Below are positions 1-64,000 of a DNA stretch of 64,000 nt, piece by piece. Position 1 is the stretch's first letter; the number at the start of each line of letters is the position of its first letter. Below the pieces are notes generated by a model. The model made no database searches and was not told the origin of the DNA. It saw nothing but the letters and a program-made list of their open reading frames with translations. The stretch is taken from positions 758-64,757 of the forward strand of contig CBDUGK010000007.1 of NCBI GenBank assembly GCA_965366875.1, given 5' to 3'. A program made the translations under genes and the position numbers. This stretch comes from an uncultured Desulfobulbaceae bacterium (GTDB lineage: Bacteria > Desulfobacterota > Desulfobulbia > Desulfobulbales > Desulfocapsaceae).

Positions 1-1124
1 CCCAGCCGCTGCTGAAAGGATTCGGCATCGCCTATAACCGCTCACCTATCGATCTCGCCGGTATCGATCATTCAATTGCTCAGGAGGAGCTGCGACGCAA
101 TGTGGAGAGCCACCTGCTCGAGGTGTCCCGCGCCTACTGGGGCCTCTACCTGGAACGCTCACTGCTGCTCCAGAAAGAGCAGCTCGCCAGGAAAAGCCTG
201 GAAATCTACAGACAGATGCAGCAGCGTACCGGCATGGATGTCCCGCCCAGCCTGCTGGCACGCTCCAAATCCCTGGTCAGCGCCCACGAGCTTGCCGCCA
301 TGCAGGCGGAATATGCGATGCTCAATGCCCAGTCCCGCATTCGAGCCCTGGTAAATGATCCCGAACTCATCTCCGCAGCCAGCCTGGAAATGATCACCAG
401 CCAGCTGCCGCAAAACACCCTGTTTGAAATTGATTTTGACCAGGCACTGCAGACCACCCTGAGCAATAGACCCGAAGTGGCTCAGGCGATAAAGCATATC
501 CAGTCTGCCTACCTCCGGCTTGAACGGTCTAAAAGCGAACTGCTGCCCGATCTCGATCTTTTTTTTCAGACCTATGTAAAGGGGCTCGAGGGTGATTACG
601 AATACAGCGACGCCTACTCCAACCAGTTTAATGATGGAGAGCCCAGCTATGTTACCGGTCTGCGCTTTGAATTTCCGCTTGGGAACAATGGTGCCGAAGC
701 CCGCAACCTCAGGAAAAAGCTGGAGATTCGGCAACTTCTGCACCAGCTTGACACCACCGTTGAAAACGTTCTGCTGGAAGCCCAGGTTTCCTATCGGGAA
801 CTTGAAAAGAACTACCGTTCCATGGTGCAGAGTTACCAGATCATGCTCTCTGATGATGAAGAGGTGAAAGCCCTTCTCTCCCGGGTTGATTATCTCCTGG
901 CCAACAGCGAGCCGTATGGTGATGTGTTATATCGGCTGATGGATGCCAGTGAGCGGTTGACCGACTCGGAAGAGCTGTTTGCCAAAAGCGAACTGACCTA
1001 TAATTACTCCCTCTATAACCTCCACCGGGCCATGGGAATCCTGGTCAGCACAAACAACATCACCTTCACCGAGGAAAAACCCGAAGATGGGGATACCTTG
1101 CCGGCAATCTATGTTCGTCAGTAA
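1..1124 (+). CDS. TolC-family outer-membrane efflux protein, 5' end outside window
   Basis: The frame of the listed 102..1124 ORF stays open back to nt 3, so the start lies upstream. Helical-repeat sequence of OMF type (VSRAYWGLYLERSLL, YNYSLYNLHRAMG). First gene of a HlyD operon. Confidence 0.8.
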   Translation, partial: QPLLKGFGIAYNRSPIDLAGIDHSIAQEELRRNVESHLLEVSRAYWGLYLERSLLLQKEQLARKSLEIYRQMQQRTGMDVPPSLLARSKSLVSAHELAAMQAEYAMLNAQSRIRALVNDPELISAASLEMITSQLPQNTLFEIDFDQALQTTLSNRPEVAQAIKHIQSAYLRLERSKSELLPDLDLFFQTYVKGLEGDYEYSDAYSNQFNDGEPSYVTGLRFEFPLGNNGAEARNLRKKLEIRQLLHQLDTTVENVLLEAQVSYRELEKNYRSMVQSYQIMLSDDEEVKALLSRVDYLLANSEPYGDVLYRLMDASERLTDSEELFAKSELTYNYSLYNLHRAMGILVSTNNITFTEEKPEDGDTLPAIYVRQ

Positions 1125-1974
1125 AACAGCTCGCTGCACCACGATCGGCACAACCAGGACTCCTGGTGCAGCGAGATTCTCTGCCGGTTTTTATCTGCTT
1201 ATCGCCGTTTCTTTTCTTTTTCGGGCGGAACAGGGTTTTTGCCAGACCTTTGACACGTTTCTTGAACCCAGCCAGATAGTCGACATCTCTTCACCGTTTC
1301 GAAACCGCATCACCGATATTCATGTCGGTATCGGTGATCGGGTCAAGGCCGGTCAGCTCCTTGCCGAACTGGACAGCCAGGTTCTCAGGGCAACGCTCGA
1401 TTCCGCTGAGACAGCGGCTTCGTTTCAGGGTCGTATCGACTCAGCAAAAGCCCTGGTCAGCATGCAGCAGGACCGCTATAAGATGCTGCAGGAACTTGAA
1501 AAGAGCGGCAACGCCCGTCCCCAGGAACTGGTGAAGGCTCACACCGATCTGGTCATGGCCCGCGCTCAACTGCAGAGCGCCCTGGATGACAGGACATTGA
1601 AAAAACATGAAGCCGGCATCATCCGCGCCCAGATAGAAGAGCGTAAACTGCGCAGTCCCGTTGACGGTGTTGTGGTGAAAATTTCCAGGCAGCAGGCGGA
1701 GTTAATCGGCGGCGGTGACGGGGAAGAATTTATGACCGTTGTCCAGCTCGACCCGCTGCTCGCCGTTTTTCATGTACCTCCTGACATTTCGAGGAACCTG
1801 CAGGAAGGGGCAGGAATCCCCCTGGAGAGCGGCGGAGCCAGGGTTACCGGCGAAATTGATTTTATCTCACCGGTCATCAATGCCCAGAGCGGTACCGTCG
1901 AGGTTCGTGTCACCATTACCAACCCGGATAACAAGCTGATAAGCGGCAGCCGCTGCACGTTCAGCAAACAGTAA
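1087..1974 (+). CDS. HlyD-family membrane fusion (periplasmic adaptor) protein, short form
   Basis: N-terminal TM (FYLLIAVSFLF). Lipoyl-like hairpin halves (ITDIHVGIGDRVKAGQLLAELD and SPVDGVVVKI) flank a coiled coil. Overlaps the TolC stop; alternative ATG at 1111. Confidence 0.8.
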   Translation: MGIPCRQSMFVSKTARCTTIGTTRTPGAARFSAGFYLLIAVSFLFRAEQGFCQTFDTFLEPSQIVDISSPFRNRITDIHVGIGDRVKAGQLLAELDSQVLRATLDSAETAASFQGRIDSAKALVSMQQDRYKMLQELEKSGNARPQELVKAHTDLVMARAQLQSALDDRTLKKHEAGIIRAQIEERKLRSPVDGVVVKISRQQAELIGGGDGEEFMTVVQLDPLLAVFHVPPDISRNLQEGAGIPLESGGARVTGEIDFISPVINAQSGTVEVRVTITNPDNKLISGSRCTFSKQ

Positions 1975-1993
1975 CTACACGGAGACAAATTCC

Positions 1994-2296
1994 ATGACAG
2001 ACGACACAAAAAAACAACAGCAGATCAAGGTTCGCTATAATGAAACATCGGCCCTCTATGCTTCCCAGTTTATTGTCAACACCAGCGGTGAAGACCTGAT
2101 TATAAATTTTTCCTCAGGCCCGATCACCGATCCAGCCGGCGGGGAATCCATCCTGCCTGTCCATACCCGGATGGCAATGACCATCAATGGTGCCAGACGC
2201 CTGCATAGCGTGCTGGAAAACATTCTGGGCAAACAGGGGGCTGATGCAGCAAAGATTCCTGCCGCTGCGCAGGCAAATCTCTCGGACGTCAACTAA
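1994..2296 (+). CDS. small DUF3467-like protein
   Basis: 100 aa, no signal peptide. YASQFIVNTSGEDLIINF and HTRMAMTINGARRLHSVLENIL fit my memory of the DUF3467 pattern. GGAGA lies 8 nt upstream of the ATG. Confidence 0.55.
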   Translation: MTDDTKKQQQIKVRYNETSALYASQFIVNTSGEDLIINFSSGPITDPAGGESILPVHTRMAMTINGARRLHSVLENILGKQGADAAKIPAAAQANLSDVN

Positions 2297-2311
2297 CGAC
2301 AACTCGTACTA

Positions 2312-4177
2312 TTGAGCGATACAGTGTCAACCCGCTCCACCCAGGGCAGCGCCGTCATCCGGCGCCCTGACATTCACCAGCTCTCCAGCCAGCTTCTCCG
2401 GCTGGCGGACCAGGCTGGTAATCGTCACCGGCTTGTCCTGGACTTCCTGCAGGCAGCCATCGGTCTGGTCAATGCCGCAGGGGTGATCTATTTTACCCGC
2501 AACCAGGGCGGTGGTCTTGCCGTCGAGCAGCAGCTGCTCTCCCGACAGGCCCTTTCCTGGTCTTCAGACTTAGTACAGTGCATGCAGCAGGACGCAGAGC
2601 GTGCCCTGACCAGCGGCCGGGCACAATTCAGTTCGCTTGAAGAATTCCCCGCCGCCCAGCTGCTCTCCTGCCCGGCAGGATATGAGCGCCAGCATACCGG
2701 TTGCCTGTCTTTTATTGTTCTCACAGGTGACCAGCCTGTCGAATCTTTTCTGGTGATCATTCAACTTCTGACCACCCTGCTCAACTCCTTTCTTGAAAGG
2801 AGTTCTCCCCCGGCCGGCAGCGACAGGGACCTGTTCCGACAGCTGGTCAGCCTTGTTGCCACTACTCTTGAATACCGCTACCAGCCGGAATCCATGTTGC
2901 AGCTCAACGCCCGGCTGCGTTCCTGGGCAGAGTGCGAGCAGGTGGCAATCGGCACCATCACAGCTTCCGGACGGATGATTCTGAGTTCGCTGTCTCACCT
3001 CACCTCTGTAGATCTGCGCAGCGAACAATCGCGGATCTTTACCAAAGTGCTCAATGAATGCGCCATTCAACCTGACATTCTCGTTTTCCCGGCAACCAGC
3101 GAGACCTTGGAACAGAGTTCACCTCTTTTTCAGGAGCTGCTGAACATCAGTTCAAACACTCAGGCTGTCGGACTTTCGCTCAGCGATTCGCATGGCACCA
3201 TGACAGGTGCGGTCATTTTTCTGTGGGACAAGCCGGAAAACCGACAGCGACTCATTTCATCCCTTGGTGCAGGCAGGAGCGTGCTGGCCTCCTGTCTTTC
3301 CGTCATGCAGGAAAAAGGCGGCACAGGTGTTTCCGCTGTCATGAAAAGCCGGTCAGCAGGCAAGACGCGCCGTTTCAGCAGATATCTGCTGCTGCTTGCG
3401 GTCATAGCGCTGCTGGGTGCAATCAGCATGCTGCCGCTGCCATTCCGCCTCAGTACGCCATGCGTTGTGCAGCCGGTTTCAACCAGGTTCGTGGTCGCCA
3501 GGTTCGATGGAATTCTCCAGGAAGTCCTGGTACAGCCCGGAGACGAGGTTCAGGACGGTGATACGCTGGCCATCCTCGATGGCCGGGAAAATGAAATTAC
3601 CCGGGCGGCGGTGACGGCAGAACGCAACAAGGCCCGGAAAATGCGGGATCATCATCTGGCGCTCGGCAATACTGCCGGGGCCCAGATTGCCAGACTCGAG
3701 GAACAGCGGCTCGAAGAGCAGCTCAGTTTGCTGCTCGAGCAGGAAAAACATCTCATCCTGCTCAGCCCGGTTGGCGGCATGGTGCTCTCCGGCGATCTGA
3801 AGAGGGCACTCGGCAGCCCGGTAAGCAAAGGCCAGAGTCTGTTTGAAGTGTCGCCATTAAACGTAATGATTGTTGAGCTTGCGGTGCGCGAAAACAATAT
3901 TGGCTATCTGCAGCCGGACATGGACGTACGGGTACGCTTCGACGCCTATCCCGAAGCCGCCTGGGTCGGGTCCATACAAAAGATCAACCCGAAATCAGTA
4001 ATCAGGGAGAATCGCAATGTTTTTATCGCCGAGCTCGAATTCGACAACCCGGACGGCAGACTCAGGCCCGGTATGCAGGGAAAAGCCGTGATCCAGGCCG
4101 GCTCCAGACCGCTTGGCTGGATTCTTTTTCATAAACCCTGGTATACCCTGCTGCAACTAAAGGATTTCTTCTTCTAA
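2312..4177 (+). CDS. HlyD-family adaptor with about 350-aa cytoplasmic N-terminal domain
   Basis: TM (YLLLLAVIALLGAISMLPL), then lipoyl-like halves (ARFDGILQEVLVQPGDEVQDGDTLAILD and SPVGGMVLS), coiled coil and barrel. N-terminal domain unassigned. TTG start at 2312 is uncertain (GTG 2324 is in frame). Confidence 0.75.
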   Translation: MSDTVSTRSTQGSAVIRRPDIHQLSSQLLRLADQAGNRHRLVLDFLQAAIGLVNAAGVIYFTRNQGGGLAVEQQLLSRQALSWSSDLVQCMQQDAERALTSGRAQFSSLEEFPAAQLLSCPAGYERQHTGCLSFIVLTGDQPVESFLVIIQLLTTLLNSFLERSSPPAGSDRDLFRQLVSLVATTLEYRYQPESMLQLNARLRSWAECEQVAIGTITASGRMILSSLSHLTSVDLRSEQSRIFTKVLNECAIQPDILVFPATSETLEQSSPLFQELLNISSNTQAVGLSLSDSHGTMTGAVIFLWDKPENRQRLISSLGAGRSVLASCLSVMQEKGGTGVSAVMKSRSAGKTRRFSRYLLLLAVIALLGAISMLPLPFRLSTPCVVQPVSTRFVVARFDGILQEVLVQPGDEVQDGDTLAILDGRENEITRAAVTAERNKARKMRDHHLALGNTAGAQIARLEEQRLEEQLSLLLEQEKHLILLSPVGGMVLSGDLKRALGSPVSKGQSLFEVSPLNVMIVELAVRENNIGYLQPDMDVRVRFDAYPEAAWVGSIQKINPKSVIRENRNVFIAELEFDNPDGRLRPGMQGKAVIQAGSRPLGWILFHKPWYTLLQLKDFFF

Positions 4178-4183
4178 ACCATT

Positions 4184-6343
4184 ATGGCCCACCCCGAATC
4201 ATCCCTGCCGAGACTCCGCTCCGAGCTCCGCTTCTCCCCGGTCAAGGAAGGCAACCGGATAGAGTACATCCTGGAAGACCCCGTTCGTAATACCTTTTAC
4301 CGGCTTGGCCTCGAGGAATATCTGTTTATCAGCAGGCTGAACCAGGCCTCCGGACTTGAGCAATTACTGGAGAGTGTCGCCCAGACCGGCAATACGCAAC
4401 TGAGCGCCGAGCAAGCCCAGGCTATCCTGAACTGGCTGGCAGCCAGGCAGCTCCTGCAGGTAGATGATGCCGCCCCCCTTGTTCAGGCACTGGAACAGGA
4501 AGAAAAACAGAAAAATGCACGGCACTTCAGCCGACTCAATATCATTACCATCAAGGTGCCACTGTTCAACCCTGACCCTCTGCTGAACTACCTGAGCCCC
4601 AAGTTTAACTGGCTGACCGGCAGGTGGTTTGCGGCACTCTGGCTGATCCTTGCCGCCTCGGCACTTACTGTGCTTTTTTCAAAATGGCAGGAGTTCAGCA
4701 GTCAGGCGATTGGTTTTTTTTCAGCCGGTAATGTGCTTTTTATCTGGCTCATCTGGTTTTTCCTCAAACTTTTTCATGAATTATTCCATGCCCTGGTCTG
4801 TCGCCGCTACGGCGGCAGAGTCTATGAGGCCGGCATCCTGTTTATTCTCTTTATTCCGCTGACCTATGTCAATGCCACATCATCATGGAATTTTCCTTCA
4901 AAATGGCAGCGCATTCATGTCGCCGTGGCCGGCATGTTCCTCGAACTCGGTATTGGCTGGGCGGCACTCCTGGTCTGGGCTGGACAGCCGAATACCACGA
5001 CGGGATTCATTGCCCATAACACGGTTATCATCGCTTCGGTCAGCTCCCTGCTCTTCAATGCCAATCCGCTCATGCGTTTTGACGGTTATTACGTCCTTTC
5101 TGACCTGATCGGCATACCTAATCTTTACAGCCGCGGTCTGCAGTTCATCAAGTCCGTCGGCGCACGCTGGTTTCTCGGTATCTCCTCTGCCGCTGTCTGG
5201 CAGAACGGTCCGAAATTATGGTTTATCAAGTTCTATGGTGTCGCCATTTATCTCTGGCGCCTCTTCATTCTTGTTTCCCTTGGCTATATCGCCAGCACCA
5301 TGGCCGGAGGCTTCGGCATCCTGGCAACGATCGGCGCTGCCGTTGTCTGGGTCGGCACACCGCTCTACCAGTTTTTCAAGCGTTTGCCGTTTTACCGGCA
5401 GCAGAATCCTCATGTCCTGCGCCACCTGCTGCTGCATCTGGTTATAACCCTGCTGGTCATCTTCGCCGGCGTTCGTTATACTAGTTGGGAGCAGAGAATT
5501 CAGGCTCCCGCAGTAGTTGAATACCAGCACCAGTATAGCGTACGGCCTGAAACCCGAGGCTTTGTCAGCATTGTCCACGTCACCACCGGCCAGCAGGTGC
5601 GGCAGGGAGACCTCCTGCTGACCCTGGAAAACGATGAACTGTCATACACAGCTCGTGATCTGCAGCTGCAGACTCGGCAACTGAAACTGGAAAGCCGCCT
5701 GGCCCAGTCCAACGGGGAAATAACCAAACTGCAGATCCTGCAGGAGCAGCAGCAGAATTTGTCAGGAAAACTGCAGGACCTTGAGGCGGACCTGAGAGCG
5801 TTCGAAGTCCATGCTCAGGGTGACGGTGTCGTCGTCGGCACCGGCCTGGATGCAATTGAGGGAACCTATCTTTTCAGGGGCCAGGAAGTTTTCTGGATCG
5901 TCAGCCCGGAACAGAAACAAATCTCGGCAAGCGCCTCCCAGGATGACATTGAACAGTTCCGGGCGCTGCTGAACCGGCCCCTGAAAATAGATATGCGGTC
6001 CGCAGGGCTCGGCACTTTTACCGGCACACTCAGGCAGGTTTCACCCAACGCAACCACCGAATTGATCCATCCGGCGCTTGGGGCTGTCTACGGAGGGCCG
6101 CTCGATGTCCGGCAGCAGTCTCTCGGTACTGTCGGGGAGGACATGGAGCAGCGCTATCGTTTTGAGTTGTTTACGCCGCGGTTCAGACTTGATGTTGAGC
6201 TGCCCGCAGAGCTGACTGAAAAAGTCAAAGACGGTCAACCGGCAACGCTGTACACGCGTGGTTCCAGAATTTCACTCGGCCAGATAATTGTCAATAAGGG
6301 GCGCGACTGGCTGCAGAACAAAAATTCCCTGCTGGACAGGTAG
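4184..6343 (+). CDS. M50 (site-2-protease-like) metalloprotease fused to a HlyD-type adaptor
   Basis: Multi-TM core with HELFH (nt 4775-4789) and NPLMRFDG (nt 5063-5086). C-terminal about 270 aa is HlyD-like (VSIVHVTTGQQVRQGDLLLTLEND, long coiled coil, barrel). 6-nt gap to the upstream gene. Confidence 0.8.
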   Translation: MAHPESSLPRLRSELRFSPVKEGNRIEYILEDPVRNTFYRLGLEEYLFISRLNQASGLEQLLESVAQTGNTQLSAEQAQAILNWLAARQLLQVDDAAPLVQALEQEEKQKNARHFSRLNIITIKVPLFNPDPLLNYLSPKFNWLTGRWFAALWLILAASALTVLFSKWQEFSSQAIGFFSAGNVLFIWLIWFFLKLFHELFHALVCRRYGGRVYEAGILFILFIPLTYVNATSSWNFPSKWQRIHVAVAGMFLELGIGWAALLVWAGQPNTTTGFIAHNTVIIASVSSLLFNANPLMRFDGYYVLSDLIGIPNLYSRGLQFIKSVGARWFLGISSAAVWQNGPKLWFIKFYGVAIYLWRLFILVSLGYIASTMAGGFGILATIGAAVVWVGTPLYQFFKRLPFYRQQNPHVLRHLLLHLVITLLVIFAGVRYTSWEQRIQAPAVVEYQHQYSVRPETRGFVSIVHVTTGQQVRQGDLLLTLENDELSYTARDLQLQTRQLKLESRLAQSNGEITKLQILQEQQQNLSGKLQDLEADLRAFEVHAQGDGVVVGTGLDAIEGTYLFRGQEVFWIVSPEQKQISASASQDDIEQFRALLNRPLKIDMRSAGLGTFTGTLRQVSPNATTELIHPALGAVYGGPLDVRQQSLGTVGEDMEQRYRFELFTPRFRLDVELPAELTEKVKDGQPATLYTRGSRISLGQIIVNKGRDWLQNKNSLLDR

Positions 6344-6409
6344 TCCAGCAGGGGAGTACGCTCTTCAATTACGGAAAAATTCTCGAAATCCCCACAGAGA
6401 AGACCTCTT

Positions 6410-7462
6410 TTACAAAGCGGCGATCACACGGTCAGTAAACGAAGTCGTTGTTTCCTTGCCGCCGAGATCAGGAGTCAAAAGCCCCTCTGAAGTAACTGTC
6501 TCAACGGCCTCCATCAGTGCATCACCGGCCGTTTTCTCACCAAGGAAATCAAGCATCATCTGAACCGACCAGAGTGTTGCAATCGGGTTCGCTATGCCTT
6601 TTCCGGCGATATCCGGGGCGGAACCATGAACCGGCTCAAACATTGAAGGATATTGTTTCGACACATTGATGTTGGCTGACGGCGCAATACCAATGCCGCC
6701 GGCGATCGCCGGGCCGAGATCGGAAAGGATATCGCCGAAGAGATTACTGCCGACAACAACGTCGAACCAGTCGGGATGCTGGACAAAATTGGCGGTAAGA
6801 ATGTCTATGTGAAACTGGTCACAGGTTAAATCGGGGTAAGCTGCGGTAACTGCTTTGAAGCGCTCGTCCCAGAACGGCATGGTGAAGCGGATGCCGTTTG
6901 ATTTGGTTGCCGAGGTAATATGCCTGGCCGGCCTTTTCTGGGCGAGATCGCAGGCGAACGTGAGTATCCGGTCGACTCCCGTCCTGGTAAAAATCGTTTC
7001 CTGAACCGCAAACTCCCGTTCGCTTCCCTCGAAGAGTCGCCCGCCAATTTCTGAATACTCGCCTTCTGTATTCTCCCTGACCACGATGAAATCTATATCG
7101 CTGCTGTCCCTGTTGGCGAGCGGTGAGGAAACCCCTTTCAGCAGCCTCACCGGCCTGAGATTAACATATTGATCGAACCGGCGTCTAATCGGCAGCAGCA
7201 GTTCCCAGAGCGAAACATGATCGGGGACAGCAGGGTCTCCGACAGCACCGAGCAGGATCGCATCAAAGGGTCTGATCTGCTCGAGCCCATCTTCCGGCAT
7301 CATTTTACCATGCTCACGATAGTATTCGCATGAATAAGGAAACTCTTTGTAGGAAACGGTGAAATTGAATTTTGAGGCCAGGACATCCAGAACCCTGACG
7401 CCCTCAGGTATTACTTCTCTGCCAATTCCATCACCCGGTATTAATGCTATTTTATAGCTCAT
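6410..7462 (-). CDS. tartrate dehydrogenase/decarboxylase-like enzyme (isocitrate/isopropylmalate dehydrogenase family)
   Basis: IALIPGDGIGREV N-terminus, GSNLFGDILSD, about 350 aa. Start moved to ATG 7462 (GGAG 6 nt upstream). Confidence 0.75.
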   Translation of the reverse strand: MSYKIALIPGDGIGREVIPEGVRVLDVLASKFNFTVSYKEFPYSCEYYREHGKMMPEDGLEQIRPFDAILLGAVGDPAVPDHVSLWELLLPIRRRFDQYVNLRPVRLLKGVSSPLANRDSSDIDFIVVRENTEGEYSEIGGRLFEGSEREFAVQETIFTRTGVDRILTFACDLAQKRPARHITSATKSNGIRFTMPFWDERFKAVTAAYPDLTCDQFHIDILTANFVQHPDWFDVVVGSNLFGDILSDLGPAIAGGIGIAPSANINVSKQYPSMFEPVHGSAPDIAGKGIANPIATLWSVQMMLDFLGEKTAGDALMEAVETVTSEGLLTPDLGGKETTTSFTDRVIAAL

Positions 7463-7606
7463 GGTCTGCTCCACTTCGTCTTAATTGATTTGTCTGCCGG
7501 TAGTTTCTTGCCATTCTCGGTTCAAACGTTCAAACACACGTGTCTTGTTACTACAATGAAATGATTGAAATATCAATACAACCCTGGAAAGGCAGCGGTG
7601 TCATCA

Positions 7607-8230
7607 CTATTCGCTAAACGGATCAACCGTCTGCCAGACAACGTTGTACCGCCCTGGAGTTATTGCAGCCATAAAGCCCGGCCGTTCATTCAATGTGTCT
7701 GCCGGCAGCTGGTGCTGCACCACAACCCAGCTTTCACCCTGGTAACTCAGCTGGGTCCTGTCCTTGTCAAAAATGTTCGTTATCCTGCAGCCGGCAAGAC
7801 CGGAGAGACCATGACCGGTGGCCTTCAACACCGCCTCCTTGGCCGTCCAGTAGCGGAAAAAAACCACAGGATCATACACCTGGTCCAGTTGCCACTCCGG
7901 CTCTGAGGCAACCTGGTTTTTCAGCTCGTCGGGGACGTCCCGTATCTCTTCAATATCGATGCCGACAGCATGGGGGGCGACAACTGCTGCGACACATCTG
8001 CCTGAATGGGACAGAGACCAGTGAACACCAGCGGTCGGACGGGGGATTCCTGATGCGTCTTTTTGGGGCACAAAAGGTTCAATGCTGCTTCGTTGAGCCG
8101 AACGCTCAAGAGCCTGCCGGGCATAGATGCTGAGCCTCTTGGTTTTCTCCAGGCTTGAAATTCCGGCGACAGCGGAGGGCAGCCTCATGATGACCGGATA
8201 GAGTGCCGCCCAGGTGATGTCACTCTTCAA
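7607..8230 (-). CDS. 4'-phosphopantetheinyl transferase (Sfp type)
   Basis: Motifs GIDIEEI and WTAKEAVLKATG. Confidence 0.8.
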   Translation of the reverse strand: MKSDITWAALYPVIMRLPSAVAGISSLEKTKRLSIYARQALERSAQRSSIEPFVPQKDASGIPRPTAGVHWSLSHSGRCVAAVVAPHAVGIDIEEIRDVPDELKNQVASEPEWQLDQVYDPVVFFRYWTAKEAVLKATGHGLSGLAGCRITNIFDKDRTQLSYQGESWVVVQHQLPADTLNERPGFMAAITPGRYNVVWQTVDPFSE

Positions 8231-8284
8231 ACTGTCTCCTTTTGGCCAGAGCTGATTGTGCCGAGGATGCCCGGCTTTTTCCGG

Positions 8285-10129
8285 TCAGAGCTTTTTCTCC
8301 ACGAGCTTGTCAAACACATAGGGAAGGCACTCTTCCTCTCTCATCGGCCTGCCGCTCAGCATCCGGTGCAGATCGAACCACTCCCTCCGATTGGCCGCAA
8401 CATAGGTATTGAGATCATGCATCTGGAGAAAATTCTCGGTCCGTTCGTCTATCTGCCTGCGGGCGGCATCGTAAAACCGCGGGAATCTTTTGATCAGGGC
8501 CTCGGCCCCGGCGATGTAATGTGACCATCTCCTGTCGTCGATGGCTATTTTCTCGATGCCATCCGTCTCTATCATCGTCTCGAATTCGGGGTTGTCAAAA
8601 AAGTCGATGAAAACGTCCATATAGAATTTGGTCATTTCCAGGACACTTGAGCCGAAAAATGAATTGAAGACGTCATCGTCAATATAGGCATCGGCCAGGT
8701 ACATCAGGTCCTTATCGACATAATTGTTGTTATACATCTCGGTGTAATCGCACATGCTGCGGACCACCGGCGCATTGCGGTGAAAGCCGATACAGTTGAT
8801 AACGATATCAGCCTCGATACGCCGGTCGTGATTGATGATCACGCCCTGTTCATAAAGCCCGGTAACGCTTCCGGACACGGTGTTCAGCTTGTTCAGGAAA
8901 TGAGCGATAAACCAGATGTCTGAAACACTGATGGTATGACCTTCATGCTTGATTTTGCCCATCCAGCACTCCGGCTGGGTTGCTCCGCTGCGGTCGTAGA
9001 GCTTTTTCCACAGCATCATATTCCTGATATTACTTTTTCTGTCGTGCTGAAAGTTCTCGTCATAAGGGGTGGCAAAATTGAGATAATCGATGATCTTCGG
9101 GCATACTGTGCCGTGCCGGCGGCAGACAACCGTTACGTGCTCTGCGCCATTTTCAAGGGCGGTACGACTGTTTTCGACGGCAAAGGCGCCCATACCGACA
9201 ATAACGACCCTTTTGCCCCGCCACTGGACATCGAGCGCTTCATCCGAAATACCCGAGGTGACGACGCCCCTGAAGAGGTGCTGATTTTCCCAGGTGACAA
9301 TGCGGGGGCTGCCGATCCGATCATTGACCGCGAGTATGATGCCTTTGCAGGCGATGGTTTTTGCCTTGTTGTTCCTGACCACGCTGACCCGGTACTGCCC
9401 CGCCCCTCCTTCGATCCGTTCCGCGCGAGTCCGTGTGTAGAGATGAGCGGATACCTCGGTGAAGAGCTGATGCAGATCCCTGAGGATCTCGGCAGTGGTG
9501 GAGTGATCCCGGTTCGCCCGGATCTTTTTGTCAAGCAGCCGGTACGCCCCTTCTGACGTGTTTACCTGTGAGGTGGCGTTGGCATATTTTGTCCAGATCC
9601 CCCCGGCGATGTCGCGCTCTTCAACCACACAAAACGACAATCCCTCCCTGGCCAGGCGATGGGCAGCGTAGAGGCCGGTAATTCCCGCCCCAACGACCAA
9701 TACATCGACTTGCTCCGGCAGATCCGTGCTGTTCCTGTTATCCAGATCGCCCTTGTCAAATGAAAATCGCTGTCGGCCATAGCGGTCAACCTGCGCAAAA
9801 ATATCAGCTGCCTCCGGCGAGTCCACCGGCACAATATCGAGGTGTGAACTTGCCAGGGCTGAAAAATCTCCGTCAACAACAAACAGCGCATGGGGATAAC
9901 AGGTTGACCTGATGGCCCGTAGTGAGGCGAGTACCTCGGAGACAAGTTGGGCTCGCTCCCCGGCGACAACATATACCTGGGGTGCATCACTGTACTGCCT
10001 GAGTCTGGCAACGACGGCGGCGCTGTCATCGCCGTTGACCGGGATGATGCGCTCAGCGGAAAGATCAATGGCGCTGAAGTTGACAATTCGTGGTTGGGAG
10101 AGCAGGGGGTTGACAATCGTTTCAGTCAC
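8285..10129 (-). CDS. FAD/NAD(P)-dependent monooxygenase (class B flavoprotein-like) with N-terminal extension
   Basis: VLVVGAGITGLYAA (FAD fold), VVIVGMGAFAVEN (second Rossmann), DIVINCIGF. The first about 150 aa have no motif I recognise. Confidence 0.7.
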   Translation of the reverse strand: MTETIVNPLLSQPRIVNFSAIDLSAERIIPVNGDDSAAVVARLRQYSDAPQVYVVAGERAQLVSEVLASLRAIRSTCYPHALFVVDGDFSALASSHLDIVPVDSPEAADIFAQVDRYGRQRFSFDKGDLDNRNSTDLPEQVDVLVVGAGITGLYAAHRLAREGLSFCVVEERDIAGGIWTKYANATSQVNTSEGAYRLLDKKIRANRDHSTTAEILRDLHQLFTEVSAHLYTRTRAERIEGGAGQYRVSVVRNNKAKTIACKGIILAVNDRIGSPRIVTWENQHLFRGVVTSGISDEALDVQWRGKRVVIVGMGAFAVENSRTALENGAEHVTVVCRRHGTVCPKIIDYLNFATPYDENFQHDRKSNIRNMMLWKKLYDRSGATQPECWMGKIKHEGHTISVSDIWFIAHFLNKLNTVSGSVTGLYEQGVIINHDRRIEADIVINCIGFHRNAPVVRSMCDYTEMYNNNYVDKDLMYLADAYIDDDVFNSFFGSSVLEMTKFYMDVFIDFFDNPEFETMIETDGIEKIAIDDRRWSHYIAGAEALIKRFPRFYDAARRQIDERTENFLQMHDLNTYVAANRREWFDLHRMLSGRPMREEECLPYVFDKLVEKKL

Positions 10130-10222
10130 ATTATCACCATTTATCTGAGGTTCTTATTAATCTGCTTTTAAAAGATTCGGGGACAGGATACACCATTTTC
10201 CGCCAGCATAGTGCGATTTAGA

Positions 10223-11086
10223 TCACTGCAGGCTTCGGTAGCGTTCTTCCTCCCGATAGTAGAGCGGAAATCCAACGACATCTTTCAATTGCTCAAAATC
10301 GGCAAGACCGGCTGGTGTCTCCCCCCGGCTCAATGCGGCCAGCGTCTGCTCTATTGCCGGCAGAACCGCGAGCAGCAGCGTAAGCGGATATGCCGCTATC
10401 TTGAATCCGATCTCCTCCAGCATGGCTGGTGAAAGAATCGGCGTTTTCCCGTGCTCCAGCATATTAGCCATTTTGGGGCCATCGGTGCAGCTGCAGAATT
10501 CAGCCATCTCTTCCTCCGATTCCGGGGCTTCCAGAAAGAGAATATCAGCACCGATCCGGCGAAAGGCCTGCATCCGCCGGACAGCCTCGGCCAGGCCGTC
10601 AGTGGCACGGGCATCGGTACGAGCCATGATCAGGATATCCGCGCCCTCCTCCCTTGCATCGACGGCGGCCTGCACCCGTCTGCAGGCAGCATCAAAATTC
10701 ACGACCTCTTTGCCGCGGGTGTGGCCGCAGCGCTTCGGCGCCACCTGATCCTCTATCATCACACAGGCAAGACCAGCGCCGGCGTATTCCCGCACCGTAC
10801 GCTTGACGTTGAGGGCATTGCCGTAGCCGGTGTCGCCGTCCCCTATTACGGGGATGGAAACAGCCCTGGTGATCATTCTCGCCTGATCCAGCATTTCCCC
10901 AAAACTGATCAAACCGGTGTCGGGCAGTGCAAGTCTGGCGGCTGATACCGCAAAGCCGCTCATGAAGGTGAGCGGAAATCCCGCCCGTTCAATCATCTTT
11001 GCAGAAAGAGCGTCATAGCAGCACGGCATGGTGATAATGGCAGGTTTCGCGAGTAATTCGCGCAGTCGCTTTGTCGGTAGATTCAT
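10223..11086 (-). CDS. isocitrate lyase/PEP mutase superfamily enzyme, lyase/decarboxylase branch
   Basis: GDGDTGYG and IEDQVAPKRCGHTRGKEVV (PrpB / oxaloacetate decarboxylase-type KRCGH motif). Start set to ATG 11086 so it does not overlap dctM. Confidence 0.8.
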   Translation of the reverse strand: MNLPTKRLRELLAKPAIITMPCCYDALSAKMIERAGFPLTFMSGFAVSAARLALPDTGLISFGEMLDQARMITRAVSIPVIGDGDTGYGNALNVKRTVREYAGAGLACVMIEDQVAPKRCGHTRGKEVVNFDAACRRVQAAVDAREEGADILIMARTDARATDGLAEAVRRMQAFRRIGADILFLEAPESEEEMAEFCSCTDGPKMANMLEHGKTPILSPAMLEEIGFKIAAYPLTLLLAVLPAIEQTLAALSRGETPAGLADFEQLKDVVGFPLYYREEERYRSLQ

Positions 11087-11093
11087 AACTTGA

Positions 11094-12365
11094 CTACAGT
11101 TTAAAGGGTATATAGAGGACGATGTCCGGTACCAGATAAATGGCGACGATCGTGCCAAACATGATGAGAATAAAGGGCCAGACACCGCGGACAACTTCGT
11201 TCAATTTCACCTTGCCAACCGCCTGGATTACAAAGAGATTCATACCCACCGGCGGAGTAATCAGGGCGCACTCGATCATCACCACGAAAAGGACTCCAAA
11301 CCAGATCGGGTCTATCATCATCGGACCCAGAGCCGGAAAAAGTACCGGCACCATTATCAGGAGCATCGAGATCGATTCCAGAAAAAAACCGATGAGGAGC
11401 AGCACCAGGCACACCACCACGATAAACGTTGCGGTGTCACCAATATTATTGGTTATCGCCAGGGAAATTTCCTGGGGTATGCGATAGAGGGTGATGGCTT
11501 TGCCAAAAACCTTGGCCCCTGCAATAATAAGGAAAATGGTCACGGTGGTTGCCATCGACTCCATAACCGCCACCTTCAACTTGGACCAGGTCATGGTCCG
11601 CAGGCTGAAGACGATGACTATCGAGACGACAAAACCCACTGCCGCCGACTCTGTCGGAGTAAAGACACCGAGATAAATGCCGCCGATCACAATAATTGCA
11701 AGAAGAAGCGTCGGCAAAGCCCGAATGCTCGCCTCCCTGCGCTCCCGCCAGCTTGATTTCGGGCTCGGTCGATAACCGCTGCCGAATCGAGCATAACCAA
11801 GACAGTACACAATAAAAAAAACCATCAACAGCAGCCCTGGACCAACACCGGCCATAAACAGGTCTACAATAGACTCCTCGGTGATTACCCCGTAAAGGAT
11901 CAGAGGAATTGAGGGTGGAATCAGGATGCCAAGGGTGCCGCCGGCGGCGAGAAGACCGAGGACAAAAGACCGGTTATAGCCCCGTTCTGTCATTTCCGGA
12001 ATGGCCACGGTGGCGATAGTGGCGGCAGTAGCAACAGAAGATCCTGAAATTGCAGAGAAAATCCCACAGCTGATGATCGTTGCGATACCGAGGCCTCCGG
12101 GCCAGTGACCAACCCAGCACTGTACGGCATTGAACAGGTCGCGGCCAACCCCGCCTTTCAGCAGAATGTTGGACATCAGCAAAAAGAGCGGGACTGCCAG
12201 CAGGACAAAACTGTCTGTCGTCGAATACAGAGCCTGGGGCACCATGACCATAGAGATGTCGGCAAGCCACAGCATAGCCAGACCCAGCCCGCCAAGGGCA
12301 AACGCCACCGGCACCCCAAAAAAGAGCAGGGCCAGGAGAACGATCAGAATCAAAGCCGCAGTCAT
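11094..12365 (-). CDS. dctM: TRAP transporter large permease
   Basis: 423 aa polytopic protein with DctM-type sequence. 4-nt overlap with the upstream small permease. Confidence 0.9.
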   Translation of the reverse strand: MTAALILIVLLALLFFGVPVAFALGGLGLAMLWLADISMVMVPQALYSTTDSFVLLAVPLFLLMSNILLKGGVGRDLFNAVQCWVGHWPGGLGIATIISCGIFSAISGSSVATAATIATVAIPEMTERGYNRSFVLGLLAAGGTLGILIPPSIPLILYGVITEESIVDLFMAGVGPGLLLMVFFIVYCLGYARFGSGYRPSPKSSWRERREASIRALPTLLLAIIVIGGIYLGVFTPTESAAVGFVVSIVIVFSLRTMTWSKLKVAVMESMATTVTIFLIIAGAKVFGKAITLYRIPQEISLAITNNIGDTATFIVVVCLVLLLIGFFLESISMLLIMVPVLFPALGPMMIDPIWFGVLFVVMIECALITPPVGMNLFVIQAVGKVKLNEVVRGVWPFILIMFGTIVAIYLVPDIVLYIPFKL

Positions 12366-12865
12366 TTCTTTCCCCCATCCTCGCAGATAACTGCAGGCCG
12401 GATAAACGTCTGTACCATTTCCACAAGCACCTGGAGCAGCAGCAGGCTGAAACCGATGGGGATAGCCAGTTCAGTCATCCACAGCGGTACACCAAGCATG
12501 GTTGATGAGGCCCGCCCGATACGGATCGATTCGAAAACAGTGGCGCTGCCGAACCAGATAGCAACCAGACAGAATACGGCAATCAGGGTTAGAGAAAAAA
12601 CCTCGCTGACAATGCGCAAGGGGGCAGGCAGTCGATCGCGAATGACCTGGATGGCAATGAGATGCCTGTTTTTCAGGACATAGGCCGCTGCCAGATAGGT
12701 TGCCCAGATCTGCAGAAAGCGTGACATCTCCTCAACCCAGATAGTCGGCTTGATGAAGACATAGCGCGCCACCACTTCAAAAATTATGATGCAGCCGATG
12801 GCAAAGTATAGCCAGGCTGCAACCCTGCCGCAGGCGCTGCTGATTTTGGAAATGAAAGCAAGCAT
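12362..12865 (-). CDS. dctQ: TRAP transporter small permease
   Basis: 167 aa, four hydrophobic segments, placed between dctP and dctM. Confidence 0.8.
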   Translation of the reverse strand: MLAFISKISSACGRVAAWLYFAIGCIIIFEVVARYVFIKPTIWVEEMSRFLQIWATYLAAAYVLKNRHLIAIQVIRDRLPAPLRIVSEVFSLTLIAVFCLVAIWFGSATVFESIRIGRASSTMLGVPLWMTELAIPIGFSLLLLQVLVEMVQTFIRPAVICEDGGKK

Positions 12866-12917
12866 CGATAATGTTTGGCGGGCCGCCGGCAGGGGCCCGC
12901 CGTTCCTTTTTATGGTA

Positions 12918-13904
12918 TTACTTTATGCCGCGGGCCGCATCAACTACCTGCTGGCCGAGAGGACCGGCGCTTTTAACAAAGGCCTCGACAACCGGGGTGG
13001 ATAGCTGCTGCCACTGGGCCAGCTGGTCGTCGGTCAGTTTCACCACATTAATCTTGTCCTTGACGAAGTCAAAAGCCTCGGCCTCAAGGGCAGTCATCTG
13101 GTCACGCAGTTCCTTCTCTACCTTCTGGGCAGCCGCTTCCATGATGCCCCTCTGTTCTTCACTCAGCTCCTGCCAGACCTTTTCATTGATGATGACAATG
13201 AATTCTATATCAACCATGGATTCGGTGGCGGTCAGATTATCCATCACCTGGAAAAGCTTACGGCTTTTGACTGCGGTAACCCCGGTAAGACCAACATCAA
13301 CCGTTCCCCTCTGGTAGGCGAGGAATTGCTCGGATCCGGAAATTGAAGTGGGAGCGCCGCCGGCAGCATTAATCAGTTCACCCAGGGTTTTGGAGAAAAC
13401 CCTGACTTTCTTGCCCTTGAGATCATCAGGGACAATTATGGGATCGCCTTTGCTGAGGATGACCGATCCGCCGTATGCCTGCCACCACATGACACGGGCA
13501 CCGGTAGCCAATATGGCATCATCAAGCGGCTGACGAACCGGGCTGCCCTTGGCCACCGCTTTGTTCAGGGCCTCCTGGCTGGAAAAGAGAAAGGGCACAT
13601 AGAAAAGATCAACCGCCGGGATGGTCCCGGCGAACTGGCTCACCGAAGCAACGCCCATTTCCACCGCACCGGAGGCGACGGCCTGGGGGACTTCACTGTC
13701 CTTGTACAACTGGGCTGAAGGGTAAATCTCCAGTTTGACCTCACCACCAGTTTTAGCAGCAACCTCGTCGGCAAAAGCCTGAACGTTCTTGCCAAGGTGG
13801 TGCGCTGCCGGGAGCTGAAGGGTCAGACGCAATACCTTCTCGGCCTGGGCAGAAGAAGCAATAAACAGCAGTATCGCTGTTGCCGTCATTATTTTCTTTA
13901 ACAT
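12918..13904 (-). CDS. dctP: TRAP transporter substrate-binding protein
   Basis: Signal peptide MLKKIMTATAILLFIASSAQA and DctP-family sequence. Start ATG 13904 is preceded by AAAGGAGAA. Confidence 0.9.
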   Translation of the reverse strand: MLKKIMTATAILLFIASSAQAEKVLRLTLQLPAAHHLGKNVQAFADEVAAKTGGEVKLEIYPSAQLYKDSEVPQAVASGAVEMGVASVSQFAGTIPAVDLFYVPFLFSSQEALNKAVAKGSPVRQPLDDAILATGARVMWWQAYGGSVILSKGDPIIVPDDLKGKKVRVFSKTLGELINAAGGAPTSISGSEQFLAYQRGTVDVGLTGVTAVKSRKLFQVMDNLTATESMVDIEFIVIINEKVWQELSEEQRGIMEAAAQKVEKELRDQMTALEAEAFDFVKDKINVVKLTDDQLAQWQQLSTPVVEAFVKSAGPLGQQVVDAARGIK

Positions 13905-14220
13905 ACCGATTTCTCCTTTTTTTTGATTATTGTAGTGAAGGAGCAATCGTATTGCCCCTCCCTTTCATGCCGAATACCGGCCCGTTCCCATGGCAAATTG
14001 CATGGGCAAATGCCAGGTATTTGTTAACAGCGGATGGGAATCCAGCAGATCGTGGTTTTATCTTTCAATTTGCAAAGATGGGCTTTAACCTTTACATTTC
14101 AGCTGATCACCTGTCAATTCAAATTCGATGGATTTTTCAGTAACAGCAAGGGAGTATTGTCTTTTCCATTTATCAAGACAAGCATACTTTCAACATACTT
14201 TTAGAAAGAGGCATCAGACG

Positions 14221-15357
14221 ATGATTAAAACAACCCATGTCGGCTCGCTCCCCCGTCCCGCCGCAATGATCACCAGACAGCTCAGGAAAGAGGTTCTCTC
14301 TGACGACGATCTGAAAACATATGTCCGGGAACTGATTGAGCGGCAGTTATCCCTCGGCTTGACATGTATAAATAACGGTGAGCTGCCCCGCTCTGACTAC
14401 ATATCCTCAACCGTTGAAAGAATCAGCGGGTTTAACCGGACATGCACCGCGCCGCTTCCCAGGGACCTCGAAGAGCTTCCGGAGTACGCCAGACGGTTCA
14501 GCGGCAGAAACGGTTTGATCATGCTTAACCCGAAAGCGCCGATAACATTGCCGGCCTGCTCGGAAGAGGTATCTTATACCGGAGAGACCTCGCTGCTCAA
14601 GGAACTGGAAATGATGACCGGGGCTTTCCGTGAAGCCGCCGATGGGGCGGACACGGCCGGCTCCTCGCTCTTTTTTACCGCCCCTTCACCGGGAACCGTC
14701 GCCCTGTTTCTGGAAAACCAGTACTATCCGGATTATGAAACCTACCTGCAGCAGCTGGGCATCGCCCTGCAGAAAGAATATGAAATTATTGCCTCTTACG
14801 GCATATCCCTGCAGATCGACTGCCCGGACCTGGCCATGGGGCGGCACACGCGCTACAAACATCTCAACGATAACCAGTTTCTCTCCCTGATTGAAACCAA
14901 CATCGCTGTTCTCAACAAAGCGCTGGAAAATATCGGTCAGGAGCAGTGCAGGGCCCATATCTGCTGGGGCAATTACCCCGGGACGCATCACTGCGATGTC
15001 GAGCTTGCCGCTATTTTCAAACACATCATGCGGCTGAAGCCGCAATACATCTCCCTTGAATCCTGCAACCATCGGCATGCCCATGAATATCAACTATTCA
15101 GGACACACAAGCTCCCGGCAGACAAAATTCTGATGCCCGGTGTCATCGACACCACCTCCAATACCGTCGAACACCCTGAGCTCGTTGCCCAACGGCTGCT
15201 GAATTTCATAAACATACTCGGCCCGGAGCGGGTAGTCGGCTCGACGGACTGCGGGTTTGCCTCAACCGCCTCGGCAACCTCCGTTTCAGGAGAAGTCGCC
15301 TGGCTTAAACTGCAGTCCCTGGTCGACGGGGCACGACTTGCAGAGAAACAATTGTAG
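14221..15357 (+). CDS. cobalamin-independent methionine synthase (MetE C-terminal domain)-like protein
   Basis: Starts MIKTTHVGSLPRP, typical of short MetE-like proteins. ATG 14221 with AGAAAGAGG upstream. Convergent with the PKS gene. Confidence 0.7.
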   Translation: MIKTTHVGSLPRPAAMITRQLRKEVLSDDDLKTYVRELIERQLSLGLTCINNGELPRSDYISSTVERISGFNRTCTAPLPRDLEELPEYARRFSGRNGLIMLNPKAPITLPACSEEVSYTGETSLLKELEMMTGAFREAADGADTAGSSLFFTAPSPGTVALFLENQYYPDYETYLQQLGIALQKEYEIIASYGISLQIDCPDLAMGRHTRYKHLNDNQFLSLIETNIAVLNKALENIGQEQCRAHICWGNYPGTHHCDVELAAIFKHIMRLKPQYISLESCNHRHAHEYQLFRTHKLPADKILMPGVIDTTSNTVEHPELVAQRLLNFINILGPERVVGSTDCGFASTASATSVSGEVAWLKLQSLVDGARLAEKQL

Positions 15358-15384
15358 CAGTTTCTCTACAAGCGGGGAATGTGC

Positions 15385-18345
15385 CTAGGCCGGTACTTTG
15401 GCAAGGATACGGTAGATTTCATCGACGAACTGGTCATAGAGGGGATGCTCAAAAAGGATGTCCGTATCGATCTCTATTGACAGGTTCGATTCCAGCTGCG
15501 ACAGCATCTGTGTCGCTCCCAGGGAGTCGAGCCCCTGGTCGGTCAATTCAATATCGGGATCAATCTCACCCACATTGGTAAGCTCCCGGAATAATCCGGC
15601 GATCATCGTGCCGATATCTTCTCTGCTCCTGACACTGCCGCCTGCTGTATCAACCTGCACCACGCCACACTGCTCCTCCAGAACCGCAACCAGAGAATCC
15701 AGGAGCGGATAGTCGAAAAGCAGATCTTCATCCAGTTCAACATTGAGCTTTTTCTGCAGCGTTCCGAGGAAATCGGTTGCGCTGAGGGAATCCAGCCCCT
15801 GGTCGGTCAACCCGATATCGGCTTCTATGGTTTCGATACCGGTAAGATCGTAGAATGTTTGAACGACAAGCTCACGCACCCCGGAGGTGTTGGCCGCAAC
15901 GCGGTTTTTCTCTGTTGCCTCAGCATTTTCAGGAGCCAATTGATAATAATTCTGCAGCGGGGCGCCGCGTTTGCGATCAAAGGGACTAACAAGCGCAGCC
16001 ATCTCTTTTCTGGCTGAGAGGTCCGCGCCGCTGATAATAATATGGGCGTTCGCTCCGCCGAAGCCGAAACTGCTTACCCCGGCAAGCGCCTGGGGATCGA
16101 CAGGGGTCGGTTTATCGACCACGCTGAGCATGTAAGAATCAAAATCAATAAATTTATTCGGCGTGTCAAAATGTATGTTCCCGGGAATGATCCCCTGGTT
16201 GAGAGCAAGGGCGGCCTTCAGCAATCCGGCTATTCCGGCGGCTGATTCAAGATGGCCCATATTTGACTTTACCGACCCCAGGTAGCAGGTGGTTTTCCTG
16301 TCTTTGGCGATGGTATTCTGGATTGCCGAAATTTCTATCGGGTCTCCGATCTTTGTACCGGTCCCATGACATTCCACATAGGCGATATCCGTCGGCTTGA
16401 CCTCTGCATCCCTGCAGGCCTCGAGTATAAGGTCCTCCTGGGCCGCCGGATGAGGAGCGGTAATGACCTGGGGCCTGGCACCATTCTGGTTGATTGATGA
16501 ACCGAGGACTTCGGCATAGTATTTTTCTACCAGATCCCTGTTGACCAGCAGCACCAGGCCGCCGCCCTCGGCGCGCACATAGCCGTTTGCCGAATCATCA
16601 AAGGCCTTGCAGCGCTGGTCTCTGGAGAGGAAACCGGAATCCCGCATACTGTGGGTAAAGCCATTTCCCAGTATCATATTTACGCCGCCGGCGATGGCAT
16701 AATCCACCCTGCCCGCTTCAATATCCTTGCAGGCATAATGCACGGCGAGCAGAGATGAGGAGCAGGCCGTATTGGCAACCCAGCTGGGACCCCGCAGGTC
16801 GTAATGATAACTGATCCGTGAAGCGATTATGCTCGGGTTCGTGCCGGTCGGATAATAGACAGAATCCCTGTTCCCGGGATACTCCTCATTCCAGGCCCCG
16901 ATATAAACACCGACCCGGTTTTTATCCAGTGCCGCAATGTCAATGCCACTGTCCCTGAAGAGCATCTCCGTCAGCTCAAGCGCCAGGATCTGCTGGGGGT
17001 CCATGCTCCGCGCTTCAGCTTCGGAGATGTTGAAATAGCGATGGTCAAAGCGGGAAACAACGGAATCGAGAAAACCGGCCTCAAAATCACCCCGCAGCGG
17101 ATCACCCCCAACCTGGTCCTCGCCGCTGTTCAGGCTGCTCCAGTATTGCGGCAGGGTTTCAACCGAAGACGGGAACCTGCAGCTCATTGCTGAAATGACT
17201 ACCCGGTTTCTCCGGAACTGGCGGTTCGCTGTAACCTTTTTCTCCGGAGATGCTCCAAACTCGTCGATCAACTGCTGTACGCTCTTGTATCGATAAAAAT
17301 CCTGCGGTGCCAGAAACGGGAAATACGGCTGCAACAGGGCTGCAAACTCGACAAAAACAAGAGAGGTGAACTCCTGGTAGGCAAGCGGGAGGTTAAAATC
17401 AAGGCCCGGCCTGAACGACTCGGTCACCGCTCTCAGTTCAGCAGTGAGATTGGCCTGTTCCAGTTTTTTGCGCTGGAACAGTATCCATGCCGCTTCGTCT
17501 TCACCACGGTACATCGAGGAAGCATAGCGATACTCAGCAAAAACGTCGCAGCATTTTTTCAGCACCGGGTGAAAACCGATCTCAATAACTGTGATATCAT
17601 CGCCATCGAACCGCTCATTGATCGCCGCCAGCGAAGAGATAAAATCTATCGGCTTCGACAACCAGTTCTGCCAGTGGTCGTCCGCCAGAGATACTTCGAA
17701 CTGCCCGGTAACCCCGGAAACAAAGAGAACGGAACCGGCACTCCGGGAAGAAACAGTCTTGAACGCGGAAAGATAGTTTCGGTAGAGCGGGTGGTGCCAG
17801 GGATGGGCGGGCTTCATTTTGACAAAGCCTTCGTGGCGATCAAGAAAATCCTGCATCTCTTCGCTGTTTCCGCTGACCGTTATGTGGATCCGGTCGCCTG
17901 ACAGAAAATTTCGGGAGGAAAGCGAAACATCGAGTCCGGCTATCTGTTCTTCGCTCATGAAGCCATGCAGCATGGTCCCTTCCAGTTTTCCTGCCACCTG
18001 GCCGATCTCATGGGTGAGCAGAAGGATCTCTTCCAGTGAATAGATTCCGGCCTGATAAGCGGCGGTCAGCTCTCCGACACTGTGGCCGACAACAGCGTCC
18101 GGACTGTAGCCCCAGCGAATCCATATATCAGACAGACAGATCTCGGTTGCAACCGTCACAATCGGGCTGGAGGGGCAGCGATGCCTGTCCTTGTCTCCAT
18201 CCCAGATTTCCTCGAGGTCAATAGCCAGTTTGTTCTGGAGAATTTCTGATATCTCTGCCCAGCGGGGAGATGTTTTAATGATTTTCAGGCTGCTTTGGCT
18301 GCTTTTTGTTCCCTCTCCGGAATAGAGAAAAACGACTTTTTTCAT
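15385..18345 (-). CDS. type I polyketide synthase, domain order AT - linker - KS - ACP - ACP
   Basis: Numbering from the ORF start at 18384. AT GHSVGE (Ser102). KS NTACSSS (Cys541), ECHGTGT, NMGHLE. Carrier motifs LDSLS (Ser866) and LDSLG (Ser954). No KR/DH/ER/TE. Likely start ATG 18345 (MKKVVFLYSGEG). Confidence 0.9.
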   Translation of the reverse strand: MKKVVFLYSGEGTKSSQSSLKIIKTSPRWAEISEILQNKLAIDLEEIWDGDKDRHRCPSSPIVTVATEICLSDIWIRWGYSPDAVVGHSVGELTAAYQAGIYSLEEILLLTHEIGQVAGKLEGTMLHGFMSEEQIAGLDVSLSSRNFLSGDRIHITVSGNSEEMQDFLDRHEGFVKMKPAHPWHHPLYRNYLSAFKTVSSRSAGSVLFVSGVTGQFEVSLADDHWQNWLSKPIDFISSLAAINERFDGDDITVIEIGFHPVLKKCCDVFAEYRYASSMYRGEDEAAWILFQRKKLEQANLTAELRAVTESFRPGLDFNLPLAYQEFTSLVFVEFAALLQPYFPFLAPQDFYRYKSVQQLIDEFGASPEKKVTANRQFRRNRVVISAMSCRFPSSVETLPQYWSSLNSGEDQVGGDPLRGDFEAGFLDSVVSRFDHRYFNISEAEARSMDPQQILALELTEMLFRDSGIDIAALDKNRVGVYIGAWNEEYPGNRDSVYYPTGTNPSIIASRISYHYDLRGPSWVANTACSSSLLAVHYACKDIEAGRVDYAIAGGVNMILGNGFTHSMRDSGFLSRDQRCKAFDDSANGYVRAEGGGLVLLVNRDLVEKYYAEVLGSSINQNGARPQVITAPHPAAQEDLILEACRDAEVKPTDIAYVECHGTGTKIGDPIEISAIQNTIAKDRKTTCYLGSVKSNMGHLESAAGIAGLLKAALALNQGIIPGNIHFDTPNKFIDFDSYMLSVVDKPTPVDPQALAGVSSFGFGGANAHIIISGADLSARKEMAALVSPFDRKRGAPLQNYYQLAPENAEATEKNRVAANTSGVRELVVQTFYDLTGIETIEADIGLTDQGLDSLSATDFLGTLQKKLNVELDEDLLFDYPLLDSLVAVLEEQCGVVQVDTAGGSVRSREDIGTMIAGLFRELTNVGEIDPDIELTDQGLDSLGATQMLSQLESNLSIEIDTDILFEHPLYDQFVDEIYRILAKVPA

Positions 18346-18579
18346 ATGGCATTCCTTTATCTCAAAAGCATAAAAAAAAACCACCTGCTAAAGCGGTGGT
18401 TTCACGTATCGTTTTAGCGGAACTTTTAAGGCGCTCGCAATTTGATTTAAATCAGCGCATACAACTCTATAATGTGCCATTCGACGCTGTTGTCAAGAGG
18501 AGTACCTGCGCTTAACGCTGAACGATTGCCTCTGAACATTGAGCTCACTCAATATCCGGGGCGCCGCTCAACCTGACAG

Positions 18580-19152
18580 TCAGCGCCAGTTCTCAACAAC
18601 GATGGAGCGAAAGAAGAGTCTCAGTTTTATCAGGAATCTTCGATAGCGCAGTTTCCATGGATTGGGGAAACGGGAAACATGCCATTCAACGAGAAGAGCA
18701 TCTATCAGGTCTATCTGCCTGGTTTTCAGAAGATGCTCGAGGACGTCGAATTCAGCGCCCTCCACATCCATCTTGCAGACGACGTAGTCATCGCTGCTGA
18801 CATTTTCAGCGAGCCAGCCTCCAAAGTCAATTGTCTCGACCTCGACAAAACGATCAACGCTGATCCGGTTTGACTTTTTTTCGGGGTAAAGGGTCGAGCC
18901 ATCGAACCGTTCGCTGAGATATAATTTCAATCTCCCATAGGCTGTCGATATGGCGGCCTCGAGCACCACTACCCTGGAGTCATCCGTATCGATCTGGCAG
19001 GCATTTTCAGGATTCGGCTCAATCGCGTAAATTGTAGCGAAGGGCCCGTATTTATTATCGAGTTCCTTAATGGCAGAGCCGTTGCTGGCCCCGCAGTCAA
19101 TGAGAATTTTCATGGCGACATACCGGACATCCTGTCTGATAGTTTTCAGCAC
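18580..19152 (-). CDS. FkbM-family SAM-dependent methyltransferase
   Basis: ILIDCGASNGS and VVCKMDVEGAEFDVL motifs. Alternative start ATG 19113. Confidence 0.7.
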   Translation of the reverse strand: MLKTIRQDVRYVAMKILIDCGASNGSAIKELDNKYGPFATIYAIEPNPENACQIDTDDSRVVVLEAAISTAYGRLKLYLSERFDGSTLYPEKKSNRISVDRFVEVETIDFGGWLAENVSSDDYVVCKMDVEGAEFDVLEHLLKTRQIDLIDALLVEWHVSRFPNPWKLRYRRFLIKLRLFFRSIVVENWR

Positions 19153-19238
19153 CGTTTTAAAGGGTCATTGCCATTCGATGTTCTGCCGAATGGTTACTTC
19201 CGCTAGAGGCGATCTGACATTCCCCGTTTATCCTGTCC

Positions 19239-20075
19239 CTACCAGTCAGGCGCTTCGGTCGCCATGGTTTTTTTCCAGAAAATTCCTGAGAAATCCTCGT
19301 ACATGGTTTCCCTGATGCCCATTTTCTCCCTGAAATCCAGAAGAGCTTCCCGGGCGCCTCTCAACAGCCAGTCGTCCAGGATCAGGTAACCGCCAACTTC
19401 CAGTTGATGGTATAATTGTTTGAGTACGGTCATCGTTGAACCATACATGTCTCCATCAAGTCTGAGAATAGACAGCTTCCCGATATTGGCGGTTTTCAAA
19501 GAATCTTCAAAAAAACCTTTGACGAAGATCACGTTATCATCGAGAAGATCAAAGGTTCTGAAATTGTCCTGAACCTGCTCAAGACTGATTGCCAGATGCC
19601 TCAACGTGTGGTGAGTCGCCCCTTTGTCAAGAGGATATTTTTCCTCATCGGGAGGCGGCAGACCATCGAATGAGTCAGCGACATATACGTTCTTTTCTGA
19701 ATTACCGTTTGCCTTCAGGATACCGGCCAGATAGATGGTTGCTCCCCCCTTCCACACCCCTGTTTCTATCAGGTCTCCATCCACCCCGTTCTTCAGACAA
19801 TCCTCCGTGCAATAGCGCAGCGTATCAAGCTTATGCGCGCCGAGCATTGAAACCTTATCTTTCATTATCCTGTTTTTCAAATCATCCAGATATGAATTTT
19901 TCTGTTCATCAGAGCCGAAGTCGTACTCATCAAACTTCCTGATCCCATGCTTTTTGGAGTATTTTATGATCTTTTTTACTTTATTCCTTTCGTATTTTTC
20001 CTGTTTTTTCTCCGCCTGCCTCTTTGAGAGAACTCGATAGAGTTCCGAAGAGGTCATGCGCTCTAGCCAATTCAC
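19239..20075 (-). CDS. TylF/MycF-type (macrocin O-methyltransferase family) methyltransferase
   Basis: GDLIETGVWKGGATIYLA, VADSFDGLPPP, LRLDGDMYGST. Confidence 0.75.
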   Translation of the reverse strand: MNWLERMTSSELYRVLSKRQAEKKQEKYERNKVKKIIKYSKKHGIRKFDEYDFGSDEQKNSYLDDLKNRIMKDKVSMLGAHKLDTLRYCTEDCLKNGVDGDLIETGVWKGGATIYLAGILKANGNSEKNVYVADSFDGLPPPDEEKYPLDKGATHHTLRHLAISLEQVQDNFRTFDLLDDNVIFVKGFFEDSLKTANIGKLSILRLDGDMYGSTMTVLKQLYHQLEVGGYLILDDWLLRGAREALLDFREKMGIRETMYEDFSGIFWKKTMATEAPDW

Positions 20076-20143
20076 ATTCTGCCTCTATTCTCTTGATGTT
20101 TTCCGGATATGCAGCAATGGTAGATGTTTCCTCGGTTACAACA

Positions 20144-21082
20144 CTATTTTCTGAAACTGAACGTAAATCCCAGGAAACCTCCCGGATCCGACGATTCTTT
20201 CATGATTCGATTGCCGTCACTGTCCTCCACTGCAAGCTCAGCGCCGAACTCGACCCCGCCGACAAAACTAAGCTTTATTTCAGGGCTGTAACTGTAGGTA
20301 AAACCGGCATACAGCGGGAACGATCTATCTTCGCCAATTCCACCGGGGACAGTTCCTCTATCATCCAGCCGGAAACGCACTTTTTCATAGCGGCCGCCAA
20401 CGCTGAAGCTCCAGTTCCGATCGGCCCGGTAGTTGAGCGTCAAACCAGGTCCCATGGAGGCCCCAAGCCCCCGTCCGGTCTCAAGGCTGAGGGTGTCGGT
20501 GATCTTCCAGTCAATGATGAGGACGGGAAAGATGGTCGCAGAGTCTTCCAGCTGTGAAACAACCCCGACTCCCGGTCCGATGGTCAGGTGCTCCCCAAAG
20601 CGGTAGGCAACCCCTGTCAGGACCCCGCCGGTGATGGTTTCGTCAAAACTTGAGCCGCTTTCTCCGCTTGATTGAACCGACGGTATCAGAAATGCTGACC
20701 AGTCATCACCGATTCCTTTGCGCATCGGTACACCAAGAGAAAAAGAATGCACATCTTCCCATGGGGCTGTCGCCCCAATACCGCTTCCACGGGAAAATGA
20801 ATAGCCATCATAACTGTAGCCAAGAGCCAGAGATACCGAGGTCCGCGGATCCCAGCCGTAGCCCTGACCTGCTTGAAATGTGAATCGTTTTACATCATAG
20901 CTCCCCCCTTCGTCCAGGTCCGCATCAAACTGATAGACGGCGCCTCCCCGGGCAAAACTTGACCACCCGCCAGGCGCGCCGGAACGGCCCCGGTCTTCCT
21001 GCTGCTGGGCCAGAGAATTTCCGGCTGAAAACACAATATAAGATATAAAAAACACGATGCAAATAGAGCGAAAATATGTCAT
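20144..21082 (-). CDS. putative outer-membrane beta-barrel protein
   Basis: Signal peptide (MTYFRSICIVFFISYIVFSAGNSLAQ). Alternating Gly/aromatic-rich strands through to the C-terminal GFTFSFRK. Family not recognised. Confidence 0.5.
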   Translation of the reverse strand: MTYFRSICIVFFISYIVFSAGNSLAQQQEDRGRSGAPGGWSSFARGGAVYQFDADLDEGGSYDVKRFTFQAGQGYGWDPRTSVSLALGYSYDGYSFSRGSGIGATAPWEDVHSFSLGVPMRKGIGDDWSAFLIPSVQSSGESGSSFDETITGGVLTGVAYRFGEHLTIGPGVGVVSQLEDSATIFPVLIIDWKITDTLSLETGRGLGASMGPGLTLNYRADRNWSFSVGGRYEKVRFRLDDRGTVPGGIGEDRSFPLYAGFTYSYSPEIKLSFVGGVEFGAELAVEDSDGNRIMKESSDPGGFLGFTFSFRK

Positions 21083-21261
21083 ACCGACCTCTCGATGAGT
21101 TGTTCGATTCACGAGCACAAAACAGGATAATGAAGAGCTACTGATACTATGCCACGATTTCTATATCAACACATTCAATATGTAAACCGTGTTTTTTCCA
21201 CGGGGTGACGATGCCGGTTTCGGATAAGATAAGATTAAGGTAGTATGGCGGTGAAGAGAAA

Positions 21262-21747
21262 ATGAGCAGGGAAACACAGCATCAGGATCACCCTGCATGT
21301 ATCCAGACAGACTATCGGCAAATGTACAGACTTATCTATAAAAGCAAGTCCGCAGGATTGATCAGCAAGGAAAACCTTCGGGACATCCTCTACAAAAGCC
21401 TGGAGAATAATCGCGTCGACGGGGTGAACGGCGCATTAATCGCCACCAGTTCATATTTCCTTCAGTTTCTTGAAGGCGATTTTGACGATGTCAATTCAAC
21501 GTTCTTCCGGATCATCGAGGACCCAAGGCACCGCGATATCAAACTGGTGAGTTTTCGCCAGGTTGATAAACCTCTGTTCAGTCAATGGCGCATGAAAGGG
21601 TTCGGGATTTTTGATCTCAATCTGGAGCTTGAAAACAAATTAAAAGAGCGCTATGGAGAAGAAGAAGGCAGTGTCTTCTTGCCGACCGAGGAAGACAACG
21701 CCCTTGCACTCCTGCAGGATATAGAACTGATAGAAAAGAATACCTGA
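21262..21747 (+). CDS. BLUF-domain (blue-light FAD sensor) protein, short stand-alone type
   Basis: YRLIYKSKS, NGALIATSSYFLQFLEGDFDDV and IIEDPRHRDI fit the BLUF core. Confidence 0.8.
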   Translation: MSRETQHQDHPACIQTDYRQMYRLIYKSKSAGLISKENLRDILYKSLENNRVDGVNGALIATSSYFLQFLEGDFDDVNSTFFRIIEDPRHRDIKLVSFRQVDKPLFSQWRMKGFGIFDLNLELENKLKERYGEEEGSVFLPTEEDNALALLQDIELIEKNT

Positions 21748-22016
21748 CAGAATCGCCTTGAGCCTGCCTTTAGATCGACAATAACTGTGTTGATGATCGA
21801 AAAACAGGCGCGCGAAAAAACTGTATACAACGCAGCCCGTGCTCCTTCCTGGCGGGCTTCCCTTGATATCTGGAACCAATACAACCGCAGTAATCTTTAC
21901 GGTGACCAAAAACCGTATCCACCTCCTTGTCGGCACTGCTGTATCTTGTCTTTTTTCACTCCCTCGCCGTTGTAGAAACAGCCCTTATCAGTTACTGTGA
22001 GCAAAGGGACACTCCT

Positions 22017-23186
22017 ATGAAAAAATTCTTGAGAGAATCTGCAGAGAATTATGTCAGAAAGCTCCTTCGCCAGGCTGACATCATCATAAACGGCAACAGA
22101 CCCTGGGATATCCAGGTAAAAAACAACGACTTTTACCAGCGTGTCATCCTCCAGGGATCCCTGGGGCTTGGCGAGTCATATGTTGACGGTGCCTGGGACT
22201 GTGAGGCTCTCGATCAGCTGTTCTATAAAATTCTCCAGGCGGACCTGCGCAGCAAGGCCGTGGCAAACCTCCCGGACTTTTTCAAAATGCTCAAGGCACG
22301 GATCCTTAATCGTCAGAGCAGAAGACGTGCCTTTCAGGTCGGAGAAAAACATTATGATGCAGGAAATGACCTGTTCGAGATCATGCTCGACAGTACAATG
22401 GCCTATAGCTCCGGTTACTGGAACCAGGCAGATACGCTTGAGCAGGCGCAGCAGAACAAACTGGATATTATCTGTAGGAAGCTGAAGCTCTCAAAAGGGA
22501 TGCGCCTGCTTGATATCGGCTGCGGCTGGGGGGGGCTGGTGCATTATGCCGCACGACACTATGGTGTCGAGGCTGTGGGAATCACTGTCTCAAAAGAGCA
22601 GGCGAACCTTGCCGAAAAACGCTGCTCCGGTCTTCCGGTCAAGATCGTGCTGCAGGATTACCGGGATCTGACCGGGCAATTTGACGCCGTTGCCTCCGTA
22701 GGGATGTTTGAGCATGTCGGCTATAAAAACTACCGCACCTTCATGAAGGTTGTCAGACGCTGCCTGCATGAAAATGGACTTTTTCTCCTCCAGACAATCG
22801 GCTCAAACCGAGCTCAAATCAGCTGTGACCGCTGGTTCGACAAGTATATTTTCCCAAACGGCACGCTGCCCGCAATCACCCAGATTGGCTCCGCTCTTGA
22901 TGGGAATTTTATCATGGAAGACTGGCATAACCTCGGCGTTGATTACGACAAAACACTGATGGCCTGGTATCAGAACTTCGAGAACAACAGGAACAGGATC
23001 AAAACAGCGTACCCACAGAGCTTTTTCAGGATGTGGCGTTACTACCTTCTCTCGCTTGCCGGAGGTTTTCGCGCCCGGCATATGCAGGTCTGGCAGATCG
23101 TTGCTTCCCCGCGAGGAAATGCTGAAGGCTACAGAAGTGTGCGCTGCCCGCAGTGCGCTCAGCCGGGATATTTGCCTTCAATATAG
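22017..23186 (+). CDS. cfa: cyclopropane-fatty-acyl-phospholipid synthase
   Basis: YDAGNDLFEIMLD, LLDIGCGWGGL, FEHVGYKNY, IFPNGTLP. Start ATG 22017. Confidence 0.9.
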   Translation: MKKFLRESAENYVRKLLRQADIIINGNRPWDIQVKNNDFYQRVILQGSLGLGESYVDGAWDCEALDQLFYKILQADLRSKAVANLPDFFKMLKARILNRQSRRRAFQVGEKHYDAGNDLFEIMLDSTMAYSSGYWNQADTLEQAQQNKLDIICRKLKLSKGMRLLDIGCGWGGLVHYAARHYGVEAVGITVSKEQANLAEKRCSGLPVKIVLQDYRDLTGQFDAVASVGMFEHVGYKNYRTFMKVVRRCLHENGLFLLQTIGSNRAQISCDRWFDKYIFPNGTLPAITQIGSALDGNFIMEDWHNLGVDYDKTLMAWYQNFENNRNRIKTAYPQSFFRMWRYYLLSLAGGFRARHMQVWQIVASPRGNAEGYRSVRCPQCAQPGYLPSI

Positions 23187-23623
23187 TCCGTGAGGTAGTT
23201 GATTTTGACCTCCTGCATGGATGTTTGGGCCTTGACCACGTCACCAATCGACACCAGGCCGGTCAATCTGCCCTTGTCGATCACCGGCAGATGGCGAATT
23301 CTGTTCTTGGTCATGATTGACATCAGTTTATCAATATCATCTTCAGGGGTAACGACAATGATGTTTCTTGTCATTATTTCGCTTACCGTGATGGTGGTGA
23401 TATATTCCGGATGGTGATGTATGGCCCTCAACACGTCGTTCGGCGCAACGATGCCGATAACTTCGTTATGATCGTTCACCACCACTACCGATCCGATGCG
23501 ATCCGCAAAAAACATAGAGACCACATCTACAAGCAGGAGTGTCTCCTGGACAGTAATGACCCGTGTCCCCTTTTCAGCAAGAATATCCTTGGTCTTCATA
23601 CGCAGATTCCTCTTAATTGACAC
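23159..23623 (-). CDS. CBS-domain pair protein
   Basis: Two CBS repeats (IGSVVVVNDHNEVIGIV and HLPVIDKGRLTGLVSIGD). Alternative start at 23599. Confidence 0.8.
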   Translation of the reverse strand: MSIKRNLRMKTKDILAEKGTRVITVQETLLLVDVVSMFFADRIGSVVVVNDHNEVIGIVAPNDVLRAIHHHPEYITTITVSEIMTRNIIVVTPEDDIDKLMSIMTKNRIRHLPVIDKGRLTGLVSIGDVVKAQTSMQEVKINYLTDYIEGKYPG

Positions 23624-23900
23624 CGGGAGCAGTAGTTCGATGTTCTGCCCGGCTCTTCTTTCCTGAATTCAGCAGGACAGAAACTGGCTGCAAGAACCTG
23701 GAACGTGACAACAAGCCTGTCCTTCATCACCCAGGTAATTTATAGTCAACCTCAAACGGATCCCGCTGCCCCTTAAATGCAATGACAATAAACGGTAAAT
23801 ACAGCCATGACAACAGAATGTGACTCCCCCCCTCTTTCCCAGGTTGATGGTGTGAGCGAAAACAACACATCCAAGCTGAAGGAATTACCTTACGTCACGA

Positions 23901-24191
23901 TCACATTCCAACCCTGTACATTTCATATTCAGTCGAACCTTCGAACATTCCCGAGTACTTCTCTTCATGTTCCTTCCGCGCTGCACTGTTCCTGTATCTA
24001 TCCCAGTCGTCTTTCTTTTGCCACATGGAGATTATCAGAACAGATTGGGGATCATCATAATTTACCAGCGTTTCGGTAGAAATATAGCCTTCATTCCCCA
24101 TAGCATTGGTCCGTGCTTTGACCAGCATGGCAGAGGCATTTTTAAGAGCATCTTCTTTAAATTTTCTTCTGATCAAAATTTTGACTGACAT
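23901..24191 (-). CDS. ABM (antibiotic biosynthesis monooxygenase-like) domain protein
   Basis: 96 aa with a ferredoxin-like pattern (VKILIRRKF ... ISMWQKKDDWDRYRNS). Confidence 0.55.
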   Translation of the reverse strand: MSVKILIRRKFKEDALKNASAMLVKARTNAMGNEGYISTETLVNYDDPQSVLIISMWQKKDDWDRYRNSAARKEHEEKYSGMFEGSTEYEMYRVGM

Positions 24192-24640
24192 TTTTTCTCC
24201 TTATGGATGATTTATAGTTTTTCCACGCTCTTCCTGACTCAGCGACTCTCCCAACCCTGCCTATTTGCCAATCAGGAAAAAGACGGGCTTCAAGCCTGAG
24301 AAATCATCAGTGTGCTTGATCTAACAGTCAGGCAGACATTCACGCTCACGACAAGCTGTCCGAAGAATCTGTTCCGGAAACTCCATTGTTTTGTCGCATA
24401 TTACTATTTTCTGCGATTTATCGAAATGACATTTGAAAATTATTGAGAGACCAATGTTGGACAAAAGACCGGAGGCAGGCAGCCGGTGAAATAATCCTGG
24501 AAGATCAGTGTACAGATTCAACCGGTTGCAGACAGGCTGAGCTGCGAATCAAGACAGGGCTGATAACTCTTCATGCACTCAGGCTGATGAGCCTGAGATT
24601 GCAAACCCTGGATGGGACGCTCTTTTTTCCGGCAGCGATA

Positions 24641-25066
24641 TCAAGCAGCATTTTCACCAAAGAGTTTCACTATCTCGAGGCTTGAAACAATACCCACAGC
24701 TTCTCCCCTTGCTCCTGTGACAACCAGATGATTTACACCCGCTTCATACATGACCTTGATGGCTGATAATGCGTTCATATCTTCGTCCAGCTGGACACAA
24801 GGATTGCGTGTTTCTCCTGAGACGCTGAAGTCGCATTTTGTCAGAAATGAAGAGATCTTCGTCTCTTTCAGGCTATCTCCCCGAGAGAGGCTGAACATCA
24901 CATCAGAGACGGTAACCAGACCGGTGAGCGCTTCCCCGGTTTTTACCGCGAGCACCGAGACATTGTTTTTAGTCATTTTCTTGACGGCAGTCTCAAGTGA
25001 ATCGTCAGGGCTGATTGTCGGAAATGTCCTTTTGATTGCCTGCTTGATCGTTTTTTTCTTTGTCAT
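24641..25066 (-). CDS. CBS-domain pair protein
   Basis: Two CBS repeats (VSVLAVKTGEALTGLVTVSD and HLVVTGARGEAVGIVSS). Confidence 0.8.
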   Translation of the reverse strand: MTKKKTIKQAIKRTFPTISPDDSLETAVKKMTKNNVSVLAVKTGEALTGLVTVSDVMFSLSRGDSLKETKISSFLTKCDFSVSGETRNPCVQLDEDMNALSAIKVMYEAGVNHLVVTGARGEAVGIVSSLEIVKLFGENAA

Positions 25067-25619
25067 GGGACCCTCCTTAGAATTGATGAAGATATACAGT
25101 ATCTGTCATAATCAGAAGAGGTATTTATTCTATTATCTTAGCGTTTTTATGTTTTTTATGAACCCCTTTTTTCTGACAATGTTCTTTTTTCGGGCCAATC
25201 AGCAGCAATCGTTGGGGGTGAGCTCTCTGAAAAAAGCATACTGATCCCAAATTATATGGTCCATGCTGAGTACCTATGTTTTTTTCTGCCAGTATTTTAC
25301 ATGTTGGTATAATTCAGTTTGCACGCGTTTACATCGCATTACCCGTTGACGCCATGTTCCTGCCTGGGAGACACCGTAATGCGCACATACCGGCTGAAGA
25401 TGGTTCATCACTGTTTTTTACTGCTGATCAATATGAATTAGGCTGGTATAATTGCACTGTCTGTATAATAACTTTAAATAATGCGCTGATCGTGCATCTG
25501 ACGGAATTCAGACACGGGCATAACGCTTACTCCATGGACTGCAGACACGAAGCACGAAATCGCCAGCCTCCTGGCACACCGTAACCTGATAATTATTTCA
25601 TCGAGCAAAACGTGTATCT

Positions 25620-27485
25620 ATGCGACAGATAATATTGACATCCGTTATCATCTCCGGCCTGTTCTTTTTTTCACCACTCTGCAATGCCAAAGAGGTCAGG
25701 ATTCCCATTTCGCTTGATTATCAGCTGCTGAGGACATTGATAGTCCAGTCTTCCTATACAGGCCCGGACGGGACCGCACAACTCGTCAACGAGGGTGATG
25801 GCTGTATCGCCCTGATTTTATCCAAACCCGGTTTTTCCGGGGGTGAAAACGTTGTCAATTTTTCCTCTGATGTGTTTCTGCATGCCGGGACACCGTTGGG
25901 TGGGAGCTGTCTCATGCCATTGAAATGGGAGGGATCGATTGAGATTGCCCAGAGGCCAAAGCTCGATGATGAAACATGGGATCTCAGCTTTGAAACGGTT
26001 GAAACAAAATTCTATACCTCTGATCACAAACCCGTAAAGAGCCTTAATCTGGTTTTTGATCAGATGTTACCGCTCATTAATTCCTACACGCAGGGGTTCT
26101 CGGTCAAACTGGCTCCACCGGTACAAGATCTGAAAAACTTCATCCTGCCGCTTTTCACACCCGATGCCCAGGTGGAAGCAGAAAGGCTGCTGAAAAGTAT
26201 AAGGCCCGGCGCCGTTAGCGCTGATGAAAGTGGACTGGTTGCCACCATACTTGCCGATGCCGTCGAGATGAAGACTTCTGAAGACGGAGAAGACGTTGAG
26301 CTGCTGACAGAAGCAGAACTGGAATCGTTTCTTCAGCTCTGGGAGACATGGGATTCCCTGCTGGTATATCTTGTTTCGCTGCTGTCGGAACAAAAACTCA
26401 CAGAGCCTGAGAAGAGAACCCTGGTCGATCTCATTTTAGATACCCGCTATGAGTTTGTGGCACAGATAAATGAACCCAACAAGGAAAGAGACTTTGTCAG
26501 AGATCAATTTATCGAAGGATGGGCTCAACTGTCACAGATCTTTCGAAAATACTTTCTTCAAAATCCGGCTGGCAAGGGGCTCGGCTATGTATCATTTATA
26601 ACTGCAGCTGATGCCTTAATGATTCTCGACGAACTGGGGCCGACCTTTGGCATTGAAATATCCCGGAATGGGCTCATTCGGCTTGCCAGGATTCTCGGCG
26701 GGGAATCACTCGAGCTCAACTATTCCCCAGAAATCAACAGAACATTGCTGTTGCTGTTTGAACTTGACCCGGCCCAAAATCCAGAAGGATCTTCGCGAAC
26801 AACTCCCCTGCCGGAACCTGAGGAGACAAATGATGCTTTTTTGATGCGCTTCATCAATCGTGCTGGAGGCTATCTGCTTCCTGCAGCCTACGCAGATAAG
26901 CTTCCCACCTTTTCAGAGATCCAGGCATGGCAGGTTCCCGAAAGTAACCTGGCAGAATATCTGGACAGGGTGAGGGACCTTTTAAAATTTGCATCTACGT
27001 CCCTCGTCATAAAAAAAAATCTGCCGGCTAAAATACAGCCTATCTATCACACCCTGATACCCGCAGTAGCATGGCAGGAAAGCTGTTTCAGACAGTTTGT
27101 CGTTGCCGACAAAAAGCTTACCTACCTGCTCTCCTACAACAAAAGTTCAATAGGGATAATGCAGGTGAACGAGCGTGTCTGGCGGGGTATCTATGATACG
27201 CAGCGACTGAGATGGGACATAAAATATAATGCTGTTGCAGGATCTGAGATTATCGACCTGTATCTGCAGAAATACGCCCTGGCCAAGTCAAAACCAAGTA
27301 TCCTTTCCGATGACCTAACCCTTGCCCAGCTCGTCTACGCCATGTACAACGGCGGCCCCAAGCAGTATGAAAAATTCCTGAAACGAAAAGCAAAGAAGGA
27401 CTTTTACAAGACTGACAACCTTTTTAAAGAAAAATACAGTTGGGTCAAAGCAGGATCATGGGATAACATACAGAAATGTCTGTAG
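25620..27485 (+). CDS. secreted protein with C-terminal lytic transglycosylase (SLT) domain
   Basis: Signal peptide. AVAWQESCF, IGIMQVN and YAMYNGGP motifs at the C-terminus. N-terminal about 450 aa unassigned. Confidence 0.7.
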   Translation: MRQIILTSVIISGLFFFSPLCNAKEVRIPISLDYQLLRTLIVQSSYTGPDGTAQLVNEGDGCIALILSKPGFSGGENVVNFSSDVFLHAGTPLGGSCLMPLKWEGSIEIAQRPKLDDETWDLSFETVETKFYTSDHKPVKSLNLVFDQMLPLINSYTQGFSVKLAPPVQDLKNFILPLFTPDAQVEAERLLKSIRPGAVSADESGLVATILADAVEMKTSEDGEDVELLTEAELESFLQLWETWDSLLVYLVSLLSEQKLTEPEKRTLVDLILDTRYEFVAQINEPNKERDFVRDQFIEGWAQLSQIFRKYFLQNPAGKGLGYVSFITAADALMILDELGPTFGIEISRNGLIRLARILGGESLELNYSPEINRTLLLLFELDPAQNPEGSSRTTPLPEPEETNDAFLMRFINRAGGYLLPAAYADKLPTFSEIQAWQVPESNLAEYLDRVRDLLKFASTSLVIKKNLPAKIQPIYHTLIPAVAWQESCFRQFVVADKKLTYLLSYNKSSIGIMQVNERVWRGIYDTQRLRWDIKYNAVAGSEIIDLYLQKYALAKSKPSILSDDLTLAQLVYAMYNGGPKQYEKFLKRKAKKDFYKTDNLFKEKYSWVKAGSWDNIQKCL

Positions 27486-27653
27486 TTGTTGCGTCAGCAG
27501 TGGAAATTCTCTATACCGGCGTCACGTTACCGCGGTTACCCTCCCAAAAACAACAAAGTGCCCTCCAAACGTATGCAATCACCTCTCAGCCTGTCCATTT
27601 CACTAATTGCCTGGATATCGGGGCTGCCGACATCCAGGCCAGATACTCTTCAA

Positions 27654-28223
27654 TTAAGCGCTCTTGATTTCAATCTGCTTCACATCGCTTTTTGGTGATG
27701 TTTTTCGGGGCATTTTGACGGTTAAGACTCCGTCTTTGAAGGTCGCGGCGATTCCAGTCTGATCAGCATCATCCGGAAGGTTCATAAGACGCTGAAACGA
27801 GCCGTAGGAGCGCTCGACTCGATAATAATCCTGGTTTTTCTCTTCTTTTTCCTGCTTTTTTTCTCCACGTATGATCAGCGTGTCATTGGAGATTTCAACC
27901 TTGACATCCTTTTCATTTACACCGGGGACCTCAATTGTAATTGCATATTCTTTGTCTGTGGCCCCGATATCAACGTGCGGTTTCAGCAGGCCGGAAGCGG
28001 TGATCGGCCAGGAAAAATCGGGTCTGAGATGCGAGATACCAAAACCTCTTACCGCATTCTCGAAGAGCCGGTCCATCTCCCGGTGCAGATGCACAAGGGG
28101 ATGCATGACATGGCTATCCGCACCAGCATGGCGCAGATCATTTTGTTTTACTGGAATTACGGAGCCGCTTGCTTCGTCTTCCTTCTTGAACCAGTTCCAT
28201 GGTGCGAGCTTTTTTATATCCAT
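27654..28223 (-). CDS. Hsp20/alpha-crystallin family small heat-shock protein
   Basis: Alpha-crystallin domain (PHVDIGATDKEYAITIEVPGVNEKDVKVEISNDTLIIRGEK ... GVLTVKMPRK). Start ATG 28223 lies 6 nt after GGAGG. Confidence 0.9.
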   Translation of the reverse strand: MDIKKLAPWNWFKKEDEASGSVIPVKQNDLRHAGADSHVMHPLVHLHREMDRLFENAVRGFGISHLRPDFSWPITASGLLKPHVDIGATDKEYAITIEVPGVNEKDVKVEISNDTLIIRGEKKQEKEEKNQDYYRVERSYGSFQRLMNLPDDADQTGIAATFKDGVLTVKMPRKTSPKSDVKQIEIKSA

Positions 28224-28369
28224 GATCATCCTCCATTCGTAGCCTTTTTGTTTCACGTTATCAAACGCGGGGAGCCATACGGAGAAGCTTTTCCGCTTTG
28301 GTGCCACCTCGAATCCGTCTGCAGGCGGGAGTAAACTCCCGTTACTGCTACGGATATTCCAATATTTCG

Positions 28370-28739
28370 TTATACTGCCTCTATTTCAATTAATCGCGGT
28401 TTAGCAGCCTCAGACTTTTGCAGGTGCAATGACAATATGCCATCCTTGAGTTCGGCTTTAACCTTGTCTACATCAATGGTCTGCGGATCTGAAAACGCAC
28501 GGCTGTATTCTACATCAGCAAATTCCTCCCAGCTCGCCTCCCCATCCTCCGTCAGGGATCTGACGCCGGAAAGAGTCAGGCTGCCGTTGTCGACATGTAC
28601 CGTGATATCGCCCCGCTGCAGGCCAATGAGCGCTATTGTTTATTGACCTTTCACGTTCATTAAACACATTGCCCAGTCGGCTCCTGAACGGTCCTATGGC
28701 ACCAACTACTCTGTCGACATCACTGATTCCGGTAAACAT
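28370..28739 (-). pseudogene. second Hsp20 gene, disrupted (frame change and missing strand)
   Basis: Frame A from ATG 28739 gives MFTGISDVDRVVGAIGPFRSRLGNVFNERERS. Another frame gives ALIGLQRGDITVHVDNGSLTLSGVRS...GILSLHLQKSEAAKPRLIEIEAV, preceded by TAA (28640-28642) with no start codon. The usual W-P-x-VDI strand is absent. Confidence 0.5.
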
Positions 28740-28973
28740 GACATACCTTCTATCTGATTTTTTTCTTTTTTTACAAAACCATACACGATTATTTGAGCAC
28801 TCATTACCCGTTTTGTTACTTGAAAATTTAATTACGATAAAAACCATGTCAACAATATATTAAATAAATATTTAATTGATTTTATTACCTATGATATTTA
28901 TTTGTACAAAGTAATTTTATTGATCTGTTGCGTAATCTCGGAGTTGCTCTACTGGTTTTGGCGAGACGGGAAA

Positions 28974-29001
28974 GATAGCAACTATTGGATAGCAACTATT
29001 G
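28974..29001. repeat. perfect tandem duplication of a 14-bp unit GATAGCAACTATTG
   Basis: Read directly: 28974-28987 equals 28988-29001. An inverted AGCAACT core lies at about 28942-28948. Sits in the hsp20 / dnaJ-like divergent spacer. Confidence 0.8.
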
Positions 29002-29122
29002 AGTTCAATGCGGATCACGCATACAGACAGATCGGCAACGCATAAACGATGTGCAGCGAGCCGCTGTGAGAAGGGAGATAGCGGAACATTGTTTCAAACC
29101 TAGGCGTACTGGAGTATCTGTC

Positions 29123-29854
29123 ATGCCGAAAAACTACTATTTCATTCTTGGAATTCCCGCAACCTCATCACAGAGAGATATCAAATCGGCATTTCGTCGG
29201 CTTGCCAAAGAATATCACCCGGATCATTACGGGGATGGACATTCGCCATTTCAAAACATACAGGAAGCCTACTCAGTACTCAGTGATCCCGAAAGCCGCA
29301 AGGCCTATGACAAACTGAGCAGGACTCCGAAAATCAGAAGTCGGCCCGGCTCAGGAACGTTTAACGCTGAGCCGATGCGGTATCGCCATCATCTAAAGGT
29401 AGAACCTCTTAACCCTGCAACAGAGGATCCAGAGACGTTCACGGCAGCAGGGCCCTCACGAGCGTTCCATGCATCTCGGCCAGCGGTGGATGCCGTATTT
29501 GATTTTTTGGCAAAAACGTTTAACGAACCGGATCGATACTCAGCAGCATTTTCCAAAAATCAGACCATAGTGATCACCCTGACACCTACTGAAGCCCTGA
29601 GTGGAGGGCATGTACGAGTGCGATTACCAGCGAGGTTTCAGTGTACAAACTGCCTGGGGGACGGATATCGCGGTTTCTACGAATGCCGGCGATGCCGCGG
29701 GGCCGGTTCCGTGACTGGTTTATATCCGTTGATTATTAATTATCCTCCGGGAATTCGAAATAATCAGACCTTGCGCCTGTCTCTGGAACGTTCTGGTCTA
29801 AGAAATCGTTTTCTGAGCGTGAACTTCAAGATCAGCGGCTACAAATATCGATAG
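29123..29854 (+). CDS. DnaJ-like protein (J domain plus a single zinc-finger centre)
   Basis: YYFILGIPATSSQRDIKSAFRRLAKEYHPD (HPD motif). CTNCLGDG ... CRRCRGAG. No G/F region. Start ATG 29123 with GGAG upstream. Confidence 0.8.
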   Translation: MPKNYYFILGIPATSSQRDIKSAFRRLAKEYHPDHYGDGHSPFQNIQEAYSVLSDPESRKAYDKLSRTPKIRSRPGSGTFNAEPMRYRHHLKVEPLNPATEDPETFTAAGPSRAFHASRPAVDAVFDFLAKTFNEPDRYSAAFSKNQTIVITLTPTEALSGGHVRVRLPARFQCTNCLGDGYRGFYECRRCRGAGSVTGLYPLIINYPPGIRNNQTLRLSLERSGLRNRFLSVNFKISGYKYR

Positions 29855-30281
29855 TGCAAAGGAGCACCGCAACGAAGCGCGAATACCCTCGGATCAGCCC
29901 CTGTCAGCGTCAAAAAAAGCCGCCGGTTTTCTTTCAGAAATCCCTTTTCAATTCGAGTCAATTATGGCAGATTGTAGTCTTGAAAGCTCCTGCTATGCTT
30001 GCAGTTATTTCCTTTGATAACAGGTTGTTAAAACATTTTGTCACGTCTTTTTGCAACGTTTGTGGATGATCAGGGCTGACTGGATTGTTCCCGGGGTAAC
30101 GAGACATCTGAGCGTCTTTTTTTCTCGCCGCTGCTTGCCAGGAAGGTCGGCGGCAGAGCGTGGATAACCACCCGATAGAAATTCAGTAATCAACGAAGGA
30201 AGCCGCCGATCACAAAGACAGGATCTATATCTGACAATTATCTCAAATACATCATCGACCAGGAAAGGACTCCGCCGATTA

Positions 30282-31580
30282 ATGCACATTGAAAACCATT
30301 CTATCAAGAGTATCTCGTTTAACCCGGAGTCTGATGCTTTATTGATACAGACGTACGCCAGAAATGACGGTATCTTTCGTCTTGACTCTTGGGACAATGG
30401 TTTCTCATTTTCCAGGCAGGAAGGCTTCCCTGCACGCAGCATCCAGGTTAACCTGTCGTTGTTCACTTCCCAGTCGGCGCCTCAAAGAGATAAATGGGCT
30501 GATTGCATTTCTCGATTCACCTCAAAAATTCCAACTGAGATTAAGGCGTCTGTCGCGCCGATTTCTTGTGCACAGCTGCAAACACTGCAGCTGTTTTGCC
30601 AGGGAGGAACCTGCGCAACAGAATTGTTCAAAAAAGCGCCGGCCCTGCTCTGGCTGATAGCCTGTGAAGTCCTATCCGACAGAATTTCAGTCGATCAAGC
30701 CGTGAATGTCTTGAAAGGCAAACACCTAGATATCATCAGGACTATTCGAGCTGACTGTACGAGAAAGCATGTAAATCTCCTGAGCAAGATCACACCTGTT
30801 ACTTATTGCAGAAATGAATTGCGCATCCTCAACCGAATCCTGAAGGACGACGACCTTCAGAACAATCTCCGGCACCTTCCACAGATTGTACTTCCCAGGG
30901 TTGAAATAGTGCTCGATTCACCGGATATTCTAACGATTTCCTGTATTCAGAATGAAATAACCAATCCCAATAGTTCCAGATATCAGCTCATGCTCGCTAA
31001 AACCATGTGTGAAAGCTGTCTGCAGATCGGCCGGAAAGCAGGACTCGCCAACGTGAAGCATAATTTGCGTAACTGTAAAACACTGTCAGAAGTGATGTCA
31101 TTGGAAGAAAGATGGCATGAGAGGTACAACAAGAGACTGCAGGAGCAGCGAGCTGCATTGTGTCGGGAACAGGAAGCCGCCGAGCTTCTGAACCTGGCGA
31201 TCGAGGCCGAGCAAGAGAGAAGAAGGCAGGCTCGGAGGGAACGCAAAAGATTAGAGGAGGAGCGTCGCAGGAAAATAAAAAAGGCAGGGTTCCCCGAACC
31301 GCCAATCCCCGGAAACAAGTACATCGTGCCAATCACTACGTTCAGGGAACTGGAGCATGAAGGCGAGATCATGAACAATTGCGTTGCTACCTACAGGGAC
31401 AAAATACTTTTCAAAAACAGGTACATTTATAAAGTTTTTTATCCTGAACGCTGTACCCTGGAAGTAATCGGCAAACGAAATTGCGCTATCGGCGAACTTA
31501 AGGCAAAAAACAACGCCAGGCCTTCCAAAAAAGTCTATCACTACGTTCGCAAATGGTTACATAGCCAGCAGGAAGCTTGA
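30282..31580 (+). CDS. PcfJ-like domain protein
   Basis: C-terminal HEGEIMNNCVATYRDKI ... CTLEV ... ELKAKNN fits my memory of the PcfJ-like domain (EG..M.HCV..Y). Arg/Glu-rich coiled coil before it. N-terminal 330 aa unassigned. Confidence 0.55.
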   Translation: MHIENHSIKSISFNPESDALLIQTYARNDGIFRLDSWDNGFSFSRQEGFPARSIQVNLSLFTSQSAPQRDKWADCISRFTSKIPTEIKASVAPISCAQLQTLQLFCQGGTCATELFKKAPALLWLIACEVLSDRISVDQAVNVLKGKHLDIIRTIRADCTRKHVNLLSKITPVTYCRNELRILNRILKDDDLQNNLRHLPQIVLPRVEIVLDSPDILTISCIQNEITNPNSSRYQLMLAKTMCESCLQIGRKAGLANVKHNLRNCKTLSEVMSLEERWHERYNKRLQEQRAALCREQEAAELLNLAIEAEQERRRQARRERKRLEEERRRKIKKAGFPEPPIPGNKYIVPITTFRELEHEGEIMNNCVATYRDKILFKNRYIYKVFYPERCTLEVIGKRNCAIGELKAKNNARPSKKVYHYVRKWLHSQQEA

Positions 31581-31614
31581 CGCAGGTGGCCTTCTCTGCA
31601 GAGACCGTGGCTTA

Positions 31615-33852
31615 TCATTCTCCTGCTTTGTCTCCGGCTAATTGTTGCTGAAGGCGATCTGGGTCGGTGACAGGCAGCTTGCAGATGAAATCAGTGCAGA
31701 CATACGCCGTTGCTTTTCCATCAATTGCAGCAACAGATTGTAAAAATGGCAGATTTTCAGCAAGATAGGCTTGATTTTCCTCACCATCTGCCAACAAAAC
31801 GAGACGATGAGGGTCAAAATCCATGTATACGATATCAAGAAGAGCCCGGGTATCCTCAGCATGACGGCTTCCAGCAATTACCACCTGAGTCGGTTTTGAA
31901 TGAAGATTTTTCCAGGCGGTAAGCATGAGCGGTAGAGCCGGAGGATATCGATTGATCGTGTCGCTGAAGGACGTTATCAGGCGGCGAGTCTGCTCAAGCA
32001 ATTGAGGATCATTTAGGAGTTGTCCAAGACGCAGCATGTTATGCGCAGCCACGGAATTCCCGGCGGGCTCGGCACCATCATATTCTGCCCTCATCCTCAC
32101 CTTGACAGTGGGGTCGTCCACGCTGTCGAAAAAGTGGCCGCCCGCTTCATGCCAAAACAATTTCATCTGTGTCTGCATCAATTCGCCCGCCCACTTGAGC
32201 CAGTCCGGGTCATGGTTCGCCTGATACAATTCAAGCAATCCTGCAATCATGAAGGTATAATCATGAAGCTGCCCCGGCAGGCCGGCTTCCCCGTTTCGAT
32301 ATCGACGTTTTAAGCTCTGGGCCGCATCATCATAAAGATATTGTTTTACAAATGCTGCAGCGTGCGCGGCGGCTTCAAGGTATTGCGGGGTTTGCAGAAC
32401 CATACTGCCTCTCGCCAACACGCCTATGGCCATACCATTCCAGGCGGTAATGACTTTATCATCAAGATGGGGGCGCTTACGCTGGTCACGCGCCTTTAAC
32501 AGTTTTGCCCTGGAGGCAGCAAGGCTTTCTTTAACCAGATCCTGATCCAGGCCCAGTGCGGCAGATACCTCACGAATATCATGTTTGCGGTGAAGAATAT
32601 TCCTCCCTGTAAATTCAGCTGCTGGGTCCTGGTCAACGTTGCCACGCTCCTTTACCCCGTAGCTGTAATTAAAGATACCAGACGCTTCAGGTCCAAGTAT
32701 GCTGACAATCTCTTTTTGGGTCCACAGGTAGAATGCTCCTTCTCCATGTTCCCCCGGAGCATATGGATCATCACTGTCAGCATCTTCAGCAGAGTAGAAT
32801 CCTCCGCCTGTATCGAGCATATCCCGGAGAAGATATGAAAATATATCATTCACCGTCTGTGAGTATTTACCGTCTCCTGTTATCTGGTAGGCATCAAGAT
32901 AGGAGCTGGCGAGTTGAACCTGGTCGTAAAGCATCTTTTCAAAGTGTGGTACAAACCAGCGATTGTCGACAGAATAACGATGAAAGCCTCCACTCAGCTG
33001 ATCATTCATACCGCCCGCAGCCATTTTATCAAGGGTATGCAAGGCCATTTGTTTTGCCTTGCCCTCGTTAGTTGCCAGGTAATGGTCAAAAAGAAACGTC
33101 AGGACTACCGGCCGGGGAAATTTGGGCGACGTTCCAAAACCACCTTCTACGGCATCGTAGGTCTTTTCAATAATTGAGTAACCCTTGTTGATGACATCTG
33201 GTTCTACGAGTTCAGAAGAGTAACCTGCCGTTTTCTCAAGAGCAGCTACCAGTCGTTCTGCAGACTGTTCAATGTCATCCCGCTTCTCACGCCATGCCGT
33301 ATTAATCGCTGTCAATAAATCCTTGAAGCCAGGAAGATTATGAGCCGATTCGGGAGGAAAATACGTGCCTGCATAGAACGGGCTTCCGTCGGGAAGAAGA
33401 AAAACAGACATTGGCCAGCCTCCCCCTCCTGTCATCGCCTGGGTTGCAGTCATGTACATCTGATCGATGTCCGGTCTCTCCTCCCTGTCAACCTTGATAC
33501 TGACAAAGTGCTGGTTGAGCAGAGCAGCGACATCAGTGCTCTCAAATGATTCATGGGCCATCACATGGCACCAATGGCAGGTTGAGTATCCTATGGAGAG
33601 GAAAATCGGTTTGTCTGCCCGCTTGGCAAGATTAAATGCTTCGTCCCCCCAAGGATACCAGTCTACGGGGTTAAAAGCGTGCTGCAGCAGGTAAGGGCTT
33701 TTTTCATTTATCAGTTTATTTGGCTTTTCCCCTGCCGCCAGCCTGCTCTGTATCAGATGTTCGATTTTATTATCCCCGCTTTCAGAATACACAGGAGCAC
33801 CAGCACCTGTGATAATCATCATTGTAATAACCGTTAATACCAACCATTTCAT
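31615..33852 (-). CDS. thioredoxin-domain protein of the YyaL/DUF255 family
   Basis: [22 protein letters not shown] ... [16 protein letters not shown], followed by a long alpha/alpha-toroid-like region. N-terminal signal/anchor. Confidence 0.9.
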
Positions 33853-34110
33853 AGGAACATCACCTCTAGAAACTAACCGCAGCTATACTACAATGTTGTA
33901 GTTACTCCGCAGAAAGTCAAATACAATCAGGGTTCCCTGGTGATTCAAAGGTGAAAGGACAGTAATACACCTAAACCGCCCCCCGGAGATGTACCGTTTG
34001 AGCTTAAACGTTCAAATTTTCTTAAATGGTTAACATTGCTGATAACAACCGCCTCAATTGCACTGGAAGGTGTCGGCGGAAGGCAGCCACGAAACTGGCT
34101 GTTCACACTA

Positions 34111-34127
34111 TTAGTTAGCCCAGGCTA
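34111..34127. promoter_or_regulatory. candidate DtxR-family operator, copy 1 (TTAGTTAGCCCAGGCTA)
   Basis: Contains the inverted repeat TAGCC-CA-GGCTA. 15 of 17 nt identical to the copy at 34336. Confidence 0.35.
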
Positions 34128-34335
34128 TCTTTTTATAGTTTCGTTTCAATGTACGAAAAAACATGATAAGCACTCAATCTTGATGACAAAAATTGACATC
34201 TCTTTAATCCTTATTATATGTTAACGGACTTTTCAACTTCATGACCCCCTGGACAATCCAGGAATAAGTACAATATTTACAAAAAAACTATGGTGAAGCA
34301 GTACCGGCCTATGCTATCTTATAATTATACACCTT

Positions 34336-34354
34336 TTAGTTAGCCAAGGTTAAC
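34336..34354. promoter_or_regulatory. candidate DtxR-family operator, copy 2 (TTAGTTAGCCAAGGTTAAC)
   Basis: Imperfect palindrome TTAGCC-AA-GGTTAA, 29 nt upstream of the repressor GTG start. A TTGACA (34193-34198) / TATATG promoter-like pair lies upstream. Confidence 0.35.
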
Positions 34355-34382
34355 AGTATCAATCATTCAGCTCAAAGAAACT

Positions 34383-34892
34383 GTGGATAATATAGTTACA
34401 ACACCTGCCCAGGAAAATTATGTAGAAGCAATACATTATCTCTCCCAGGAAGGCCCTGTTCGATCAAGTGCGCTTGCCAGCGCATTAGGGGTAAAACGAG
34501 CGAGTGTATCCAAATTTATCGGCACGCTTGTTGCCCAGGGACTTGTCATACGCATACCGCGGGGAGAACTGTCCCTTACCGAGTCGGGGCTTGAGCTGGC
34601 CAAATCGATCCTGAGGCGTGATCAGTGCCTAACCAGGCTTCTTGTTGATGTATGCAATATGACTCCTGAGGACGCCGAGCCGGAAGTTCACAGACTCGAA
34701 CATCTCGTTAGCGACCAAGTTCTCATTCGGTTGGAGAAACTTGTTGATTTTGCCTGCAGTTCGAGCGCCTGGATCAAACGCTTACACCTGCGAATGAATG
34801 TCGAAAAAACGAACGCTGGATATCAACAAACCATCATGGTAGGAAGCACCAAAGTACACCAGGGAAACAGGCATGAAAAATTTGGTAATTGA
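34383..34892 (+). CDS. DtxR/MntR-family metal-dependent transcriptional repressor
   Basis: N-terminal winged helix (ENYVEAIHYLSQEGPVRSSALASALGVKRASVSKFIGTLVAQGLV) and a dimerisation/metal domain. GTG start. Confidence 0.8.
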   Translation: MDNIVTTPAQENYVEAIHYLSQEGPVRSSALASALGVKRASVSKFIGTLVAQGLVIRIPRGELSLTESGLELAKSILRRDQCLTRLLVDVCNMTPEDAEPEVHRLEHLVSDQVLIRLEKLVDFACSSSAWIKRLHLRMNVEKTNAGYQQTIMVGSTKVHQGNRHEKFGN

Positions 34893-35014
34893 CCAACATA
34901 TCCATGTCATACTTGATACTTACAGTGATCTCAACCGTAAACAAACGCACAAAAAACACCCGCGTCTATTGATGATTTGTTTATCAGCTCACACACATCA
35001 AACAGCCAGAACGA

Positions 35015-35617
35015 TTGGTATTTCTCTCATATGACACCCAGGATGATATGCATATCGTAACAGGAATTCTTATTGCAGCACTGGCAGGCCGAGCCAAACA
35101 AAATAAAGTACTGCAGGGCCTTCCAATGTTTCAGACCGGGCCCATACAGATAGCTCATGCACTTCCAGGGCGAATCCGCTTTGTTATTCCATTGCTTCGC
35201 GATAATCACGAAGCAATGGAAAACGGAATTAATGAACTCCGCACGCTCAAAGGCATCGATACGGTTGTCTACAGTGCCGTCTCCGGCAGCCTTGTCGTTG
35301 AGTTCAATCACGAGCTGGTCCCGCCACCTCTTCTGTTTTCTGCTATTTCCCGCCTTCTCGGGCTTGAACATGAACTTGACAAACCCCTCACTCCAGGCGT
35401 GGTAAAAGAAATCAGACAACTTGGTGGGAGCCTCAATCGAATGGTATACGATGAAACACGTGGTCTGCTGGACTTGCGGACAATCGCGATTGGAGGGCTG
35501 TTGATACTAGGGGGAAGAAAACTATTTCTCGAAAAGTGGGCGACCGTGCCAACAGGACTTACCCTCTTGTGGTGGGCCTTTAACCTCATCAATCGCGGCG
35601 AAGGTAACATCAGTTGA
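35015..35617 (+). CDS. membrane protein with PGRxR (HMA_2-like) domain
   Basis: IAHALPGRIRFVIPLL ... SGSLVVEFN, then C-terminal hydrophobic segments. No cysteine at all. The TTG start is uncertain (ATG 35048 or 35126 are possible). Confidence 0.6.
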   Translation: MVFLSYDTQDDMHIVTGILIAALAGRAKQNKVLQGLPMFQTGPIQIAHALPGRIRFVIPLLRDNHEAMENGINELRTLKGIDTVVYSAVSGSLVVEFNHELVPPPLLFSAISRLLGLEHELDKPLTPGVVKEIRQLGGSLNRMVYDETRGLLDLRTIAIGGLLILGGRKLFLEKWATVPTGLTLLWWAFNLINRGEGNIS

Positions 35618-36036
35618 AGTTGCTGGAGGAAGGCTACCTGCTCCTGGCAAAACCGCGGGTAATTCACTCGATTCCCGGGCGTTTGAGACTGCAGGTCCCC
35701 TTACTAAAAAAACTGGGGGGAGAGTATCAGGACTGGACACAACTGATCTGTTCACTCCTGGAAGTCCCCGATGGGATAGAGGAGGTTTCCGCCAGCCATG
35801 TAACCGGAACGGTATTGCTCTTCTACGATTCAACGTTTGTATCGGAAAAAGAGATCCTCTCGTTCATTTCTTCATTGAGCCGGGTATTCGTTTCCCAAAA
35901 GGAAGATCTGAGCCGATTGCTGATAAATGATTCCGACACCGTATTTAAATGTCTCAGGCAATGGCTGCAGAGAACGATTACGCGGCGAATGCACCTAGAC
36001 ACCGATCAAAGGATTCTTTTGGATGATTTCAACTAA
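35614..36036 (+). CDS. soluble PGRxR (HMA_2-like) domain protein
   Basis: VIHSIPGRLRLQVPLL ... TGTVLLFYD. Overlaps both neighbouring genes. Confidence 0.6.
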   Translation: MKLLEEGYLLLAKPRVIHSIPGRLRLQVPLLKKLGGEYQDWTQLICSLLEVPDGIEEVSASHVTGTVLLFYDSTFVSEKEILSFISSLSRVFVSQKEDLSRLLINDSDTVFKCLRQWLQRTITRRMHLDTDQRILLDDFN

Positions 36037-38218
36037 AAAATTACCCCTGATGAATTGTGAGATCCGCCACTCGCTTCCAGGCAGGGTCAGGATCTACTGC
36101 CGGGGGTTAGGCTTTCTCGGAGAGTTCGCCTCCTTGATTAAACAGGAGCTCGAAGATGGCGTGGCCGTTAACTCCGTCTCTCTTTCCACTGTCAGCAAAA
36201 CAATCCTCATTCACTACAATAGCAGTGAAGCATCATCGGATGAAATTTTAGACCGCGTCATTTCGATACTGGGGTCATGGTCACTCAGTGCATTCAAGGA
36301 AGAGCGTGCAGAACGCAACGCCATGATGCTCAAGGAGCGTCGCCTTGAGGAAGAGTCAATAGGGTCTCTTGCCCAGAGAATAGGCATCACTTCCATTACG
36401 CTTCTCTTTTCCTGGCTGCGACCGGGCCCGATACCCCGGACGTTCTTGGGAAGATTCCTTTCCATGCCTGCTTTGACCGCGATGGGCCTGGCCTGGCCTA
36501 TTGTGCAAAATGGCGCGCGATCCCTGTTTGTGCAGAAACGTCCCAATGCCGACACCTTGAGCTCAAGCGCAATCCTCGCCAGTATTGCAGCGGGTCAGGG
36601 TGTTTCAGCGCTCACCATCATTATGCTGGCGGATATAGCCGAACTGTTGACGGCTTACACCATGGATCGAACCAGAAACGCAATCCGCGACATGCTCTCG
36701 GTTGGTGAGGAGTTTGTCTGGCGTATCGATGAAAATGGCCATGAACAAAAAGTCCCTCTCTCGAACCTGCGCCAGGGCGATCATGTGATCTCACGGACGG
36801 GTGAGAAAATCAGCGTTGACGGCCTTGTACTATCAGGCGAGGCGGCTGTTGACCAATCATCGATAACCGGTGAATATTTGCCGATTCGCAAGGTCAAGAA
36901 AGATGAGGTTTTTGCCGGAACCGTGGTCAGATCCGGCCGGGTCGTTGTGGAGGCTAAGCGGGTTGGTGATCGAACAGCGATTGCACGAATTATCAAGCTG
37001 GTTGAAGAGGCGGCACATAAAAAAGCAGCTATCCAATCAAACGCCGATCAATTTTCAGCCCAACTCATTCCGATTAACTTTGCACTGGCAGTTCTGGTCT
37101 ATTTTCTCACCGGTAAATTCAGCAGGGCGCTGAATATGCTGATAATCGATTATTCATGCGGTGTGCGCCTCTCCACAGCAACAGCACTTTCAGCATCCAT
37201 CTGTACGGCTGCCAGAAACGGAGTGCTGGTGAAGGGCAGCAATTATCTGGAGGCACTTGCAAAAACCGATACAGTGGTCTTTGACAAGACCGGAACGCTC
37301 ACCGAAGGCCGACCGGCAGTGAGTTCGATCATCTGTTCTCAAGAGAATGTTACTGAAAAAGAATTGCTCTGCATAGCTGCGGCTGCTGAAGAGACAAGCA
37401 ATCACCCCATGGCCGCCTCTATCGTGGAGCGGGTTCGTCGGGCAGGATGGCCTGTCCCCAAACACAGCAACAACGAAATAATCACCGCACGCGGCGTAAT
37501 TACCAAAATCGGCCGGTCGACCATCCGGGTCGGCAGCCGTAGATTCATGCAGGAGTCAAAGGTGAATATGTCTGCGGTCGAGGAAGACGCCCAGCGCATA
37601 GCGCGAAAGGGGGAAAATGTTATTTTTGTCGCCCGGGGCCGCAGCCTCGTCGGGATTATCGGAGTCCAGGATGTGTTGCGAGAAGATATGAAGAAATCAC
37701 TTAATCGTCTGCGCAACCTTGGTATGGACGACATCATTCTACTCACGGGTGACGTGGAACAGCACGCCGAAATTGTTGCGGCCCGAATGGCCATGGATAG
37801 ATATCACTCAGAGGTCATGCCAGATGAAAAAGCAGAGAACGTTTTACGGTTGCAGTCAAAAGGCACGTCTGTAATGATGGTTGGTGATGGGATCAACGAT
37901 GCCCCGGCGCTGGCCTATGCAGATGTCGGCATCGCAATGGGCAATACGCGAACTGATATCGCCATGGAAGCGGCAGACATTACCATAGCCGGTGATGATC
38001 CGTTGATGATTCCAGCAATTCTTCACCTTTCGCAAAAAACCATGAAGATCGTACGCCAGAATTTTGCCACGGCCATCGGCGTCAATACGCTTGGCATAGT
38101 GCTTGCCTCTGTTGGTGTGCTGCCGGTATTCTGGGGAGCGGTGCTCCACAATAGCTGTACGGTCGCGGTGGTACTGAATTCATCACGTTTACTGATACAT
38201 GATATGGAAGGGGGCTGA
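36023..38218 (+). CDS. P1B-type heavy-metal P-type ATPase with N-terminal PGRxR domain and atypical SCG TM4 motif
   Basis: ITGE, DKTGTLT (nt 37283-37297), HP dipeptide (SNHPMAASIVE), GDGINDAPAL. TM4 reads IIDYSCGVRLSTATA (SCG at nt 37154-37162) instead of CPC. N-terminus IRHSLPGRVRIY ... SKTILIHYN. Confidence 0.9.
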   Translation: MISTKKLPLMNCEIRHSLPGRVRIYCRGLGFLGEFASLIKQELEDGVAVNSVSLSTVSKTILIHYNSSEASSDEILDRVISILGSWSLSAFKEERAERNAMMLKERRLEEESIGSLAQRIGITSITLLFSWLRPGPIPRTFLGRFLSMPALTAMGLAWPIVQNGARSLFVQKRPNADTLSSSAILASIAAGQGVSALTIIMLADIAELLTAYTMDRTRNAIRDMLSVGEEFVWRIDENGHEQKVPLSNLRQGDHVISRTGEKISVDGLVLSGEAAVDQSSITGEYLPIRKVKKDEVFAGTVVRSGRVVVEAKRVGDRTAIARIIKLVEEAAHKKAAIQSNADQFSAQLIPINFALAVLVYFLTGKFSRALNMLIIDYSCGVRLSTATALSASICTAARNGVLVKGSNYLEALAKTDTVVFDKTGTLTEGRPAVSSIICSQENVTEKELLCIAAAAEETSNHPMAASIVERVRRAGWPVPKHSNNEIITARGVITKIGRSTIRVGSRRFMQESKVNMSAVEEDAQRIARKGENVIFVARGRSLVGIIGVQDVLREDMKKSLNRLRNLGMDDIILLTGDVEQHAEIVAARMAMDRYHSEVMPDEKAENVLRLQSKGTSVMMVGDGINDAPALAYADVGIAMGNTRTDIAMEAADITIAGDDPLMIPAILHLSQKTMKIVRQNFATAIGVNTLGIVLASVGVLPVFWGAVLHNSCTVAVVLNSSRLLIHDMEGG

Positions 38219-39072
38219 TGAACCTGAACTTGAGTGTCACTCTCCTGCATGAGCTGCCTGGTAGAATCAGGACAAAACTATCTGTGGCTCCAGCAGACCT
38301 GCAGCGCTTTGAGAAAGCCTTGGTGTCTCATAGCGGTCTTGAAAGTGTTCAGTACAATACCATCAGTAAAAGCCTGCTGGTCAAATATGAAATCGGCCAT
38401 CTTACTACTGAAGAGATTCTATTGCGCACCGCTATCGCCTTGTCGATGGAACATAATTATCAGGCTGTAAAGGTTCGTCTTGGAGCTAACAATGAAGTTA
38501 TGACTGATGTGGCCATAGTTGCCGGCTTGATTTTACTGGCCGCTGGAGGGTTTCAGCTCGCTCATAAAAGTGGCGGCACGGTCTGGCTGACCCGTGCCAG
38601 TGGAGTAGCCGTTGCCTTGGCCGTCGGTGAACATGGGTGGCGTGAGGCTCGCGAACATGGATATGTTCACCCCGAGGTGCTGTCCGTGGCCTACCTTTTT
38701 GCCTCATGGATTCGCGGCAACATCCTGCGTGGTGCGACAGTTACATGGCTCGCCAGCTTCGGGCGACACTTGCTGCAAGGCCCAGAAAAAAGCATCGATG
38801 TTCGGCCAATTAATAAATACTATGAAAAAAACGAACCCAGAACATATCAGATATCACTCGTGCCGCAGCAACATCAACGAACCCCGCTTCTTCAGTTGGC
38901 ACATAGCATGATCGGAATTTTCGGTCTGGGTGGATCTGCTGGATCTGGTGATTCGCTCTATGAAGAAATCCAAAATATCGCGCAGGCTCACGACAGAGTT
39001 CTCGAAGGATTGGAACTGCAACCAAATGGGATACCCTTAACTTTTAGAAAGGAGTTTAACTATGAACATTAA
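38218..39072 (+). CDS. membrane protein with PGRxR (HMA_2-like) domain
   Basis: LLHELPGRIRTKLSVA ... SKSLLVKYE, followed by hydrophobic segments. ATGA overlap with the ATPase stop. Confidence 0.6.
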   Translation: MNLNLSVTLLHELPGRIRTKLSVAPADLQRFEKALVSHSGLESVQYNTISKSLLVKYEIGHLTTEEILLRTAIALSMEHNYQAVKVRLGANNEVMTDVAIVAGLILLAAGGFQLAHKSGGTVWLTRASGVAVALAVGEHGWREAREHGYVHPEVLSVAYLFASWIRGNILRGATVTWLASFGRHLLQGPEKSIDVRPINKYYEKNEPRTYQISLVPQQHQRTPLLQLAHSMIGIFGLGGSAGSGDSLYEEIQNIAQAHDRVLEGLELQPNGIPLTFRKEFNYEH

Positions 39073-39328
39073 TTCAAATCATGTAATCGGGTTTGCAGCT
39101 GGCATTGTAGCATCTGCTGGCGGCTTCTACCTCTATAAAAAAAATCAGTCGCTCGTTGATGGATGGTTGAGAGATCAAGGCATCCGCGTCCCCAATAGAG
39201 CTTCTATTGAGCCCGGATCAATGTCGCTGGAAGAACTTGTTACCGAAAAAGAGCGCCTGGAAGATATCATCGCAGCACGGGAAATGGAAAGTGCAACACC
39301 TGCAGCCGATCCGCAACCGGAATCATGA
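39062..39328 (+). CDS. small membrane-anchored protein, last gene of the ATPase operon
   Basis: 88 aa with one TM (VIGFAAGIVASAGGFYLY). Overlaps the upstream gene by 11 nt. No family recognised. Confidence 0.4.
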   Translation: MNINSNHVIGFAAGIVASAGGFYLYKKNQSLVDGWLRDQGIRVPNRASIEPGSMSLEELVTEKERLEDIIAAREMESATPAADPQPES

Positions 39329-39396
39329 ATGTAATTTTGCTCTGTTGACTAAAACCAATATCGTTATTTTACAATCAGAAAACCATTTACAGTTTA

Positions 39397-39435
39397 TGAG
39401 GGGGAAGGCTCTGGAGGATATTCATATCCCCCTCA
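39397..39435. terminator. 9-bp stem hairpin TGAGGGGGA / TCCCCCTCA at the operon end and compositional boundary
   Basis: Read directly; 21-nt loop and no clear U-tract. Lies between convergent ORFs ending at 39328 (+) and 39433 (-). Confidence 0.35.
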
Positions 39436-39648
39436 CAATCGTAAAGAAAACATGCAATTGTGCTTGATTCCCAAGGTAAATCGATTGGCTATATCATGTT
39501 CAGGTGCTGCGGCCTTATACGGATTGCCTGAAGAAGAACTATCTTGAGAAGCCTGCTTCCAACGCATAAACCATCCAAAACAGATCACAATTAATACCAC
39601 ACCAAGTATAAATGATGACCTGATTAACTTACGTCTAACGACGCCCAT
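39433..39648 (-). CDS. hypothetical small membrane protein
   Basis: 71 aa with one TM (SSFILGVVLIVICFGWF). Its start lies inside the possible repeat element at 39633-39835. Weak call. Confidence 0.3.
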   Translation of the reverse strand: MGVVRRKLIRSSFILGVVLIVICFGWFMRWKQASQDSSSSGNPYKAAAPEHDIANRFTLGIKHNCMFSLRL

Positions 39649-39835
39649 AGCGTTGCTATAGAAAGATTATAGATCGGCTCACCACATAATACATGGTAAA
39701 TCTAAGCCATAAATCCGAAACTTTAAGAAAGTTTCAGACCTGCACTTGATTTTTCACCGATCAAGGCAACGTGGGCCGCCGCGGTTCTCGGCCTCACGTG
39801 AACCGCCTTTTCCGGCGATACCCTTTATTGTTAGA
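39633..39835 (-). repeat. possible long attC-like element (copy F)
   Basis: On the minus strand it begins ATCTAAC (fits RYYYAAC) 60 nt after the zinc-ribbon stop and ends GTTAGAC (fits GTTRRRY). The arms do not pair beyond the cores. Internal hairpins GAAACTTT/AAAGTTTC and a GC-rich stem. Confidence 0.3.
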
Positions 39836-39897
39836 TATCCTGGGTGATTTCTAACTATTTCATATTCTGATTCTCTTACGCTTATGGCAAGGTTTGT

Positions 39898-40119
39898 TCA
39901 CTCGGAATCCTTGGATCTTATTCGCTCAAATTCTTGCTTATTGGGCAGGCCAGGATCACCCCAATTGTATTTGCTGCCATTTGAGTTTGTACCAAAGGCT
40001 GAGATCAGTTTTCTAAGATTGCATGATTTGCATTGGGGACAGCAGATTTTTTCTTGAACTTTTGTTAATTCCTCAAAATTACTACCACAATCTCTACACT
40101 CAAATTCATAAATCGGCAT
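39898..40119 (-). CDS. FmdB-family zinc-ribbon protein
   Basis: MPIYEFECRDCGSNFEEL ... CPQCKS (CxxC ... CxxC). Confidence 0.75.
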   Translation of the reverse strand: MPIYEFECRDCGSNFEELTKVQEKICCPQCKSCNLRKLISAFGTNSNGSKYNWGDPGLPNKQEFERIRSKDSE

Positions 40120-40181
40120 GAGCTATTCCTTTTAGTATTATCCAAGCGGATAAATTTTTTTGACCTTGGGGTTATCCCACC

Positions 40182-40316
40182 GCCGAACATTGAGTTAAGC
40201 GGCAAATACCGCAACACGGATTATCCGGTAAAGTACCACCTGAGGAGTCCGGTATACGTTTAATGGTAAGGAGAATGCGCGGAGTGGAATCTGCCAGCGT
40301 AAACGCCTTGTTATGA
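40182..40316 (-). repeat. attC-like imperfect-palindrome repeat (copy A)
   Basis: Plus strand GCCGAAC...GTTATGA. The arms share TTAAGC / GCAAATACC-type boxes separated from the core by a bubble. Central part close to copy D. Starts 8 nt after the tautomerase stop. Confidence 0.6.
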
Positions 40317-40324
40317 GAATATTT

Positions 40325-40528
40325 TTATTTTCCTTTCTTTCTTCTTTGCGTGACAGTTTCTCCACCGATACCCCAACTGTCTGTATCTACCTCTTCAATT
40401 ACAACGACTGTTGTCTCTGGATTTTTGCCAAGTACTGTTTTTAACAGCTCAGTTGCTCCTTCTATTAATTCAGCTTTCTTTTTAGAAGTAACACCTTCAT
40501 TTGTGATTTTAATGTTAACAAATGGCAT
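40325..40528 (-). CDS. 4-oxalocrotonate tautomerase family protein
   Basis: 67 aa, MPFVNIKITNEGVT with the catalytic Pro2 pattern. Confidence 0.8.
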   Translation of the reverse strand: MPFVNIKITNEGVTSKKKAELIEGATELLKTVLGKNPETTVVVIEEVDTDSWGIGGETVTQRRKKGK

Positions 40529-40559
40529 TGTTTTATTTCCTATTTAGAGATTCAGATTT

Positions 40560-40655
40560 GCGATAACTATCTTTTATGAGCACCACCTACCACTGGTTGG
40601 AGAGCTCAGCAAAATACTTCTTGACGGGTTCGCTCAGCATTCAATCCTAAATCCC
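40560..40655 (-). repeat. attC-like repeat (copy B), truncated by an IS remnant
   Basis: Aligns with the left two-thirds of copy E (CTACCACTGG..GCAAA.TAC...TGACG.GTTCG...ATTCAAT). Similarity is lost at about 40655, where the transposase fragment begins. Confidence 0.45.
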
Positions 40656-40659
40656 CGCC

Positions 40660-41140
40660 TTATTGTAACGGGGCCGGTGGCGTGACGCCCAGTTTACTCT
40701 GCTGCATTTTCCTGGTTATAGAGGACAAAAAGCTAAGCGCGATGAACTGCACGAAAAGCTTTCCATCCAGACTTTGTTGCGCTGAGACAGCAAACCGACG
40801 CAAATTCAGTCTCTGTTTCAGGTTATCGAAGGCTTTCTCAACCAGATTCTTGTTCCGGTATATCTCAAGGGCCTTCACCGCTTCCTTTACCTCATCGCTC
40901 ACAAGGGTAAAATAACCGTAATTACGTTTGTCCTCTGCCAGAGCCTCCTCTCTGGCAATAGCCTTTGTGTTTCGGAGCGTTGTGCATTTTACCTCAAAAT
41001 ATCTGGCGTACTGCTTCTCATGATAAGGATGGCGCTGACCGCTTTCAAGCTCCCCCTGCAATATGGCCAGCCGGTTGTTGAAAGCTTCTTCATCTTCAAG
41101 AGCCCGCTCCGGTACATAATAGAGATGAAGATACCTCCGG
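40660..41140 (-). mobile_element. IS1634/IS4-like DDE transposase, C-terminal fragment only
   Basis: EIYRNKNLVEKAFDNLKQRLNLRRFAVSAQQSLDGKLFVQFIALSFL fits the conserved C1 region as I recall it. No N-terminal catalytic part and no inverted repeats identified. Confidence 0.6.
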
Positions 41141-41146
41141 CAATAT

Positions 41147-41300
41147 GGTGAAGGTGTTAACAAAGTCGGCACTGTCACGGTAAAAGCAAAGCTTACCGAT
41201 AACGTGGCAGAGGACGTTGTTTTGATGTACGAGGCCTGGTTCAGAAAGGCAGACTTCAACGTCCAGAACCTGGTAGATGATGAATCTTCTGATATGGGCA
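41147..41300 (+). pseudogene. possible C-terminal fragment of a molybdopterin oxidoreductase
   Basis: Translation KVGTVTVKAKLTDNVAEDVVLMYEAWFRKADFNVQNLVDDESSDMGS resembles the molybdopterin-dinucleotide-binding end of such enzymes. No upstream coding part. Confidence 0.35.
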
Positions 41301-41756
41301 GCTATTGTTTTGCTTCAGATGGAAATAGAAAAATCATCAGTTCAAACCAGCGAGCAGGTTTTCTTCTTTCGCCCTCTCAATAAGTCGTAATTTTCATTGA
41401 CTTATCTTTCTTGTTTTCCCGCAGACTCCAGGCTTGACATGCCACAACGTGGTATTAATTTCAATTTAAGATCATTCGAGTCCTGGCTTCTCTGATACTG
41501 TAGAGTGCTGTAAAAAGGTGTGCTCAGGCGCTTCTGATCTGCACATTTTTGCACCGCTTGTGTACGTTGCAGCTCTGCTGATTAAAGCCAGATGGAACAA
41601 ACAGGATGAGCTGATGGTATAGGAAGGATTTTCTTCTGAGCCTGAATATACAATGACCGTATCAGTCTAAAGGATACTTTTTTTACCTTTTCTTTTCGTC
41701 GGGAGAGCGAATTCTGATAGAGATTCCCATTTAAAATCGATATTGAAAACAAAGAC

Positions 41757-42446
41757 ATGAGAAAGATTTGTATCATTGGCGCTTCGGGGAAGCTTGGACA
41801 GTATATGGTGCAGCACTCACTGGATAAGAAATACCAGGTCGTCGCGGTCTGCCGGGAACAAAGTGTCGGCAAACTCGATGCGTTCAAAGAACGTATTTCT
41901 ATTATACCAGGAGCCACCAGCGACCGCGATGTCATCAGGGAAGCGGTGGAAGGCTGTGACGGAGTACTCACGGTTCTGGTACCGTGGGGAATGCAACACT
42001 ACTCCACCGGCACGGCCCAGGCGGTCCTTGATCACGCACCGCCGGGTGCGCGGCTCGTCTTTTCCTGTGGCTGGCATATATCAAGAGACAACCAGGACAA
42101 GTATTCATGGAAATTGAAGGCGTTCGTAAAGGTATTTGGGTTTTTAGGTCGACTCATTCGCATGGTGGACCTCAATGACCAGGTTGAAGCGTGCCGGCAG
42201 GTGTTCGCCAGTGAAACGTTGTGGACAGTTGTGCGTTGCAGCGACATTGAGGAAGGCCCAAGCCAGGGGCTGCCTGTGTGGAGCAGACACGTAGGTGACC
42301 CCCTTCTGGCAAGTAACCTCACGCGTCGAGTGGATTTTGCTCTGTTCATGGTGCACGCCCTTGAAAACGACGATCTCATTCAAGAGGCCCCTGCTCTTGT
42401 CGGCTGCCTGGCGCCATCGGCACTCGCACACGCGGAGGAAATTTAA
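41757..42446 (+). CDS. NAD(P)H-binding (NmrA/flavin reductase-like) oxidoreductase
   Basis: MRKICIIGASGKLGQYMV Rossmann start, 229 aa. Confidence 0.7.
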   Translation: MRKICIIGASGKLGQYMVQHSLDKKYQVVAVCREQSVGKLDAFKERISIIPGATSDRDVIREAVEGCDGVLTVLVPWGMQHYSTGTAQAVLDHAPPGARLVFSCGWHISRDNQDKYSWKLKAFVKVFGFLGRLIRMVDLNDQVEACRQVFASETLWTVVRCSDIEEGPSQGLPVWSRHVGDPLLASNLTRRVDFALFMVHALENDDLIQEAPALVGCLAPSALAHAEEI

Positions 42447-42482
42447 ACATATCGAATAGTTGTTATAGATAAGGAGGATAAA

Positions 42483-42896
42483 ATGGTATCAAGCGAGCAA
42501 ACGTATCTCGACAGCAACGCTGAAAACCGTAAACCGGTTATTCTCCATCGATCGGACTGGGCATCTCATGAGCTTTTGTGGAAAGGCTATTTCCAGGGTG
42601 AGGACCTTGGCACAGGGGTAACCGTGCTGTTCTATGTTACGGATACTATCGGTGAAGGACCACGTTGGCACGTTCACCCCTATGACGAGATTTTCATCGT
42701 TCGTGCTGGAAACGCATTATTTACTGTCGGGGATAAAAAAATAGAAGCCACAGCCGGTGATATCCTGCTGGGGCCGGCAAAAATCCCGCATAAATATCAT
42801 AATATTGGGCCTGGCACGCTGGAGACCACTGACATTCATCTTTCCGATCGCTGGATCCAGTCAAATCTGGACGATCCTGAATTATCTGAAAATTGA
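42483..42896 (+). CDS. cupin-domain protein
   Basis: GPRWHVHPYDEIFIVRAGNALF ... GPAKIPHKYHNIG (two-His cupin motifs). GGAGGA RBS. Confidence 0.7.
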   Translation: MVSSEQTYLDSNAENRKPVILHRSDWASHELLWKGYFQGEDLGTGVTVLFYVTDTIGEGPRWHVHPYDEIFIVRAGNALFTVGDKKIEATAGDILLGPAKIPHKYHNIGPGTLETTDIHLSDRWIQSNLDDPELSEN

Positions 42897-43059
42897 ATCA
42901 CCTGGCGGTTGAGGAGAAGTCCGTTTTACGAGCCTCTATGATCCAGTCGCAAGAAAAACATCACAGAGACCTGTCGGAAGAGCTACTGAATCTGGTGGAA
43001 TAATATGGACCTTTCTTATCCCGAACTGCTTAATGCAGAATAGCTGGAACAGGACTACT

Positions 43060-43521
43060 TTATTCCTCCCTGATCTGCACCATGATCAGCTGTCCCCTGG
43101 CATGGACCGTGCCTTCTGTCGACAGGGTGACACTGACGGTCACCTTGCGTCCCTTGATCTCCTCCACCCGTGCCCGCAGCTCCACCTCCGTGCCCACAGG
43201 TGTGGGTGACAGGTAATCGACTTTAAGGGATGCGGTGACAAATCGGGGCATGGCTCCCGGCTTCATCTCTATTTTAAGATCCCGGGCTTTTGCTGCGGCT
43301 GCAGTGCCTGCACCGTGGCAATCCATCAGGGATGCGATCATCCCTCCGTAAAGGATATTCTTCATACCCCCGGTAAAATGGTTTGCCGGCACAAGGCGGC
43401 AAACACCCTCGTCGCCATCCCAGAAACTTTTAATCTGGTGCCCCTTCTCATTAAGTCGGCCGCAACCGTAACAATGGGCATAATCATCCGGGTAGTAATC
43501 CTGAAAAGCCATTTCACTCAT
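43060..43521 (-). CDS. PaaI-family hotdog-fold thioesterase
   Basis: N-terminal CYGCG zinc-ribbon-like motif, YGGMIASLMDCHG, hotdog length. Confidence 0.7.
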   Translation of the reverse strand: MSEMAFQDYYPDDYAHCYGCGRLNEKGHQIKSFWDGDEGVCRLVPANHFTGGMKNILYGGMIASLMDCHGAGTAAAAKARDLKIEMKPGAMPRFVTASLKVDYLSPTPVGTEVELRARVEEIKGRKVTVSVTLSTEGTVHARGQLIMVQIREE

Positions 43522-43556
43522 GGTATGTTCCTATCTTACTGTGATCGTTCACTATA

Positions 43557-43826
43557 AAATTATCGCGAACGATCAATTTGACCTTGATGGATTATATTTT
43601 TTCGATCGCCTCCCAGGTGCTTTATCTGGCTTGCCGCAAAAGCTGCCCCAAATCCATTATCAATGTTGACGACGGTAACCCCATTAGCGCAGGACGTGAG
43701 CATGGCGAGTAACGCTGAAAGGCCACAGAAGTTAGCACCATACCCGACACTTGTTGGAACCGCAATTATTGGAATTTCAATCTGACAGGTTCTAAGAGGA
43801 TCAGTTACCCAAGTTTTCCCTTCGAA
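43557..43826 (-). pseudogene. 3' fragment of a larB-like (AIR carboxylase-related) gene
   Basis: Directly after, and in frame with, the HxlR stop: [51 protein letters not shown], the conserved LarB C-terminus. No start codon and no N-terminal part. Confidence 0.55.
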
Positions 43827-44165
43827 CTATACTTCTGGATCACTAAGCCCTAGCTGTTCGACAGCCCATGAATGCATCATTTCTAAAATGGGAAAGGCGC
43901 TTTGCCCAAGTTCGGACAAGCTATATTCAACCCGTGGTGGTACTTCAGGATATACAGTTCGTGATATTAACCCGTCTTTTTCCAATTCTCTTAATTGCTG
44001 GGTCAACATTTTCTGGCTAACTCCCGGCACGATTCTCTCCAACTCATTGTAGCGTTTTGTCCCTTCATTCAAATGCCAAAGCATGAGGCACTTCCATTTT
44101 CCACTCAGCAGGTTCATGGAAACTTCAACGGGGCAGTGGTACTGCTTTTCGTTCCAGTTGATCAT
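43827..44165 (-). CDS. HxlR-family transcriptional regulator
   Basis: CPVEVSMNLLSGKWKCLMLWHL ... RYNELERIVPGVSQKMLTQQLRELEKDGLISR. Confidence 0.85.
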   Translation of the reverse strand: MINWNEKQYHCPVEVSMNLLSGKWKCLMLWHLNEGTKRYNELERIVPGVSQKMLTQQLRELEKDGLISRTVYPEVPPRVEYSLSELGQSAFPILEMMHSWAVEQLGLSDPEV

Positions 44166-44222
44166 AATACCGCTTAACTCTCAAAAAAAGATTGATCTTA
44201 GAACCGGCTAACCCAGGCAATT

Positions 44223-44246
44223 CGAACCAATTGGTTCGTGCCGAAC
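44223..44246. promoter_or_regulatory. palindromic candidate operator CGAACCAATTGGTTCG plus overlapping GTTCG-TGC-CGAAC
   Basis: A perfect 16-bp palindrome read directly, in the divergent HxlR / VOC spacer. Confidence 0.4.
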
Positions 44247-44343
44247 AAAATTGTGCCTTCTTGTTATGATATTATCAGAGACTATAGTGTCACTGTAGCC
44301 GGGATAATACCCAGACAACAATATAATTCAAAGGAGCAGTAAA

Positions 44344-44859
44344 ATGACATATCCTAGAACATTTTCACACATTGGCTTATCTGTGACCGATCTCGAAAAA
44401 GCTGTTGAATTTTACACTGAGGTACTTGGTTGGTATGTAATCATGCCCCCGACAGAGATCATGGCTGATGATTCCGCTATTGGGATCATGTGTAACGACG
44501 TTTTCGGTCACGGTTGGGGGAGCTTTAAAATTGCACACATGTCAACTGGTGACAGGATAGGGGTTGAAATTTTTGAATTCAAGAATGCAGAGCAACGGGA
44601 AAATAACTTTGAATATTGGAAGACCGGTGTATTTCACTTCTGTGTTCAAGATCCTGATGTTGAAGGTCTGGCAGCAAAAATTGTAGAAAATGGCGGCAAG
44701 CAGAGAATGCCGGTAAGGGAGTATTACCCGGGGGAAAAGCCATACCGGATGGTATATTGTGAAGACCCTTTTGGCAATCTTATAGAGATTTACTCTCACA
44801 GTTATGAGTTGACTTACTCCGCTGGGGCCTATCAGGACAAGCTGGAAGGAGTATCATGA
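44344..44859 (+). CDS. VOC (glyoxalase/bleomycin-resistance/dioxygenase) family protein
   Basis: FSHIGLSVTDLEKAVEFYTEVLGW start, 171 aa. Divergent from the HxlR regulator. Confidence 0.8.
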   Translation: MTYPRTFSHIGLSVTDLEKAVEFYTEVLGWYVIMPPTEIMADDSAIGIMCNDVFGHGWGSFKIAHMSTGDRIGVEIFEFKNAEQRENNFEYWKTGVFHFCVQDPDVEGLAAKIVENGGKQRMPVREYYPGEKPYRMVYCEDPFGNLIEIYSHSYELTYSAGAYQDKLEGVS

Positions 44860-45143
44860 CAAAACAATTGGGGCCCACGGTTTTCTCCTGAAGAAGTCAG
44901 AAAAACGTGGGCGCTAACATTTGTCCTCTAAAAAAACACCTTAAACGAGTGCCATTCCGCTCAGGCCCCCTCATACTCGAATCTGACACCACTGTCCGAA
45001 TCATCAAGCCGAAGGTTGACAAGAAGCAGCAGCCCCGCCGCCCTTGTTGAGGACAGCCCAGAACAAGCCACTTCTCACCGTTGGTAATCTTTGCCATAGA
45101 TGCTATGCTGTCATTGAAGGCACCTACCAGAGGAGGTAACATC

Positions 45144-45380
45144 ATGGCGACCCTAAACATCTCGATGCCCGATGAAATGCGAGCTTTTATTGAAGCCCGT
45201 GTCAGTACGTGAGAATATCAAAGCGCAAGTGATTATCTGCGTGACCTCACCAGACATGATCGCGAAGAAACAGAGCGGTTCCTGGTTGAAGGACTGGAAA
45301 GCGGAAGAGCACGGCCACTGGACATGGCCACATTGAGGAAAAAGACGCAAGCCTTGCTCAAACAAAAAAAAGCTTTTTAA
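45144..45380 (+). pseudogene. parD: ParD-type (RHH) antitoxin with in-frame TGA at codon 23
   Basis: MATLNISMPDEMRAFIEARVST*EYQSASDYLRDLTRHDREE... The TGA (45210-45212) sits where homologues, as I recall them, have Gly. AGGAGG RBS. Confidence 0.6.
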
Positions 45381-45686
45381 ATGGATTCTACTATCATAAC
45401 GCCAGCGGCTGAGAATGATCTTGTCACCATTTGGCTCCATATCGCACGGGATAATCAGGACGCAGTCGACCGCGTTTATCAGGCCGCTAAAAAAATGGGA
45501 GTTATATCTCTATGGTGCAGCCCAGCATGGTTCAAAGAAAGCATGGCCTGTTTTCTAGGCCAAGAGCCTCGCAAAACGCTATCCAAGCCAAATCAGGAAT
45601 ACCGCGGGATGAGTTCTCTCAATGGCACAAATTTGTCGATAAAGAAAAATTATGACAAGCATCACAGAAGCCATGAAACAACATAA
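45381..45686 (+). pseudogene. parE: ParE-like toxin, only the first about 35 aa recognisable
   Basis: IITPAAENDLVTIWLHIARDNQDAVDRVYQAA is ParE-like. The rest is unrelated or low-complexity, so probably frameshifted. Confidence 0.45.
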
Positions 45687-45824
45687 CAACACATTTCGGG
45701 AAGGATGCCGCAAAAAGCGCGGTTCCTCTCAATTGCAACGCTGCTCTTACTGGGTTCCAGATCTTCATATGTATCGAGAATTATACTTCAACTATGATCC
45801 AAATTATCAATCCCCTGGACCAAA

Positions 45825-46208
45825 ATGAAAATATATTTAAAACATGTAGCCTCAGGTTTTGCCATCTCATTAGTATTATTTATGATCCCTTTGGTTTTTA
45901 ATAAACCCGATGAGATTGGTGTTATATTACTTTTTAGCCCTGTGGTTTATGGGATAATTCTTAAACAGCCTGTAATCGTTGTGGCAATATTAACGCTAGT
46001 GTTAAGAAAAATAGATGTAAAATTAAACCCTTATGTTTTTTCAAGTTCACTAGTAATTTTTACATTAGTATTCTCTTTTTTGGGGTATTTTTTTATACCT
46101 GAAATACTTGTGAGGTCAATTGAAGGTTCAAGATGGGAGATCTGGCTTATTTCAATAATCAGTTGTGCAATCAGTGTTATAGTTATTTATAGAAAAAAGA
46201 AAATCTGA
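45825..46208 (+). CDS. hypothetical 4-TM membrane protein in very AT-rich DNA
   Basis: 127 aa with four hydrophobic segments. No family recognised. Confidence 0.4.
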   Translation: MKIYLKHVASGFAISLVLFMIPLVFNKPDEIGVILLFSPVVYGIILKQPVIVVAILTLVLRKIDVKLNPYVFSSSLVIFTLVFSFLGYFFIPEILVRSIEGSRWEIWLISIISCAISVIVIYRKKKI

Positions 46209-46713
46209 TCTCAAGTTAAAAAGCTTTTCAACCCTATCGCGCGTGAAGCACGTGCCAGTTAACTCTAGATTAACATATCAGTTCTAAAATTTTATTATCT
46301 CAATTTTCTAAAAAGTTACTCCCATTCCTGTTAATTTTAAATTTCTGATGATTTAGCATTATTCTGAAATGAAACGATTGGGTACAGGAAGCAAGGAAGC
46401 ATCTTCTTGAGGGTACAGAGAGAAGGTAAGATCATTCCTGATTGCCCAGGGTAAATGAATTATTTACTGCACGAATATTTTTTTTCGACATGTTGGACAC
46501 CAAGAACCCCTTTCAACATTATTGCGTATTGCTTTCCACCGGTACCCCTCCGAGCATACCTATAAGAGTTTAGAACAGGTATTTTTATAAGTATTGGAAA
46601 AACATTTTCCACCCCATTTTAACCTAGATCCTGCGACTCCGACAGGTTCCCAGGAAGTGTTATCAAGATTTTTACTGAGTACTTGGCTTATAAAATGGTA
46701 TTGAGAGATATTG

Positions 46714-47676
46714 TTATTTGCCGCGGCCACCACTGGAACTACCGCTTGACCCACCTGAACTACCACCAGAGTTTCCTGAGCCACCGGTACCACCGCTTGA
46801 CCCGCCTGAACTACCGCCTGAATTTCCACCAGCGTTTTCTGAACTGTTGGCCCCACCACTGCCTGCACCGCCTGAACCAGCGTTTGATCCCCTGCTGCCA
46901 TCGTTTTCGTTACTCCCGCCGGAAGCGGGACCCAGTTCTTGAGCGCGCAGACCCTGATTGATACCATCCAAAAATTGTTGAGCTACATGCTCGGAAGACC
47001 CATACCGAGTGTTGTTCATGAAAGAGTGCTGCAGTTCCTTCATTTCAGTTGCCTCATAGGATTTACCCAAGGCAGTAACCAGCACATCTGAAATGGTTTC
47101 CGAGCGTACCTCCCGCTGCGCCATGATGCGTGCCGTAATCATCGTTTGAATGATAAGGTCCTGGGCTTGACCTCGATTCATGGTTCGCGTCCTGGTTTTT
47201 AGTGCGCTCATGACTGCTTCGCATTCTTCTTGTTGTAAACCTGCTGTATATGCATCGGTAATGAGGTCACCGAGGATTTCTTCCTGCTCCGGATCAACCA
47301 CCAATTCACGGGCTTGCTGATAAGCATGGCGATACCTATTTCGCACTCTTGTCAAAGCCTCGACGATATCCTCCTCATTAACATCCTTGGCAATACCTTC
47401 ATACACCTTGTCCGTCAAAGGTTTGGTCGGCAATCCCTCTCCTTTGGCATCCTCGATTATTTTTTGAACACGCACCATATTGCTTTGCCTAAACTGTTCT
47501 CTATGCATTGCCTGAAGAAGAGCGGGTGTTTCATCTTTGTCAATTTGGGTTTGATACATTTCTCTTGCCTGCTCTTGTGAACCTGATTCTGTGTTCTCAA
47601 TCAGAGGTTCATCCGCTGAGGCAAGAGAAGCGCTGGTGAGTAAAACACAGACGAGAGTGAAATATTTTTTCTTCAT
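46714..47676 (-). CDS. secreted helical protein with C-terminal Gly/Ser-rich tail
   Basis: Signal peptide MKKKYFTLVCVLLTSASLASA. About 70-aa tail GGSNENDGSRGSNAGSGGAGSGG...GGSSGGSSGSSSGGRGK. Last gene of the ECF sigma operon. Confidence 0.5.
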   Translation of the reverse strand: MKKKYFTLVCVLLTSASLASADEPLIENTESGSQEQAREMYQTQIDKDETPALLQAMHREQFRQSNMVRVQKIIEDAKGEGLPTKPLTDKVYEGIAKDVNEEDIVEALTRVRNRYRHAYQQARELVVDPEQEEILGDLITDAYTAGLQQEECEAVMSALKTRTRTMNRGQAQDLIIQTMITARIMAQREVRSETISDVLVTALGKSYEATEMKELQHSFMNNTRYGSSEHVAQQFLDGINQGLRAQELGPASGGSNENDGSRGSNAGSGGAGSGGANSSENAGGNSGGSSGGSSGGTGGSGNSGGSSGGSSGSSSGGRGK

Positions 47677-47733
47677 GCGTTCATCTCCTGAAAGTTGAAT
47701 TTTTGTTTATTAAACGCAGGAGCATTACAATGG

Positions 47734-48084
47734 TTACAGATCGGATACAAAAAGACAGTTTTTTCCACCAAAATCATCGAGGATTTTAGACTGGCAGTCA
47801 GGCAGGGTGAGAATTTTATCTACAAGATAGAAATAGGAAAATTCTTCTTCTCTGGGAACAATCACCTCCCATACACCGCCCTCCACTTTAGTTGCCCGTT
47901 GAAATCGGAACTGGTCAATAGAAGAGGCGAATAGAACTTCTTCAGCATCATTATTTTGATAATAAAGAGCAATGGATTGATCGTGCACCTGGACATAGTG
48001 CTTTGGCGAACAGGAAGCAAGGATTAAAGTAAGAAAAATAAACACACCATGATATACAATTTTCAGAGCTAGACGAGATACCAT
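47734..48084 (-). CDS. putative lipoprotein with E-set/CBM48-like fold
   Basis: Lipobox LILASC. VLFASSIDQF ... GGVWEVIVPREEEFSYFYLVD resembles the AMPK-beta glycogen-binding-type domain. Confidence 0.45.
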   Translation of the reverse strand: MVSRLALKIVYHGVFIFLTLILASCSPKHYVQVHDQSIALYYQNNDAEEVLFASSIDQFRFQRATKVEGGVWEVIVPREEEFSYFYLVDKILTLPDCQSKILDDFGGKNCLFVSDL

Positions 48085-48086
48085 GC

Positions 48087-48665
48087 TTAACTCTCCACAT
48101 AAAGCACTGAATTGATGGTACCAAAGTCATCAGGTTCTTTGGATACAACGGTAGGGTCAGGAATAGGTTTATTCTCGTCAATAATGAAGGAATACCGGTG
48201 TTCACCAGATGGCACTGCCAGGGTAATCTCCCAATATCCTTCCGAACCGGTTGGGCTTAAAGGTACTTTTTGCCAATTCGTAAAGCTCCCTGTGATTTCC
48301 ACTTGTGAAGATCCTTGCTGGAAAAGGACAAAGCGGTGCTGAACTGTTGCTGGCATCAATGATGTGGAACGAAGCAACGGGTCATTAAACGAAAAAAAGT
48401 TGGCTCCCAATAGAAAAGATAAAACAAGCATTATAGACGCAGCTAATCCCAGACCCAGCGACCGCAGGTGGCTCTTAGCATTTGATAGAGGCAAAGCGGC
48501 CTCTGGTGCTGGCTGTATCAGTGCAGCGTGCAATTTTTTTTCCTGTTCAAGCATCGATACTGCATCATCTGTATAGTCCTTGTTCCCATTAATATGATTA
48601 ATGAACAATATCTTCTCTTCCAGCGACATTTCGTCATCAATATACATGCTAATAAAGTGTTCCAT
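48087..48665 (-). CDS. anti-sigma factor with periplasmic CBM48/E-set-like domain
   Basis: Short cytoplasmic N-terminus, TM (LGLGLAASIMLVLSFLLGANFF), then VEITGSFTNWQKVPLSPTGSEGYWEITLAVPSGEHRYSFIID. 1-nt overlap with the sigma gene. Confidence 0.55.
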   Translation of the reverse strand: MEHFISMYIDDEMSLEEKILFINHINGNKDYTDDAVSMLEQEKKLHAALIQPAPEAALPLSNAKSHLRSLGLGLAASIMLVLSFLLGANFFSFNDPLLRSTSLMPATVQHRFVLFQQGSSQVEITGSFTNWQKVPLSPTGSEGYWEITLAVPSGEHRYSFIIDENKPIPDPTVVSKEPDDFGTINSVLYVES

Positions 48666-49144
48666 TATTTCACCTTGTTGTTTAGCACCTTCCGGAGTCT
48701 GGTTCTCGATCGGTGAATTTTCACCTTTACATTGGCTATACTCAAATTGAAAATGGCTGCTATTTCCTTATAGGCCATACCTCCAACAGCAAGTATTAAA
48801 AGTTCTCTTTCCTGTTCCGGAAGCGCTTCAATTGCTTCATGAATAAGTGAATGTTCCTCTTTAGCAATACATGAGCTTTCCGCGTCAGGAGCAGCTTTTT
48901 GTTTTGGAATCTCTGTATTATAAATCTTGGTTTGACCTCTCTGATAATCAACCAGTGTATTGCGGGCAATGGCGAAAAGGAGAGCTGGAGAATTCACAGC
49001 CTGTCGGCCGTAGTGCTTAAAATGTCGGGTAAAACTTTCCTGCATTATATCCTGAGCAACTTCACTATTGCCACTCTTATAGCGCAAGTAATTGAAAAGT
49101 TTGTCTTTATAGTCTGTGTAAAACTGATGATACTCTTCAACCAT
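48665..49144 (-). CDS. ECF-type RNA polymerase sigma-70 factor
   Basis: Region 2 (AQDIMQESFTRHF) and region 4 HTH (LPEQERELLILAVGGMAYKEIAAIFNLSIANVKVKIHRSR). Confidence 0.85.
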   Translation of the reverse strand: MVEEYHQFYTDYKDKLFNYLRYKSGNSEVAQDIMQESFTRHFKHYGRQAVNSPALLFAIARNTLVDYQRGQTKIYNTEIPKQKAAPDAESSCIAKEEHSLIHEAIEALPEQERELLILAVGGMAYKEIAAIFNLSIANVKVKIHRSRTRLRKVLNNKVK

Positions 49145-49301
49145 AACAAGATATTAGATGTTTAATTTACTTACTTGGATCAGAGCCATTTGATATCAAT
49201 GATATTGTACGTTTATATATCCCTTTAGACTATAAACGTGATTGGAGGATAAAAGTTACAGGGATTTTAAATCATCTTCAATTTTGTGTTTGTTTAGATA
49301 G

Positions 49302-49785
49302 TCAGTCTTGGTGATCTTTAGCTTTGATAAAGGCATCGGAGACTACCATGCGCTCAGCGGCCAATGGCTCACAAGCCATAGTATATTGCACACTCCGCAA
49401 CGTTTGTACCCATAAACACTTCTTGCAGGCTGGCCAGGAGCGGCTGGTACCGGAGTTTTTATTTCTGCTATCAGTGGTTTCGGGGACTCGTCCATACAAA
49501 CTACTGGGTGCCGCGAGTCATAAGGACGCTTGTAGATATCGAGAACCATCTCCATATGTGCAACAAAGCTGCCATTCTGTTCCGGTGGTATTACCCATCC
49601 CTTCTGTTGCCAAGGCTTGAGTTCGTTTTTTTTAGAATCCGACGTATAGATTCATGTGAAAGGTTGCCGATGTAATCAAGTTCGACGACTTGGTCCGCCA
49701 GTAACCTCAAACTCCATCTGGCACATCCTTCCGGTGGTTTGCTGCGGCTGAGAGCAACCAGGTGTGACATGACACTCGTTAGCAT
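49302..49785 (-). mobile_element. IS630-family transposase remnant (frameshifted, truncated)
   Basis: PPEGCARWSLRLLADQVVEL...SHESIRRILKK, then in another frame MEMVLDIYKRPYDSRHPVVCMDESPK, then a third frame. The DDE C-terminal half is absent. Confidence 0.6.
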
Positions 49786-50048
49786 TTCGCCCTAACATTT
49801 TCCTCAACAATGGATATGTGGGGCAATTCTCTAGAAGAAAGGTCCACGAGCGGATCTGACAAGCAATTTTTCCTTTCCACAAAATACAAAAATAGGTTTC
49901 CATATAAAGAATCAAAACATGAGAAGGTGTAAAATTCTGGTCTCGTTACAGCACAGGGACCAGTGATTTTTCGCTTTTTCCGGGAGTATTGCCTTGATGA
50001 CAGCTTCACTTGTTCTTTATCTGTTCTTGGTTTCGATAGTTTTGAAAA

Positions 50049-51269
50049 TTGATGATACGCACTAAAACAATTAAATCATATGGATACATCATATTCACCG
50101 CCTGCTTTACCATTCAGGCTGTGGGGATTGGCTCTTACGTAGCTTACGGTGTTTTTTTTAATGCTCTTATGGCCGAGTTTCAATGGTCAAGAGCTACAAT
50201 CTCGGGTGCCTCATCCTTGGCATTTTTTATGATGGGTTTTGTCGGTATCTTGATTGGACACCTCAATGACCGGTATGGGCCTCGCCAATTGATGTCAGCC
50301 ACTTCTCTCTTTTTCGGAGCTGGGCTTATTTTGATGTCTCAGGTGAATTCGGTCCTGCAACTCTACATTTTTTATGGTGTTTTACTTGGCATTGGCTTGA
50401 GTTCAATAGATGTTATTGCCCTTACCACCATAGCCCGCTGGTTTTCTCTTCGGCGTGGAGCGATGACCGGCCTTGTAAAGGTAGGTACTGGGGCAGGTCA
50501 ATTCACCATACCGCTGATCGCAAGTTTTCTTATTGGTTTGGTAGGCTGGCGACAAACGTATCTCATCATTGGTCTGGTAGCGTCATTTTTATTATTCGGG
50601 GTTGCCCAGATCCTCAAACGAGACCCTTATGATTATCAGCCTGTAAGCAAAAAAGAGCCATCACCGAGTCATCAGACGAGCAAAAATGAAAGCACGGGCT
50701 TGAGCTTTGAAAAAACAAGAAAGACCTATCAGTTCTGGAATCTTTGTATTGTTAATTTCTTAGTCGTATTCTGCCTTATGAGCATCATCATTCACATTGT
50801 GCCTCATGCTCGAGATATTGGGTTGTCTGCCCACCAGGCTGCTGGAACCCTGTCAACAATCGGGGGTGTTAGCATGATAGGCCGATTTGTGTCAGGTTTT
50901 GCCATCGATCGATATGGCAGCAGGACAATCATGGGCGCTTGCCTCTTGCTTTTAATCATCTCATTATTGTGGCTACAGATTGCACAGTCACTCTGGATGC
51001 TTTTCCTCTTTGCCTGTATCTATGGGCTTGCTCATGGGGGCTTCTATACTGCAATATCGCCTATCCTCGCTGAAGTTTTTGGCATAAAGGCTCATGGAAC
51101 TATTTTGGGTATTGTTGTCTGCTTTGGCACAACTGGCGGCGCAATAGGTCCGATTTTCACTGGCCAGCTTTTCGATATGACAGGCAGCTATGCTACCGCA
51201 TTTTGGACGTTCATTATTACAAGCACTTGCAGCTTTGGCATACTTTCCTTATTAAAACCGATCAAATAA
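50049..51269 (+). CDS. MFS transporter (oxalate/formate antiporter-like)
   Basis: 12 TM segments, 406 aa. ATG at 50052 may be the real start. Confidence 0.85.
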   Translation: MMIRTKTIKSYGYIIFTACFTIQAVGIGSYVAYGVFFNALMAEFQWSRATISGASSLAFFMMGFVGILIGHLNDRYGPRQLMSATSLFFGAGLILMSQVNSVLQLYIFYGVLLGIGLSSIDVIALTTIARWFSLRRGAMTGLVKVGTGAGQFTIPLIASFLIGLVGWRQTYLIIGLVASFLLFGVAQILKRDPYDYQPVSKKEPSPSHQTSKNESTGLSFEKTRKTYQFWNLCIVNFLVVFCLMSIIIHIVPHARDIGLSAHQAAGTLSTIGGVSMIGRFVSGFAIDRYGSRTIMGACLLLLIISLLWLQIAQSLWMLFLFACIYGLAHGGFYTAISPILAEVFGIKAHGTILGIVVCFGTTGGAIGPIFTGQLFDMTGSYATAFWTFIITSTCSFGILSLLKPIK

Positions 51270-51463
51270 TACCAGTTCATACCTGTTTTGCTTTTCCATA
51301 TTAAATCGGCCCACAGTCACTTTTTAAATCTCGGATCTGAAGGTGCATAGTAATAGCCGTATGCTAGAGGGAAAAGGATTGCCTGAGGTAAGGTTGACAG
51401 GCAAGGAATTGATGATAAACTCAGATTTAGTTCTTCCTGATAATCTGAAAAGAAGAAAAAGAC

Positions 51464-52318
51464 ATGGAGCGAATACTACTGGCTGGTGCGACCGGGTACT
51501 TGGGGCGATTCATCCTGGAAGTACTGCGGCAAAGAGGCTACCCCGTGAGGGCCCTTGTTCGTGATGCAGGAAGGTTACCAATCGACGATTATCATATCCT
51601 CGATCTTTGCGAAGCAGAGATCACCGATCCTGGATCGATTAAAGGGTGCTGTGATACTTTTGATGTCGTAATTTCCACGGTCGGTATCACAAGGCAGAAG
51701 GACGGGCTTTCTTATATTGATGTTGATTACCAGGCAAATGTGAATCTCCTTGAAGAAGCGCAGCGGGCAGGAGTCAGCAAATTTATCTATGTTTCTGCCC
51801 TTAACGCTGACAAGTTGAAACACCTTTCAATGTGCAGGGCCAAGGAACTTTTTGTTAAAAAACTTACCAGTTCAGGGATGGACTATTGCGTGATCAGACC
51901 CAACGGATTTTTCTCGGATATGGCAGAGTTTCATACCATGGCCCAACGAGGACGAGCTTATCTCTTCGGCAGAGGTGAATTTCGGTCTAATCCGATCCAT
52001 GGTGCTGACTTGGCATCTGTTTGCGTAGATACCATCAATTTGCCCGATCAAGAGCTTGAGGTCGGAGGACCCGAAACATTATCACATCAAGAAATCGCCC
52101 AATATGCTTTTGAATCACTTGAGAAACCACTGAAAATCAGTTACATCCCAGAATGGTTGAGAAAGTTCGTCCTTCTAGTACTGCAAAAAACGACCAAACA
52201 GACTTTTCATGGCCCTGTAGAATTTTTTCTGACTGTAATGGCAATGGATATGATTGCCCCTGAGTACGGTAGCCTCACTCTTAAAAAGTTTTTCTCCGAT
52301 TTGAGAGAACAGGAATGA
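51464..52318 (+). CDS. NAD(P)-binding SDR/NmrA-like oxidoreductase
   Basis: MERILLAGATGYLGRFILEVL Rossmann start, 284 aa. Confidence 0.75.
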   Translation: MERILLAGATGYLGRFILEVLRQRGYPVRALVRDAGRLPIDDYHILDLCEAEITDPGSIKGCCDTFDVVISTVGITRQKDGLSYIDVDYQANVNLLEEAQRAGVSKFIYVSALNADKLKHLSMCRAKELFVKKLTSSGMDYCVIRPNGFFSDMAEFHTMAQRGRAYLFGRGEFRSNPIHGADLASVCVDTINLPDQELEVGGPETLSHQEIAQYAFESLEKPLKISYIPEWLRKFVLLVLQKTTKQTFHGPVEFFLTVMAMDMIAPEYGSLTLKKFFSDLREQE

Positions 52319-52379
52319 GGCATAGTTTGAGATACGTTTTGGAAAGATCTTCGCTGTGATGTAGCAACTATGCTGAAGG

Positions 52380-52614
52380 TATTTCCTCTACCAAAGATTA
52401 CAGCAGGCGGGGTCATATCCCAGTTTATGAGCAATTGATTTCGAACGGCTTCGTCTCTATCTTCGGTGCAGCATGTTTCAATAAGCCACGTTTCAAATGC
52501 GTCGTTCATCGCCTTGTCCCGGCCGTTGTCGGGTGATAAGAACGCCTTCATGTTGTGGAGTGAAAACCCTGAGCCGATAATGAGTAAATTTTGATGCTGA
52601 ATGGTTGCCGGCAT
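52380..52614 (-). pseudogene. fragment of a LigB-type (class III extradiol, DODA/YgiD-like) dioxygenase
   Basis: NLLIIGSGFSLHNM ... NDAFETWL ... LLINWDMTPPA fits the C-terminal third of the family. The N-terminal two-thirds are absent and the frame is lost after PPA. Confidence 0.45.
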
Positions 52615-52963
52615 CTGCTAACAGGGGCAGTGGCCCCCTCCGTGAGAGATGTACAACGTTCTATGCTGGTGTTTCTTATTCGTTTTTTTTATATCCAGGG
52701 GTGGCTCGACTGTTTGTCAAAAACAGAGTCAAGATCGTTTACTGCCTCTTCAGTTCGCATGTAAGCATAGTGAGGATATAACTCAAATGTCCGAATTGTC
52801 TGGTCAGTCATTGGGGTACGTCTACAAATGTCAGAAACGACGTGATTGATACAGTCTCCCAGCCCGTATTGACCAAATGTAAGCCGAATCTATCATATTC
52901 ACGCTGGCAGAGCCCTGCTTACCTGACCTTGCCCACAGGTCCAGGTTTTAGGTTTTAAAACAC

Positions 52964-52998
52964 AAAAGGCCTGTAGTAAAAATCACTACAGGCCTTTT
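52964..52998 (-). terminator. rho-independent terminator downstream of csp
   Basis: Perfect 14-bp stem AAAAGGCCTGTAGT / ACTACAGGCCTTTT with a 7-nt loop. T-rich run follows on the minus strand. 48 nt after the csp stop. Confidence 0.7.
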
Positions 52999-53045
52999 GT
53001 GCTATGTTGCAACCACGAGGTGGTTACAGCCTATGTGTCCAGCTC

Positions 53046-53246
53046 TTACAGTTGAACGACATTGGCAGCTGCCGGTCCTTTGGGACCGTCGGTTATCTCA
53101 AACGATACGCGGGCGCCTTCGTCCAGAGATTTAAATCCCTGGGACTGAATTGCTGAGTGGTGGACAAAAACATCGTCACCGTCTGTCTGAGCAATAAATC
53201 CGAAACCTTTAGCATCGTTAAACCACTTTACTGTTCCTTCTACCAT
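53046..53246 (-). CDS. csp: cold-shock protein (CspA family)
   Basis: [15 protein letters not shown] ... DVFVHHSAI (RNP1/RNP2 motifs), 66 aa. Confidence 0.95.
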
Positions 53247-53269
53247 TTTGTACTACCTCACTTTGTGTC

Positions 53270-53347
53270 GGTTTCCTTTGGAAACCATTTTTTAATAAAC
53301 CGGCCTTCCATTATTGGGGCCGGTAAAATCGTTTTGTTGCCAAAACG
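53270..53347 (-). other. three consecutive perfect hairpins in the rhlE-csp spacer
   Basis: GGTTTCC/GGAAACC (53270-53286), ACCGGCC/GGCCGGT (53299-53324, followed by TTTATT on the minus strand), CGTTTTG/CAAAACG (53330-53347). Read directly. Confidence 0.6.
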
Positions 53348-53359
53348 GGTATTGCGGTA

Positions 53360-54658
53360 TTACGGCCTTGCTGAAATACCAAAATCAAATGATGCGGCGC
53401 GGTTGCGCTGAGATGATTTTTTACCGCGAGTATGACTCTTGTTCCTGCCATTTCTGGGAGTAGTCGGCCGATTTTCTAATTTATCATTATTTTCTGCACG
53501 GAGGGAAACAGGTTTTCCTCTCTGTGGGTTTGATGGTGCGGGCGCTGCTGAAAATGTCGATTTCCCGTAGGTCAGACGTGAGCCAAGCGCCCGGTCAAGG
53601 GCTTTAATCATTCTCTCGTTATCCGATGTGGCAAAAGTGAATGCTTCACCATTCTGGCTGGCCCGACCGGTACGACCGGTTCGATGGGTATATACTTCAG
53701 CATTTTCCGGCATATCGAAATTAATGACATGGGAAATGTTAGACACATCGATGCCGCGAGCGGCAATATCCGTTGCTACCATGATCGTATAGGTGCCGTT
53801 CTTAAAACCATCGAGGGATTGCTGCCGTTTCTGCTGTGACATATTTCCCTGGAGTGCCGTGGCTTTGTGACCACTCTTCTCCAGATTCAGAGCCAGGCTC
53901 CTGGCCTTGTGTTTCGTCCTGGTGAAAACAATAGCAGTTGCTATCTTTTCATCTCGCAGAAGGTGCTTGAGCAGAGGTGTCTTCTGCGTCTGATCGACCC
54001 GGTAGAGAACGTGGGAGATCGTTGCAATGGACTTTTCATGATCAACCTGTACGGTAACCGGATTGACCAGTATGTCCTCAACCAGAGACCTGATCTCTTT
54101 GGGCATGGTAGCAGAAAACACCAGAGTCTGACGCTTTACCGGCACATTTTTTATGATCCGGCGAATATCGGGAAGAAACCCCTGGTCGAACATGTGGTCG
54201 GCTTCATCAAGGACCAGCATCTCAACTCCGGAGAGGTTTACCGCCCGGTCATTTACCAGATCAAGAAGACGCCCCGGGCAGGCGACAACAATCTCTACAC
54301 CCCTGCGGATCGTGTTGATCTGCGCCTGTTTGCTGACGCCGCCATAAACGACAACGCTGCGAAGATTTGTACCTTTGGCCAGTTTACCGATGTAGCTGTG
54401 TGTCTGCTCGGCTAGCTCCCTGGTGGGGGAAATAATTAAGGCACGAACTTTGTTCCTGGGACCTGAGCAGAGACGCTGCAGGATAGGAAGCACGAATGCT
54501 GCCGTTTTCCCGGTACCGGTCTGGGCCAGACCCATCAGGTCACGCCCCTCTAAAACCGGTCGGATAGCCTGTTCCTGGATAGGTGTCGGTGTTTGGTACC
54601 CGCAGCTATCAAGGGCTGTCTGAATCCGGTCATGAAAGTGAAAATTTTTAAAACTCAT
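53360..54658 (-). CDS. rhlE: DEAD-box ATP-dependent RNA helicase (RhlE-like)
   Basis: Q motif, AQTGTGKT, DEAD (VLDEADHMF), SAT, HRTGRTGRA. Basic C-terminal tail. Confidence 0.9.
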   Translation of the reverse strand: MSFKNFHFHDRIQTALDSCGYQTPTPIQEQAIRPVLEGRDLMGLAQTGTGKTAAFVLPILQRLCSGPRNKVRALIISPTRELAEQTHSYIGKLAKGTNLRSVVVYGGVSKQAQINTIRRGVEIVVACPGRLLDLVNDRAVNLSGVEMLVLDEADHMFDQGFLPDIRRIIKNVPVKRQTLVFSATMPKEIRSLVEDILVNPVTVQVDHEKSIATISHVLYRVDQTQKTPLLKHLLRDEKIATAIVFTRTKHKARSLALNLEKSGHKATALQGNMSQQKRQQSLDGFKNGTYTIMVATDIAARGIDVSNISHVINFDMPENAEVYTHRTGRTGRASQNGEAFTFATSDNERMIKALDRALGSRLTYGKSTFSAAPAPSNPQRGKPVSLRAENNDKLENRPTTPRNGRNKSHTRGKKSSQRNRAASFDFGISARP

Positions 54659-54879
54659 TAAAACTCCTTTTAATTGCTATGTGAACATGGGATCAGTTCG
54701 ATATGTTTTTGATCCATGCTCCGTAAAACAGCGTTATCGCCGCTTTTGATTATAAATGTAAAATAGTATTTGATGTTTGAAAATGTTGATAATTGGGGTG
54801 AATTACTAACGAAGGGAGTAGCTCTGGATATCCGTTGAAGGGTATAAAAATTGTCTTTAAGGGATTAAATCAAACAGAC

Positions 54880-55155
54880 TCAGCTTGTCAGGGGTTGCTG
54901 CGGCTCTCTGCACGGCAGCGGACTGACTTTTTTTACAACCAGTCTGCTCTCGGCCAAGCCACTGCCATTCAGCATCTTTATTGCCTTTTCACCATCTCTC
55001 GTTCGTTGCATCTCAATATAGCCGAAACACTTCGATTGCCTGGTGTAGTGATCAGTAACTATGTGGACCGTGTCTACCGTACCATGAACGGAAAAAAGCT
55101 TTTCCAACTCTCGTTCGGTGGTGCTGTAGTCAAAGTTACCAACATATATTTCCAA
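54880..55155 (-). CDS. RRM-type RNA-binding protein
   Basis: IYVGNFDY (RNP2) and KCFGYIEM (RNP1), 91 aa. Confidence 0.85.
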   Translation of the reverse strand: MEIYVGNFDYSTTERELEKLFSVHGTVDTVHIVTDHYTRQSKCFGYIEMQRTRDGEKAIKMLNGSGLAESRLVVKKVSPLPCREPQQPLTS

Positions 55156-55282
55156 TCTGTACTCCTAAATTGAGGCAATCTGCAAAATACTTCTACGATG
55201 GCAAACGGTGTGGGAAAAAACAACGCTGACAGGAAAACGCGAAGGAGTGTGCTTCTGCTTTAATAAATTCAAACTCTGCACA

Positions 55283-55531
55283 GTATAACTGTTATTTTGG
55301 GATTTACAAGCAAATAACGAGAAACGATCTCTTATTCCGGGACAAGGACGAGCGCAAAGGTGAAATGGCTATGGATCTGCCGGATAATAAAAAAGTAACG
55401 TAATACCACCTGAAGGGTCATTTTACTGCCTGAGTCCTGGATACATTTATGGCTAACCTGTTTTCTCATTATTTCCTGTGTAGAAATTGAGCTTAGATAT
55501 GACACTAAATAGCTTGAGTGTTCTCTTATAC
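55283..55531 (-). repeat. degenerate, expanded relative of the attC-like repeat family
   Basis: GTATAAC...CAAGCAAATAACG (left arm), TAATACCACCTGAAGGG and CCTGAGTCCTGGATACATTTATGG (centre, compare copy A CCTGAGGAGTCCGGTATACGTTTAATGG), AGCTTGAGTGTTCTCTTATAC (right arm). By-eye alignment only. Confidence 0.3.
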
Positions 55532-55784
55532 CTGACAGGTTCCCAGAGAAAGGCTGCCCAGAGTTTACATCAAGGTCGAGTTGTGTAAAATTTCGGCAGT
55601 TAAGAAGTGCCCAGGGATATCTTTCAGGTTTTCTTTAACTATGGTTTAACGATGTGACCACAGAATGGGGTAAGACAGTTTACCCCGGAATCAGTGCTGT
55701 CAGCACGGTTTTTCGGGCCTGATTAATTCCAGGCCCCCCGGCCCTTTTAGTTTCAATTTTTTCTGCAGGCTGATATCACGCATC

Positions 55785-57464
55785 TCAGCTCATCTGCTGT
55801 CTGCTGATATCGAGCTTACGATCATTGATTCTAACTCTTTTAAGGAGCTGAAAGGTGTCTGTCGGCATGCTGTAAGGCAGGTCTACCGTGCTGTGATCTT
55901 CATTAATGGTGATCCTGCCGATAAACTTGCTGCTGATATCAGCTTCATTGGCAATGGCTCCGACGATATTGCCTGGTTTCACGCCATGCAGCTTACCAAT
56001 CTCTATCCGATAGCGTTCCATCCCTTTGTCGGGTGCGCTACTCATCCGTTTTTTGGGCCTGTTTTTCCTCTCATGCTTTCGGGGTGACCGTTCCTTTGCA
56101 GACTGCCTCAGGTTTTGCCGGGGATTTTCCTGTTTCTCTTCGAGAAAGAGCGGGGTTTCCCCCTGCGCCATCTGAGCCAGGGCGGCGGTCAGCAGATCGC
56201 CGTCTACATCATAGGTCTTGCGATAGTCGGCGATAAGCTTCAGGTGGAAATCCAGATCAGCCTCCAGCAGGGTATCGGTAATGCGGCACTTAAAGGCTTC
56301 AGCTCGTTTCATGTTTACAGCCTTAACTGTTGGCAGGGCCATCTCGGTTATTTTCTGGCGGGTGACTTTTTCGATCCCGTAAAGCGCTTTTCTCTCCCGT
56401 GGATGAACAAAGAGAATCGCCTCGCCGCTTCTTCCCGCCCTGCCCGTCCGCCCTATCCGGTGGATGTAAGCTTCGGTATCAAAAGGGATGTCGAAATTTA
56501 CCACATGGCTAATGCGCTCAACATCCAGGCCTCGGGCAGCGACATCGGTTGCAACCAGAACATCGATTTTCCCTGATTTCAACTGCTCGACGGTACGCTG
56601 TCTCTGATTTTGGGGAATGTCCCCATTCAGCGGCGCACAGCTATGCCCAAGCGCGCTGAGCTGTTCGGCCAGTTCGACCGTCTGGATTTTCGTCCGGACA
56701 AAAACCAGCATTCCATCAACGTTATCGACCTCGAGCAGACGTCTGAGCGCTTCAAGTTTATGGCCATATCCGTCAGCCACCAGGTAGCGTTGGTTAATTA
56801 AGTTCGCAGTCGCCGTGCGTCCCTTGATGGTAATTTCCTTTGGATCCTGCAGATATTTTCGCGCTATCCTGCGAATTGAGGGTGGCATCGTCGCAGAGAA
56901 CAAGGTGATTTGCCGTTGTTCGGGAATCCCTTCCAGCAGCCATTCCACGTCCTCGAGAAAACCCATGTTGAGCATCTCGTCGGCCTCATCCAGAACAAAA
57001 CTACTGATGGTCTCAAGTTTCAGGCTTCCTCTGCGCACATGATCCATCACCCGGCCAGGTGTGCCGACAATGACCTGCGCACCTTTGCTGAGCTGCTTGA
57101 GCTGGATCGCGTAATCCTGGCCTCCGAAAATCGGCAGGACATTGAGTTTTTTCAGGTACTGTCCATAATTCTTAAACGATTCAGCGACCTGGATGGCAAG
57201 TTCCCGCGTGGGAGTCAGCACCAGCACCTGAGGTTTTGAGGATTTGAGGTCAATACGAGAGAGCAGGGGTAACGCAAAGGCGGCGGTCTTGCCGGTACCC
57301 GTCTGGGCCTGTCCGACAACATCCCTGCCCGCCAGAACCGGAGGTATGACTTCAACCTGTATTTGGGTCGGAGCCTCATACCCCTGGGCTGTCAGTGCCT
57401 TGAGCAGTTCTTTGCTGAGGCCAAGGTCGGAAAAAAGCGATGGTTCTGAGTTTTCAGAAAACAT
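55785..57464 (-). CDS. deaD: DEAD-box RNA helicase (DeaD/CsdA-like) with DbpA-type C-terminal RNA-binding domain
   Basis: AQTGTGKT, DEAD (VLDEADEML), SAT, HRIGRTGRAG. C-terminal GVKPGNIVGAIANEA region. Confidence 0.9.
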   Translation of the reverse strand: MFSENSEPSLFSDLGLSKELLKALTAQGYEAPTQIQVEVIPPVLAGRDVVGQAQTGTGKTAAFALPLLSRIDLKSSKPQVLVLTPTRELAIQVAESFKNYGQYLKKLNVLPIFGGQDYAIQLKQLSKGAQVIVGTPGRVMDHVRRGSLKLETISSFVLDEADEMLNMGFLEDVEWLLEGIPEQRQITLFSATMPPSIRRIARKYLQDPKEITIKGRTATANLINQRYLVADGYGHKLEALRRLLEVDNVDGMLVFVRTKIQTVELAEQLSALGHSCAPLNGDIPQNQRQRTVEQLKSGKIDVLVATDVAARGLDVERISHVVNFDIPFDTEAYIHRIGRTGRAGRSGEAILFVHPRERKALYGIEKVTRQKITEMALPTVKAVNMKRAEAFKCRITDTLLEADLDFHLKLIADYRKTYDVDGDLLTAALAQMAQGETPLFLEEKQENPRQNLRQSAKERSPRKHERKNRPKKRMSSAPDKGMERYRIEIGKLHGVKPGNIVGAIANEADISSKFIGRITINEDHSTVDLPYSMPTDTFQLLKRVRINDRKLDISRQQMS

Positions 57465-58262
57465 AAAAAAGTCCTATAGGTTATTCCCACTGAAGAAACA
57501 CGTGTACATAATCTGCCATGGAAAACAATTTCAGCCTGACAAGCTATAATGTCACTCTGTCGATACTGAAGAAAATGTGTCTGGCCAGTTATGCGAAATG
57601 TACCCATACATTTATGTTCTGGTCTGACACTCACCCGCGACGGAATAAGAAAGCAATGCAGAAGGATCATCAGAGAGGGAACCTGTATTCAAGGAAATGG
57701 AAACAGGATACACTGCAAGAGAGATCTTGACGGCAGGAGAACTCTATCGGTCGCTCACAAAAGGGAATCTATTTAACAGGCTTCATCAGGATATGCAACA
57801 GATTTTACTTCTAAATGGGCTGAGAAACGAGCAGCCCGGTCCTCATCAAGCCTTGCGGAGAGATTACCCGACTACTATTTCATTAGTTGCATCCAACGGT
57901 TTATGCGGAAACATGCCGACAAGAGTCATTACTGCCCCAAAAAAATGAATGGTAGTAATGCAAGTTGAAACGTTCTAAGTCCATCAATCGCGATAACTCC
58001 TCCAAGTAAGGCAAAGGCAACAATCATGATGAAATATTCTGAGTATTTTGAGTGCCATGTTCGCTGATTAGATTGGTTACAAATGAATATTCAGCAACGG
58101 TGTAAAACTGGCCAAGAACAACTGCTAAGGTAAAAATGGCAATACCGACTCTCATTAGTGTAAGCATGCTATGAGATCTACAGTTACTGACATGGTCTAT
58201 TATCCCATTACTGAAATTGCCCGCCAGATCACAGAAAGTGCCAGGAATAGGATCAGTTATTT

Positions 58263-58424
58263 TTAATTTGAGCCTCTCGCAAAATGATGATTTTCATTCA
58301 AAATCAAGGCAGGTTTTTCTAAAACAACATAGATTAACATAAGAGTAGTAAATGGTATTGGAATAATCAGGTCTAATAAGGCAAGAATTGACAAATAAAT
58401 CAGTATTTTTGTTTTGGTCTGCAT
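58263..58424 (-). CDS. hypothetical small membrane protein
   Basis: MQTKTKILIYLSILALLDLIIPIPFTTLMLIYVVL. Its 3' end runs into the 41-nt repeat. Weak call. Confidence 0.3.
   Translation of the reverse strand: MQTKTKILIYLSILALLDLIIPIPFTTLMLIYVVLEKPALILNENHHFARGSN
58271..58311. repeat. 41-nt repeat, copy 1 (contains hairpin TGATTTT-CATTC-AAAATCA)
   Basis: 39 of 41 nt identical to 61218-61258, same orientation. Read directly. Confidence 0.8.
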
Positions 58425-58749
58425 AACAGTCTCGCTAAAATCTGATGAATTATTCAATCTACTGGGATCGAGCAATTATATAACAACCTCATAATCCGCA
58501 TTTTAAATGTAATACAGAATGATGGCATCGTTATTAGTCAACTGTAAAAGATTTTTCCCAGAGTCACGGAATTTTTCCTTTAACCAACAGTTAAAACAGC
58601 AGGCAAAATAGTCCATCCAGCTGGGCGAAAATCGAATAACTTTGTCTCAGTCTTTTTGCAAGATTTAGCATGAAAACAGGAATCCGAGGCTCACAGGAAG
58701 AAGGCACTGATTCAGGAATTAAAGAAATTAGAGATGTTTGAGTTGGCAA

Positions 58750-58882
58750 TCTCAACGGTAAGTTAAGCAGCAAATACCACGATGAGTGCTTCCTGGAAAA
58801 ATCCCCTGTGAGGATTCCAATTAACTTTCAATGGAAATGATTGCAGCCAGTGGTATTTGTCAGCTTAAACGTTTGGTTATCT
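58750..58882 (-). repeat. attC-like imperfect-palindrome repeat (copy C)
   Basis: Plus strand TCTCAAC...GTTATCT. The arms pair as TTAAGC/GCTTAA and CAAATACCAC/GTGGTATTTG, with a 7-nt bubble next to the core. The vapC stop lies inside the right-hand core. Confidence 0.6.
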
Positions 58883-59245
58883 TAATTTTTTATAATTAAT
58901 TTCTAGATCAATAGCAGCTGACTTCAATCTTTTATCAAGCGTCCATAGATATTTTTGAGCCAATTTTGCCGAAGCTAACAGGTGAATATCAATGAAACCT
59001 ATACCCTTACCGTATAGCTTATGTTTTTCTATAAAGTACAAATATTCATCGAATTCGATTTGAGGGGCCATCGGTAAAGCTTGTAATAAGCTAATGATTT
59101 CTTTTCTGTTTTTCAGATTTCCACAGACTAGTTCACCGATGATAAGAGGATGGCAGACAACTTCCCCTTCTAAAAGCAGAAATTGTAAATGTTGGTCGTT
59201 TTTTCTCAGATGATCAATCCAAATTGACGTGTCAACAAGAATCAT
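58877..59245 (-). CDS. vapC: PIN-domain toxin VapC
   Basis: MILVDTSIWIDHL, 122 aa, PIN acidic residues. 2-nt gap after vapB. Confidence 0.85.
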   Translation of the reverse strand: MILVDTSIWIDHLRKNDQHLQFLLLEGEVVCHPLIIGELVCGNLKNRKEIISLLQALPMAPQIEFDEYLYFIEKHKLYGKGIGFIDIHLLASAKLAQKYLWTLDKRLKSAAIDLEINYKKLR

Positions 59246-59247
59246 AT

Positions 59248-59448
59248 TTATTTTGTTGGCCGCCTGCGAGGGATGGGTTTTAGATCTTTTTCTGTCCCTC
59301 CTAACGCAGCAAGGCGTTTACTGCTTTCGCGGGCAATTAACGCTTCAAGACCAAGGTGTACCAAAGATGTTTTTTCCTTGATGCCAGTAAGTAAAGAGGC
59401 CTTTTTCAATATCTGATCATCTATATTTAATGTAGTTCTCATATGCAT
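59248..59448 (-). CDS. vapB: VapB-family antitoxin
   Basis: MRTTLNIDDQILKKASLLTGIKEKTSLVHLGLEALI. The family usually starts at MRTTL, so ATG 59442 is likely. Confidence 0.75.
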   Translation of the reverse strand: MHMRTTLNIDDQILKKASLLTGIKEKTSLVHLGLEALIARESSKRLAALGGTEKDLKPIPRRRPTK

Positions 59449-59478
59449 ATATATGTATCAATCGTGTGCATTTGTCAA
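59449..59478 (-). promoter_or_regulatory. sigma70-like promoter for vapBC (TTGACA, 18 nt, ATATAT)
   Basis: Minus strand TTGACAAATGCACACGATTGATACATATATATGCATATG. The -10 abuts the first ATG, implying a leaderless or very short-leader transcript. Confidence 0.35.
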
Positions 59479-59540
59479 GGATTTGGTTCTAAGAAGATAA
59501 CGGTTAAACCAGACGGAATGATTTCGCATGCATTTTATCG

Positions 59541-60020
59541 TCAGGCACGGTTCAACTCCATTTCAAGGTTATAAGCAGAGCAGTCGGGTATTAAGCCTTT
59601 GTTAACAAAACCAAGTCTTTCATAATAGGAAAGAGCATTAAGAGTGCTCTCCACCAATAATTTGTCGATTTTCAATCGCATTGCTTCTTCTTCGATGAGT
59701 TTAAAAAGTTGAGTGCCGATTGAATTCCCTTCAAAACCTGGCAAAACGTAGAGATGGCTAATGCATCCTGTTTTATTGTAAATTTCAAGCTGAATAGAGC
59801 CAATGATTCTATTATCAGACTTTGCAAGCAGAGTATGATTGTTGGGGTTCTCTAAGGTTTGTTTGAGATACTCAGGTGTTCTCTCACTATAAAATTTGTC
59901 AAAGATTCTTCTCACGTCCTCATGATAAGCCTTTCTTGATATTTCTCGAGCAGATGTCTGTATCACAGTGTGGATTTCTTTGTAATCGGATGATTTTGCT
60001 TTTTCGAATTCAATATTCAT
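59541..60020 (-). CDS. GNAT-family N-acetyltransferase
   Basis: RIIGSIQLE...HLYVLPGFEGNSIGTQLFKLIEEEA (motif A), 159 aa from ATG 60020, which lies 10 nt after the repeat-D core GTTAGGC. Confidence 0.85.
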   Translation of the reverse strand: MNIEFEKAKSSDYKEIHTVIQTSAREISRKAYHEDVRRIFDKFYSERTPEYLKQTLENPNNHTLLAKSDNRIIGSIQLEIYNKTGCISHLYVLPGFEGNSIGTQLFKLIEEEAMRLKIDKLLVESTLNALSYYERLGFVNKGLIPDCSAYNLEMELNRA

Positions 60021-60029
60021 AAATGGTAA

Positions 60030-60161
60030 GCCTAACGGTAAGATAAGCGACAAATACCGCACACGGATTACCCGGCAAAGTACCACTTGAGGATTTCGGT
60101 AAACTTTAAATGGTAAAGATTGCGACCAGTGGTATTTTTCAGCTTGAACGATTGGTTAACT
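60030..60161 (-). repeat. attC-like imperfect-palindrome repeat (copy D)
   Basis: The minus strand starts AGTTAAC and ends with canonical GTTAGGC. Arms pair as AAGC/GCTT and ACAAATACC/GGTATTTTT, with an 8-nt bubble next to the core. Overlaps the relE-like stop. Confidence 0.65.
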
Positions 60162-60423
60162 GATTTTTTTTATAAATTTCTTTTCTGTGTCCTAATTTTA
60201 CTACCCATACCGTTAACTCATAATCCTGGATTGAATAAACAATTCTATAACTCCCTTGACGCAGTCGATATCTCTCTAGACCTGTTAGCTTTTCACTGCC
60301 AACAGGCCTGGGATTGTTTTGAAGAGACTCTACGTTACTTAGAATTTTGAGAAGTTCTTTTTTGGGAACGACTTTAAAATCTTTCTCAACTGATTTCTTG
60401 AAGAAGATTTTATATAGAGCCAT
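60139..60423 (-). CDS. relE: RelE/ParE-family toxin
   Basis: 94 aa: KKSVEKDFKVVPKKE ... RYRLRQGSYRIVYSIQDYELTVWVVKLGHRKEIY. Confidence 0.8.
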   Translation of the reverse strand: MALYKIFFKKSVEKDFKVVPKKELLKILSNVESLQNNPRPVGSEKLTGLERYRLRQGSYRIVYSIQDYELTVWVVKLGHRKEIYKKNQLTNRSS

Positions 60424-60667
60424 TTTTTTTCAATTTTGTAACCATCTGATCGTAGCTAATTAAAGGCTCATCCTTTCTGTTTTCAAATGCAATTATGTCT
60501 TCCGCATCCTCAGAAAGAGCTTCCCTTACAGCTTGATTAACCAAGTCAGTTATTGATCTTGAAGTTTCAACTGCCTTTAATTTTAGTGCCTTGTGAAGAT
60601 CAGGGTCGAAATATATTGTTGCTCTTTTTGCTTGTGTGGCCATAACATCACCTCCCATCAGTGACAC
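60410..60667 (-). CDS. ribbon-helix-helix antitoxin
   Basis: KRATIYFDPDLHKALKLKAVETSRSITDLVNQAVREAL. Likely start ATG 60643. Overlaps the toxin gene by 14 nt. Confidence 0.7.
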   Translation of the reverse strand: MSLMGGDVMATQAKRATIYFDPDLHKALKLKAVETSRSITDLVNQAVREALSEDAEDIIAFENRKDEPLISYDQMVTKLKKNGSI

Positions 60668-60702
60668 TATAGCGTTTTGACGTCAATGTGTCAATTTTCA
60701 AC

Positions 60703-60835
60703 AGTTAACCTGAAGTCGAGATGTGACTACCACTGGATGGACAAACCAGCAAAGTACCACATGACGAGTTCGGTCAATATTCAATGGTAAGGATTCCGCC
60801 AGGTGGCAGGCGGCACTCTTATACGCTTGGTTATA
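60703..60835 (-). repeat. attC-like imperfect-palindrome repeat (copy E)
   Basis: Plus strand AGTTAAC...GTTATAC. The centre (AGCAAAGTACCAC...TCAATGGTAAGGATTCCGCC) is related to copies A, B and D. Begins 10 nt after the broken HigA-like stop. Confidence 0.55.
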
Positions 60836-60844
60836 CGCTTTTTA

Positions 60845-61070
60845 TTAAATTTGAGATTCTAACCCCTTTCTTTCGATACTGTCTAAAAGTTTTTAAAAGC
60901 CCCAGTGGGTTTTTTGTTTCCTTGTTCCCACTTCTGTACAGCTGAGGTGCTCACATTAAAAACACTCGCCAGAGCTGCTTGACTAAGATTGAATTTCTTC
61001 CTATGGTGGTGATTTTTTCTGGACTATATTCTTGTATTTCAGGCAAACAAAGACTCTCGATGTTTTTCAT
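60845..61070 (-). pseudogene. XRE/HigA-like HTH antitoxin interrupted by two 1-nt frameshifts
   Basis: MKNIESLCLPEIQEYSPEKITTI | (R)KKFNLSQAALASVFNVSTSAVQKWEQGNKKPTGA | KLLDSIERKGLESQI in three frames. The second shift is in a TTTTAAAAA run. Confidence 0.45.
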
Positions 61071-61217
61071 TGTAATACTGTCAACCAAGCCACTTTTATT
61101 TAAATCAGTGATTGTTTTGAAATAATGGTGTGTGCAGGCTTAGTTCATAGCAAAAGTTGCAAGTTTGCCTTTCCACCCCAAAAAATAACTGAATACCTTT
61201 AAAATAAAGAACTACAG

Positions 61218-61258
61218 AGCCTCTTGCAAAATGATGATTTTCGTTCAAAATCAAGGCA
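61218..61258. repeat. 41-nt repeat, copy 2
   Basis: AGCCTCTTGCAAAATGATGATTTTCGTTCAAAATCAAGGCA, 39 of 41 nt identical to 58271-58311. Confidence 0.8.
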
Positions 61259-61381
61259 TGCGAAAATTTTACCGCAGGCATATAATTGATATTCCGAGAA
61301 CAAAATTTTTTAGCATAACGTAGAGGTTGAGCGAAAATGGTATTTTGCAAAAGGCTCTACAATAAAGGAAATATAAACGAG

Positions 61382-62743
61382 ATGACACTACCAAGAGATA
61401 TGACCATTGAAAAAGCAATATCTCAGATCAAGAAGCACCAATTAACGAGCCGAGAATTAGTTGAATCATGTCTCGACCAGATAGAGTTGCGTGAGAATCT
61501 CATTCATGCATGGGTTGAAGTATACAAAAAAGAGGCCCTGGAAATTGCCGACACCTATGACGCCGCCTTTCTTAGCGGAAAATGGATGGGAGAACTGCAT
61601 GGAATTCCAATCGGGGTAAAAGATATCATTGATGTTAAAGGAATGTGGATGCGCGCTGGTTGCGACGTTTATCCTGCTGAAGTTGGCAAAGAGGATGCAA
61701 CTGTAGTACAAAAGCTTAAAAACGCAGGAGCTATAATCTTAGGAAAGACGCAGACAACGGCTTTTGCAAACAACGACCCCACTATTTCCAGAAATCCTTG
61801 GAACCTCGATCACTCGCCAGGAGGATCGAGCAGCGGTTCCGGTGCTGCCGTAGCAGATCGTATGTGCCTTGCAGCTTTAGGATCTCAAACAGGTGGCTCT
61901 CTCATTCGCCCGGCGTCCTACAATGGTATTGTTGGATTTAAGCCGACGTACAGTAATATCAGCCTTCAAGGTGTAATCCCCGTATCTTGGAACCTCGATC
62001 ATATAGGATCGCACACTCGATGTGTCTCAGACGCTTTTCGACTTTTTAAGGTAATGTGTGAAAAACATCCAAACCCCTCAATTAGAATGCCTCACGCGTT
62101 ATTGAGTAACTCACCACTTACATTCTCTTCTGCCAGACCACCTTGTTTGGGTTTCATACGGGGATTCATGGAAGATGACGCTTCAAGTGAAATATTACAC
62201 CATATGCAATCCATAGTAGAAAACTTTAAGGATGCAGGTGCGATCGTAGTCGAAATGGAATTACCGGAATCTTTTAAAGAAGTTCATTCAGCTCATACTA
62301 TTATATTTGAAGTCGATTTGGCCACCTTTCACCAACAGTTTTATAAATCGAGTGCGGACAAATATCCGCCGAAAATAAAATCCCGAATCGGAAACGGTAT
62401 GAAAACACTGGGCTATCATTACTCTAATGCCTTGCAGATAAGAAAGAAATTTCAAGATGACATGGGCAAGCTATTATCATCAGTCGATGCCGGATTAATG
62501 CTTTCTTCTCTGACTACAGCACCTCATGGGTTAGAAACAACTGGATCAGCAGCCGCAAACGTGCCTTGGAGTTTTTCCGGATTCCCCGCAATTTCGTTGC
62601 CGTCGGGCCTTGATTCACAAAGATTACCGCTTGGGATACAACTTGTCGGCCCCGCATGGAGTGATGAGTTGATAGCTACCGTTGCCATGTGGTGTGAAGA
62701 CGTGTTGAAATTTGATTTTGCGCCGGAGCACCTTTCGTTCTGA
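61382..62743 (+). CDS. amidase-signature family amidase (GatA-like)
   Basis: GIPIGVKD, GGSSSGSGAAVA signature. Start probably ATG 61382 (the ORF opens at 61337). Confidence 0.85.
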   Translation: MTLPRDMTIEKAISQIKKHQLTSRELVESCLDQIELRENLIHAWVEVYKKEALEIADTYDAAFLSGKWMGELHGIPIGVKDIIDVKGMWMRAGCDVYPAEVGKEDATVVQKLKNAGAIILGKTQTTAFANNDPTISRNPWNLDHSPGGSSSGSGAAVADRMCLAALGSQTGGSLIRPASYNGIVGFKPTYSNISLQGVIPVSWNLDHIGSHTRCVSDAFRLFKVMCEKHPNPSIRMPHALLSNSPLTFSSARPPCLGFIRGFMEDDASSEILHHMQSIVENFKDAGAIVVEMELPESFKEVHSAHTIIFEVDLATFHQQFYKSSADKYPPKIKSRIGNGMKTLGYHYSNALQIRKKFQDDMGKLLSSVDAGLMLSSLTTAPHGLETTGSAAANVPWSFSGFPAISLPSGLDSQRLPLGIQLVGPAWSDELIATVAMWCEDVLKFDFAPEHLSF

Positions 62744-62989
62744 TCTTTTTCTGAGATTCTAAGGGATTAGTATAAACTTGAGATAGATTCCTACACAATC
62801 GAGTTTGCCCAAGGACATCGTCAAATTTTAATGCAGACTACAACTTCAGAGTTCTGCTCACTTCTTTTTATCTCCGACACGCTCCGAGAGAGGAAAGCAA
62901 TTTTGAATAGAAACAATTTTTTGTTTTGAGAGGTAATTATTGCACGCTGATTTTCAAAACACCCTTGAGCGGGAAAGGTTATCCTGGCG

Positions 62990-63499
62990 TTATTTCAAAT
63001 GCAGCAAAGCAGGTTTCATGTAAAACCTGTAGTAACCTACAAGATTACTAGTAATAAAAAGAGCCTCCATGATGACGGCTGCAGGTGAGCCAATGACAAT
63101 ATTATTCAACAGCCATAAAGATGTTCCGATAAACATGAACCGCCTCAGTTGCGTATCATTTTGGCTAAAACTACCAACTGTTCCGAAGATCGAGCCGCAA
63201 CACGTGAGAATACTCAACCACCCGTCGTAAGTCACCGTGCTAACAGCAACCGACATTGCAACAAATAGCCACATGGTCTTTTTAGATGTTGTATGCATGC
63301 TGATGGAAAAGCGACAGATTGCGAGTAGAGCAAGGCCCGTTGCCGTCCACTGTTCGAGTAAAGCAAAATGTATACCAATTAGGGTGCAGGAAACAAGCAA
63401 ACACCCCAAAATCTTACCCCGCTCTTTAAGCTGAAAAGAGATTAAATCAAAACAGATGGCAATACCAATCAATATTTGCGAGAGAATAAAAGGGGTCAT
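62990..63499 (-). CDS. YgjV-like inner-membrane protein
   Basis: 169 aa, five hydrophobic segments. N-terminus FILSQILIGIAICFDLISFQLKER resembles YgjV as I recall it. Confidence 0.5.
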   Translation of the reverse strand: MTPFILSQILIGIAICFDLISFQLKERGKILGCLLVSCTLIGIHFALLEQWTATGLALLAICRFSISMHTTSKKTMWLFVAMSVAVSTVTYDGWLSILTCCGSIFGTVGSFSQNDTQLRRFMFIGTSLWLLNNIVIGSPAAVIMEALFITSNLVGYYRFYMKPALLHLK

Positions 63500-64000
63500 G
63501 CGTTATTTTATCAAACCTGGAAGACTTTCAGAAAAATTCGAGTAAACAATTCATAAACATAAAAAATCGTGATCAGGGCACCCTTCTTTATCTGTTCATA
63601 CAGTACTTGTAAACATCTTTCAGGATGATATTCCCTTCAACACTAATTTACACTGGAGCAAAAATAGCAGATCTTTAGCTGAACATTGATCTAACAGGGG
63701 AAGAAAGCCGCATTGAGCTTGATGCAATACTAATAATCCTGCCAAAGGATACCAGTACTTTAACCAGCTCGCGTCCACTTGAATTCCCTCTGGTCTTTAA
63801 CCAGATAACAAGAATATGTTATTCAAACACGAATAGTTTCAAGATGTTACACAGCTAGACTGACAGTTTTTATGTATGCTCTATTAAATGAGACTGTCGT
63901 CTATTTCAGGTTATGCAAAAGAGCCTAATATGCTTTCAGTACAAATTGATAAACAAAACGGGATAGCCATTCTTGAATATCTCCAGGTGTGATGCTTAAA

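Follow-up and report, generated by a model that had tools for sequence, protein, structure and literature searches.

A TolC-adaptor gene cluster with an RRE-M50-adaptor fusion protein, a candidate leader-dependent exporter of giant LEPR-XLL proteins

With moderate confidence, based on gene neighbourhood and prediction, we read five co-directional, tightly packed genes at positions 3-6343 (+ strand) of the window (the 64,000-nucleotide stretch of Desulfobulbaceae DNA analysed here) as an envelope-spanning, leader-dependent, two-membrane export apparatus for a giant Ig-repeat LEPR-XLL adhesin-like protein. Mechanistically, the cytoplasmic RiPP recognition element (RRE) domain of an RRE-M50-adaptor fusion would bind the giant protein, still unfolded, at its N-terminal leader, and the M50 site, facing the cytoplasmic leaflet, would cut the leader off, as its closest relatives do on RiPP precursors. 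The giant polypeptide would pass, N-terminus leading, through an assembly of oligomeric M50-adaptor and adaptor 2 in the inner membrane, would then enter a mixed adaptor ring docked to a TolC-like trimer, and would fold outside the cell. A SecA-like ATPase would act as the motor where present; the Desulfobulbales type encodes no motor in cis and may draw on one in trans or on the housekeeping SecA. The cluster offers no inner-membrane channel component to point to, which counts against this reading. The arrangement is widespread and seemingly undescribed, as we could not find it in the literature or in NCBIfam (June 2026).

Layout of the locus and its adaptors

ORF and domain searches recovered all five genes with the composition given by the original prediction (Table 1), which was also right about the fusion of M50 protease and adaptor, the sizeable cytoplasmic part of the 621-aa adaptor and the DUF3467 assignment. 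The spacing it described, overlaps or gaps under 20 nt, holds for the gaps at 1974/1994, 2296/2312 and 4177/4184 (19, 15 and 6 nt), while the overlap between the TolC-like gene and adaptor 1 is 38 nt with the ATG at 1087, the start codon of adaptor 1 being uncertain. The next gene is convergent as stated, with its real end at 7474 rather than 7462 (6410-7474; Pfam Iso_dh, 8e-91). A strong GC-rich hairpin lies where the last gene stops, in between the two convergent genes, and is a possible bidirectional terminator at the operon end.

Table 1. Features of the cluster, in window coordinates
Feature	Position	Strand	Basis
TolC-like outer-membrane factor, 5'-truncated by window edge	3..1124	+	Pfam OEP 2e-18
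Adaptor 1 (MFP1), 295 aa	1087..1974	+	HlyD_D23 2.5e-17; RND_mfp 1.7e-34
DUF3467-family protein, 100 aa	1994..2296	+	PF11950 8.9e-6, 26.1 bits vs cut-off 25
Adaptor 2 (MFP2), 621 aa	2312..4177	+	HlyD_D23 8e-19 at aa 394-588; type_I_hlyD 3.9e-18
MFP2 cytoplasmic N-terminal domain, aa 1-357	2312..3382	+	without family match
MFP2 single TM helix and periplasmic HlyD-type adaptor	3383..4177	+	hydrophobicity, HlyD_D23
Fusion protein, 719 aa	4184-6343	+	Peptidase_M50 1.7e-5 at aa 192-294; HlyD_D23 4.5e-12 at aa 436-623
RRE-like cytoplasmic winged-helix domain, aa ~10-95 (predicted)	4211..4468	+	AF2 model, Foldseek
M50 intramembrane metalloprotease core, 7 TM	4574..5479	+	NCBIfam, Pfam, topology
Periplasmic adaptor domain and C-terminal helix of fusion	5483..6343	+	HlyD_D23 4.5e-12, Foldseek
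Hairpin, 11-bp, GC-rich	6327..6353		terminator-like scan; pattern match only

The TolC-like protein has its C-terminal 373 aa inside the window (full-length relatives have ~600-660 aa) and scores 27.5 bits against TIGR01844, far under the cut-off of 225; its gene is collinear with that of the closest relative, L006, from 5818 on, with a DNA identity of 90%. MFP1 exceeds the RND_mfp cut-off (119 against 94.9 bits) and consists of a hydrophobic N-terminal signal or anchor (aa 27-45) followed by a periplasmic membrane-fusion-protein fold. Its gene adjoins that of MFP2 in 38 of 41 full loci, and MFP2 lies directly upstream of the M50-adaptor gene in all 41, a set compiled without Thiotrichales. 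The TM helix of MFP2 spans aa 358-376 (hydrophobicity 2.46); the preceding domain (aa 1-357) has no Pfam match even at E = 10 and no significant PDB profile match, and it occurs across phyla in divergent sequence, as seen in matches to an MFP2_N profile. The DUF3467 protein is small and soluble, without TM segment or signal peptide, and its gene is present in nine of the ten full Desulfobulbales loci as well as in L031, L052, L059, L063 and L071. Comparison with SecB revealed no likeness, and a PDB sequence search no match.

Three paralogous adaptors in one system are unusual. The premise of the original prediction that each pump has one adaptor is too strict, given that TriABC-OpmH, which works with an RND pump, has two. 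Our cluster resembles TriABC-OpmH in having more than one paralogous membrane-fusion protein for a single outer-membrane factor, and differs from it in having three and no RND, ABC or MFS component. None of the three adaptors keeps the canonical RLS motif for TolC binding at the tip, a point against the export reading.

A giant neighbour with an N-terminal leader

The absence of a pump from 1-6343 was confirmed, as domain searches of this part found no ABC, RND or MFS domain. An energising partner had been expected upstream of the window, a position which is occupied by the giant substrate gene in every Desulfobulbales relative (a giant Ig-repeat adhesin-like gene, L001-L005 included). All ten fully covered Desulfobulbales relatives present an identical gene order, namely a giant gene bearing a C-terminal domain (CTD), then TolC, MFP1, MFP2 and M50-adaptor, so the arrangement is conserved and not due to chance. 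Neither a conventional type I ABC transporter nor a DevCA-type pump with a known annotation lies upstream in the relatives, and the region beyond the giant gene, read in L005 and L086, contains no ATPase or transporter. L006 is collinear with the window at 90.4% DNA identity, and its CTD ORF ends ~720 nt before the match to window nt 1; by synteny, the window's own giant gene should end ~0.7 kb to the left, outside the window.

The giant proteins have 2,000 to >4,000 aa and no Sec signal. They begin with a short leader that is highly conserved and not hydrophobic, (R)xLxLExLE[DE]R[VI][LM][FLMY][DS]AxP, an orphan motif listed in NCBIfam as LEPR-XLL; the D. profundi N-terminus reaches 17.4 bits against NF012209 (cut-off 17). 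In P0128-P0130 leader and giant protein are contiguous, and P0129 shares a contig with L002. Scanning 1.15 M aa of six-frame ORFs with a strict leader regex gave 27 matches, each in the N-terminal 70 aa of a large ORF next to a cluster. Together with two variants the regex identified 29 leader ORFs in 28 loci at a median distance of 355 nt from a core gene, placing a LEPR-XLL giant gene beside the cluster in 28 of 85 fetched loci. Of 30 leaders, 29 conserve a proline at +10, a residue that the regex did not prescribe. The Desulfobulbales giants also share a conserved ~180-aa CTD, which may hold the protein at the cell surface; planctomycete giants are without it.

The RRE-M50-adaptor fusion protein

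The fusion protein combines, in this order, an RRE-like domain, a 7-TM M50 protease and a MacA-like adaptor (AF2 model, mean pLDDT 80.5). The N-terminal domain is predicted as three strands (E16-22, E25-32, E37-41) and three helices (H43-50, H58-68, H75-87), a beta3-alpha3 fold resembling the PqqD-like RRE. Its top Foldseek matches are leader-bound RREs, namely TbiB1 (5v1v/5v1u; E = 5e-3, rmsd 2.7-3.0 A over ~87 aa), lasso B1 (6jx3), TglI, SuiB, CteB and SkfB; a sequence-level search gave no match, and the putative RRE assignment comes from Foldseek E-values that are modest (5e-3), which counts against the export reading. In the protease core, HExxH (aa 198-202, nt 4775-4789) and NxxPxxxxDG (aa 292-301, nt 5057-5086) are intact, and a comparison of 25 homologues showed no variation at H198, E199, H202, N292, P295, D300 and G301. 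Model and hydrophobicity predict an N-in, C-out topology. By sequence, the core comes closest to RiPP leader peptidases, matching daptide_HExxH (NF041824) at 1.9e-42 over aa 35-388 (145.7 against a cut-off of 300) and YydH/LiaK (NF058609) at 2e-5 (24.4 against 225); it remains under the curated cut-offs of every named family, which counts against the export reading. The adaptor domain is closest in Foldseek to MacA (3fpp, 3e-13), then to AcrA, MexA and EmrA, and its modelled alpha-hairpin is formed by H484-510 and H513-538.

The cleavage-coupled protein export proposed in the original prediction gains support from an RRE-like fold ahead of a RiPP-peptidase-like M50 core, together with the leader-bearing giant neighbour in relatives. 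With the M50 leader peptidases the fusion shares its best sequence matches, the intact motifs and an N-terminal leader-binding-type fold; unlike them, it carries a C-terminally fused periplasmic adaptor of ~290 aa and has no RiPP biosynthetic context. As in PCATs working with an adaptor and TolC (colicin V and bacteriocin exporters), a leader-recognising protease is built into the exporter, which suggests that leader removal is coupled to export. The PCAT protease, however, is a cytoplasmic C39 cysteine protease fused to an ABC transporter and serves peptides, whereas here an intramembrane M50 protease follows an RRE, is fused to an adaptor and would serve a protein of 2,000 to >4,000 aa.

The same resemblance could point to a RiPP or bacteriocin module, in which RRE and M50 process a small precursor, the adaptors and TolC export the peptide, and the giant neighbour is unrelated or coincidental. 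The M50 similarity, the RRE fold as a RiPP hallmark and weak NHLP-type HlyD matches fit this idea, which we consider very improbable: the survey of operon genes revealed no further recurrent gene, whether precursor-like, for a modifying enzyme or of another kind, in 22 of 29 cases from several phyla the LEPR-XLL giant gene directly adjoins the cluster, and many clusters embed a SecA-like protein translocase that has a preprotein clamp.

M50 proteases classically act in regulated intramembrane proteolysis, and this one might be a site-2 protease for an anti-sigma factor or other membrane protein, with TolC and adaptors serving small-molecule efflux through a pump in trans. In D. profundi, the giant gene is indeed preceded by genes for an ECF sigma factor and a TPR/anti-sigma-like protein. 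This pair is not conserved (compare L086), the fusion has neither a PDZ domain nor an RseP-type match, and it would stay unexplained why the protease has an adaptor and an RRE domain fused to it and why the substrates have a conserved leader; we give this explanation hardly any credence.

An unlikely scheme is one of retention and release, where the giant adhesin, exported by the TolC/adaptor conduit or another route, would stay tethered by its leader at the RRE/M50 until a regulated M50 cut frees it. The sensor-like cytoplasmic domain of adaptor 2 would govern the cut, by analogy with LapG/LapD control of LapA. That domain is indeed large and conserved, the active site lies on the cytoplasmic side, as would the N-terminus of a tethered protein, GGDEF and PilZ genes follow downstream in L004, and the Desulfobulbales CTD could serve as a T1SS-like C-terminal signal. 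The CTD, however, is lineage-specific and the N-terminal leader universal, the protease has its closest relatives among peptidases that process leaders, a SecA-type motor runs N to C, and domain searches of the cluster gave nothing resembling LapG or LapD.

Candidate motor and spread across phyla

In many loci of Planctomycetota and Verrucomicrobiota (PVC), the cluster contains a gene for a truncated SecA-like ATPase (25 loci; Pfam SecA_DEAD, 1e-78 to 1e-100), the only recurrent ATPase found, and in phyla other than that of the window. The protein (~630-720 aa) aligns to SecA residues ~14-650, retaining NBD1, PPXD and NBD2 without the two-helix finger, HWD and C-tail; Walker A (GEGKT) is intact in 24 of 25 copies and the DE[AV]D box in most. 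The whole window holds no SecA-like and no ABC-exporter gene. Over 38 kb (L086 and L002), loci of the Desulfobulbales type encode no ATPase in cis, nor do ~15 planctomycete loci, and both observations count against the export reading. L054 apart, the neighbourhoods surveyed hold no ABC, RND or MFS pump beside the cluster.

These data also bear on conventional type I secretion with an ABC transporter encoded elsewhere, the M50-adaptor and adaptor 2 being accessories, for instance in leader trimming or quality control. TolC with HlyD-type adaptors is a T1SS hallmark, no ATPase is encoded in cis in the Desulfobulbales type, and L054 carries a HlyB-type ABC half-transporter exactly where the SecA-like gene stands elsewhere. 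L054 is the only one of 85 loci with an adjoining ABC transporter, though, the recurrent partner is a different, SecA-like ATPase, the substrates show no RTX/HemolysinCabind repeats and their conserved signal is N-terminal, leaving this option a small chance of being correct.

The apparatus we favour resembles the T1SS of giant adhesins (LapA/LapBCE, SiiE/SiiCDF, MpIBP), where a TolC-family duct and HlyD-type adaptors also stand beside a giant repetitive Ca-binding-type adhesin and, presumably as here, export crosses both membranes in one step. It departs from them in having no HlyB-type ABC transporter, three different adaptors against one, an adaptor fused to RRE and M50 protease, an N-terminal LEPR-XLL leader against a C-terminal signal with RTX repeats, and a SecA paralogue as the recurrent ATPase of its relatives. 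In the PVC relatives, a dedicated SecA paralogue beside a giant adhesin whose N-terminal signal is atypical recalls the accessory Sec system (SecA2/SecY2) of Gram-positive serine-rich adhesins; in contrast to that system, the paralogue is truncated, SecY2 and Asp proteins are missing, the cells are diderm with a TolC/adaptor conduit, and the window's lineage has no SecA-like gene in cis.

Taken globally, the core (adaptor 1, adaptor 2, M50-adaptor and TolC-like gene) is found at at least 585 loci of GTDB species representatives, spanning Planctomycetota, Verrucomicrobiota, Desulfobulbales and Saprospiraceae. Four Thiotrichales homologues are solitary, without other cluster genes, which counts against the export reading. 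The RRE-M50 module is matched by 3010 clusters at 50% identity (E <= 1e-30), and almost all of the best 150 of these are ~700-780 aa long.

The M50-adaptor gene cluster and its products

ORF listing and translation place five co-directional genes on the + strand at the left end of the window, and Pfam and NCBIfam assignments bear out the gene set and domain composition of the original prediction. The genes are tightly packed, with gaps of 19, 15 and 6 nt, and, provided that translation of adaptor 1 does begin at the ATG at 1087, its gene shares 38 nt with that of the TolC-like protein. The TolC-like protein reaches only 27.5 bits against TIGR01844 (cut-off 225), and HlyD_D23/HlyD_3 domains are found in three of the window proteins. 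The predicted lack of a pump also holds: none of the five proteins has an ABC, RND or MFS domain, and the remaining 57 kb of the 64 kb encodes no exporter ATPase or similar protein, no second copy of a component and no LEPR-type protein. PADLOC returned no anti-phage defence match, so a defence reading was rejected.

Features of the cluster region (nucleotide positions in the window) and of the fusion protein (amino acid positions)
Feature	Position	Strand	Evidence and remarks
TolC-like gene, divergent TolC family	3-1124	+	Pfam OEP 2e-18; open at left edge
Adaptor 1 (MFP1), ordinary-looking periplasmic adaptor	1087-1974	+	RND_mfp 119 bits, above cut-off
DUF3467 protein	1994-2296	+	Pfam/NCBIfam assignment
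Adaptor 2 (MFP2)	2312-4177	+	HlyD part from ~aa 394; preceding ~357 aa without match
M50-adaptor fusion	4184-6343	+	Weak M50 match aa 192-294, then adaptor aa 436-623
Hairpin, strong	6327-6353		11-bp stem, 8 G-C pairs; overlaps M50-adaptor stop codon, between convergent genes
Isopropylmalate/isocitrate dehydrogenase homologue	6410-7474	-	Convergent; next gene after cluster
Fusion protein, N-terminal beta3-alpha3 module	aa 16-87		AlphaFold model; followed by long helix
Fusion protein, helical membrane core	aa 131-432		AlphaFold model
Fusion protein, complete adaptor	alpha-hairpin aa 484-538		AlphaFold model; with lipoyl and beta-barrel parts

The protease site of the fusion protein is intact. 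Residues H198, E199, H202, N292, P295, D300 and G301 (motifs HExxH and NxxPxxxxDG) do not vary among 25 aligned homologues of 40-85% identity, and the AlphaFold model (mean pLDDT 80.5) places HExxH in TM2 and NxxPxxxxDG at the end of TM4. Hydrophobicity and the model together predict a topology of seven spans with the N-terminus inside, the C-terminus outside and both catalytic motifs near the cytoplasmic face. The score against Pfam Peptidase_M50 (24.7 bits) is just below the gathering score of 27.2. The nearest family for aa 35-388 is the daptide intramembrane metalloprotease NF041824 in NCBIfam (1.9e-42; 145.7 bits against a cut-off of 300), and the YydH/LiaK epipeptide protease NF058609 matches at 2e-5 (24.4 bits, cut-off 225). 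Judged by these profiles, the M50 core is akin to the leader peptidases of RiPP systems, yet outside their families. For the adaptor domain, Foldseek returned MacA (3e-13) and also AcrA, MexA and EmrA.

Modelled separately, the N-terminal 118 residues reach a pLDDT of 78.7, with about 85-90 over aa 11-90. The top Foldseek matches were structures of TbiB1, a leader-bound RiPP recognition element (RRE; 5v1v and 5v1u, E = 5e-3 to 8e-3), which superpose with an rmsd of 2.7-3.0 Å over ~87 residues and a TM-score of 0.69-0.74; further neighbours were the lasso-peptide B1 protein (6jx3) and the RRE parts of TglHI, SuiB, CteB and SkfB. By sequence, neither Pfam at E = 10 nor a PDB profile search detects an RRE. 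Because sequence-only searches miss the relationship, we regard the assignment of this domain as a leader-binding RRE, made on the model, as probable but short of proof.

Adaptor 2 has a single TM helix (aa 358-376) after its cytoplasmic domain. A GAF-like fold was rejected for that domain, which has no Pfam match and whose best PDB profile match of this kind, a phytochrome-sensor chain, has E = 0.94. The DUF3467 protein was likewise tried as a SecB-like chaperone and discarded, with an hhalign probability of 0.3% against E. coli SecB; a PDB profile search with this protein gave no match. Its homologues in several phyla (alignment A2) share a conserved end similar to LPK[IV][QK], from which the window copy deviates (...NLSDVN); from the sequence, this tail could be a docking peptide. 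The RLS motif RxxxLxxxxxxS is a TolC-binding element at the tip of adaptor hairpins (PMC3391258). Its canonical form has no match in the window adaptors 1 and 2, and the one match in the window, at fusion protein aa 498, is not kept in 86 homologues (an alignment-dependent result); the canonical motif was accordingly rejected for these adaptors.

Genes downstream of the M50-adaptor gene vary, and because these neighbours differ in every locus we place the end of the operon at that gene. Past the dehydrogenase gene of the window, a 4'-phosphopantetheinyl transferase (7607-8230, - strand) and a 614-aa FAD/NAD(P) oxidoreductase (8285-10129, - strand) are encoded, and both appear unrelated to the cluster. 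Homologues of the oxidoreductase surroundings also occur in L006, the closest relative, at another position.

Giant genes beside the cluster and their N-terminal leader

The upstream neighbourhood of the cluster was read in relatives, and the window's own upstream gene was inferred by synteny. A co-directional giant gene lies directly upstream of the ~600-aa TolC-like gene in all Desulfobulbales-type loci with full flanks (10/10). In L006, a Desulfocapsaceae MAG locus collinear with window 1-7577 at 90.4% DNA identity, the giant gene ends ~720 nt before the position matching window nt 1. The Desulfobulbales giants consist of SdrD_B, CarboxypepD_reg and CLIPPER (DUF11) Ig-like repeats, with visible parts of >1,300 to 4,257 aa.

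An energising pump had been predicted directly upstream of the window, a reading that the relatives led us to reject. They carry the gene of the giant, the putative substrate, in that place, and no transporter or ATPase lies upstream of it in Desulfomarina profundi or on the L002 contig. A conventional ABC exporter, which the original prediction had named as the finding that would speak against it, is absent upstream in 10/10 full Desulfobulbales loci; likewise no ABC transporter, barring an unrelated importer, is encoded in these loci or in 38 kb of L002 and L086 (two stretches of one contig). Instead, the complete D. profundi genome has an ECF sigma/anti-sigma pair upstream of the giant gene, and the 377-kb contig with L002 has unrelated metabolic genes. 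The D. profundi stretch directly upstream of the giant gene (L005:1-2507, AP024086.1) encodes an ECF sigma factor, a membrane protein of TPR/anti-sigma-like type and a secreted protein of 276 aa that is acidic and rich in His/Ser; this gene set is not conserved in L086.

Both ends of the giants were considered as the site of a secretion signal. In the Desulfobulbales giants a proline-rich linker leads to a common C-terminal domain of ~180 aa that belongs to no database family. It was rejected as a universal signal, as an iterative search found it only in Desulfobulbales and in one Saprospiraceae locus, with partial matches in loci L065 and L081. The last 1656 aa of the giant of L001, an 85%-identity relative, gave no HemolysinCabind match. 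At the other end, the D. profundi giant begins with MEQKRKKNLLLEQLEERIFLDANP, which scores 17.4 bits against the LEPR-XLL model NF012209 (cut-off 17). The same leader is contiguous with the first repeat domain in three more Desulfobulbales N-termini (one on the L002 contig), and for this reason the split ORF of D. profundi is most likely a frameshift; NCBI names the Desulfobulbales N-terminus P0128 'LEPR-XLL domain-containing protein'. LEPR-XLL membership was judged on the neighbouring giants of relatives, rather than on the window.

We searched 1.15 million residues of six-frame ORFs from 85 fetched loci with the strict leader pattern LE.R.[LMVIFAT][LMFY][DSGNTA][AGS]. All 27 matches, in 27 different loci, lie no further than residue 70 into a large cluster-adjoining ORF, and two further leader ORFs carry an M-for-L or V variant, one of them in the isolate Stieleria marina K23_9. 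The median distance of these 29 leader ORFs to the nearest core gene (adaptor 1, adaptor 2, M50-adaptor or TolC-like) is 355 nt, and 22 of them are within 500 nt. As a rule they either diverge from the TolC-like gene or come directly 3' of the M50-adaptor gene. The aligned consensus is (R)xLxLExLE[DE]R[VI][LM][FLMY][DS]AxP[LV]A, in which the proline at +10 is kept in 29/30 leaders, though it is outside the search pattern. The LEPR-XLL motif has no hydrophobic h-region on either side, which sets the leader apart from Sec and lipoprotein signals.

From these sequences, the signal common to the giants is predicted to be N-terminal, as against the lineage-restricted C-terminal domain, and the giant gene left of the window is expected to start with the pattern M(K/Q)K..K(R/K)HLLLEQLEERIFLDA.P. 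By the same reasoning from relatives, the TolC-like gene should have some 235 further codons beyond the left edge, and the giant gene should close ~0.7 kb from that edge with a C-terminal domain of the pattern ADAFFM..GYEF..SH, its start being another 7-13 kb or so to the left. To our knowledge, the LEPR-XLL motif has been catalogued in thousands of giant bacterial proteins and never explained; the literature that we searched, which leaves out much subscription content, names the domain without describing a function. NCBIfam (June 2026) has no curated model for any cluster component, including those of a planctomycete locus.

A SecA paralogue and the proposed export route

A gene for a SecA paralogue of ~630-720 aa separates the TolC-like gene from adaptor 1 in 25 loci, which belong to Planctomycetota, Verrucomicrobiota, Brocadiia and Uabimicrobium. 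The protein matches SecA_DEAD (1e-78 to 1e-100), SecA_PP_bind and P-loop_SecA in Pfam and spans SecA residues ~14-650, without the HWD, two-helix finger and C-tail; this truncated paralogue of the planctomycete and verrucomicrobial relatives scores 513 bits, below the cut-off of 800. Walker A (GEGKT) is kept in 24/25 copies and a DE[AV]D box in most. The window has no SecA-like gene. The gene is also missing in cis from the Desulfobulbales clade as a whole, from a planctomycete clade of 15 members and from two smaller clades. Two MAGs each carry one SecA-containing and one SecA-less locus, so use of SecA in trans would be possible. Two SecA-like genes flank one cluster in L076 (L076:12470-14527).

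Type I secretion systems are defined by an ABC transporter together with a C-terminal or RTX signal. The cluster is like them in its TolC-family outer-membrane factor and HlyD-family adaptors. It differs in having no HlyB-type ABC transporter anywhere in window 1-64000 (an ABC transporter adjoins the cluster in 1/85 loci), and in putative substrates whose common signal is predicted to be N-terminal, in place of a C-terminal signal with RTX (GGxGxD) repeats. RND, MFS and MacB pumps differ by their inner-membrane transporter domains, absent from the five cluster proteins. Going by domain content, the cluster is neither a type I system nor one of these pumps. Daptide and YydH-LiaK systems differ in that no precursor peptide or modification enzymes accompany the cluster, and Sec and accessory Sec in that no SecY-type channel gene does, the window also being without a SecA-like gene. 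Against Lap-type adhesin control, which relies on the periplasmic cysteine protease LapG and the c-di-GMP receptor LapD, domains of these two are absent from the five window proteins.

The cluster genes comprise a defined list of parts, among them an intact protease site but no ABC, RND or MFS component, and are linked to LEPR-XLL giants. Cleavage-coupled protein export, as had been proposed, is supported by the RRE-like domain of the model together with the M50 core and the LEPR-XLL leader. Mechanistically, the RRE-like domain would bind the N-terminal leader of the giant in the cytoplasm, and the M50 site would remove it. The chain would then enter the assembly of M50-adaptor and adaptor 2 with its N-terminus first, pushed by the SecA paralogue where present, and reach the TolC-like duct by way of a mixed adaptor ring, the Ig-like repeats folding outside the cell. 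Peptidase-containing ABC transporters have the leader protease built into the exporter, and accessory Sec systems devote a SecA paralogue to a giant adhesin. The proposed mechanism would share the logic of both, with hardware unlike either.

We give an even chance to the cluster being an unrecognised type of diderm secretion system for LEPR-XLL giants, in which the ABC transporter would be replaced by the RRE-M50-adaptor protein, adaptor 2 and, in many lineages, the truncated SecA. The system is rated as new in kind, with the full secretion-system reading about evenly balanced. No M50-adaptor fusion or SecA/TolC/adaptor system is described in the literature searched, and a prior description is possible because the search misses much subscription literature.

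If the secretion reading is right, the LEPR-XLL orphan motif would gain a function, as a cleavable, Sec-independent secretion leader, and the system would have a wide distribution that takes in Planctomycetota, Verrucomicrobiota, Desulfobulbales and others. Proteins would cross two membranes by way of TolC and adaptors, with none of the three known pump classes involved, and a SecA paralogue would work outside the Sec channel. What is known of M50 proteases and RRE domains comes mostly from signalling and peptide natural products; this would be a protein exporter that has taken up both. The system would also account for the export of giant proteins by Planctomycetes and by sulfate-reducing and cable-bacteria relatives, where the giants are likely adhesins shaping biofilms, aggregates and cell-cell contacts.

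Distribution and variant loci

A GTDB scan with one genome per species found at least 585 loci encoding relatives of the fusion protein. The best 80 of these belong to Desulfobulbales, many Planctomycetota (Pirellulaceae, Planctomycetaceae, Brocadiia and Uabimicrobium), Verrucomicrobiota, Thiotrichales and Saprospiraceae. An exhaustive search with aa 1-432 gave 3,010 clusters (50% identity) at E <= 1e-30, and the best 150 of these are nearly all 700-780 aa long, which marks them as adaptor fusions. Adaptor 1, adaptor 2 and M50-adaptor follow one another in this order with hardly an exception, and the TolC-like gene is up- or downstream of them. The operons of the 85 loci hold no other recurrent gene family, including RND/MFS/MacB, SecY-like and small precursor or tailoring genes.

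Single loci depart from this scheme. The planctomycete locus L054 has an HlyB-type ABC half-transporter (ABC_membrane and ABC_tran; L054:5862-7751) in the slot before adaptor 1, alone among 85 loci; this slot is where the SecA-like gene is found in other planctomycete loci. L004, a Desulfobulbales-type locus without DUF3467, encodes an MltF-like lytic transglycosylase (SBP_bac_3 and SLT; L004:5773-7245) between the TolC-like gene and adaptor 1; peptidoglycan-remodelling enzymes are usual accessories of envelope-spanning machines. The M50-adaptor gene is followed in L003 (L003:12195-15232) by a ydbH-ynbE-ydbL-like trio (AsmA-like YdbH, Lipoprotein_19 and DUF1318), and YdbH-like homologues occupy the same place in L009:12244-14745 and L011:12157-14166. 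In L001, a B12-binding radical SAM gene is found ~3.5 kb past the M50-adaptor gene (L001:15696-16970); neither the window nor the other loci have it, which makes it an unlikely component of the system.

Four Thiotrichales loci (L020, L024, L026 and L034; Thiotrichales, Beggiatoa, Ca. Venteria) encode full-length M50-adaptor homologues of ~35% identity as orphans, with no adaptor 1, adaptor 2 or TolC-like gene nearby; in L024 a GT2 glycosyltransferase and a P-type ATPase are among the neighbours. A second set of adaptor 1, adaptor 2 and M50-adaptor genes adjoins the first in opposite orientation in L016 (L016:14440-19632, - strand), and one contig of a Mariniblastus MAG carries two separate loci, L044 and L050.

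Follow-up and report, generated by a model that had tools for sequence, protein, structure and literature searches.

We analysed a window of 64,000 nucleotides of contig CBDUGK010000007.1 from the assembly of an uncultured Desulfobulbaceae bacterium (GCA_965366875.1). Near the 5' end of the window, a cassette of genes on the same strand encodes, in this order, a TolC-like channel, a short adaptor, a DUF3467 protein, an adaptor with a cytoplasmic domain and, in last position, a fusion protein (Table 1). The frame of the outer-membrane factor is open from nucleotide 3, which places the start of the gene off the window; orthologues at the same cassette position have lengths of 446–895 aa. The short membrane-fusion protein, which is kept in the cassettes, has one N-terminal TM helix (aa 27–45). 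The partner adaptor consists of a cytoplasmic domain of ~350 aa, a TM helix at aa ~353–382 and a HlyD-type periplasmic part. The gene of the fusion protein starts after a gap of 6 nt from the upstream stop codon and is intact, without internal stops. The operon probably ends at a GC-rich, terminator-like hairpin, which overlaps the stop codon of the fusion gene and lies between convergent genes, the tartrate dehydrogenase gene on the other side ending at 6410.

Table 1. Features of the cassette and of the fusion protein, with positions counted from the first nucleotide of the window.
Feature	Position	Strand	Basis and remarks
TolC-like outer-membrane factor, 3' part of gene	3..1124	+	Pfam OEP 1.3e-13
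Short membrane-fusion protein, 295 aa	1087..1974	+	HlyD_D23 2.5e-17; TIGR01730 119 bits (cut-off 94.9)
DUF3467 protein, 100 aa, soluble	1994..2296	+	PF11950 26.1 bits (cut-off 25)
Partner adaptor, 621 aa	2312..4177	+	HlyD_D23 8e-19, HlyD_3 1.2e-16 on aa 394-588
RRE - S2P/M50 - adaptor fusion protein	4184..6343	+	719 aa; ATG start
RRE/PqqD-like winged-helix domain, aa ~10-95	4211..4468	+	AlphaFold, Foldseek; predicted cytoplasmic
Polytopic S2P/M50 core, aa 147-432	4622..5479	+	Hydropathy, AlphaFold helices, PF02163, NF041824, Foldseek 3b4r
HELFH (HExxH zinc-binding/catalytic motif), aa 198-202 (H198, E199, H202)	4775..4789	+	
NANPLMRFDG (second S2P motif), N292 to G301	5057..5086	+	Conserved NxNPLMRFDG
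Periplasmic adaptor, aa 434-719	5483..6340	+	Pfam, PDB profiles, AlphaFold, Foldseek
GC-rich hairpin, 11-bp	6327..6353	.	Overlaps target stop codon, between convergent genes

The fusion protein is a three-module inner-membrane protein, in which an RRE domain is followed by a zinc protease of the site-2-protease type (S2P) and by a periplasmic adaptor of the HlyD/MacA type; that it carries out zinc-dependent proteolysis is inferred. We also infer an N-in/C-out topology, with the S2P active site oriented to the cytoplasmic leaflet. The ORF had been read in the earlier note as a single polypeptide joining a protease to an adaptor, and this is borne out by homologous fusions encoded as single ORFs and collinear end to end, of which hundreds were found in independent genomes of several phyla. 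Nearly all of the best 120 homologues have a length of 690–735 aa, at 39–88% identity; the few shorter entries are truncated. In an alignment of 92 full-length homologues, with identity down to 38%, the junction of the M50 and adaptor parts is kept, including the TM helix at aa 411–432, W435 and P442. A protease gene and an adaptor gene could have been joined by a missed stop or a frameshift in assembly or gene calling. We found no point supporting such an artefact, working with assemblies only and without raw reads. The recurrence of the same collinear ORF in hundreds of independent assemblies and the conservation of the junction itself speak against it, and we give this explanation next to no credence.

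The M50 core contains seven predicted TM helices and a hydrophobic beta-hairpin at aa 215–230. The HELFH motif sits within the helix at aa 181–208 and is invariant both in the 92 homologues and in a second alignment of 30 cross-phylum sequences. In the second motif N292, N294, P295, the following L, M, R and F, D300 and G301 are invariant in the same two sets, and D300 is presumed to be the third zinc ligand. HELFH and NPLMRFDG (aa 294–301, nt 5063–5086) are found exactly where the earlier note had placed them, both in a region that is polytopic by hydropathy and AlphaFold, and its assignment of this region to an M50-like membrane core holds. The PF02163 score is 24.7 bits for the full-length protein and 27.6 bits for aa 1–440 (cut-off 27.2), and the profile is matched at E<=1e-3 by the N-terminal regions of 30 out of 30 cross-phylum relatives, at best with 1.4e-10. 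The top Foldseek match of aa 1–440, and the best PDB fold match, is the S2P of M. jannaschii (3b4r; E 7.8e-3, probability 1.00, 191 columns), a match that is weak overall, with a target TM of 0.41 and ~14% identity. With RseP, SpoIVFB and mjS2P (PF02163) the core shares HExxH and NxxPxxxxDG motifs in TM helices; unlike these proteases, the fusion has no PDZ or CBS domain and carries the RRE on the substrate-recognition side instead.

The AlphaFold model of the N-terminal domain, with pLDDT of 80–89 across it, has strands at aa 16–22, 25–32 and 37–41, then helices at aa 43–51, 58–69 and 75–87. The model of aa 16–87 satisfies the RRE criterion of a three-stranded beta-sheet followed by three helices. 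Foldseek matched the domain to the TbiB1–leader complexes 5v1u and 5v1v and to the lasso B1 protein 6jx3 (probability 1.00, target TM 0.69–0.73, rmsd 2.8–3.4 A), with further matches to TglHI and CteB/SuiB. Across the 92 homologues D32, E45, Y46 and W84 never vary, and E31 hardly does. No PqqD-type profile of Pfam or NCBIfam matches at E<=0.01; RREs are frequently too divergent for such sequence profiles. The beginning of the protein had earlier been guessed to be a small peptide-binding module, and the structural matches to leader complexes give this guess a definite fold, that of a RiPP recognition element, though no binding data exist. The stretch quoted at the time (aa 11–48) corresponds to the beta-sheet half of the ~85-residue fold.

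The adaptor part is made up of lipoyl-like half-motifs, an alpha-hairpin, a beta-barrel and a C-terminal helix, and the TM helix at aa 411–432 lies immediately N-terminal to it according to TM prediction and AlphaFold. It matches HlyD_D23 with 46.1 bits (cut-off 30) and HlyD_3 with 32.8 (cut-off 22.2). The PDB profiles matched are those of MacA (4dk1, 1.4e-11), LipC, EmrA and HlyD, and Foldseek recovers MacA, AcrA and MexA at 1e-13 to 1e-10. The cut-offs of two curated adaptor subfamilies are not met, with 62.3 bits against 94.9 for RND_mfp (TIGR01730) and 29.8 against 208.65 for type_I_hlyD (TIGR01843); judged by these profile scores, the adaptor part is outside both. A C-terminal HlyD-type adaptor with a long coiled coil had been described in the earlier note. 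The adaptor is supported by Pfam, MacA and Foldseek, whereas the long coiled coil is not: the alpha-hairpin (aa 484–538, nt 5633–5797) is formed by two helices of ~26 residues in the AlphaFold model (aa 484–509 and 513–538) and is AcrA/MexA-sized, not HlyD-sized.

A search of the PDB with a sequence profile of the whole family returned adaptor structures only, without any S2P, and in a Foldseek search with the full-length model adaptor structures swamped all other matches. The S2P and RRE relationships became visible only once aa 1–440 were modelled separately. Members of the family are presently annotated as 'efflux RND transporter periplasmic adaptor subunit' or 'putative peptide zinc metalloprotease'. 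Our literature search found no description of an RRE-M50-adaptor fusion or of its system, and a protease-fused adaptor is not mentioned in adaptor reviews from 2015 and 2026. Relatives are encoded in at least 586 species genomes from Desulfobulbales, Planctomycetota, Verrucomicrobiota, Thiotrichales and Bacteroidota; 3,010 clusters at 50% identity match at E<=1e-30, with lengths of 700–780 aa for almost all of the best 150. Sediment sulfate reducers, planctomycetes and verrucomicrobia are groups in which the family is common.

The surroundings of the gene are conserved as well. A homologue of the partner adaptor is encoded directly upstream of the fusion in ~76 of 84 related loci, across phyla, and the short adaptor and the outer-membrane factor are present in most of the 84. 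DUF3467 occupies the same position in Desulfobulbales cassettes and also at loci of Methylacidiphilales, Uabimicrobium, Chthoniobacteraceae and Saprospiraceae. The fusion protein is the signature subunit of this conserved cassette, of which several genomes carry two or more copies. The N-terminal domain of the partner adaptor gives a GAF match (5.6e-7) in a Pirellulaceae orthologue; its copy in the window has no Pfam match even at E<=1. For DUF3467, the idea of a SecB-like chaperone was considered and rejected: no PDB match was better than E 0.3, and hhalign against E. coli SecB gave a probability of 0.3%.

The Thiotrichales relatives are orphan genes without the cassette, located near chemotaxis-type signalling genes. 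Together with the S2P fold and motifs, this setting would be compatible with regulated intramembrane proteolysis or membrane quality control, in which an anti-sigma factor or a stalled membrane protein would be the substrate of an S2P attached to the adaptor of an efflux pump. The cassette, however, contains neither a sigma/anti-sigma pair nor a PDZ domain or a site-1 protease, and such a function leaves no role for the RRE, nor for the outer-membrane factor and the two additional adaptors to which the fusion is strictly coupled. We find a function of this kind very hard to reconcile with the locus.

Searches with Pfam and NCBIfam detected no ABC or RND gene in the cassette of the window, and an ABC-ATPase-like ORF occurs within 10 kb in only 2 of the 84 related loci. 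The earlier suggestion that the protease itself could be the inner-membrane partner fits this absence from the operon: it is compatible with the data and not proven, and any assignment of the protein that forms the inner-membrane passage is an inference. A truncated paralogue of SecA is encoded in 29 of 150 loci, in planctomycete and verrucomicrobial cassettes. This protein is ~640 aa long and matches SecA models only to position ~600–640 of ~790–810. In L049, one of the two loci with an ABC-ATPase-like ORF, the slot occupied elsewhere by the SecA-like ATPase is taken by a true T1SS-type ABC exporter. The SecA paralogue is inferred to be the energy source in PVC-type cassettes. The window contains no SecA-like gene, and its operon encodes no ATPase, leaving the energy source unexplained. 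In the accessory Sec system of Gram-positive bacteria (SecA2), a dedicated SecA paralogue is encoded beside a giant adhesin whose N-terminal signal is unusual. The PVC-type cassettes resemble it in that the SecA-like gene adjoins that of a giant, and differ in that the SecA-like protein is truncated and SecY2 is lacking.

The giants in question are repeat proteins of 2,500–4,300 aa, encoded next to the cassette in relatives, and their N-termini bear no hydrophobic (Sec) signal peptide. They share instead an N-terminal motif, L-E-x-R-[VI]-L-F-D-A-x-P ("LEPR-XLL"). The motif is enriched in the neighbouring giants. Of 92 ORFs with a complete N-terminus and a length of at least 800 aa, 16 carry it within their first 120 aa; among small ORFs the count is 3 of 8,017. 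The pattern searched for did not include a proline at +10, a residue that 23 of 26 cases have, and an LEPR-XLL-type variant of the motif was seen at 27 N-termini adjoining cassettes. The NCBIfam model NF012209 'LEPR-XLL' has a cut-off of 17 bits, above which the giant of L064 scores (24.3); that of L035 reaches 15.6. Complete N-termini of Desulfobulbales giants were recovered by a metagenome scan with a profile of the C-terminal domain, after a scan of metagenomes for exact matches to the start of L002 had found nothing and a homologue search with the C-terminus of a Desulfobulbales giant had given fragments only. The motif is present in those Desulfobulbales-type giants whose N-termini are complete. 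In L104 the giant is followed by the full cassette, and in L099 by the outer-membrane factor gene, at which the contig ends. No ORF with the LE-x-R motif was found in any frame of the window. From relatives at 85–92% identity we infer that a giant gene lies off its 5' end in this genome too; the closest MAG has its giant gene broken up into three frames.

The closest curated families are RiPP leader peptidases. Residues 35–388 match the daptide intramembrane metalloprotease family NF041824 at E 1.9e-42, with 145.7 bits against an equivalog cut-off of 300, and the YydH/LiaK epipeptide protease NF058609 is matched at E 2e-5, with 24.4 bits against 225. JGI applies the corresponding KEGG name (yydH), 'putative peptide zinc metalloprotease protein', to the family of the fusion. 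In the daptide pathway the leader peptidase MpaP/DapP has an RRE fused to a site-2 protease and is proposed to remove the leader, the motif of which, ELDPMEAP, ends at position -1, the cleavage site (PMC10036551). The window protein resembles this enzyme in the succession of an N-terminal RRE and a HExxH intramembrane metalloprotease, homologous over aa 35–388, and the daptide leader resembles the L-E-P-R-x-L-F-D-A-x-P of the giants. The daptide enzymes, however, are Gram-positive proteins of ~380 aa without an adaptor domain, encoded in RiPP gene clusters, while the window protein has two extra TM helices and a periplasmic adaptor of 285 aa. Their neighbours are modifying enzymes, in contrast to duct proteins here and, in relatives, also giant repeat proteins. 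The operon context, the giant putative substrates and the link to the daptide RRE-protease had not figured in the earlier note.

These relationships raise the question of whether the fusion is a maturation protease and exporter for a small RiPP or bacteriocin, in the manner of daptide MpaP or YydH/LiaK, with the giants as bystanders. RRE domains are characteristic of RiPP pathways, and the curated families and the JGI name point the same way. Yet the scores are far under the cut-offs, and the cassette has no conserved modifying enzyme; the neighbours in the window include no aminotransferase, methyltransferase or decarboxylase. Clustering of the ORFs of the cassette loci, with a minimum of 50 aa, gave no conserved small ORF family besides DUF3467, which lacks the leader motif, and the leader-like motif is found on the giants instead. 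We regard a RiPP function as quite unlikely, although a small peptide substrate encoded by an ORF of less than 50 aa is not excluded.

Our preferred interpretation, which we hold to be probable without considering it secure, is that the cassette exports the giant through a duct in a process guided by its leader and coupled to proteolysis. No experiment has been performed, and neither binding nor cleavage is demonstrated. The giant repeat protein encoded beside the cassette, lacking a signal peptide, would present its N-terminal LE-x-R-[VI]-L-F-D-A-x-P motif, the candidate ligand of the RRE, and the RRE would bind it; the binding is inferred. The S2P core would then cut the leader off at the cytoplasmic face, the cleavage and its site being likewise inferred. 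Docking to the outer-membrane factor, the three adaptor-type proteins would form the duct through which the giant exits. By analogy with peptidase-containing ABC exporters, the fusion would be a peptidase-containing adaptor. S2P enzymes normally cleave membrane-embedded or membrane-proximal helices, and the proposed leader is soluble, which counts against the model, as do the orphan copies of Thiotrichales and the missing ATPase gene in the operon of the window.

The nearest precedent for the analogy is in the colicin V/PCAT systems, in which a C39 cysteine protease fused to an ABC pump works with a CvaA-type adaptor and TolC on small-peptide cargo. As in the proposed export of giants, one subunit of the tripartite exporter includes a leader peptidase, and an N-terminal leader is removed on entry into the duct. 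The fusion differs in having an RRE and an S2P metalloprotease on the adaptor and no ABC pump, and in a candidate cargo of 2,500–4,300 aa.

A second comparison is with the T1SS for giant adhesins (HlyBD-TolC, and LapBCE/LapA with LapG/LapD). As in the cassettes, the genes of HlyD-type adaptors and of an outer-membrane factor lie next to that of a giant repeat adhesin, and the proposed cleavage has a counterpart in proteolytic control at the N-terminus of the adhesin (see also PMC8277102). Of the T1SS criteria, an adaptor and a TolC-like outer-membrane factor encoded with the substrate are met and an ABC inner-membrane component is not. The cassette has three different adaptor-type proteins, its conserved signal is N-terminal rather than C-terminal, and its protease is intramembrane and part of the machine. 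The same parts could have another role. The giant adhesin could be exported otherwise, for example by a classical T1SS encoded elsewhere and with the C-terminus first. The RRE, in the cytoplasm, would hold its leader, so that the giant stayed threaded in the duct and attached to the cell until S2P cleavage, possibly gated by the GAF partner, released it; the cassette would be a functional analogue of LapG/LapD-LapA. A cytoplasmic GAF-type sensor domain does occur on the partner adaptor of at least one orthologue, and the cassette of the window has no ATPase. One published LEPR-XLL giant has RTX/serralysin domains at its C-terminus, as is typical for substrates of T1SS; this suggests a classical T1SS as the route of some LEPR-XLL proteins and also counts against the preferred model. 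The neighbouring giants that we examined, however, gave no RTX matches, 82 of the 84 cassettes have no ABC exporter nearby, and the presence within PVC cassettes of a dedicated SecA-like motor, or of an ABC exporter in one of them, speaks for the cassette itself as the active exporter. Retention and release of the giant is, in our view, an unlikely role for the cassette.

We raise only tentatively, and expect that it could well prove wrong, the idea that the fusion protein defines, as its hallmark subunit, a class of Gram-negative protein secretion system that has not been described before. Such a system would consist of a duct that spans the envelope without an ABC transporter and is formed by three adaptor-type proteins, one of them with an RRE-guided S2P, together with a TolC-like channel; it would be powered by a truncated SecA paralogue in PVC bacteria and would export giant adhesins independently of Sec by means of a cleavable LEPR-XLL leader.

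Tripartite exporters are taught as a pump, an adaptor and a channel. Here the adaptor has its own modules for leader recognition and leader cleavage, functions that are inferred, and its cassette usually has no pump gene. Even with the architecture alone, the automatic annotation of the fusion family is misleading. If the proposed export is true, it would explain a route for the surface display of signal-peptide-less adhesins of several thousand residues and give a first function to the orphan LEPR-XLL motif. It would also mean that protein secretion makes use of RRE domains, which until now have been a hallmark of pathways for small-peptide natural products.

The gene under study is an uninterrupted frame of 719 codons with an ATG start, in which the HELFH and NPLMRFDG motifs lie exactly where the earlier note had placed them. 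Its start codon is 6 nt past the upstream stop and a hairpin, probably a bidirectional terminator, sits at its own stop facing a convergent gene, which makes it the last gene of a same-strand operon. The first operon gene seen in the window, encoding a TolC-like factor, is open from base 3, so its start lies off the window. Pfam and NCBIfam detected no ABC, RND or MFS genes in the operon. The two metabolic genes downstream are ordinary and are not kept beside the cassette in relatives.

Features of the window, of the fusion protein (aa) and of related loci (L handles)
Feature	Position	Strand	Remarks
TolC-like outer-membrane factor gene		+	first operon gene in window
295-aa (short) adaptor gene		+	second operon gene in window
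100-aa DUF3467 protein gene	1994..2296	+	third operon gene in window
621-aa partner adaptor gene	2312..4177	+	~350-aa cytoplasmic domain, one TM helix, HlyD part
Fusion gene	4184..6343	+	last in operon
Hairpin	6327..6353		GC-rich, 11-bp stem, 8 G-C pairs; overlaps fusion stop codon, between convergent genes
Tartrate dehydrogenase gene	6410..7474	-	TIGR02089, 558 bits; convergent with fusion gene
614-aa FAD/NAD(P) oxidoreductase gene	8285..10129	-	
Three strands	aa 16-22, 25-32, 37-41		AlphaFold2
Three helices	aa 43-51, 58-69, 75-87		AlphaFold2
Long helix	aa 97-117		AlphaFold2
Polytopic helical region	aa 131-432		AlphaFold2; contains hydrophobic beta-hairpin 215-230
HELFH	aa 198-202 (nt 4775-4789)	+	
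NPLMRFDG	aa 294-301 (nt 5063-5086)	+	
Seven TM helices	aa 147-166, 181-208, 240-267, 272-292, 343-373, 376-407, 411-432		inferred
Adaptor alpha-hairpin	aa 484-509, 513-538		AlphaFold2; 2 x 26 residues; adaptor also has beta-barrel and terminal helix
Split giant gene	L005 1-5095		Desulfocapsaceae MAG
Planctomycete giants	L018 13401-20135; L035 5186-12847	+	
A5 domain	L004 4642-5091		other members: L001, L002, L006-L008, L057, L063
SecA paralogues	L047 13888-15828; L016 4794-6701		27 further loci; PVC-type cassettes
ABC exporter in SecA slot	L049 5862-7751		Pirellulaceae
Partner with GAF match	L016 7960-9927		Pirellulaceae
Two-copy locus	L013 10001-12109; ~16550-14464	+; -	
Loci of other multi-cassette genomes	L041 + L045; L040 + L078; L030 + L056		L041 + L045 on one Mariniblastus contig

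The C-terminal third of the protein matches the Pfam families HlyD_D23 (46.1 bits, aa 436-623) and HlyD_3. Peptidase_M50 is borderline on the full-length sequence (24.7 bits, cut-off 27.2); aa 1-440 alone score 27.6 bits on PF02163, which is matched by all 30 N-terminal regions examined from five phyla. Among NCBIfam models the best match is NF041824, the daptide biosynthesis intramembrane metalloprotease (E 1.9e-42, aa 35-388), a family in which a RiPP recognition element (RRE) is fused to a site-2 protease (S2P) proposed to remove the RiPP leader (PMC10036551). At 145.7 bits the protein stays far short of the equivalog cut-off of 300.

AlphaFold2 models based on a 92-sequence alignment reached a pLDDT of 82.7 at full length, and of 83.8 with a pTM of 0.68 for aa 1-440. 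Foldseek with the full model returned only adaptors (MacA, AcrA, MexA, EmrA and ZneB, 1e-13 to 1e-10). A separate search of the N-terminal part recovered both remaining modules. The top match of aa 1-440 was the M. jannaschii site-2 protease 3b4r (E 7.8e-3, probability 1.00, 191 columns), a similarity that is weak by TM-score (target TM only 0.41). It was followed by the RRE-leader complexes of TbiB1 (5v1u/5v1v) and lasso B1 (6jx3), with probability 1.00, target TM 0.69-0.73 and rmsd 2.8-3.4 A, and below them by TglHI, CteB and SuiB. The M50 core and HlyD-type C-terminus read from the sequence in the earlier note are thus supported, and its guess of a peptide-binding module becomes a specific one, an RRE.

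Across 92 homologues, down to 38% identity, residues H198, E199, H202, N292, N294, P295, D300 and G301 are invariant, as are D32, E45, Y46 and W84 of the RRE, with E31 nearly so. Because the zinc-motif and RRE residues are invariant, the protease is expected to be active, an inference from sequence, predicted structure and synteny. R505 and Q517, flanking the loop that links the two hairpin helices of the adaptor, are also conserved. From hydropathy, the positive-inside rule and the AlphaFold helices we infer an N-in topology with seven TM helices, basic loops 207-212, 239-243 and 398-414 on the inside, and the 215-230 hairpin re-entering the membrane from the cytoplasmic side. With such a topology the RRE would be cytoplasmic and the adaptor periplasmic, and both zinc motifs would lie close to the cytoplasmic leaflet.

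A missed stop or frameshift could create a fusion of this kind artificially. However, the fusion recurs in independent genomes as a single ORF, a check the earlier note had called for. A search of 5.8 billion proteins gave 1,238 matches, and the best 120 of these are collinear at 39-88% identity and nearly all 690-735 aa long, the few shorter entries being truncated. An error of that kind is therefore excluded for practical purposes. With aa 1-440 as query, HMMER run exhaustively matched 10,548 clusters (50% identity) at E<=1e-3, of which 3,010 reached E<=1e-30; the best 150 are almost all 700-780 aa, a length indicating fused proteins. Scanning one genome per species, we found a relative in at least 586 species, including Desulfocapsaceae and Desulfobulbaceae, where L005 (92% identity) hints at the window's own lineage, as well as Pirellulaceae, Planctomycetaceae, Brocadiia and Ca. 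Uabimicrobium, Verrucomicrobiota, Thiotrichales and Beggiatoa, and Saprospiraceae. The best matches of the protein search carry only generic source names: 'putative peptide zinc metalloprotease protein', 'efflux RND transporter periplasmic adaptor subunit' or 'biotin/lipoyl-binding protein'.

The cassette is also present in relatives at 43-92% identity and across phyla. A partner of the 621-aa type lies directly upstream of the fusion gene in ~76 of 84 loci, most of which have the short adaptor and outer-membrane factor. The partner's cytoplasmic N-domain belongs to no detectable family in the window; a GAF match (5.6e-7) in one Pirellulaceae orthologue suggests that small molecules control the machine. 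DUF3467 is conserved as part of the cassette in at least five phyla, and at L047, L053 and L107/L108, among others, it occurs together with a SecA-like gene; the protein gave no structural match and no SecB-like match. Homologues without partner adaptor or outer-membrane factor occur in Beggiatoa and Thiotrichales (L017, L021, L023, L031), beside unrelated genes (CheA/MCP-type signalling, glycosyltransferase, TamB). Several planctomycete genomes carry at least two paralogous cassettes, once back to back, which suggests one machine per giant substrate.

These giants are very large repeat proteins. Wherever a Desulfobulbales-type relative has enough flanking sequence, the end of a giant gene precedes the outer-membrane factor gene by ~30-50 nt. 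The products are as long as 4,257 aa and carry SdrD_B, CLIPPER and CarboxypepD_reg repeats; PVC-type cassettes are likewise flanked by giants. The window genome's own giant gene lies off the window, so the evidence on cargo comes from relatives. In the closest of them (92% identity), the gene is split over three frames, by either a long-read assembly error or pseudogenization.

Where the N-terminus of a giant falls inside the locus, it carries a common motif that lies 10-70 residues in (for example LIEQLEERALFDAVP, WEQMEDRVLFDAV, FEALEPRVLFDAAP and THLEERLLFSAVP). With the C-terminal domain conserved among the giants (alignment A5), we retrieved 66 metagenome loci, many with the cassette downstream. 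They include Desulfobulbales-type giants with complete N-termini: L099 (MRSLFTKRRLRLLEMELLENRIFLDANP), where the contig ends at the outer-membrane factor gene that follows, and L104 (MKKSTSHQLILESLEERVFFDANP), where the full cassette follows. Among 92 N-complete ORFs of at least 800 aa, 16 match a pattern for the motif within their first 120 residues; among 8,017 ORFs with lengths of 60-299 aa, 3 do. Positions outside the search pattern are conserved as well (proline +10 in 23 of 26, leucines at -5 and -3). NF012209 ('LEPR-XLL domain') scores above cut-off on one giant; LEPR-XLL itself has only passing mentions in the literature. None of the giant N-termini examined has a hydrophobic signal peptide. 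The daptide leader motif ELDPMEAP, which ends at position -1 (PMC10036551), is similar in character (L, acidic, P ... acidic, A, P). As the RRE-protease modules are homologous, it is plausible, by inference only, that the giants carry a related leader.

Two shared C-termini were noticed among giants. Planctomycete giants L018 and L035, next to the cassette, share a hydrophobic segment, GYVIW[TS][LI]RGGL..., then P.W, DPLPIL and an acidic tail, that looks like a membrane anchor or sorting signal. The A5 domain (~150 aa; AEPGT...DTAGNW...PHHMEI.Q...FN.RTYF), which has no family match, ends giants beside Desulfobulbales, Saprospiraceae and Chthoniobacter cassettes.

In the mechanism we propose, the RRE would bind the giant's leader in the cytoplasm and the S2P core would cut it off on the cytoplasmic side of the membrane, at a site that analogy puts just past D-A-x-P. 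The exit duct would be built by the fused, partner and short adaptors docked on the outer-membrane factor. The motor would be a truncated SecA paralogue where one is encoded. Such a ~640-aa paralogue lies inside the cassette in 29 of 150 loci, mainly in Planctomycetota, with SecA_DEAD (1e-95), preprotein cross-linking and P-loop domains; it covers SecA models only to ~position 600-640 of ~790-810, and so lacks the C-terminal part, about a third. In one locus a T1SS-type ABC exporter fills this slot. An ABC-ATPase-like ORF occurs within 10 kb in only 2 of 84 loci. The motors inside the cassette in other lineages and the absence of ABC pumps favour export of giants over a small-peptide RiPP exporter, as far as ORFs of at least 50 aa can show, or classical regulated intramembrane proteolysis. 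They also favour it over a device that retains and releases an adhesin exported by another route, which is not excluded. The main gap is that the window cassette encodes no motor. Binding, cleavage and export all remain inferences.

The N-terminal two thirds of the protein are homologous to daptide leader peptidases, outside whose equivalog it falls, and its C-terminal third, an adaptor of the HlyD superfamily, scores under the cut-offs of curated RND and T1SS subfamilies. Lacking the ABC component, the cassette is by definition not a T1SS. In its logic the protein is like an ABC exporter that contains a peptidase, except that here the peptidase sits on the adaptor. Protease-fused adaptors go unmentioned in adaptor reviews from 2015 and June 2026, and literature searches turned up no account of the fusion or cassette. 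The protein combines known modules in a new way, and the overall interpretation of the earlier note is supported. The protein's family is abundant in nature and misannotated, and is probably the mark of an undescribed route by which giant LEPR-XLL proteins are exported.

Follow-up and report, generated by a model that had tools for sequence, protein, structure and literature searches.

A polyketide synthase-like gene with a SAM-II-like riboswitch candidate in an uncultured Desulfobulbaceae bacterium, probably one arm of a methionine synthase

The window (the whole stretch of DNA that was analysed, 64,000 nt from an uncultured Desulfobulbaceae bacterium) holds a polyketide synthase (PKS)-like open reading frame at 15385-18345 on the minus strand, which encodes 986 aa when counted from its ATG. 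Starting instead at a GTG codon further upstream (18384) would lengthen the protein by 13 residues; hence the numbering of the catalytic residues of the ketosynthase (KS) as 541, 673 and 711 in the original prediction for this locus. The genes under discussion are as follows.

15385-18345, minus strand: PKS-like protein with domain order AT-ACP-KS-ACP-ACP, 986 aa (Pfam and orthologue alignment)
14221-15357, plus strand: MetE-like core protein, 378 aa, ATG at 14221, convergent with the PKS gene
8285-10129, minus strand: class B flavoprotein monooxygenase, 614 aa (sequence and Foldseek matches to BVMOs and FMOs)
7607-8230, minus strand: Sfp-type PPTase, adjoining the flavoprotein gene

According to Pfam, the PKS protein contains Acyl_transf_1 at residues 5-264, KS at 380-727, a post-KS linker at 729-781 and two PP-binding domains. 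The domains assigned are given below in the order of the protein.

17476-18345, minus strand: loading-type acyltransferase (AT), residues 1-290 (Pfam; AlphaFold and Foldseek; alignment to the CurL AT; family invariants)
17260-17457, minus strand: loading ACP, residues ~297-362, Ser328 (orthologue alignment; PF00550; AlphaFold model)
16003-17208, minus strand: KS and post-KS linker, residues 380-781, Cys528/His660/His698 (Pfam; orthologue alignment)
15670-15882, minus strand: ACP 1, residues ~822-892, Ser853 (Pfam; orthologue alignment; alignment to the Polarella fusion)
15400-15621, minus strand: ACP 2, residues ~909-982, Ser941 (Pfam; absent from orthologues of ~900-920 aa)

The N-terminal domain, which the original prediction had called an acyltransferase from its GHSVGE motif and had proposed to check with domain HMMs, is indeed recovered as an AT by PF00698 with 46 bits (cut-off 32.7). 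The AlphaFold model of residues 1-380 (pLDDT 87) has the AT fold and matches PKS AT domains in Foldseek with probability 1.00. The catalytic residues are Ser89 in GHSVGE and His184 in HPWH, with GEG replacing GQG and HPWH replacing HAFH. In the alignment to the CurL AT, the position of the carboxylate-binding Arg (Arg117 of FabD) is occupied by Ile114, and by Ile or Leu family-wide. Loading ATs for monocarboxylic starters lack this Arg.

As for the stretch between AT and KS, it had been taken for a decayed carrier domain. Its Ser328, however, is invariant in the orthologues, some of which have GFDSL, and PF00550 scores 24.8 and 31.9 bits in two of them (cut-off 20.8), compared with 15 bits in the window protein. 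In the AlphaFold model the domain folds into four helices, the second of which has Ser328 at its N-terminus. Judged by alignment and model, the linker is a conserved ACP and not a decayed carrier. AT-ACP ahead of a KS is a common loading-didomain arrangement in type I PKSs, and the layout here is a loading AT-ACP followed by an AT-less KS-ACP-ACP rather than the inverted module described originally; what is missing is an extender-unit AT after the KS, of which the Pfam scan of the protein finds none.

The KS is complete, as claimed earlier: PF00109 and PF02801 match with E-values of 9e-62 and 1.5e-41, respectively, and Cys528, His660 and His698 are invariant among 24 orthologues. Among solved structures, the trans-AT PKS bimodule 7zma is closest to it (427 bits), followed by a match of 306 bits. 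Both C-terminal ACPs previously called intact are also found by Pfam, the second being optional, with many orthologues of ~900-920 aa carrying one ACP. The three carrier serines (Ser328, Ser853 and Ser941) are conserved and represent predicted phosphopantetheine sites, and the PPTase at 7607-8230 likely activates all three carrier domains. Domain searches of the 986-aa protein return no KR, DH, ER, TE, reductase or C domain, and neither a release domain nor further modules, so the earlier statement to this effect stands for the PKS protein itself.

The leader of the PKS gene contains the following elements.

18469-18496, minus strand: sigma-70-like promoter, TTGACA and CATTAT/ATTATA with a 16-17 nt spacer (10/12 matches)
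18405-18463, minus strand: SAM-II-like aptamer candidate (relaxed match to Rfam RF00521; own model R2)
18371-18397, minus strand: intrinsic terminator, ACCACCGC-UUUA-GCAGGUGGU followed by U9, just upstream of the RBS and ATG (expression platform)

The TTGACA...ATTATA promoter block is conserved in five loci (L080, L086, L119, L133 and L003). The candidate aptamer consists of a 5-bp P1 (GCGCU/AGCGC), the signatures GAUUU, UUGC and UUAAA and a CGCUAAA tail, the signatures and the tail all aligning to RF00521. At the gathering threshold Rfam reports nothing in the window; the element surfaced at a relaxed threshold only, with RF00521 scoring 18.8 bits at 18393-18468, below the gathering score of 36 (E 0.032, 231-nt search), and an RF00521 search of 53 kb does not recover the SAM-II-like elements of relatives. 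Our own SAM-II-like model R2 scores 82.8 bits in the window and matches 10 further loci (11 sources), each match lying in a PKS leader. Base pairing of P1 and of the proposed pseudoknot is kept in 98.6% of cells, with no compensatory (two-sided) changes. The terminator hairpin has about -11 to -12 kcal/mol, and the alternative helix, formed by the aptamer tail CCGCUAAA with UUUAGC(A)GG, has -9 kcal/mol. Terminator pairing holds in 94% of cells, 2 pairs showing compensatory changes, and antiterminator pairing in 92%, with one G-C to A-U change.

Where the window has this candidate, orthologous leaders carry bona fide SAM-I aptamers. In 4 of 10 loci Rfam detects SAM-I ahead of the PKS gene with 53-56 bits (cut-off 44.4), and our own SAM-I model matches 55 of 90 sources, with no minus-strand matches and with all cross-checked ones lying upstream of the PKS start. 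Among 65 non-redundant leaders, 44 have SAM-I, 8 the SAM-II-like element and 52 either of them, directly ahead of the PKS gene, while 13 have no recognised riboswitch. In loci where the MetE-like gene is inverted, no conserved RNA element is found upstream of it. The riboswitch of the window belongs to the PKS gene only, the flavoprotein gene being located behind a TRAP and lyase insert. The best reading of the leader is that SAM switches off transcription of the PKS gene through this riboswitch, SAM binding being predicted from sequence: the SAM-II-like aptamer would capture its own tail, the terminator would be freed and PKS transcription would stop. To our knowledge, SAM riboswitches occur almost exclusively on methionine and SAM genes.

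More than 1,500 PKS homologues were scored, and the top 120 were examined for length and architecture. These 120 have the same length and architecture with 54-91% identity, and belong mainly to Desulfobacterota (named hosts are Desulfobacteraceae, Desulfobulbaceae and Desulfocapsaceae). Clustering at 50% identity puts all bacterial members into a single cluster of the representative library, where the match list is otherwise taken up by giant multi-AT PKSs. A contig scan with generic KS motifs gave mostly unrelated PKSs, the orthologues there being L001-L004 only. No RNA sequencing runs with the window region were found; the matches come only from marine and sediment metagenome DNA.

The search for orthologues and their conserved neighbours, also suggested in the original prediction, yields fixed partners. 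Wherever enough downstream sequence is available, the PKS gene is followed by a MetE-like gene (40 of 40 loci) and by a gene for a class B flavin monooxygenase of ~610 aa (33 of 33). The members of this triad are three separate genes in every bacterial locus examined. Comparison of 87 loci reveals no other conserved biosynthetic gene, aminotransferase or salvage enzyme near the triad. FkbM and TylF methyltransferases and a 324-aa unknown protein near the PKS gene were considered as partners and rejected, being not conserved across loci. The TRAP and lyase module of the window is inserted ahead of the flavoprotein gene, between triad genes. The PPTase, which had already been named, is a genuine associate, its gene adjoining the flavoprotein gene in six loci (the window, L080, L082, L086, L087 and L133). 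Thus, the original observation holds for its domain calls and fails for the decayed linker, the inverted order and the neighbourhood without processing enzymes, since the MetE-like protein and the flavoprotein are obligatory partners.

The MetE-like protein has the zinc ligands HxC (HICWGNY), Glu (ISLES) and Cys (TDCGF), as well as the homocysteine-site motifs HVGSLPRP, GE..R.D and QIDxP. PF01717 covers the catalytic part only, with no folate-binding N-terminal barrel, and among the NCBIfam methionine synthase models the best match, NF003317, reaches 79 bits, far below its cut-off of 406.

The flavoprotein has Rossmann motifs for FAD and NADPH (GAGITG and GMGAFA, respectively), an additional N-terminal domain of ~135 aa and a helical C-terminal domain. 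Its top 50 Foldseek matches are BVMOs, FMOs or the LbmA Ox-ACP didomain, with the BVMO and FMO matches at probability 1.00, and a profile search finds PAMO at E 9e-17. The closest matches by sequence and fold are PAMO, steroid monooxygenase, CHMO and the PKS-embedded LbmA Ox-ACP. The BVMO fingerprint FxGxxxHxxxW[P/D] is not kept, its His and Trp being missing, and the family has F.G.(I/V)..G.SD; the equivalent of the active-site Asp66 of PAMO is not conserved in the family either and is mostly Gln.

A concatenated triad query returns 48 proteins from eukaryotes, 1,100-2,300 aa long, and many of them are full fusions with AT, KS, ACP, MetE and Pyr_redox_2. The fusions come from Polarella, Hondaea, Symbiodinium, Emiliania, Amoebophrya and Chrysophaeum, and most show ~40% identity across ~99% of the MetE and flavoprotein part (40-42% for the flavoprotein against their C-terminal parts). 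The window PKS is colinear with residues 11-930 of the Polarella fusion (33% identity, E 7e-140). In dinoflagellates, haptophytes and labyrinthulids the triad is one chain in the same order. MetE-fusion homologues have been named for the same species, and the algal MetE-fusion is induced at low B12 and replaces MetH; its role as methionine synthase rests on expression and physiology, and its N-terminal part was described as PP-binding/ACP/PKS, with AT, loading ACP, KS and mechanism not discussed (PMC10861871). The architecture, which originally could not be matched to any characterised synthase, belongs to a widespread and tight family with this counterpart in algae.

The window system matches the MetE-fusion of Phaeocystis antarctica and other protists (PMC10861871) in its three modules and in their order. 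Both MetE-like cores have His-Cys-Glu-Cys zinc ligands, and neither has the folate-binding N-terminal barrel. The window proteins are 33-40% identical over full length to the homologues from Polarella, Hondaea, Symbiodinium and Emiliania, the P. antarctica protein being compared by description. In contrast to the MetE-fusion, the window system has three genes, the TRAP and lyase insert, a second ACP, a separate PPTase, predicted SAM riboswitch control and a sediment bacterium as host. It also resembles the core, folate-independent methionine synthases MesA-MesD (PMC7857596), MesD/MesX in particular: the MetE-type barrel is single, its zinc and homocysteine residues are conserved, and a folate domain is lacking. 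MesD works only with oxygen and a partner protein, and its methyl group is predicted to come from central metabolism via a redox reaction (PMC7857596), which is the same logic as proposed below for the triad. The partner of MesD, however, is DUF1852 in aerobic hosts, whereas that of the window protein would be a PKS module and a class B monooxygenase in Desulfobacterota.

With DEBS-type AT-ACP loading and the trans-AT KS of 7zma, the PKS protein shares AT-ACP ahead of a Cys-His-His KS and tandem carriers, its KS and post-KS linker being closest to 7zma. Unlike modular type I PKSs, it consists of one module, lacks a release domain and lies outside any biosynthetic cluster, and it has a candidate SAM riboswitch and a level of conservation typical of primary metabolism. 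As for the flavoprotein, OocK/PedG and the LbmA Ox domain (PMC6174933; PDB 8odw) are also class B flavoprotein monooxygenases, with substrates tethered to a carrier; OocK makes malonyl esters from beta-ketoacyl thioesters (PMC6174933). Although 8odw is among the sequence and fold matches, the similarity is low (14-17% identity, TM about 0.46), and the window protein differs in its additional N-terminal domain, the missing BVMO fingerprint and the proposed migrating group, which is methyl. Literature searches returned nothing specific on AT-ACP-KS-ACP, a ketosynthase-linked methionine synthase with riboswitch, Desulfobacterales PKSs or 8ODW, and no experimental study of a bacterial member of the family.

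The SAM riboswitches, the MetE-like and monooxygenase partners and the eukaryotic fusion place the PKS-like gene in methionine/SAM metabolism. It probably encodes the part of a methionine synthase that carries and condenses the acyl groups; this synthase would be repressed by SAM, independent of folate and B12, and an unfused bacterial form of the MetE-fusion. This system would comprise three proteins, the PKS-like arm, a MetE-like zinc homocysteine alkyltransferase and a class B flavin monooxygenase, together with the PPTase at 7607-8230.

It seems unlikely that the triad is instead a methionine synthase with a conventional methyl donor (methyl-folate or a methyl-corrinoid protein), to which PKS and monooxygenase would be accessory, whether as a scaffold, in supplying a cofactor, in redox repair of the zinc site or in regulation. 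Methylcobalamin serves characterised core MetE enzymes in vitro, and for MesB and MesC the predicted donor is the corrinoid iron-sulfur protein found in anaerobes (PMC7857596), which together with the Desulfobacterota hosts and the flavoprotein devoid of BVMO-specific motifs would suit such a donor. This explanation, however, does not say why the AT Ser, the KS Cys-His-His and two or three carrier serines should be intact and invariant, nor does it account for the strict co-occurrence and the one-chain eukaryotic fusion; it also has against it the missing folate-binding barrel and the induction of the algal fusion precisely at B12 shortage (PMC10861871).

Two further explanations concern other products. 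The view of the original prediction, widened here to the partner genes, would make the triad a minimal trans-AT-type PKS for a small secondary metabolite, e.g. a beta-keto or ester thioether formed by MetE-like thiol addition. MetE-family zinc enzymes can alkylate thiols with non-methyl electrophiles, as in epoxyalkane:CoM transferase, and both the relation of the KS to 7zma and the dedicated Sfp-type PPTase close by fit a PKS of this kind. Nevertheless, it is improbable in view of the two SAM riboswitch classes ahead of orthologous genes (in those 52 of 65 leaders), the absence of further conserved biosynthetic genes around the triad, the very high sequence conservation, with a single 50%-identity cluster for the bacterial family, and the homology to an algal protein substituting for MetH (PMC10861871). 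Methionine/SAM salvage or turnover of sulfur compounds, e.g. from a 3-methylthiopropionyl-CoA starter derived from DMSP breakdown to methionine, would agree with an AT that lacks the malonyl-binding Arg and could accept an unusual monocarboxylic starter, with the SAM riboswitches, which also sit on salvage genes, and with DMSP production by many fusion-bearing algae (PMC10861871). It is about equally improbable, since the MetE-like protein keeps a full homocysteine and zinc site, needless for a preformed methylthio group, the loci have neither an aminotransferase nor another salvage enzyme in common, and one C2 extension of 3-methylthiopropionate would give the methionine skeleton only with further steps.

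For the folate- and B12-independent methionine synthase, the following carrier-bound cycle is proposed tentatively, with the methyl group coming from acetyl-CoA via acetoacetyl-ACP and malonyl-ACP methyl ester. The Arg-less AT would move acetyl from acetyl-CoA to Ser328 of the loading ACP and then to Cys528 of the KS, which would join it with malonyl-ACP (on Ser853 or Ser941) to give acetoacetyl-ACP. The single condensation with a tethered beta-keto product suggested originally stays, in its decarboxylative version, the most plausible chemistry, although the idea of an orphan natural-product synthase without partners does not. The monooxygenase would then insert oxygen in an OocK-like Baeyer-Villiger reaction, producing malonyl-ACP methyl ester, and the zinc-activated homocysteine thiolate would attack the O-methyl, yielding methionine and malonyl-ACP for the next round. 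The net reaction would be acetyl-CoA + homocysteine + O2 + NADPH -> methionine + CO2 + CoA + NADP+ + water. Since nothing leaves the carrier in such a cycle, the absence of an extender AT, reductive domains and a thioesterase would follow from it. Insertion on the other side of the ketone, giving acetoxyacetyl-ACP, was rejected, because thiol attack there would not yield methionine.

Malonyl-ACP methyl ester is a known metabolite of biotin synthesis (the BioC/BioH route to pimeloyl-ACP). There its methyl group comes from SAM and is hydrolysed off, whereas in the proposed cycle it would come from acetyl-CoA and pass on to homocysteine. Several points speak against the cycle. The flavoprotein does not conserve the His and Trp of the fingerprint or the counterpart of PAMO Asp66, and methyl is a weak migrating group in Baeyer-Villiger reactions. 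Desulfobacteraceae, Desulfobulbaceae and Desulfocapsaceae are generally anaerobes, a poor fit to an O2-dependent step, and we know of no enzyme in which a thiolate removes methyl from a carboxylic ester.

The PKS-like gene thus appears not to be a natural-product maker, and the linkage re-annotates hundreds of database entries, some of which are flagged as orphan PKS clusters in genome mining. The vitamin need of phytoplankton is governed by B12-independent methionine synthesis. The algal MetE-fusion was reported in 2024 without mechanism or methyl donor (PMC10861871), and the bacterial form, with three small genes, a dedicated PPTase and a SAM switch, makes complementation, labelling and in-vitro work possible in laboratory strains. 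If the cycle is true, acetyl-CoA would supply the methyl group long sought for the algal MetE-fusion, the triad would represent a new biological route to a methyl donor, and its PKS module would be the first to act in a core pathway of amino-acid metabolism, bringing polyketide machinery into primary metabolism.

According to Pfam, the PKS protein, 986 residues counted from an ATG behind a good RBS (15385-18345, minus strand), contains an acyltransferase (AT) at 5-264 (46 bits, cut-off 32.7), a ketosynthase (KS) at 380-727, a post-KS linker at 729-781 and two PP-binding domains, while NCBIfam reports generic PKS and FabF-type matches only, all far under family cut-offs. AlphaFold models residues 1-380 with confidence (pLDDT 87, pTM 0.88), and the structures closest to this model are PKS AT domains (probability 1.00, TM ~0.65-0.69). 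The domain list of the original prediction is thus correct; its residue numbering is accounted for by an upstream GTG (18384) that adds 13 residues.

The linker between AT and KS had been taken for a decayed carrier, and the order of domains for an inverted AT-KS arrangement. Across 24 aligned orthologues the linker is instead among the best conserved stretches of the protein, with the consensus LAYQGFTSLxFVEFSALLQPYFPSLAPQDFYRYK, an invariant Ser328 and GFDSL in some members. Linker segments of two GFDSL-type orthologues pass the PF00550 threshold of 20.8 (24.8 and 31.9 bits), and the window linker aligns to the same profile positions with 15 bits, under that cut-off. The model places four helices within 297-362, with Ser328 at the N-terminus of the second, which is the canonical attachment position in carrier domains. 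By this conservation, the PF00550 matches and the model, the linker is a genuine carrier, and the domains are arranged AT-ACP-KS-ACP-ACP, which is no inversion but a predicted loading didomain with an AT-less extension unit behind it. A second ACP is not obligatory: many orthologues ~900-920 aa long have just one.

As for AT specificity, residue-level alignment against the malonyl-specific CurL AT reveals Ile114 at the position of the carboxylate-binding arginine, GEG for GQG and HPWH for HAFH, and all three replacements are kept throughout the PKS family. From what is established about AT domains, these replacements mark the domain as a putative transferase for a monocarboxylic acyl group and not for malonyl. 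Cys528, His660 and His698 of the KS are invariant, so this domain is predicted to be a true decarboxylating condensing enzyme. Among solved structures it is closest to the trans-AT PKS bimodule 7zma (427 bits; next match 306).

The original prediction had suggested a search for orthologues and their conserved neighbours, and this uncovered a large, tight family with MetE-like and flavoprotein partners. Among 5.8 billion proteins more than 1,500 homologues were scored, of which the top 120 have the length and domain set of the window PKS at 54-91% identity. The few named homologues, all from MAGs of Desulfobacteraceae, Desulfobacterales and Desulfocapsaceae, have generic names only; in a library clustered at 50% identity the entire bacterial family is one representative. 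The genes of the window that matter for the comparison of neighbourhoods are as follows.

6410-7474, tartrate-dehydrogenase-type gene, after the PPTase gene
7607-8230, minus strand, PPTase
8285-10129, minus strand, flavoprotein, 614 aa
10223-13946, TRAP transporter (dctPQM) and a PrpB/methylisocitrate-lyase-like gene, inserted between the flavoprotein and MetE-like genes
14221-15357, plus strand, MetE-like protein, 378 aa
15385-18345, minus strand, PKS gene
18580-21118, FkbM-family and TylF-family methyltransferase genes and a gene for a 324-aa protein without family match, adjoining the PKS gene

All seven orthologous contigs have the same two neighbours of the PKS, a Meth_synt_2 protein of 378 aa and a Pyr_redox_2 flavoprotein of ~610 aa, often with the PPTase next. 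A further 78 metagenomic loci were retrieved by family-specific N-terminal patterns, and all ORFs were clustered. Where the PKS gene is complete and 1.3 kb or more of sequence follows it, the MetE-like gene comes next (40 of 40 loci); of these loci, all 33 with 3.4 kb or more behind the PKS have the flavoprotein gene. Both proteins are therefore obligatory partners of the PKS-like protein. The three genes are co-directional in 20 loci; the MetE-like gene is inverted in 13, and the window is of this second type. The TRAP/PrpB-like insertion also occurs in L080, a 91%-identical relative of the window.

The FkbM and TylF methyltransferases and the 324-aa protein beside the PKS gene were considered as partners and rejected, because they are not conserved with it. 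In L080 TylF is retained amid acyltransferase_3/SGNH genes, and the genes at 18580-21118 probably belong to surface-polysaccharide modification. The G+C content is 52-57% from a TolC/HlyD cluster through the PKS gene (1-18000) and 37-50% past ~18 kb (18000-64000), a step that may mark a segment of different origin.

The MetE-like protein, most likely starting at the ATG at 14221, retains the zinc ligands of MetE (HICWGNY, ISLES, TDCGF) and its homocysteine-site motifs (HVGSLPRP, GE..R.D, QIDxP), and falls far short of the score required for any named methionine synthase family (79 bits vs 406). The flavoprotein has FAD and NADPH Rossmann motifs. Of the proteins with solved structures, those nearest to it in sequence are phenylacetone, steroid and cyclohexanone monooxygenases together with the PKS-embedded LbmA oxygenase, and the 50 best fold matches of its model (pLDDT 78) are class B monooxygenases only. 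The His/Trp of the BVMO fingerprint and the equivalent of PAMO Asp66 were looked for and are not conserved, so the protein is predicted to be a divergent class B monooxygenase and not a canonical type I BVMO.

Eukaryotic counterparts were sought with a concatenated query, scored on the MetE and flavoprotein part and limited by length to long proteins. This returned 48 proteins of 1,100-2,300 aa, from Polarella, Hondaea, Symbiodinium, Cladocopium, Effrenium, Amoebophrya, Chrysophaeum and Emiliania, the majority with ~40% identity across ~99% of the MetE and flavoprotein part. Pfam gives the order AT, KS, (ACP,) MetE, Pyr_redox_2 in three of them, and the window PKS is colinear with residues 11-930 of a Polarella protein (33% identity, E 7e-140), a stretch that holds the arginine-less AT and the FTS carrier motif. 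By these alignments, the counterparts of the three bacterial proteins form a single chain in eukaryotes. The source taxa are those named for homologues of MetE-fusion, an algal B12-independent methionine synthase (Rao et al., PMC10861871), the comparison being made via such homologues. In Phaeocystis antarctica, MetE-fusion takes the place of MetH and is induced when B12 is limiting; its N-terminal part is described only as PP-binding/ACP/PKS, and the methyl donor is left open (PMC10861871). It is a single chain, whereas the window system consists of three separate genes.

Metagenomes contain further fusions, among them a 1,305-aa protein that joins an ACP to the flavoprotein, and KS-containing ones ~1,450-1,520 aa in length (P0125, P0140, P0170 from the fusion search); this variety suggests that the modules have been repeatedly fused and split. 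Residues 1-135 of the flavoprotein (given as window 8285-8700) form an extra alpha/beta N-terminal domain, conserved in bacteria and retained in the eukaryotic fusions between the MetE and oxygenase parts, with Asp48, Pro50 and Pro79 invariant. It may dock a carrier domain.

At the gathering threshold, Rfam detects SAM-I aptamers of 53-56 bits (cut-off 44.4) in four of the first 10 loci; they lie on the coding strand, some 110-280 nt before the PKS gene. These four served to build a covariance model, which matches 55 of 90 sources, all on the PKS strand. Every match that was cross-checked against a located PKS start is upstream of it, and minus-strand matches in 770 kb number zero. SAM-I is absent from the window, whose PKS leader has the following elements in order.

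sigma-70-like promoter
18405-18463, minus strand, 59-nt element, SAM-II-like aptamer candidate
18371-18397, minus strand, intrinsic terminator just before the RBS

The 59-nt element is near-identical among orthologues whose proteins share only ~61-68% identity. Rfam aligns it to the SAM-II family with the GAUUU, UUGC, UUAAA and CGCUAAA signatures all matching, but the score is low, 18.8 bits against a gathering score of 36 (231-nt search, E 0.032). With a model made for the element, copies were detected in 11 sources, every one in a PKS leader; P1 and the expected pseudoknot are possible in all copies, which are too alike for covariation. The 3' half of the terminator could instead pair with the aptamer tail CCGCUAAA, to which it is complementary. 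This alternative helix has -9 kcal/mol, the terminator about -11 to -12; one G-C to A-U exchange is seen in the former and two compensated pairs in the latter. The complementarity, energies and compensated pairs fit a putative OFF switch, in which SAM would capture the tail and let the terminator form.

After removal of near-identical contigs, 65 leaders of at least 250 nt comprise 44 with SAM-I, 8 with the SAM-II-like element and 13 with neither. Two unrelated putative SAM-sensing RNAs before orthologous genes are strong evidence that the PKS gene belongs to methionine/SAM metabolism. In the window, predicted SAM control concerns the PKS gene alone, and a search for a conserved RNA element upstream of the MetE-like gene found none.

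Several leaders deviate from both types. L163 (933-1010) and L104 carry shortened SAM-I remnants (27.6 bits, own model) directly past the stop codon of an upstream hydrolase gene, with a terminator behind them; they resemble riboswitches that have decayed or been rearranged. L082/L117 and L087, ~200 nt before the PKS gene, show a strong promoter together with an intrinsic terminator and lack a recognised aptamer. The L087 leader starts AGCGCUGAUUU, as the SAM-II-like element does, and is possibly a divergent variant of it. In 15 fetched loci a 256-aa alpha/beta hydrolase (NCBIfam: 3-oxoadipate enol-lactonase/BioH-like) immediately precedes the SAM-I riboswitch and PKS gene:

L084 8969-9739; also L091, L094, L095, L097-L099, L103, L114, L136, L137, L142, L143, L154, L163

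In L094 and L143 it directly adjoins the start of the PKS gene; the window lacks it. That an esterase stands beside a system proposed below to handle methyl esters may or may not be a coincidence.

Taken together, we infer that the PKS, MetE-like protein and flavoprotein work together as a methionine synthase and that its methyl donor arises on the carrier protein. The role as methionine synthase is probable; the specific chemistry, from acetyl via acetoacetyl-ACP and malonyl-ACP methyl ester to methionine, is put forward only tentatively. The AT would put acetyl on Ser328 and then Cys528, condensation with malonyl-ACP would give acetoacetyl-ACP, oxygen insertion would turn this into malonyl-ACP methyl ester, and the methyl would pass to zinc-bound homocysteine thiolate, malonyl-ACP going back to the KS. 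BVMOs are able to make methyl esters out of methyl ketones. The oxygen insertion also has a direct precedent in OocK, which turns beta-ketoacyl thioesters into malonyl esters (PMC6174933). The cycle parallels the concept of MesD/MesX, a core methionine synthase that depends on oxygen and on a partner, with central metabolism as the predicted source of its methyl (PMC7857596). It would account for the missing extender AT, for the absence of reductive domains and thioesterase in every member, bacterial or eukaryotic, and for the indispensable carrier domains.

Against the cycle stand the BVMO-specific motifs that are missing from the flavoprotein, and the poor migratory aptitude of methyl, which counts against oxygen insertion. 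We know of no enzyme that shifts methyl from a carboxylic ester onto a thiol; the nearest analogy is the Ada zinc-thiolate attacking a methyl phosphotriester. The first malonyl-ACP must be supplied from elsewhere. An O2-dependent step is also unexpected for the bacterial hosts, mostly Desulfobacterota, although the system could be a bypass when oxygen disables corrinoid-dependent routes. Anaerobic hosts agree with a conventional methyl donor, the PKS and oxygenase being accessory, but this leaves the intact catalytic residues, strict linkage and fusion unexplained, and we regard it as unlikely. A small natural-product synthase is very improbable: it is hard to square with two SAM riboswitch classes, and the lack of other cluster genes and the conservation level are also contrary. 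Slightly less credible still is a salvage route from a methylthio-acyl starter, for which the homocysteine site would be needless.

Literature searches found no paper on the split bacterial operon, the AT-ACP-KS anatomy of the PKS-like protein, SAM-I or SAM-II-like control of the bacterial triad, or any mechanism for the system; bacterial homologues are mentioned in the 2024 paper on MetE-fusion (PMC10861871). For the methionine synthase proposed here, the bacterial form brings the origin of the methyl group within reach of simple experiments in bacteria.
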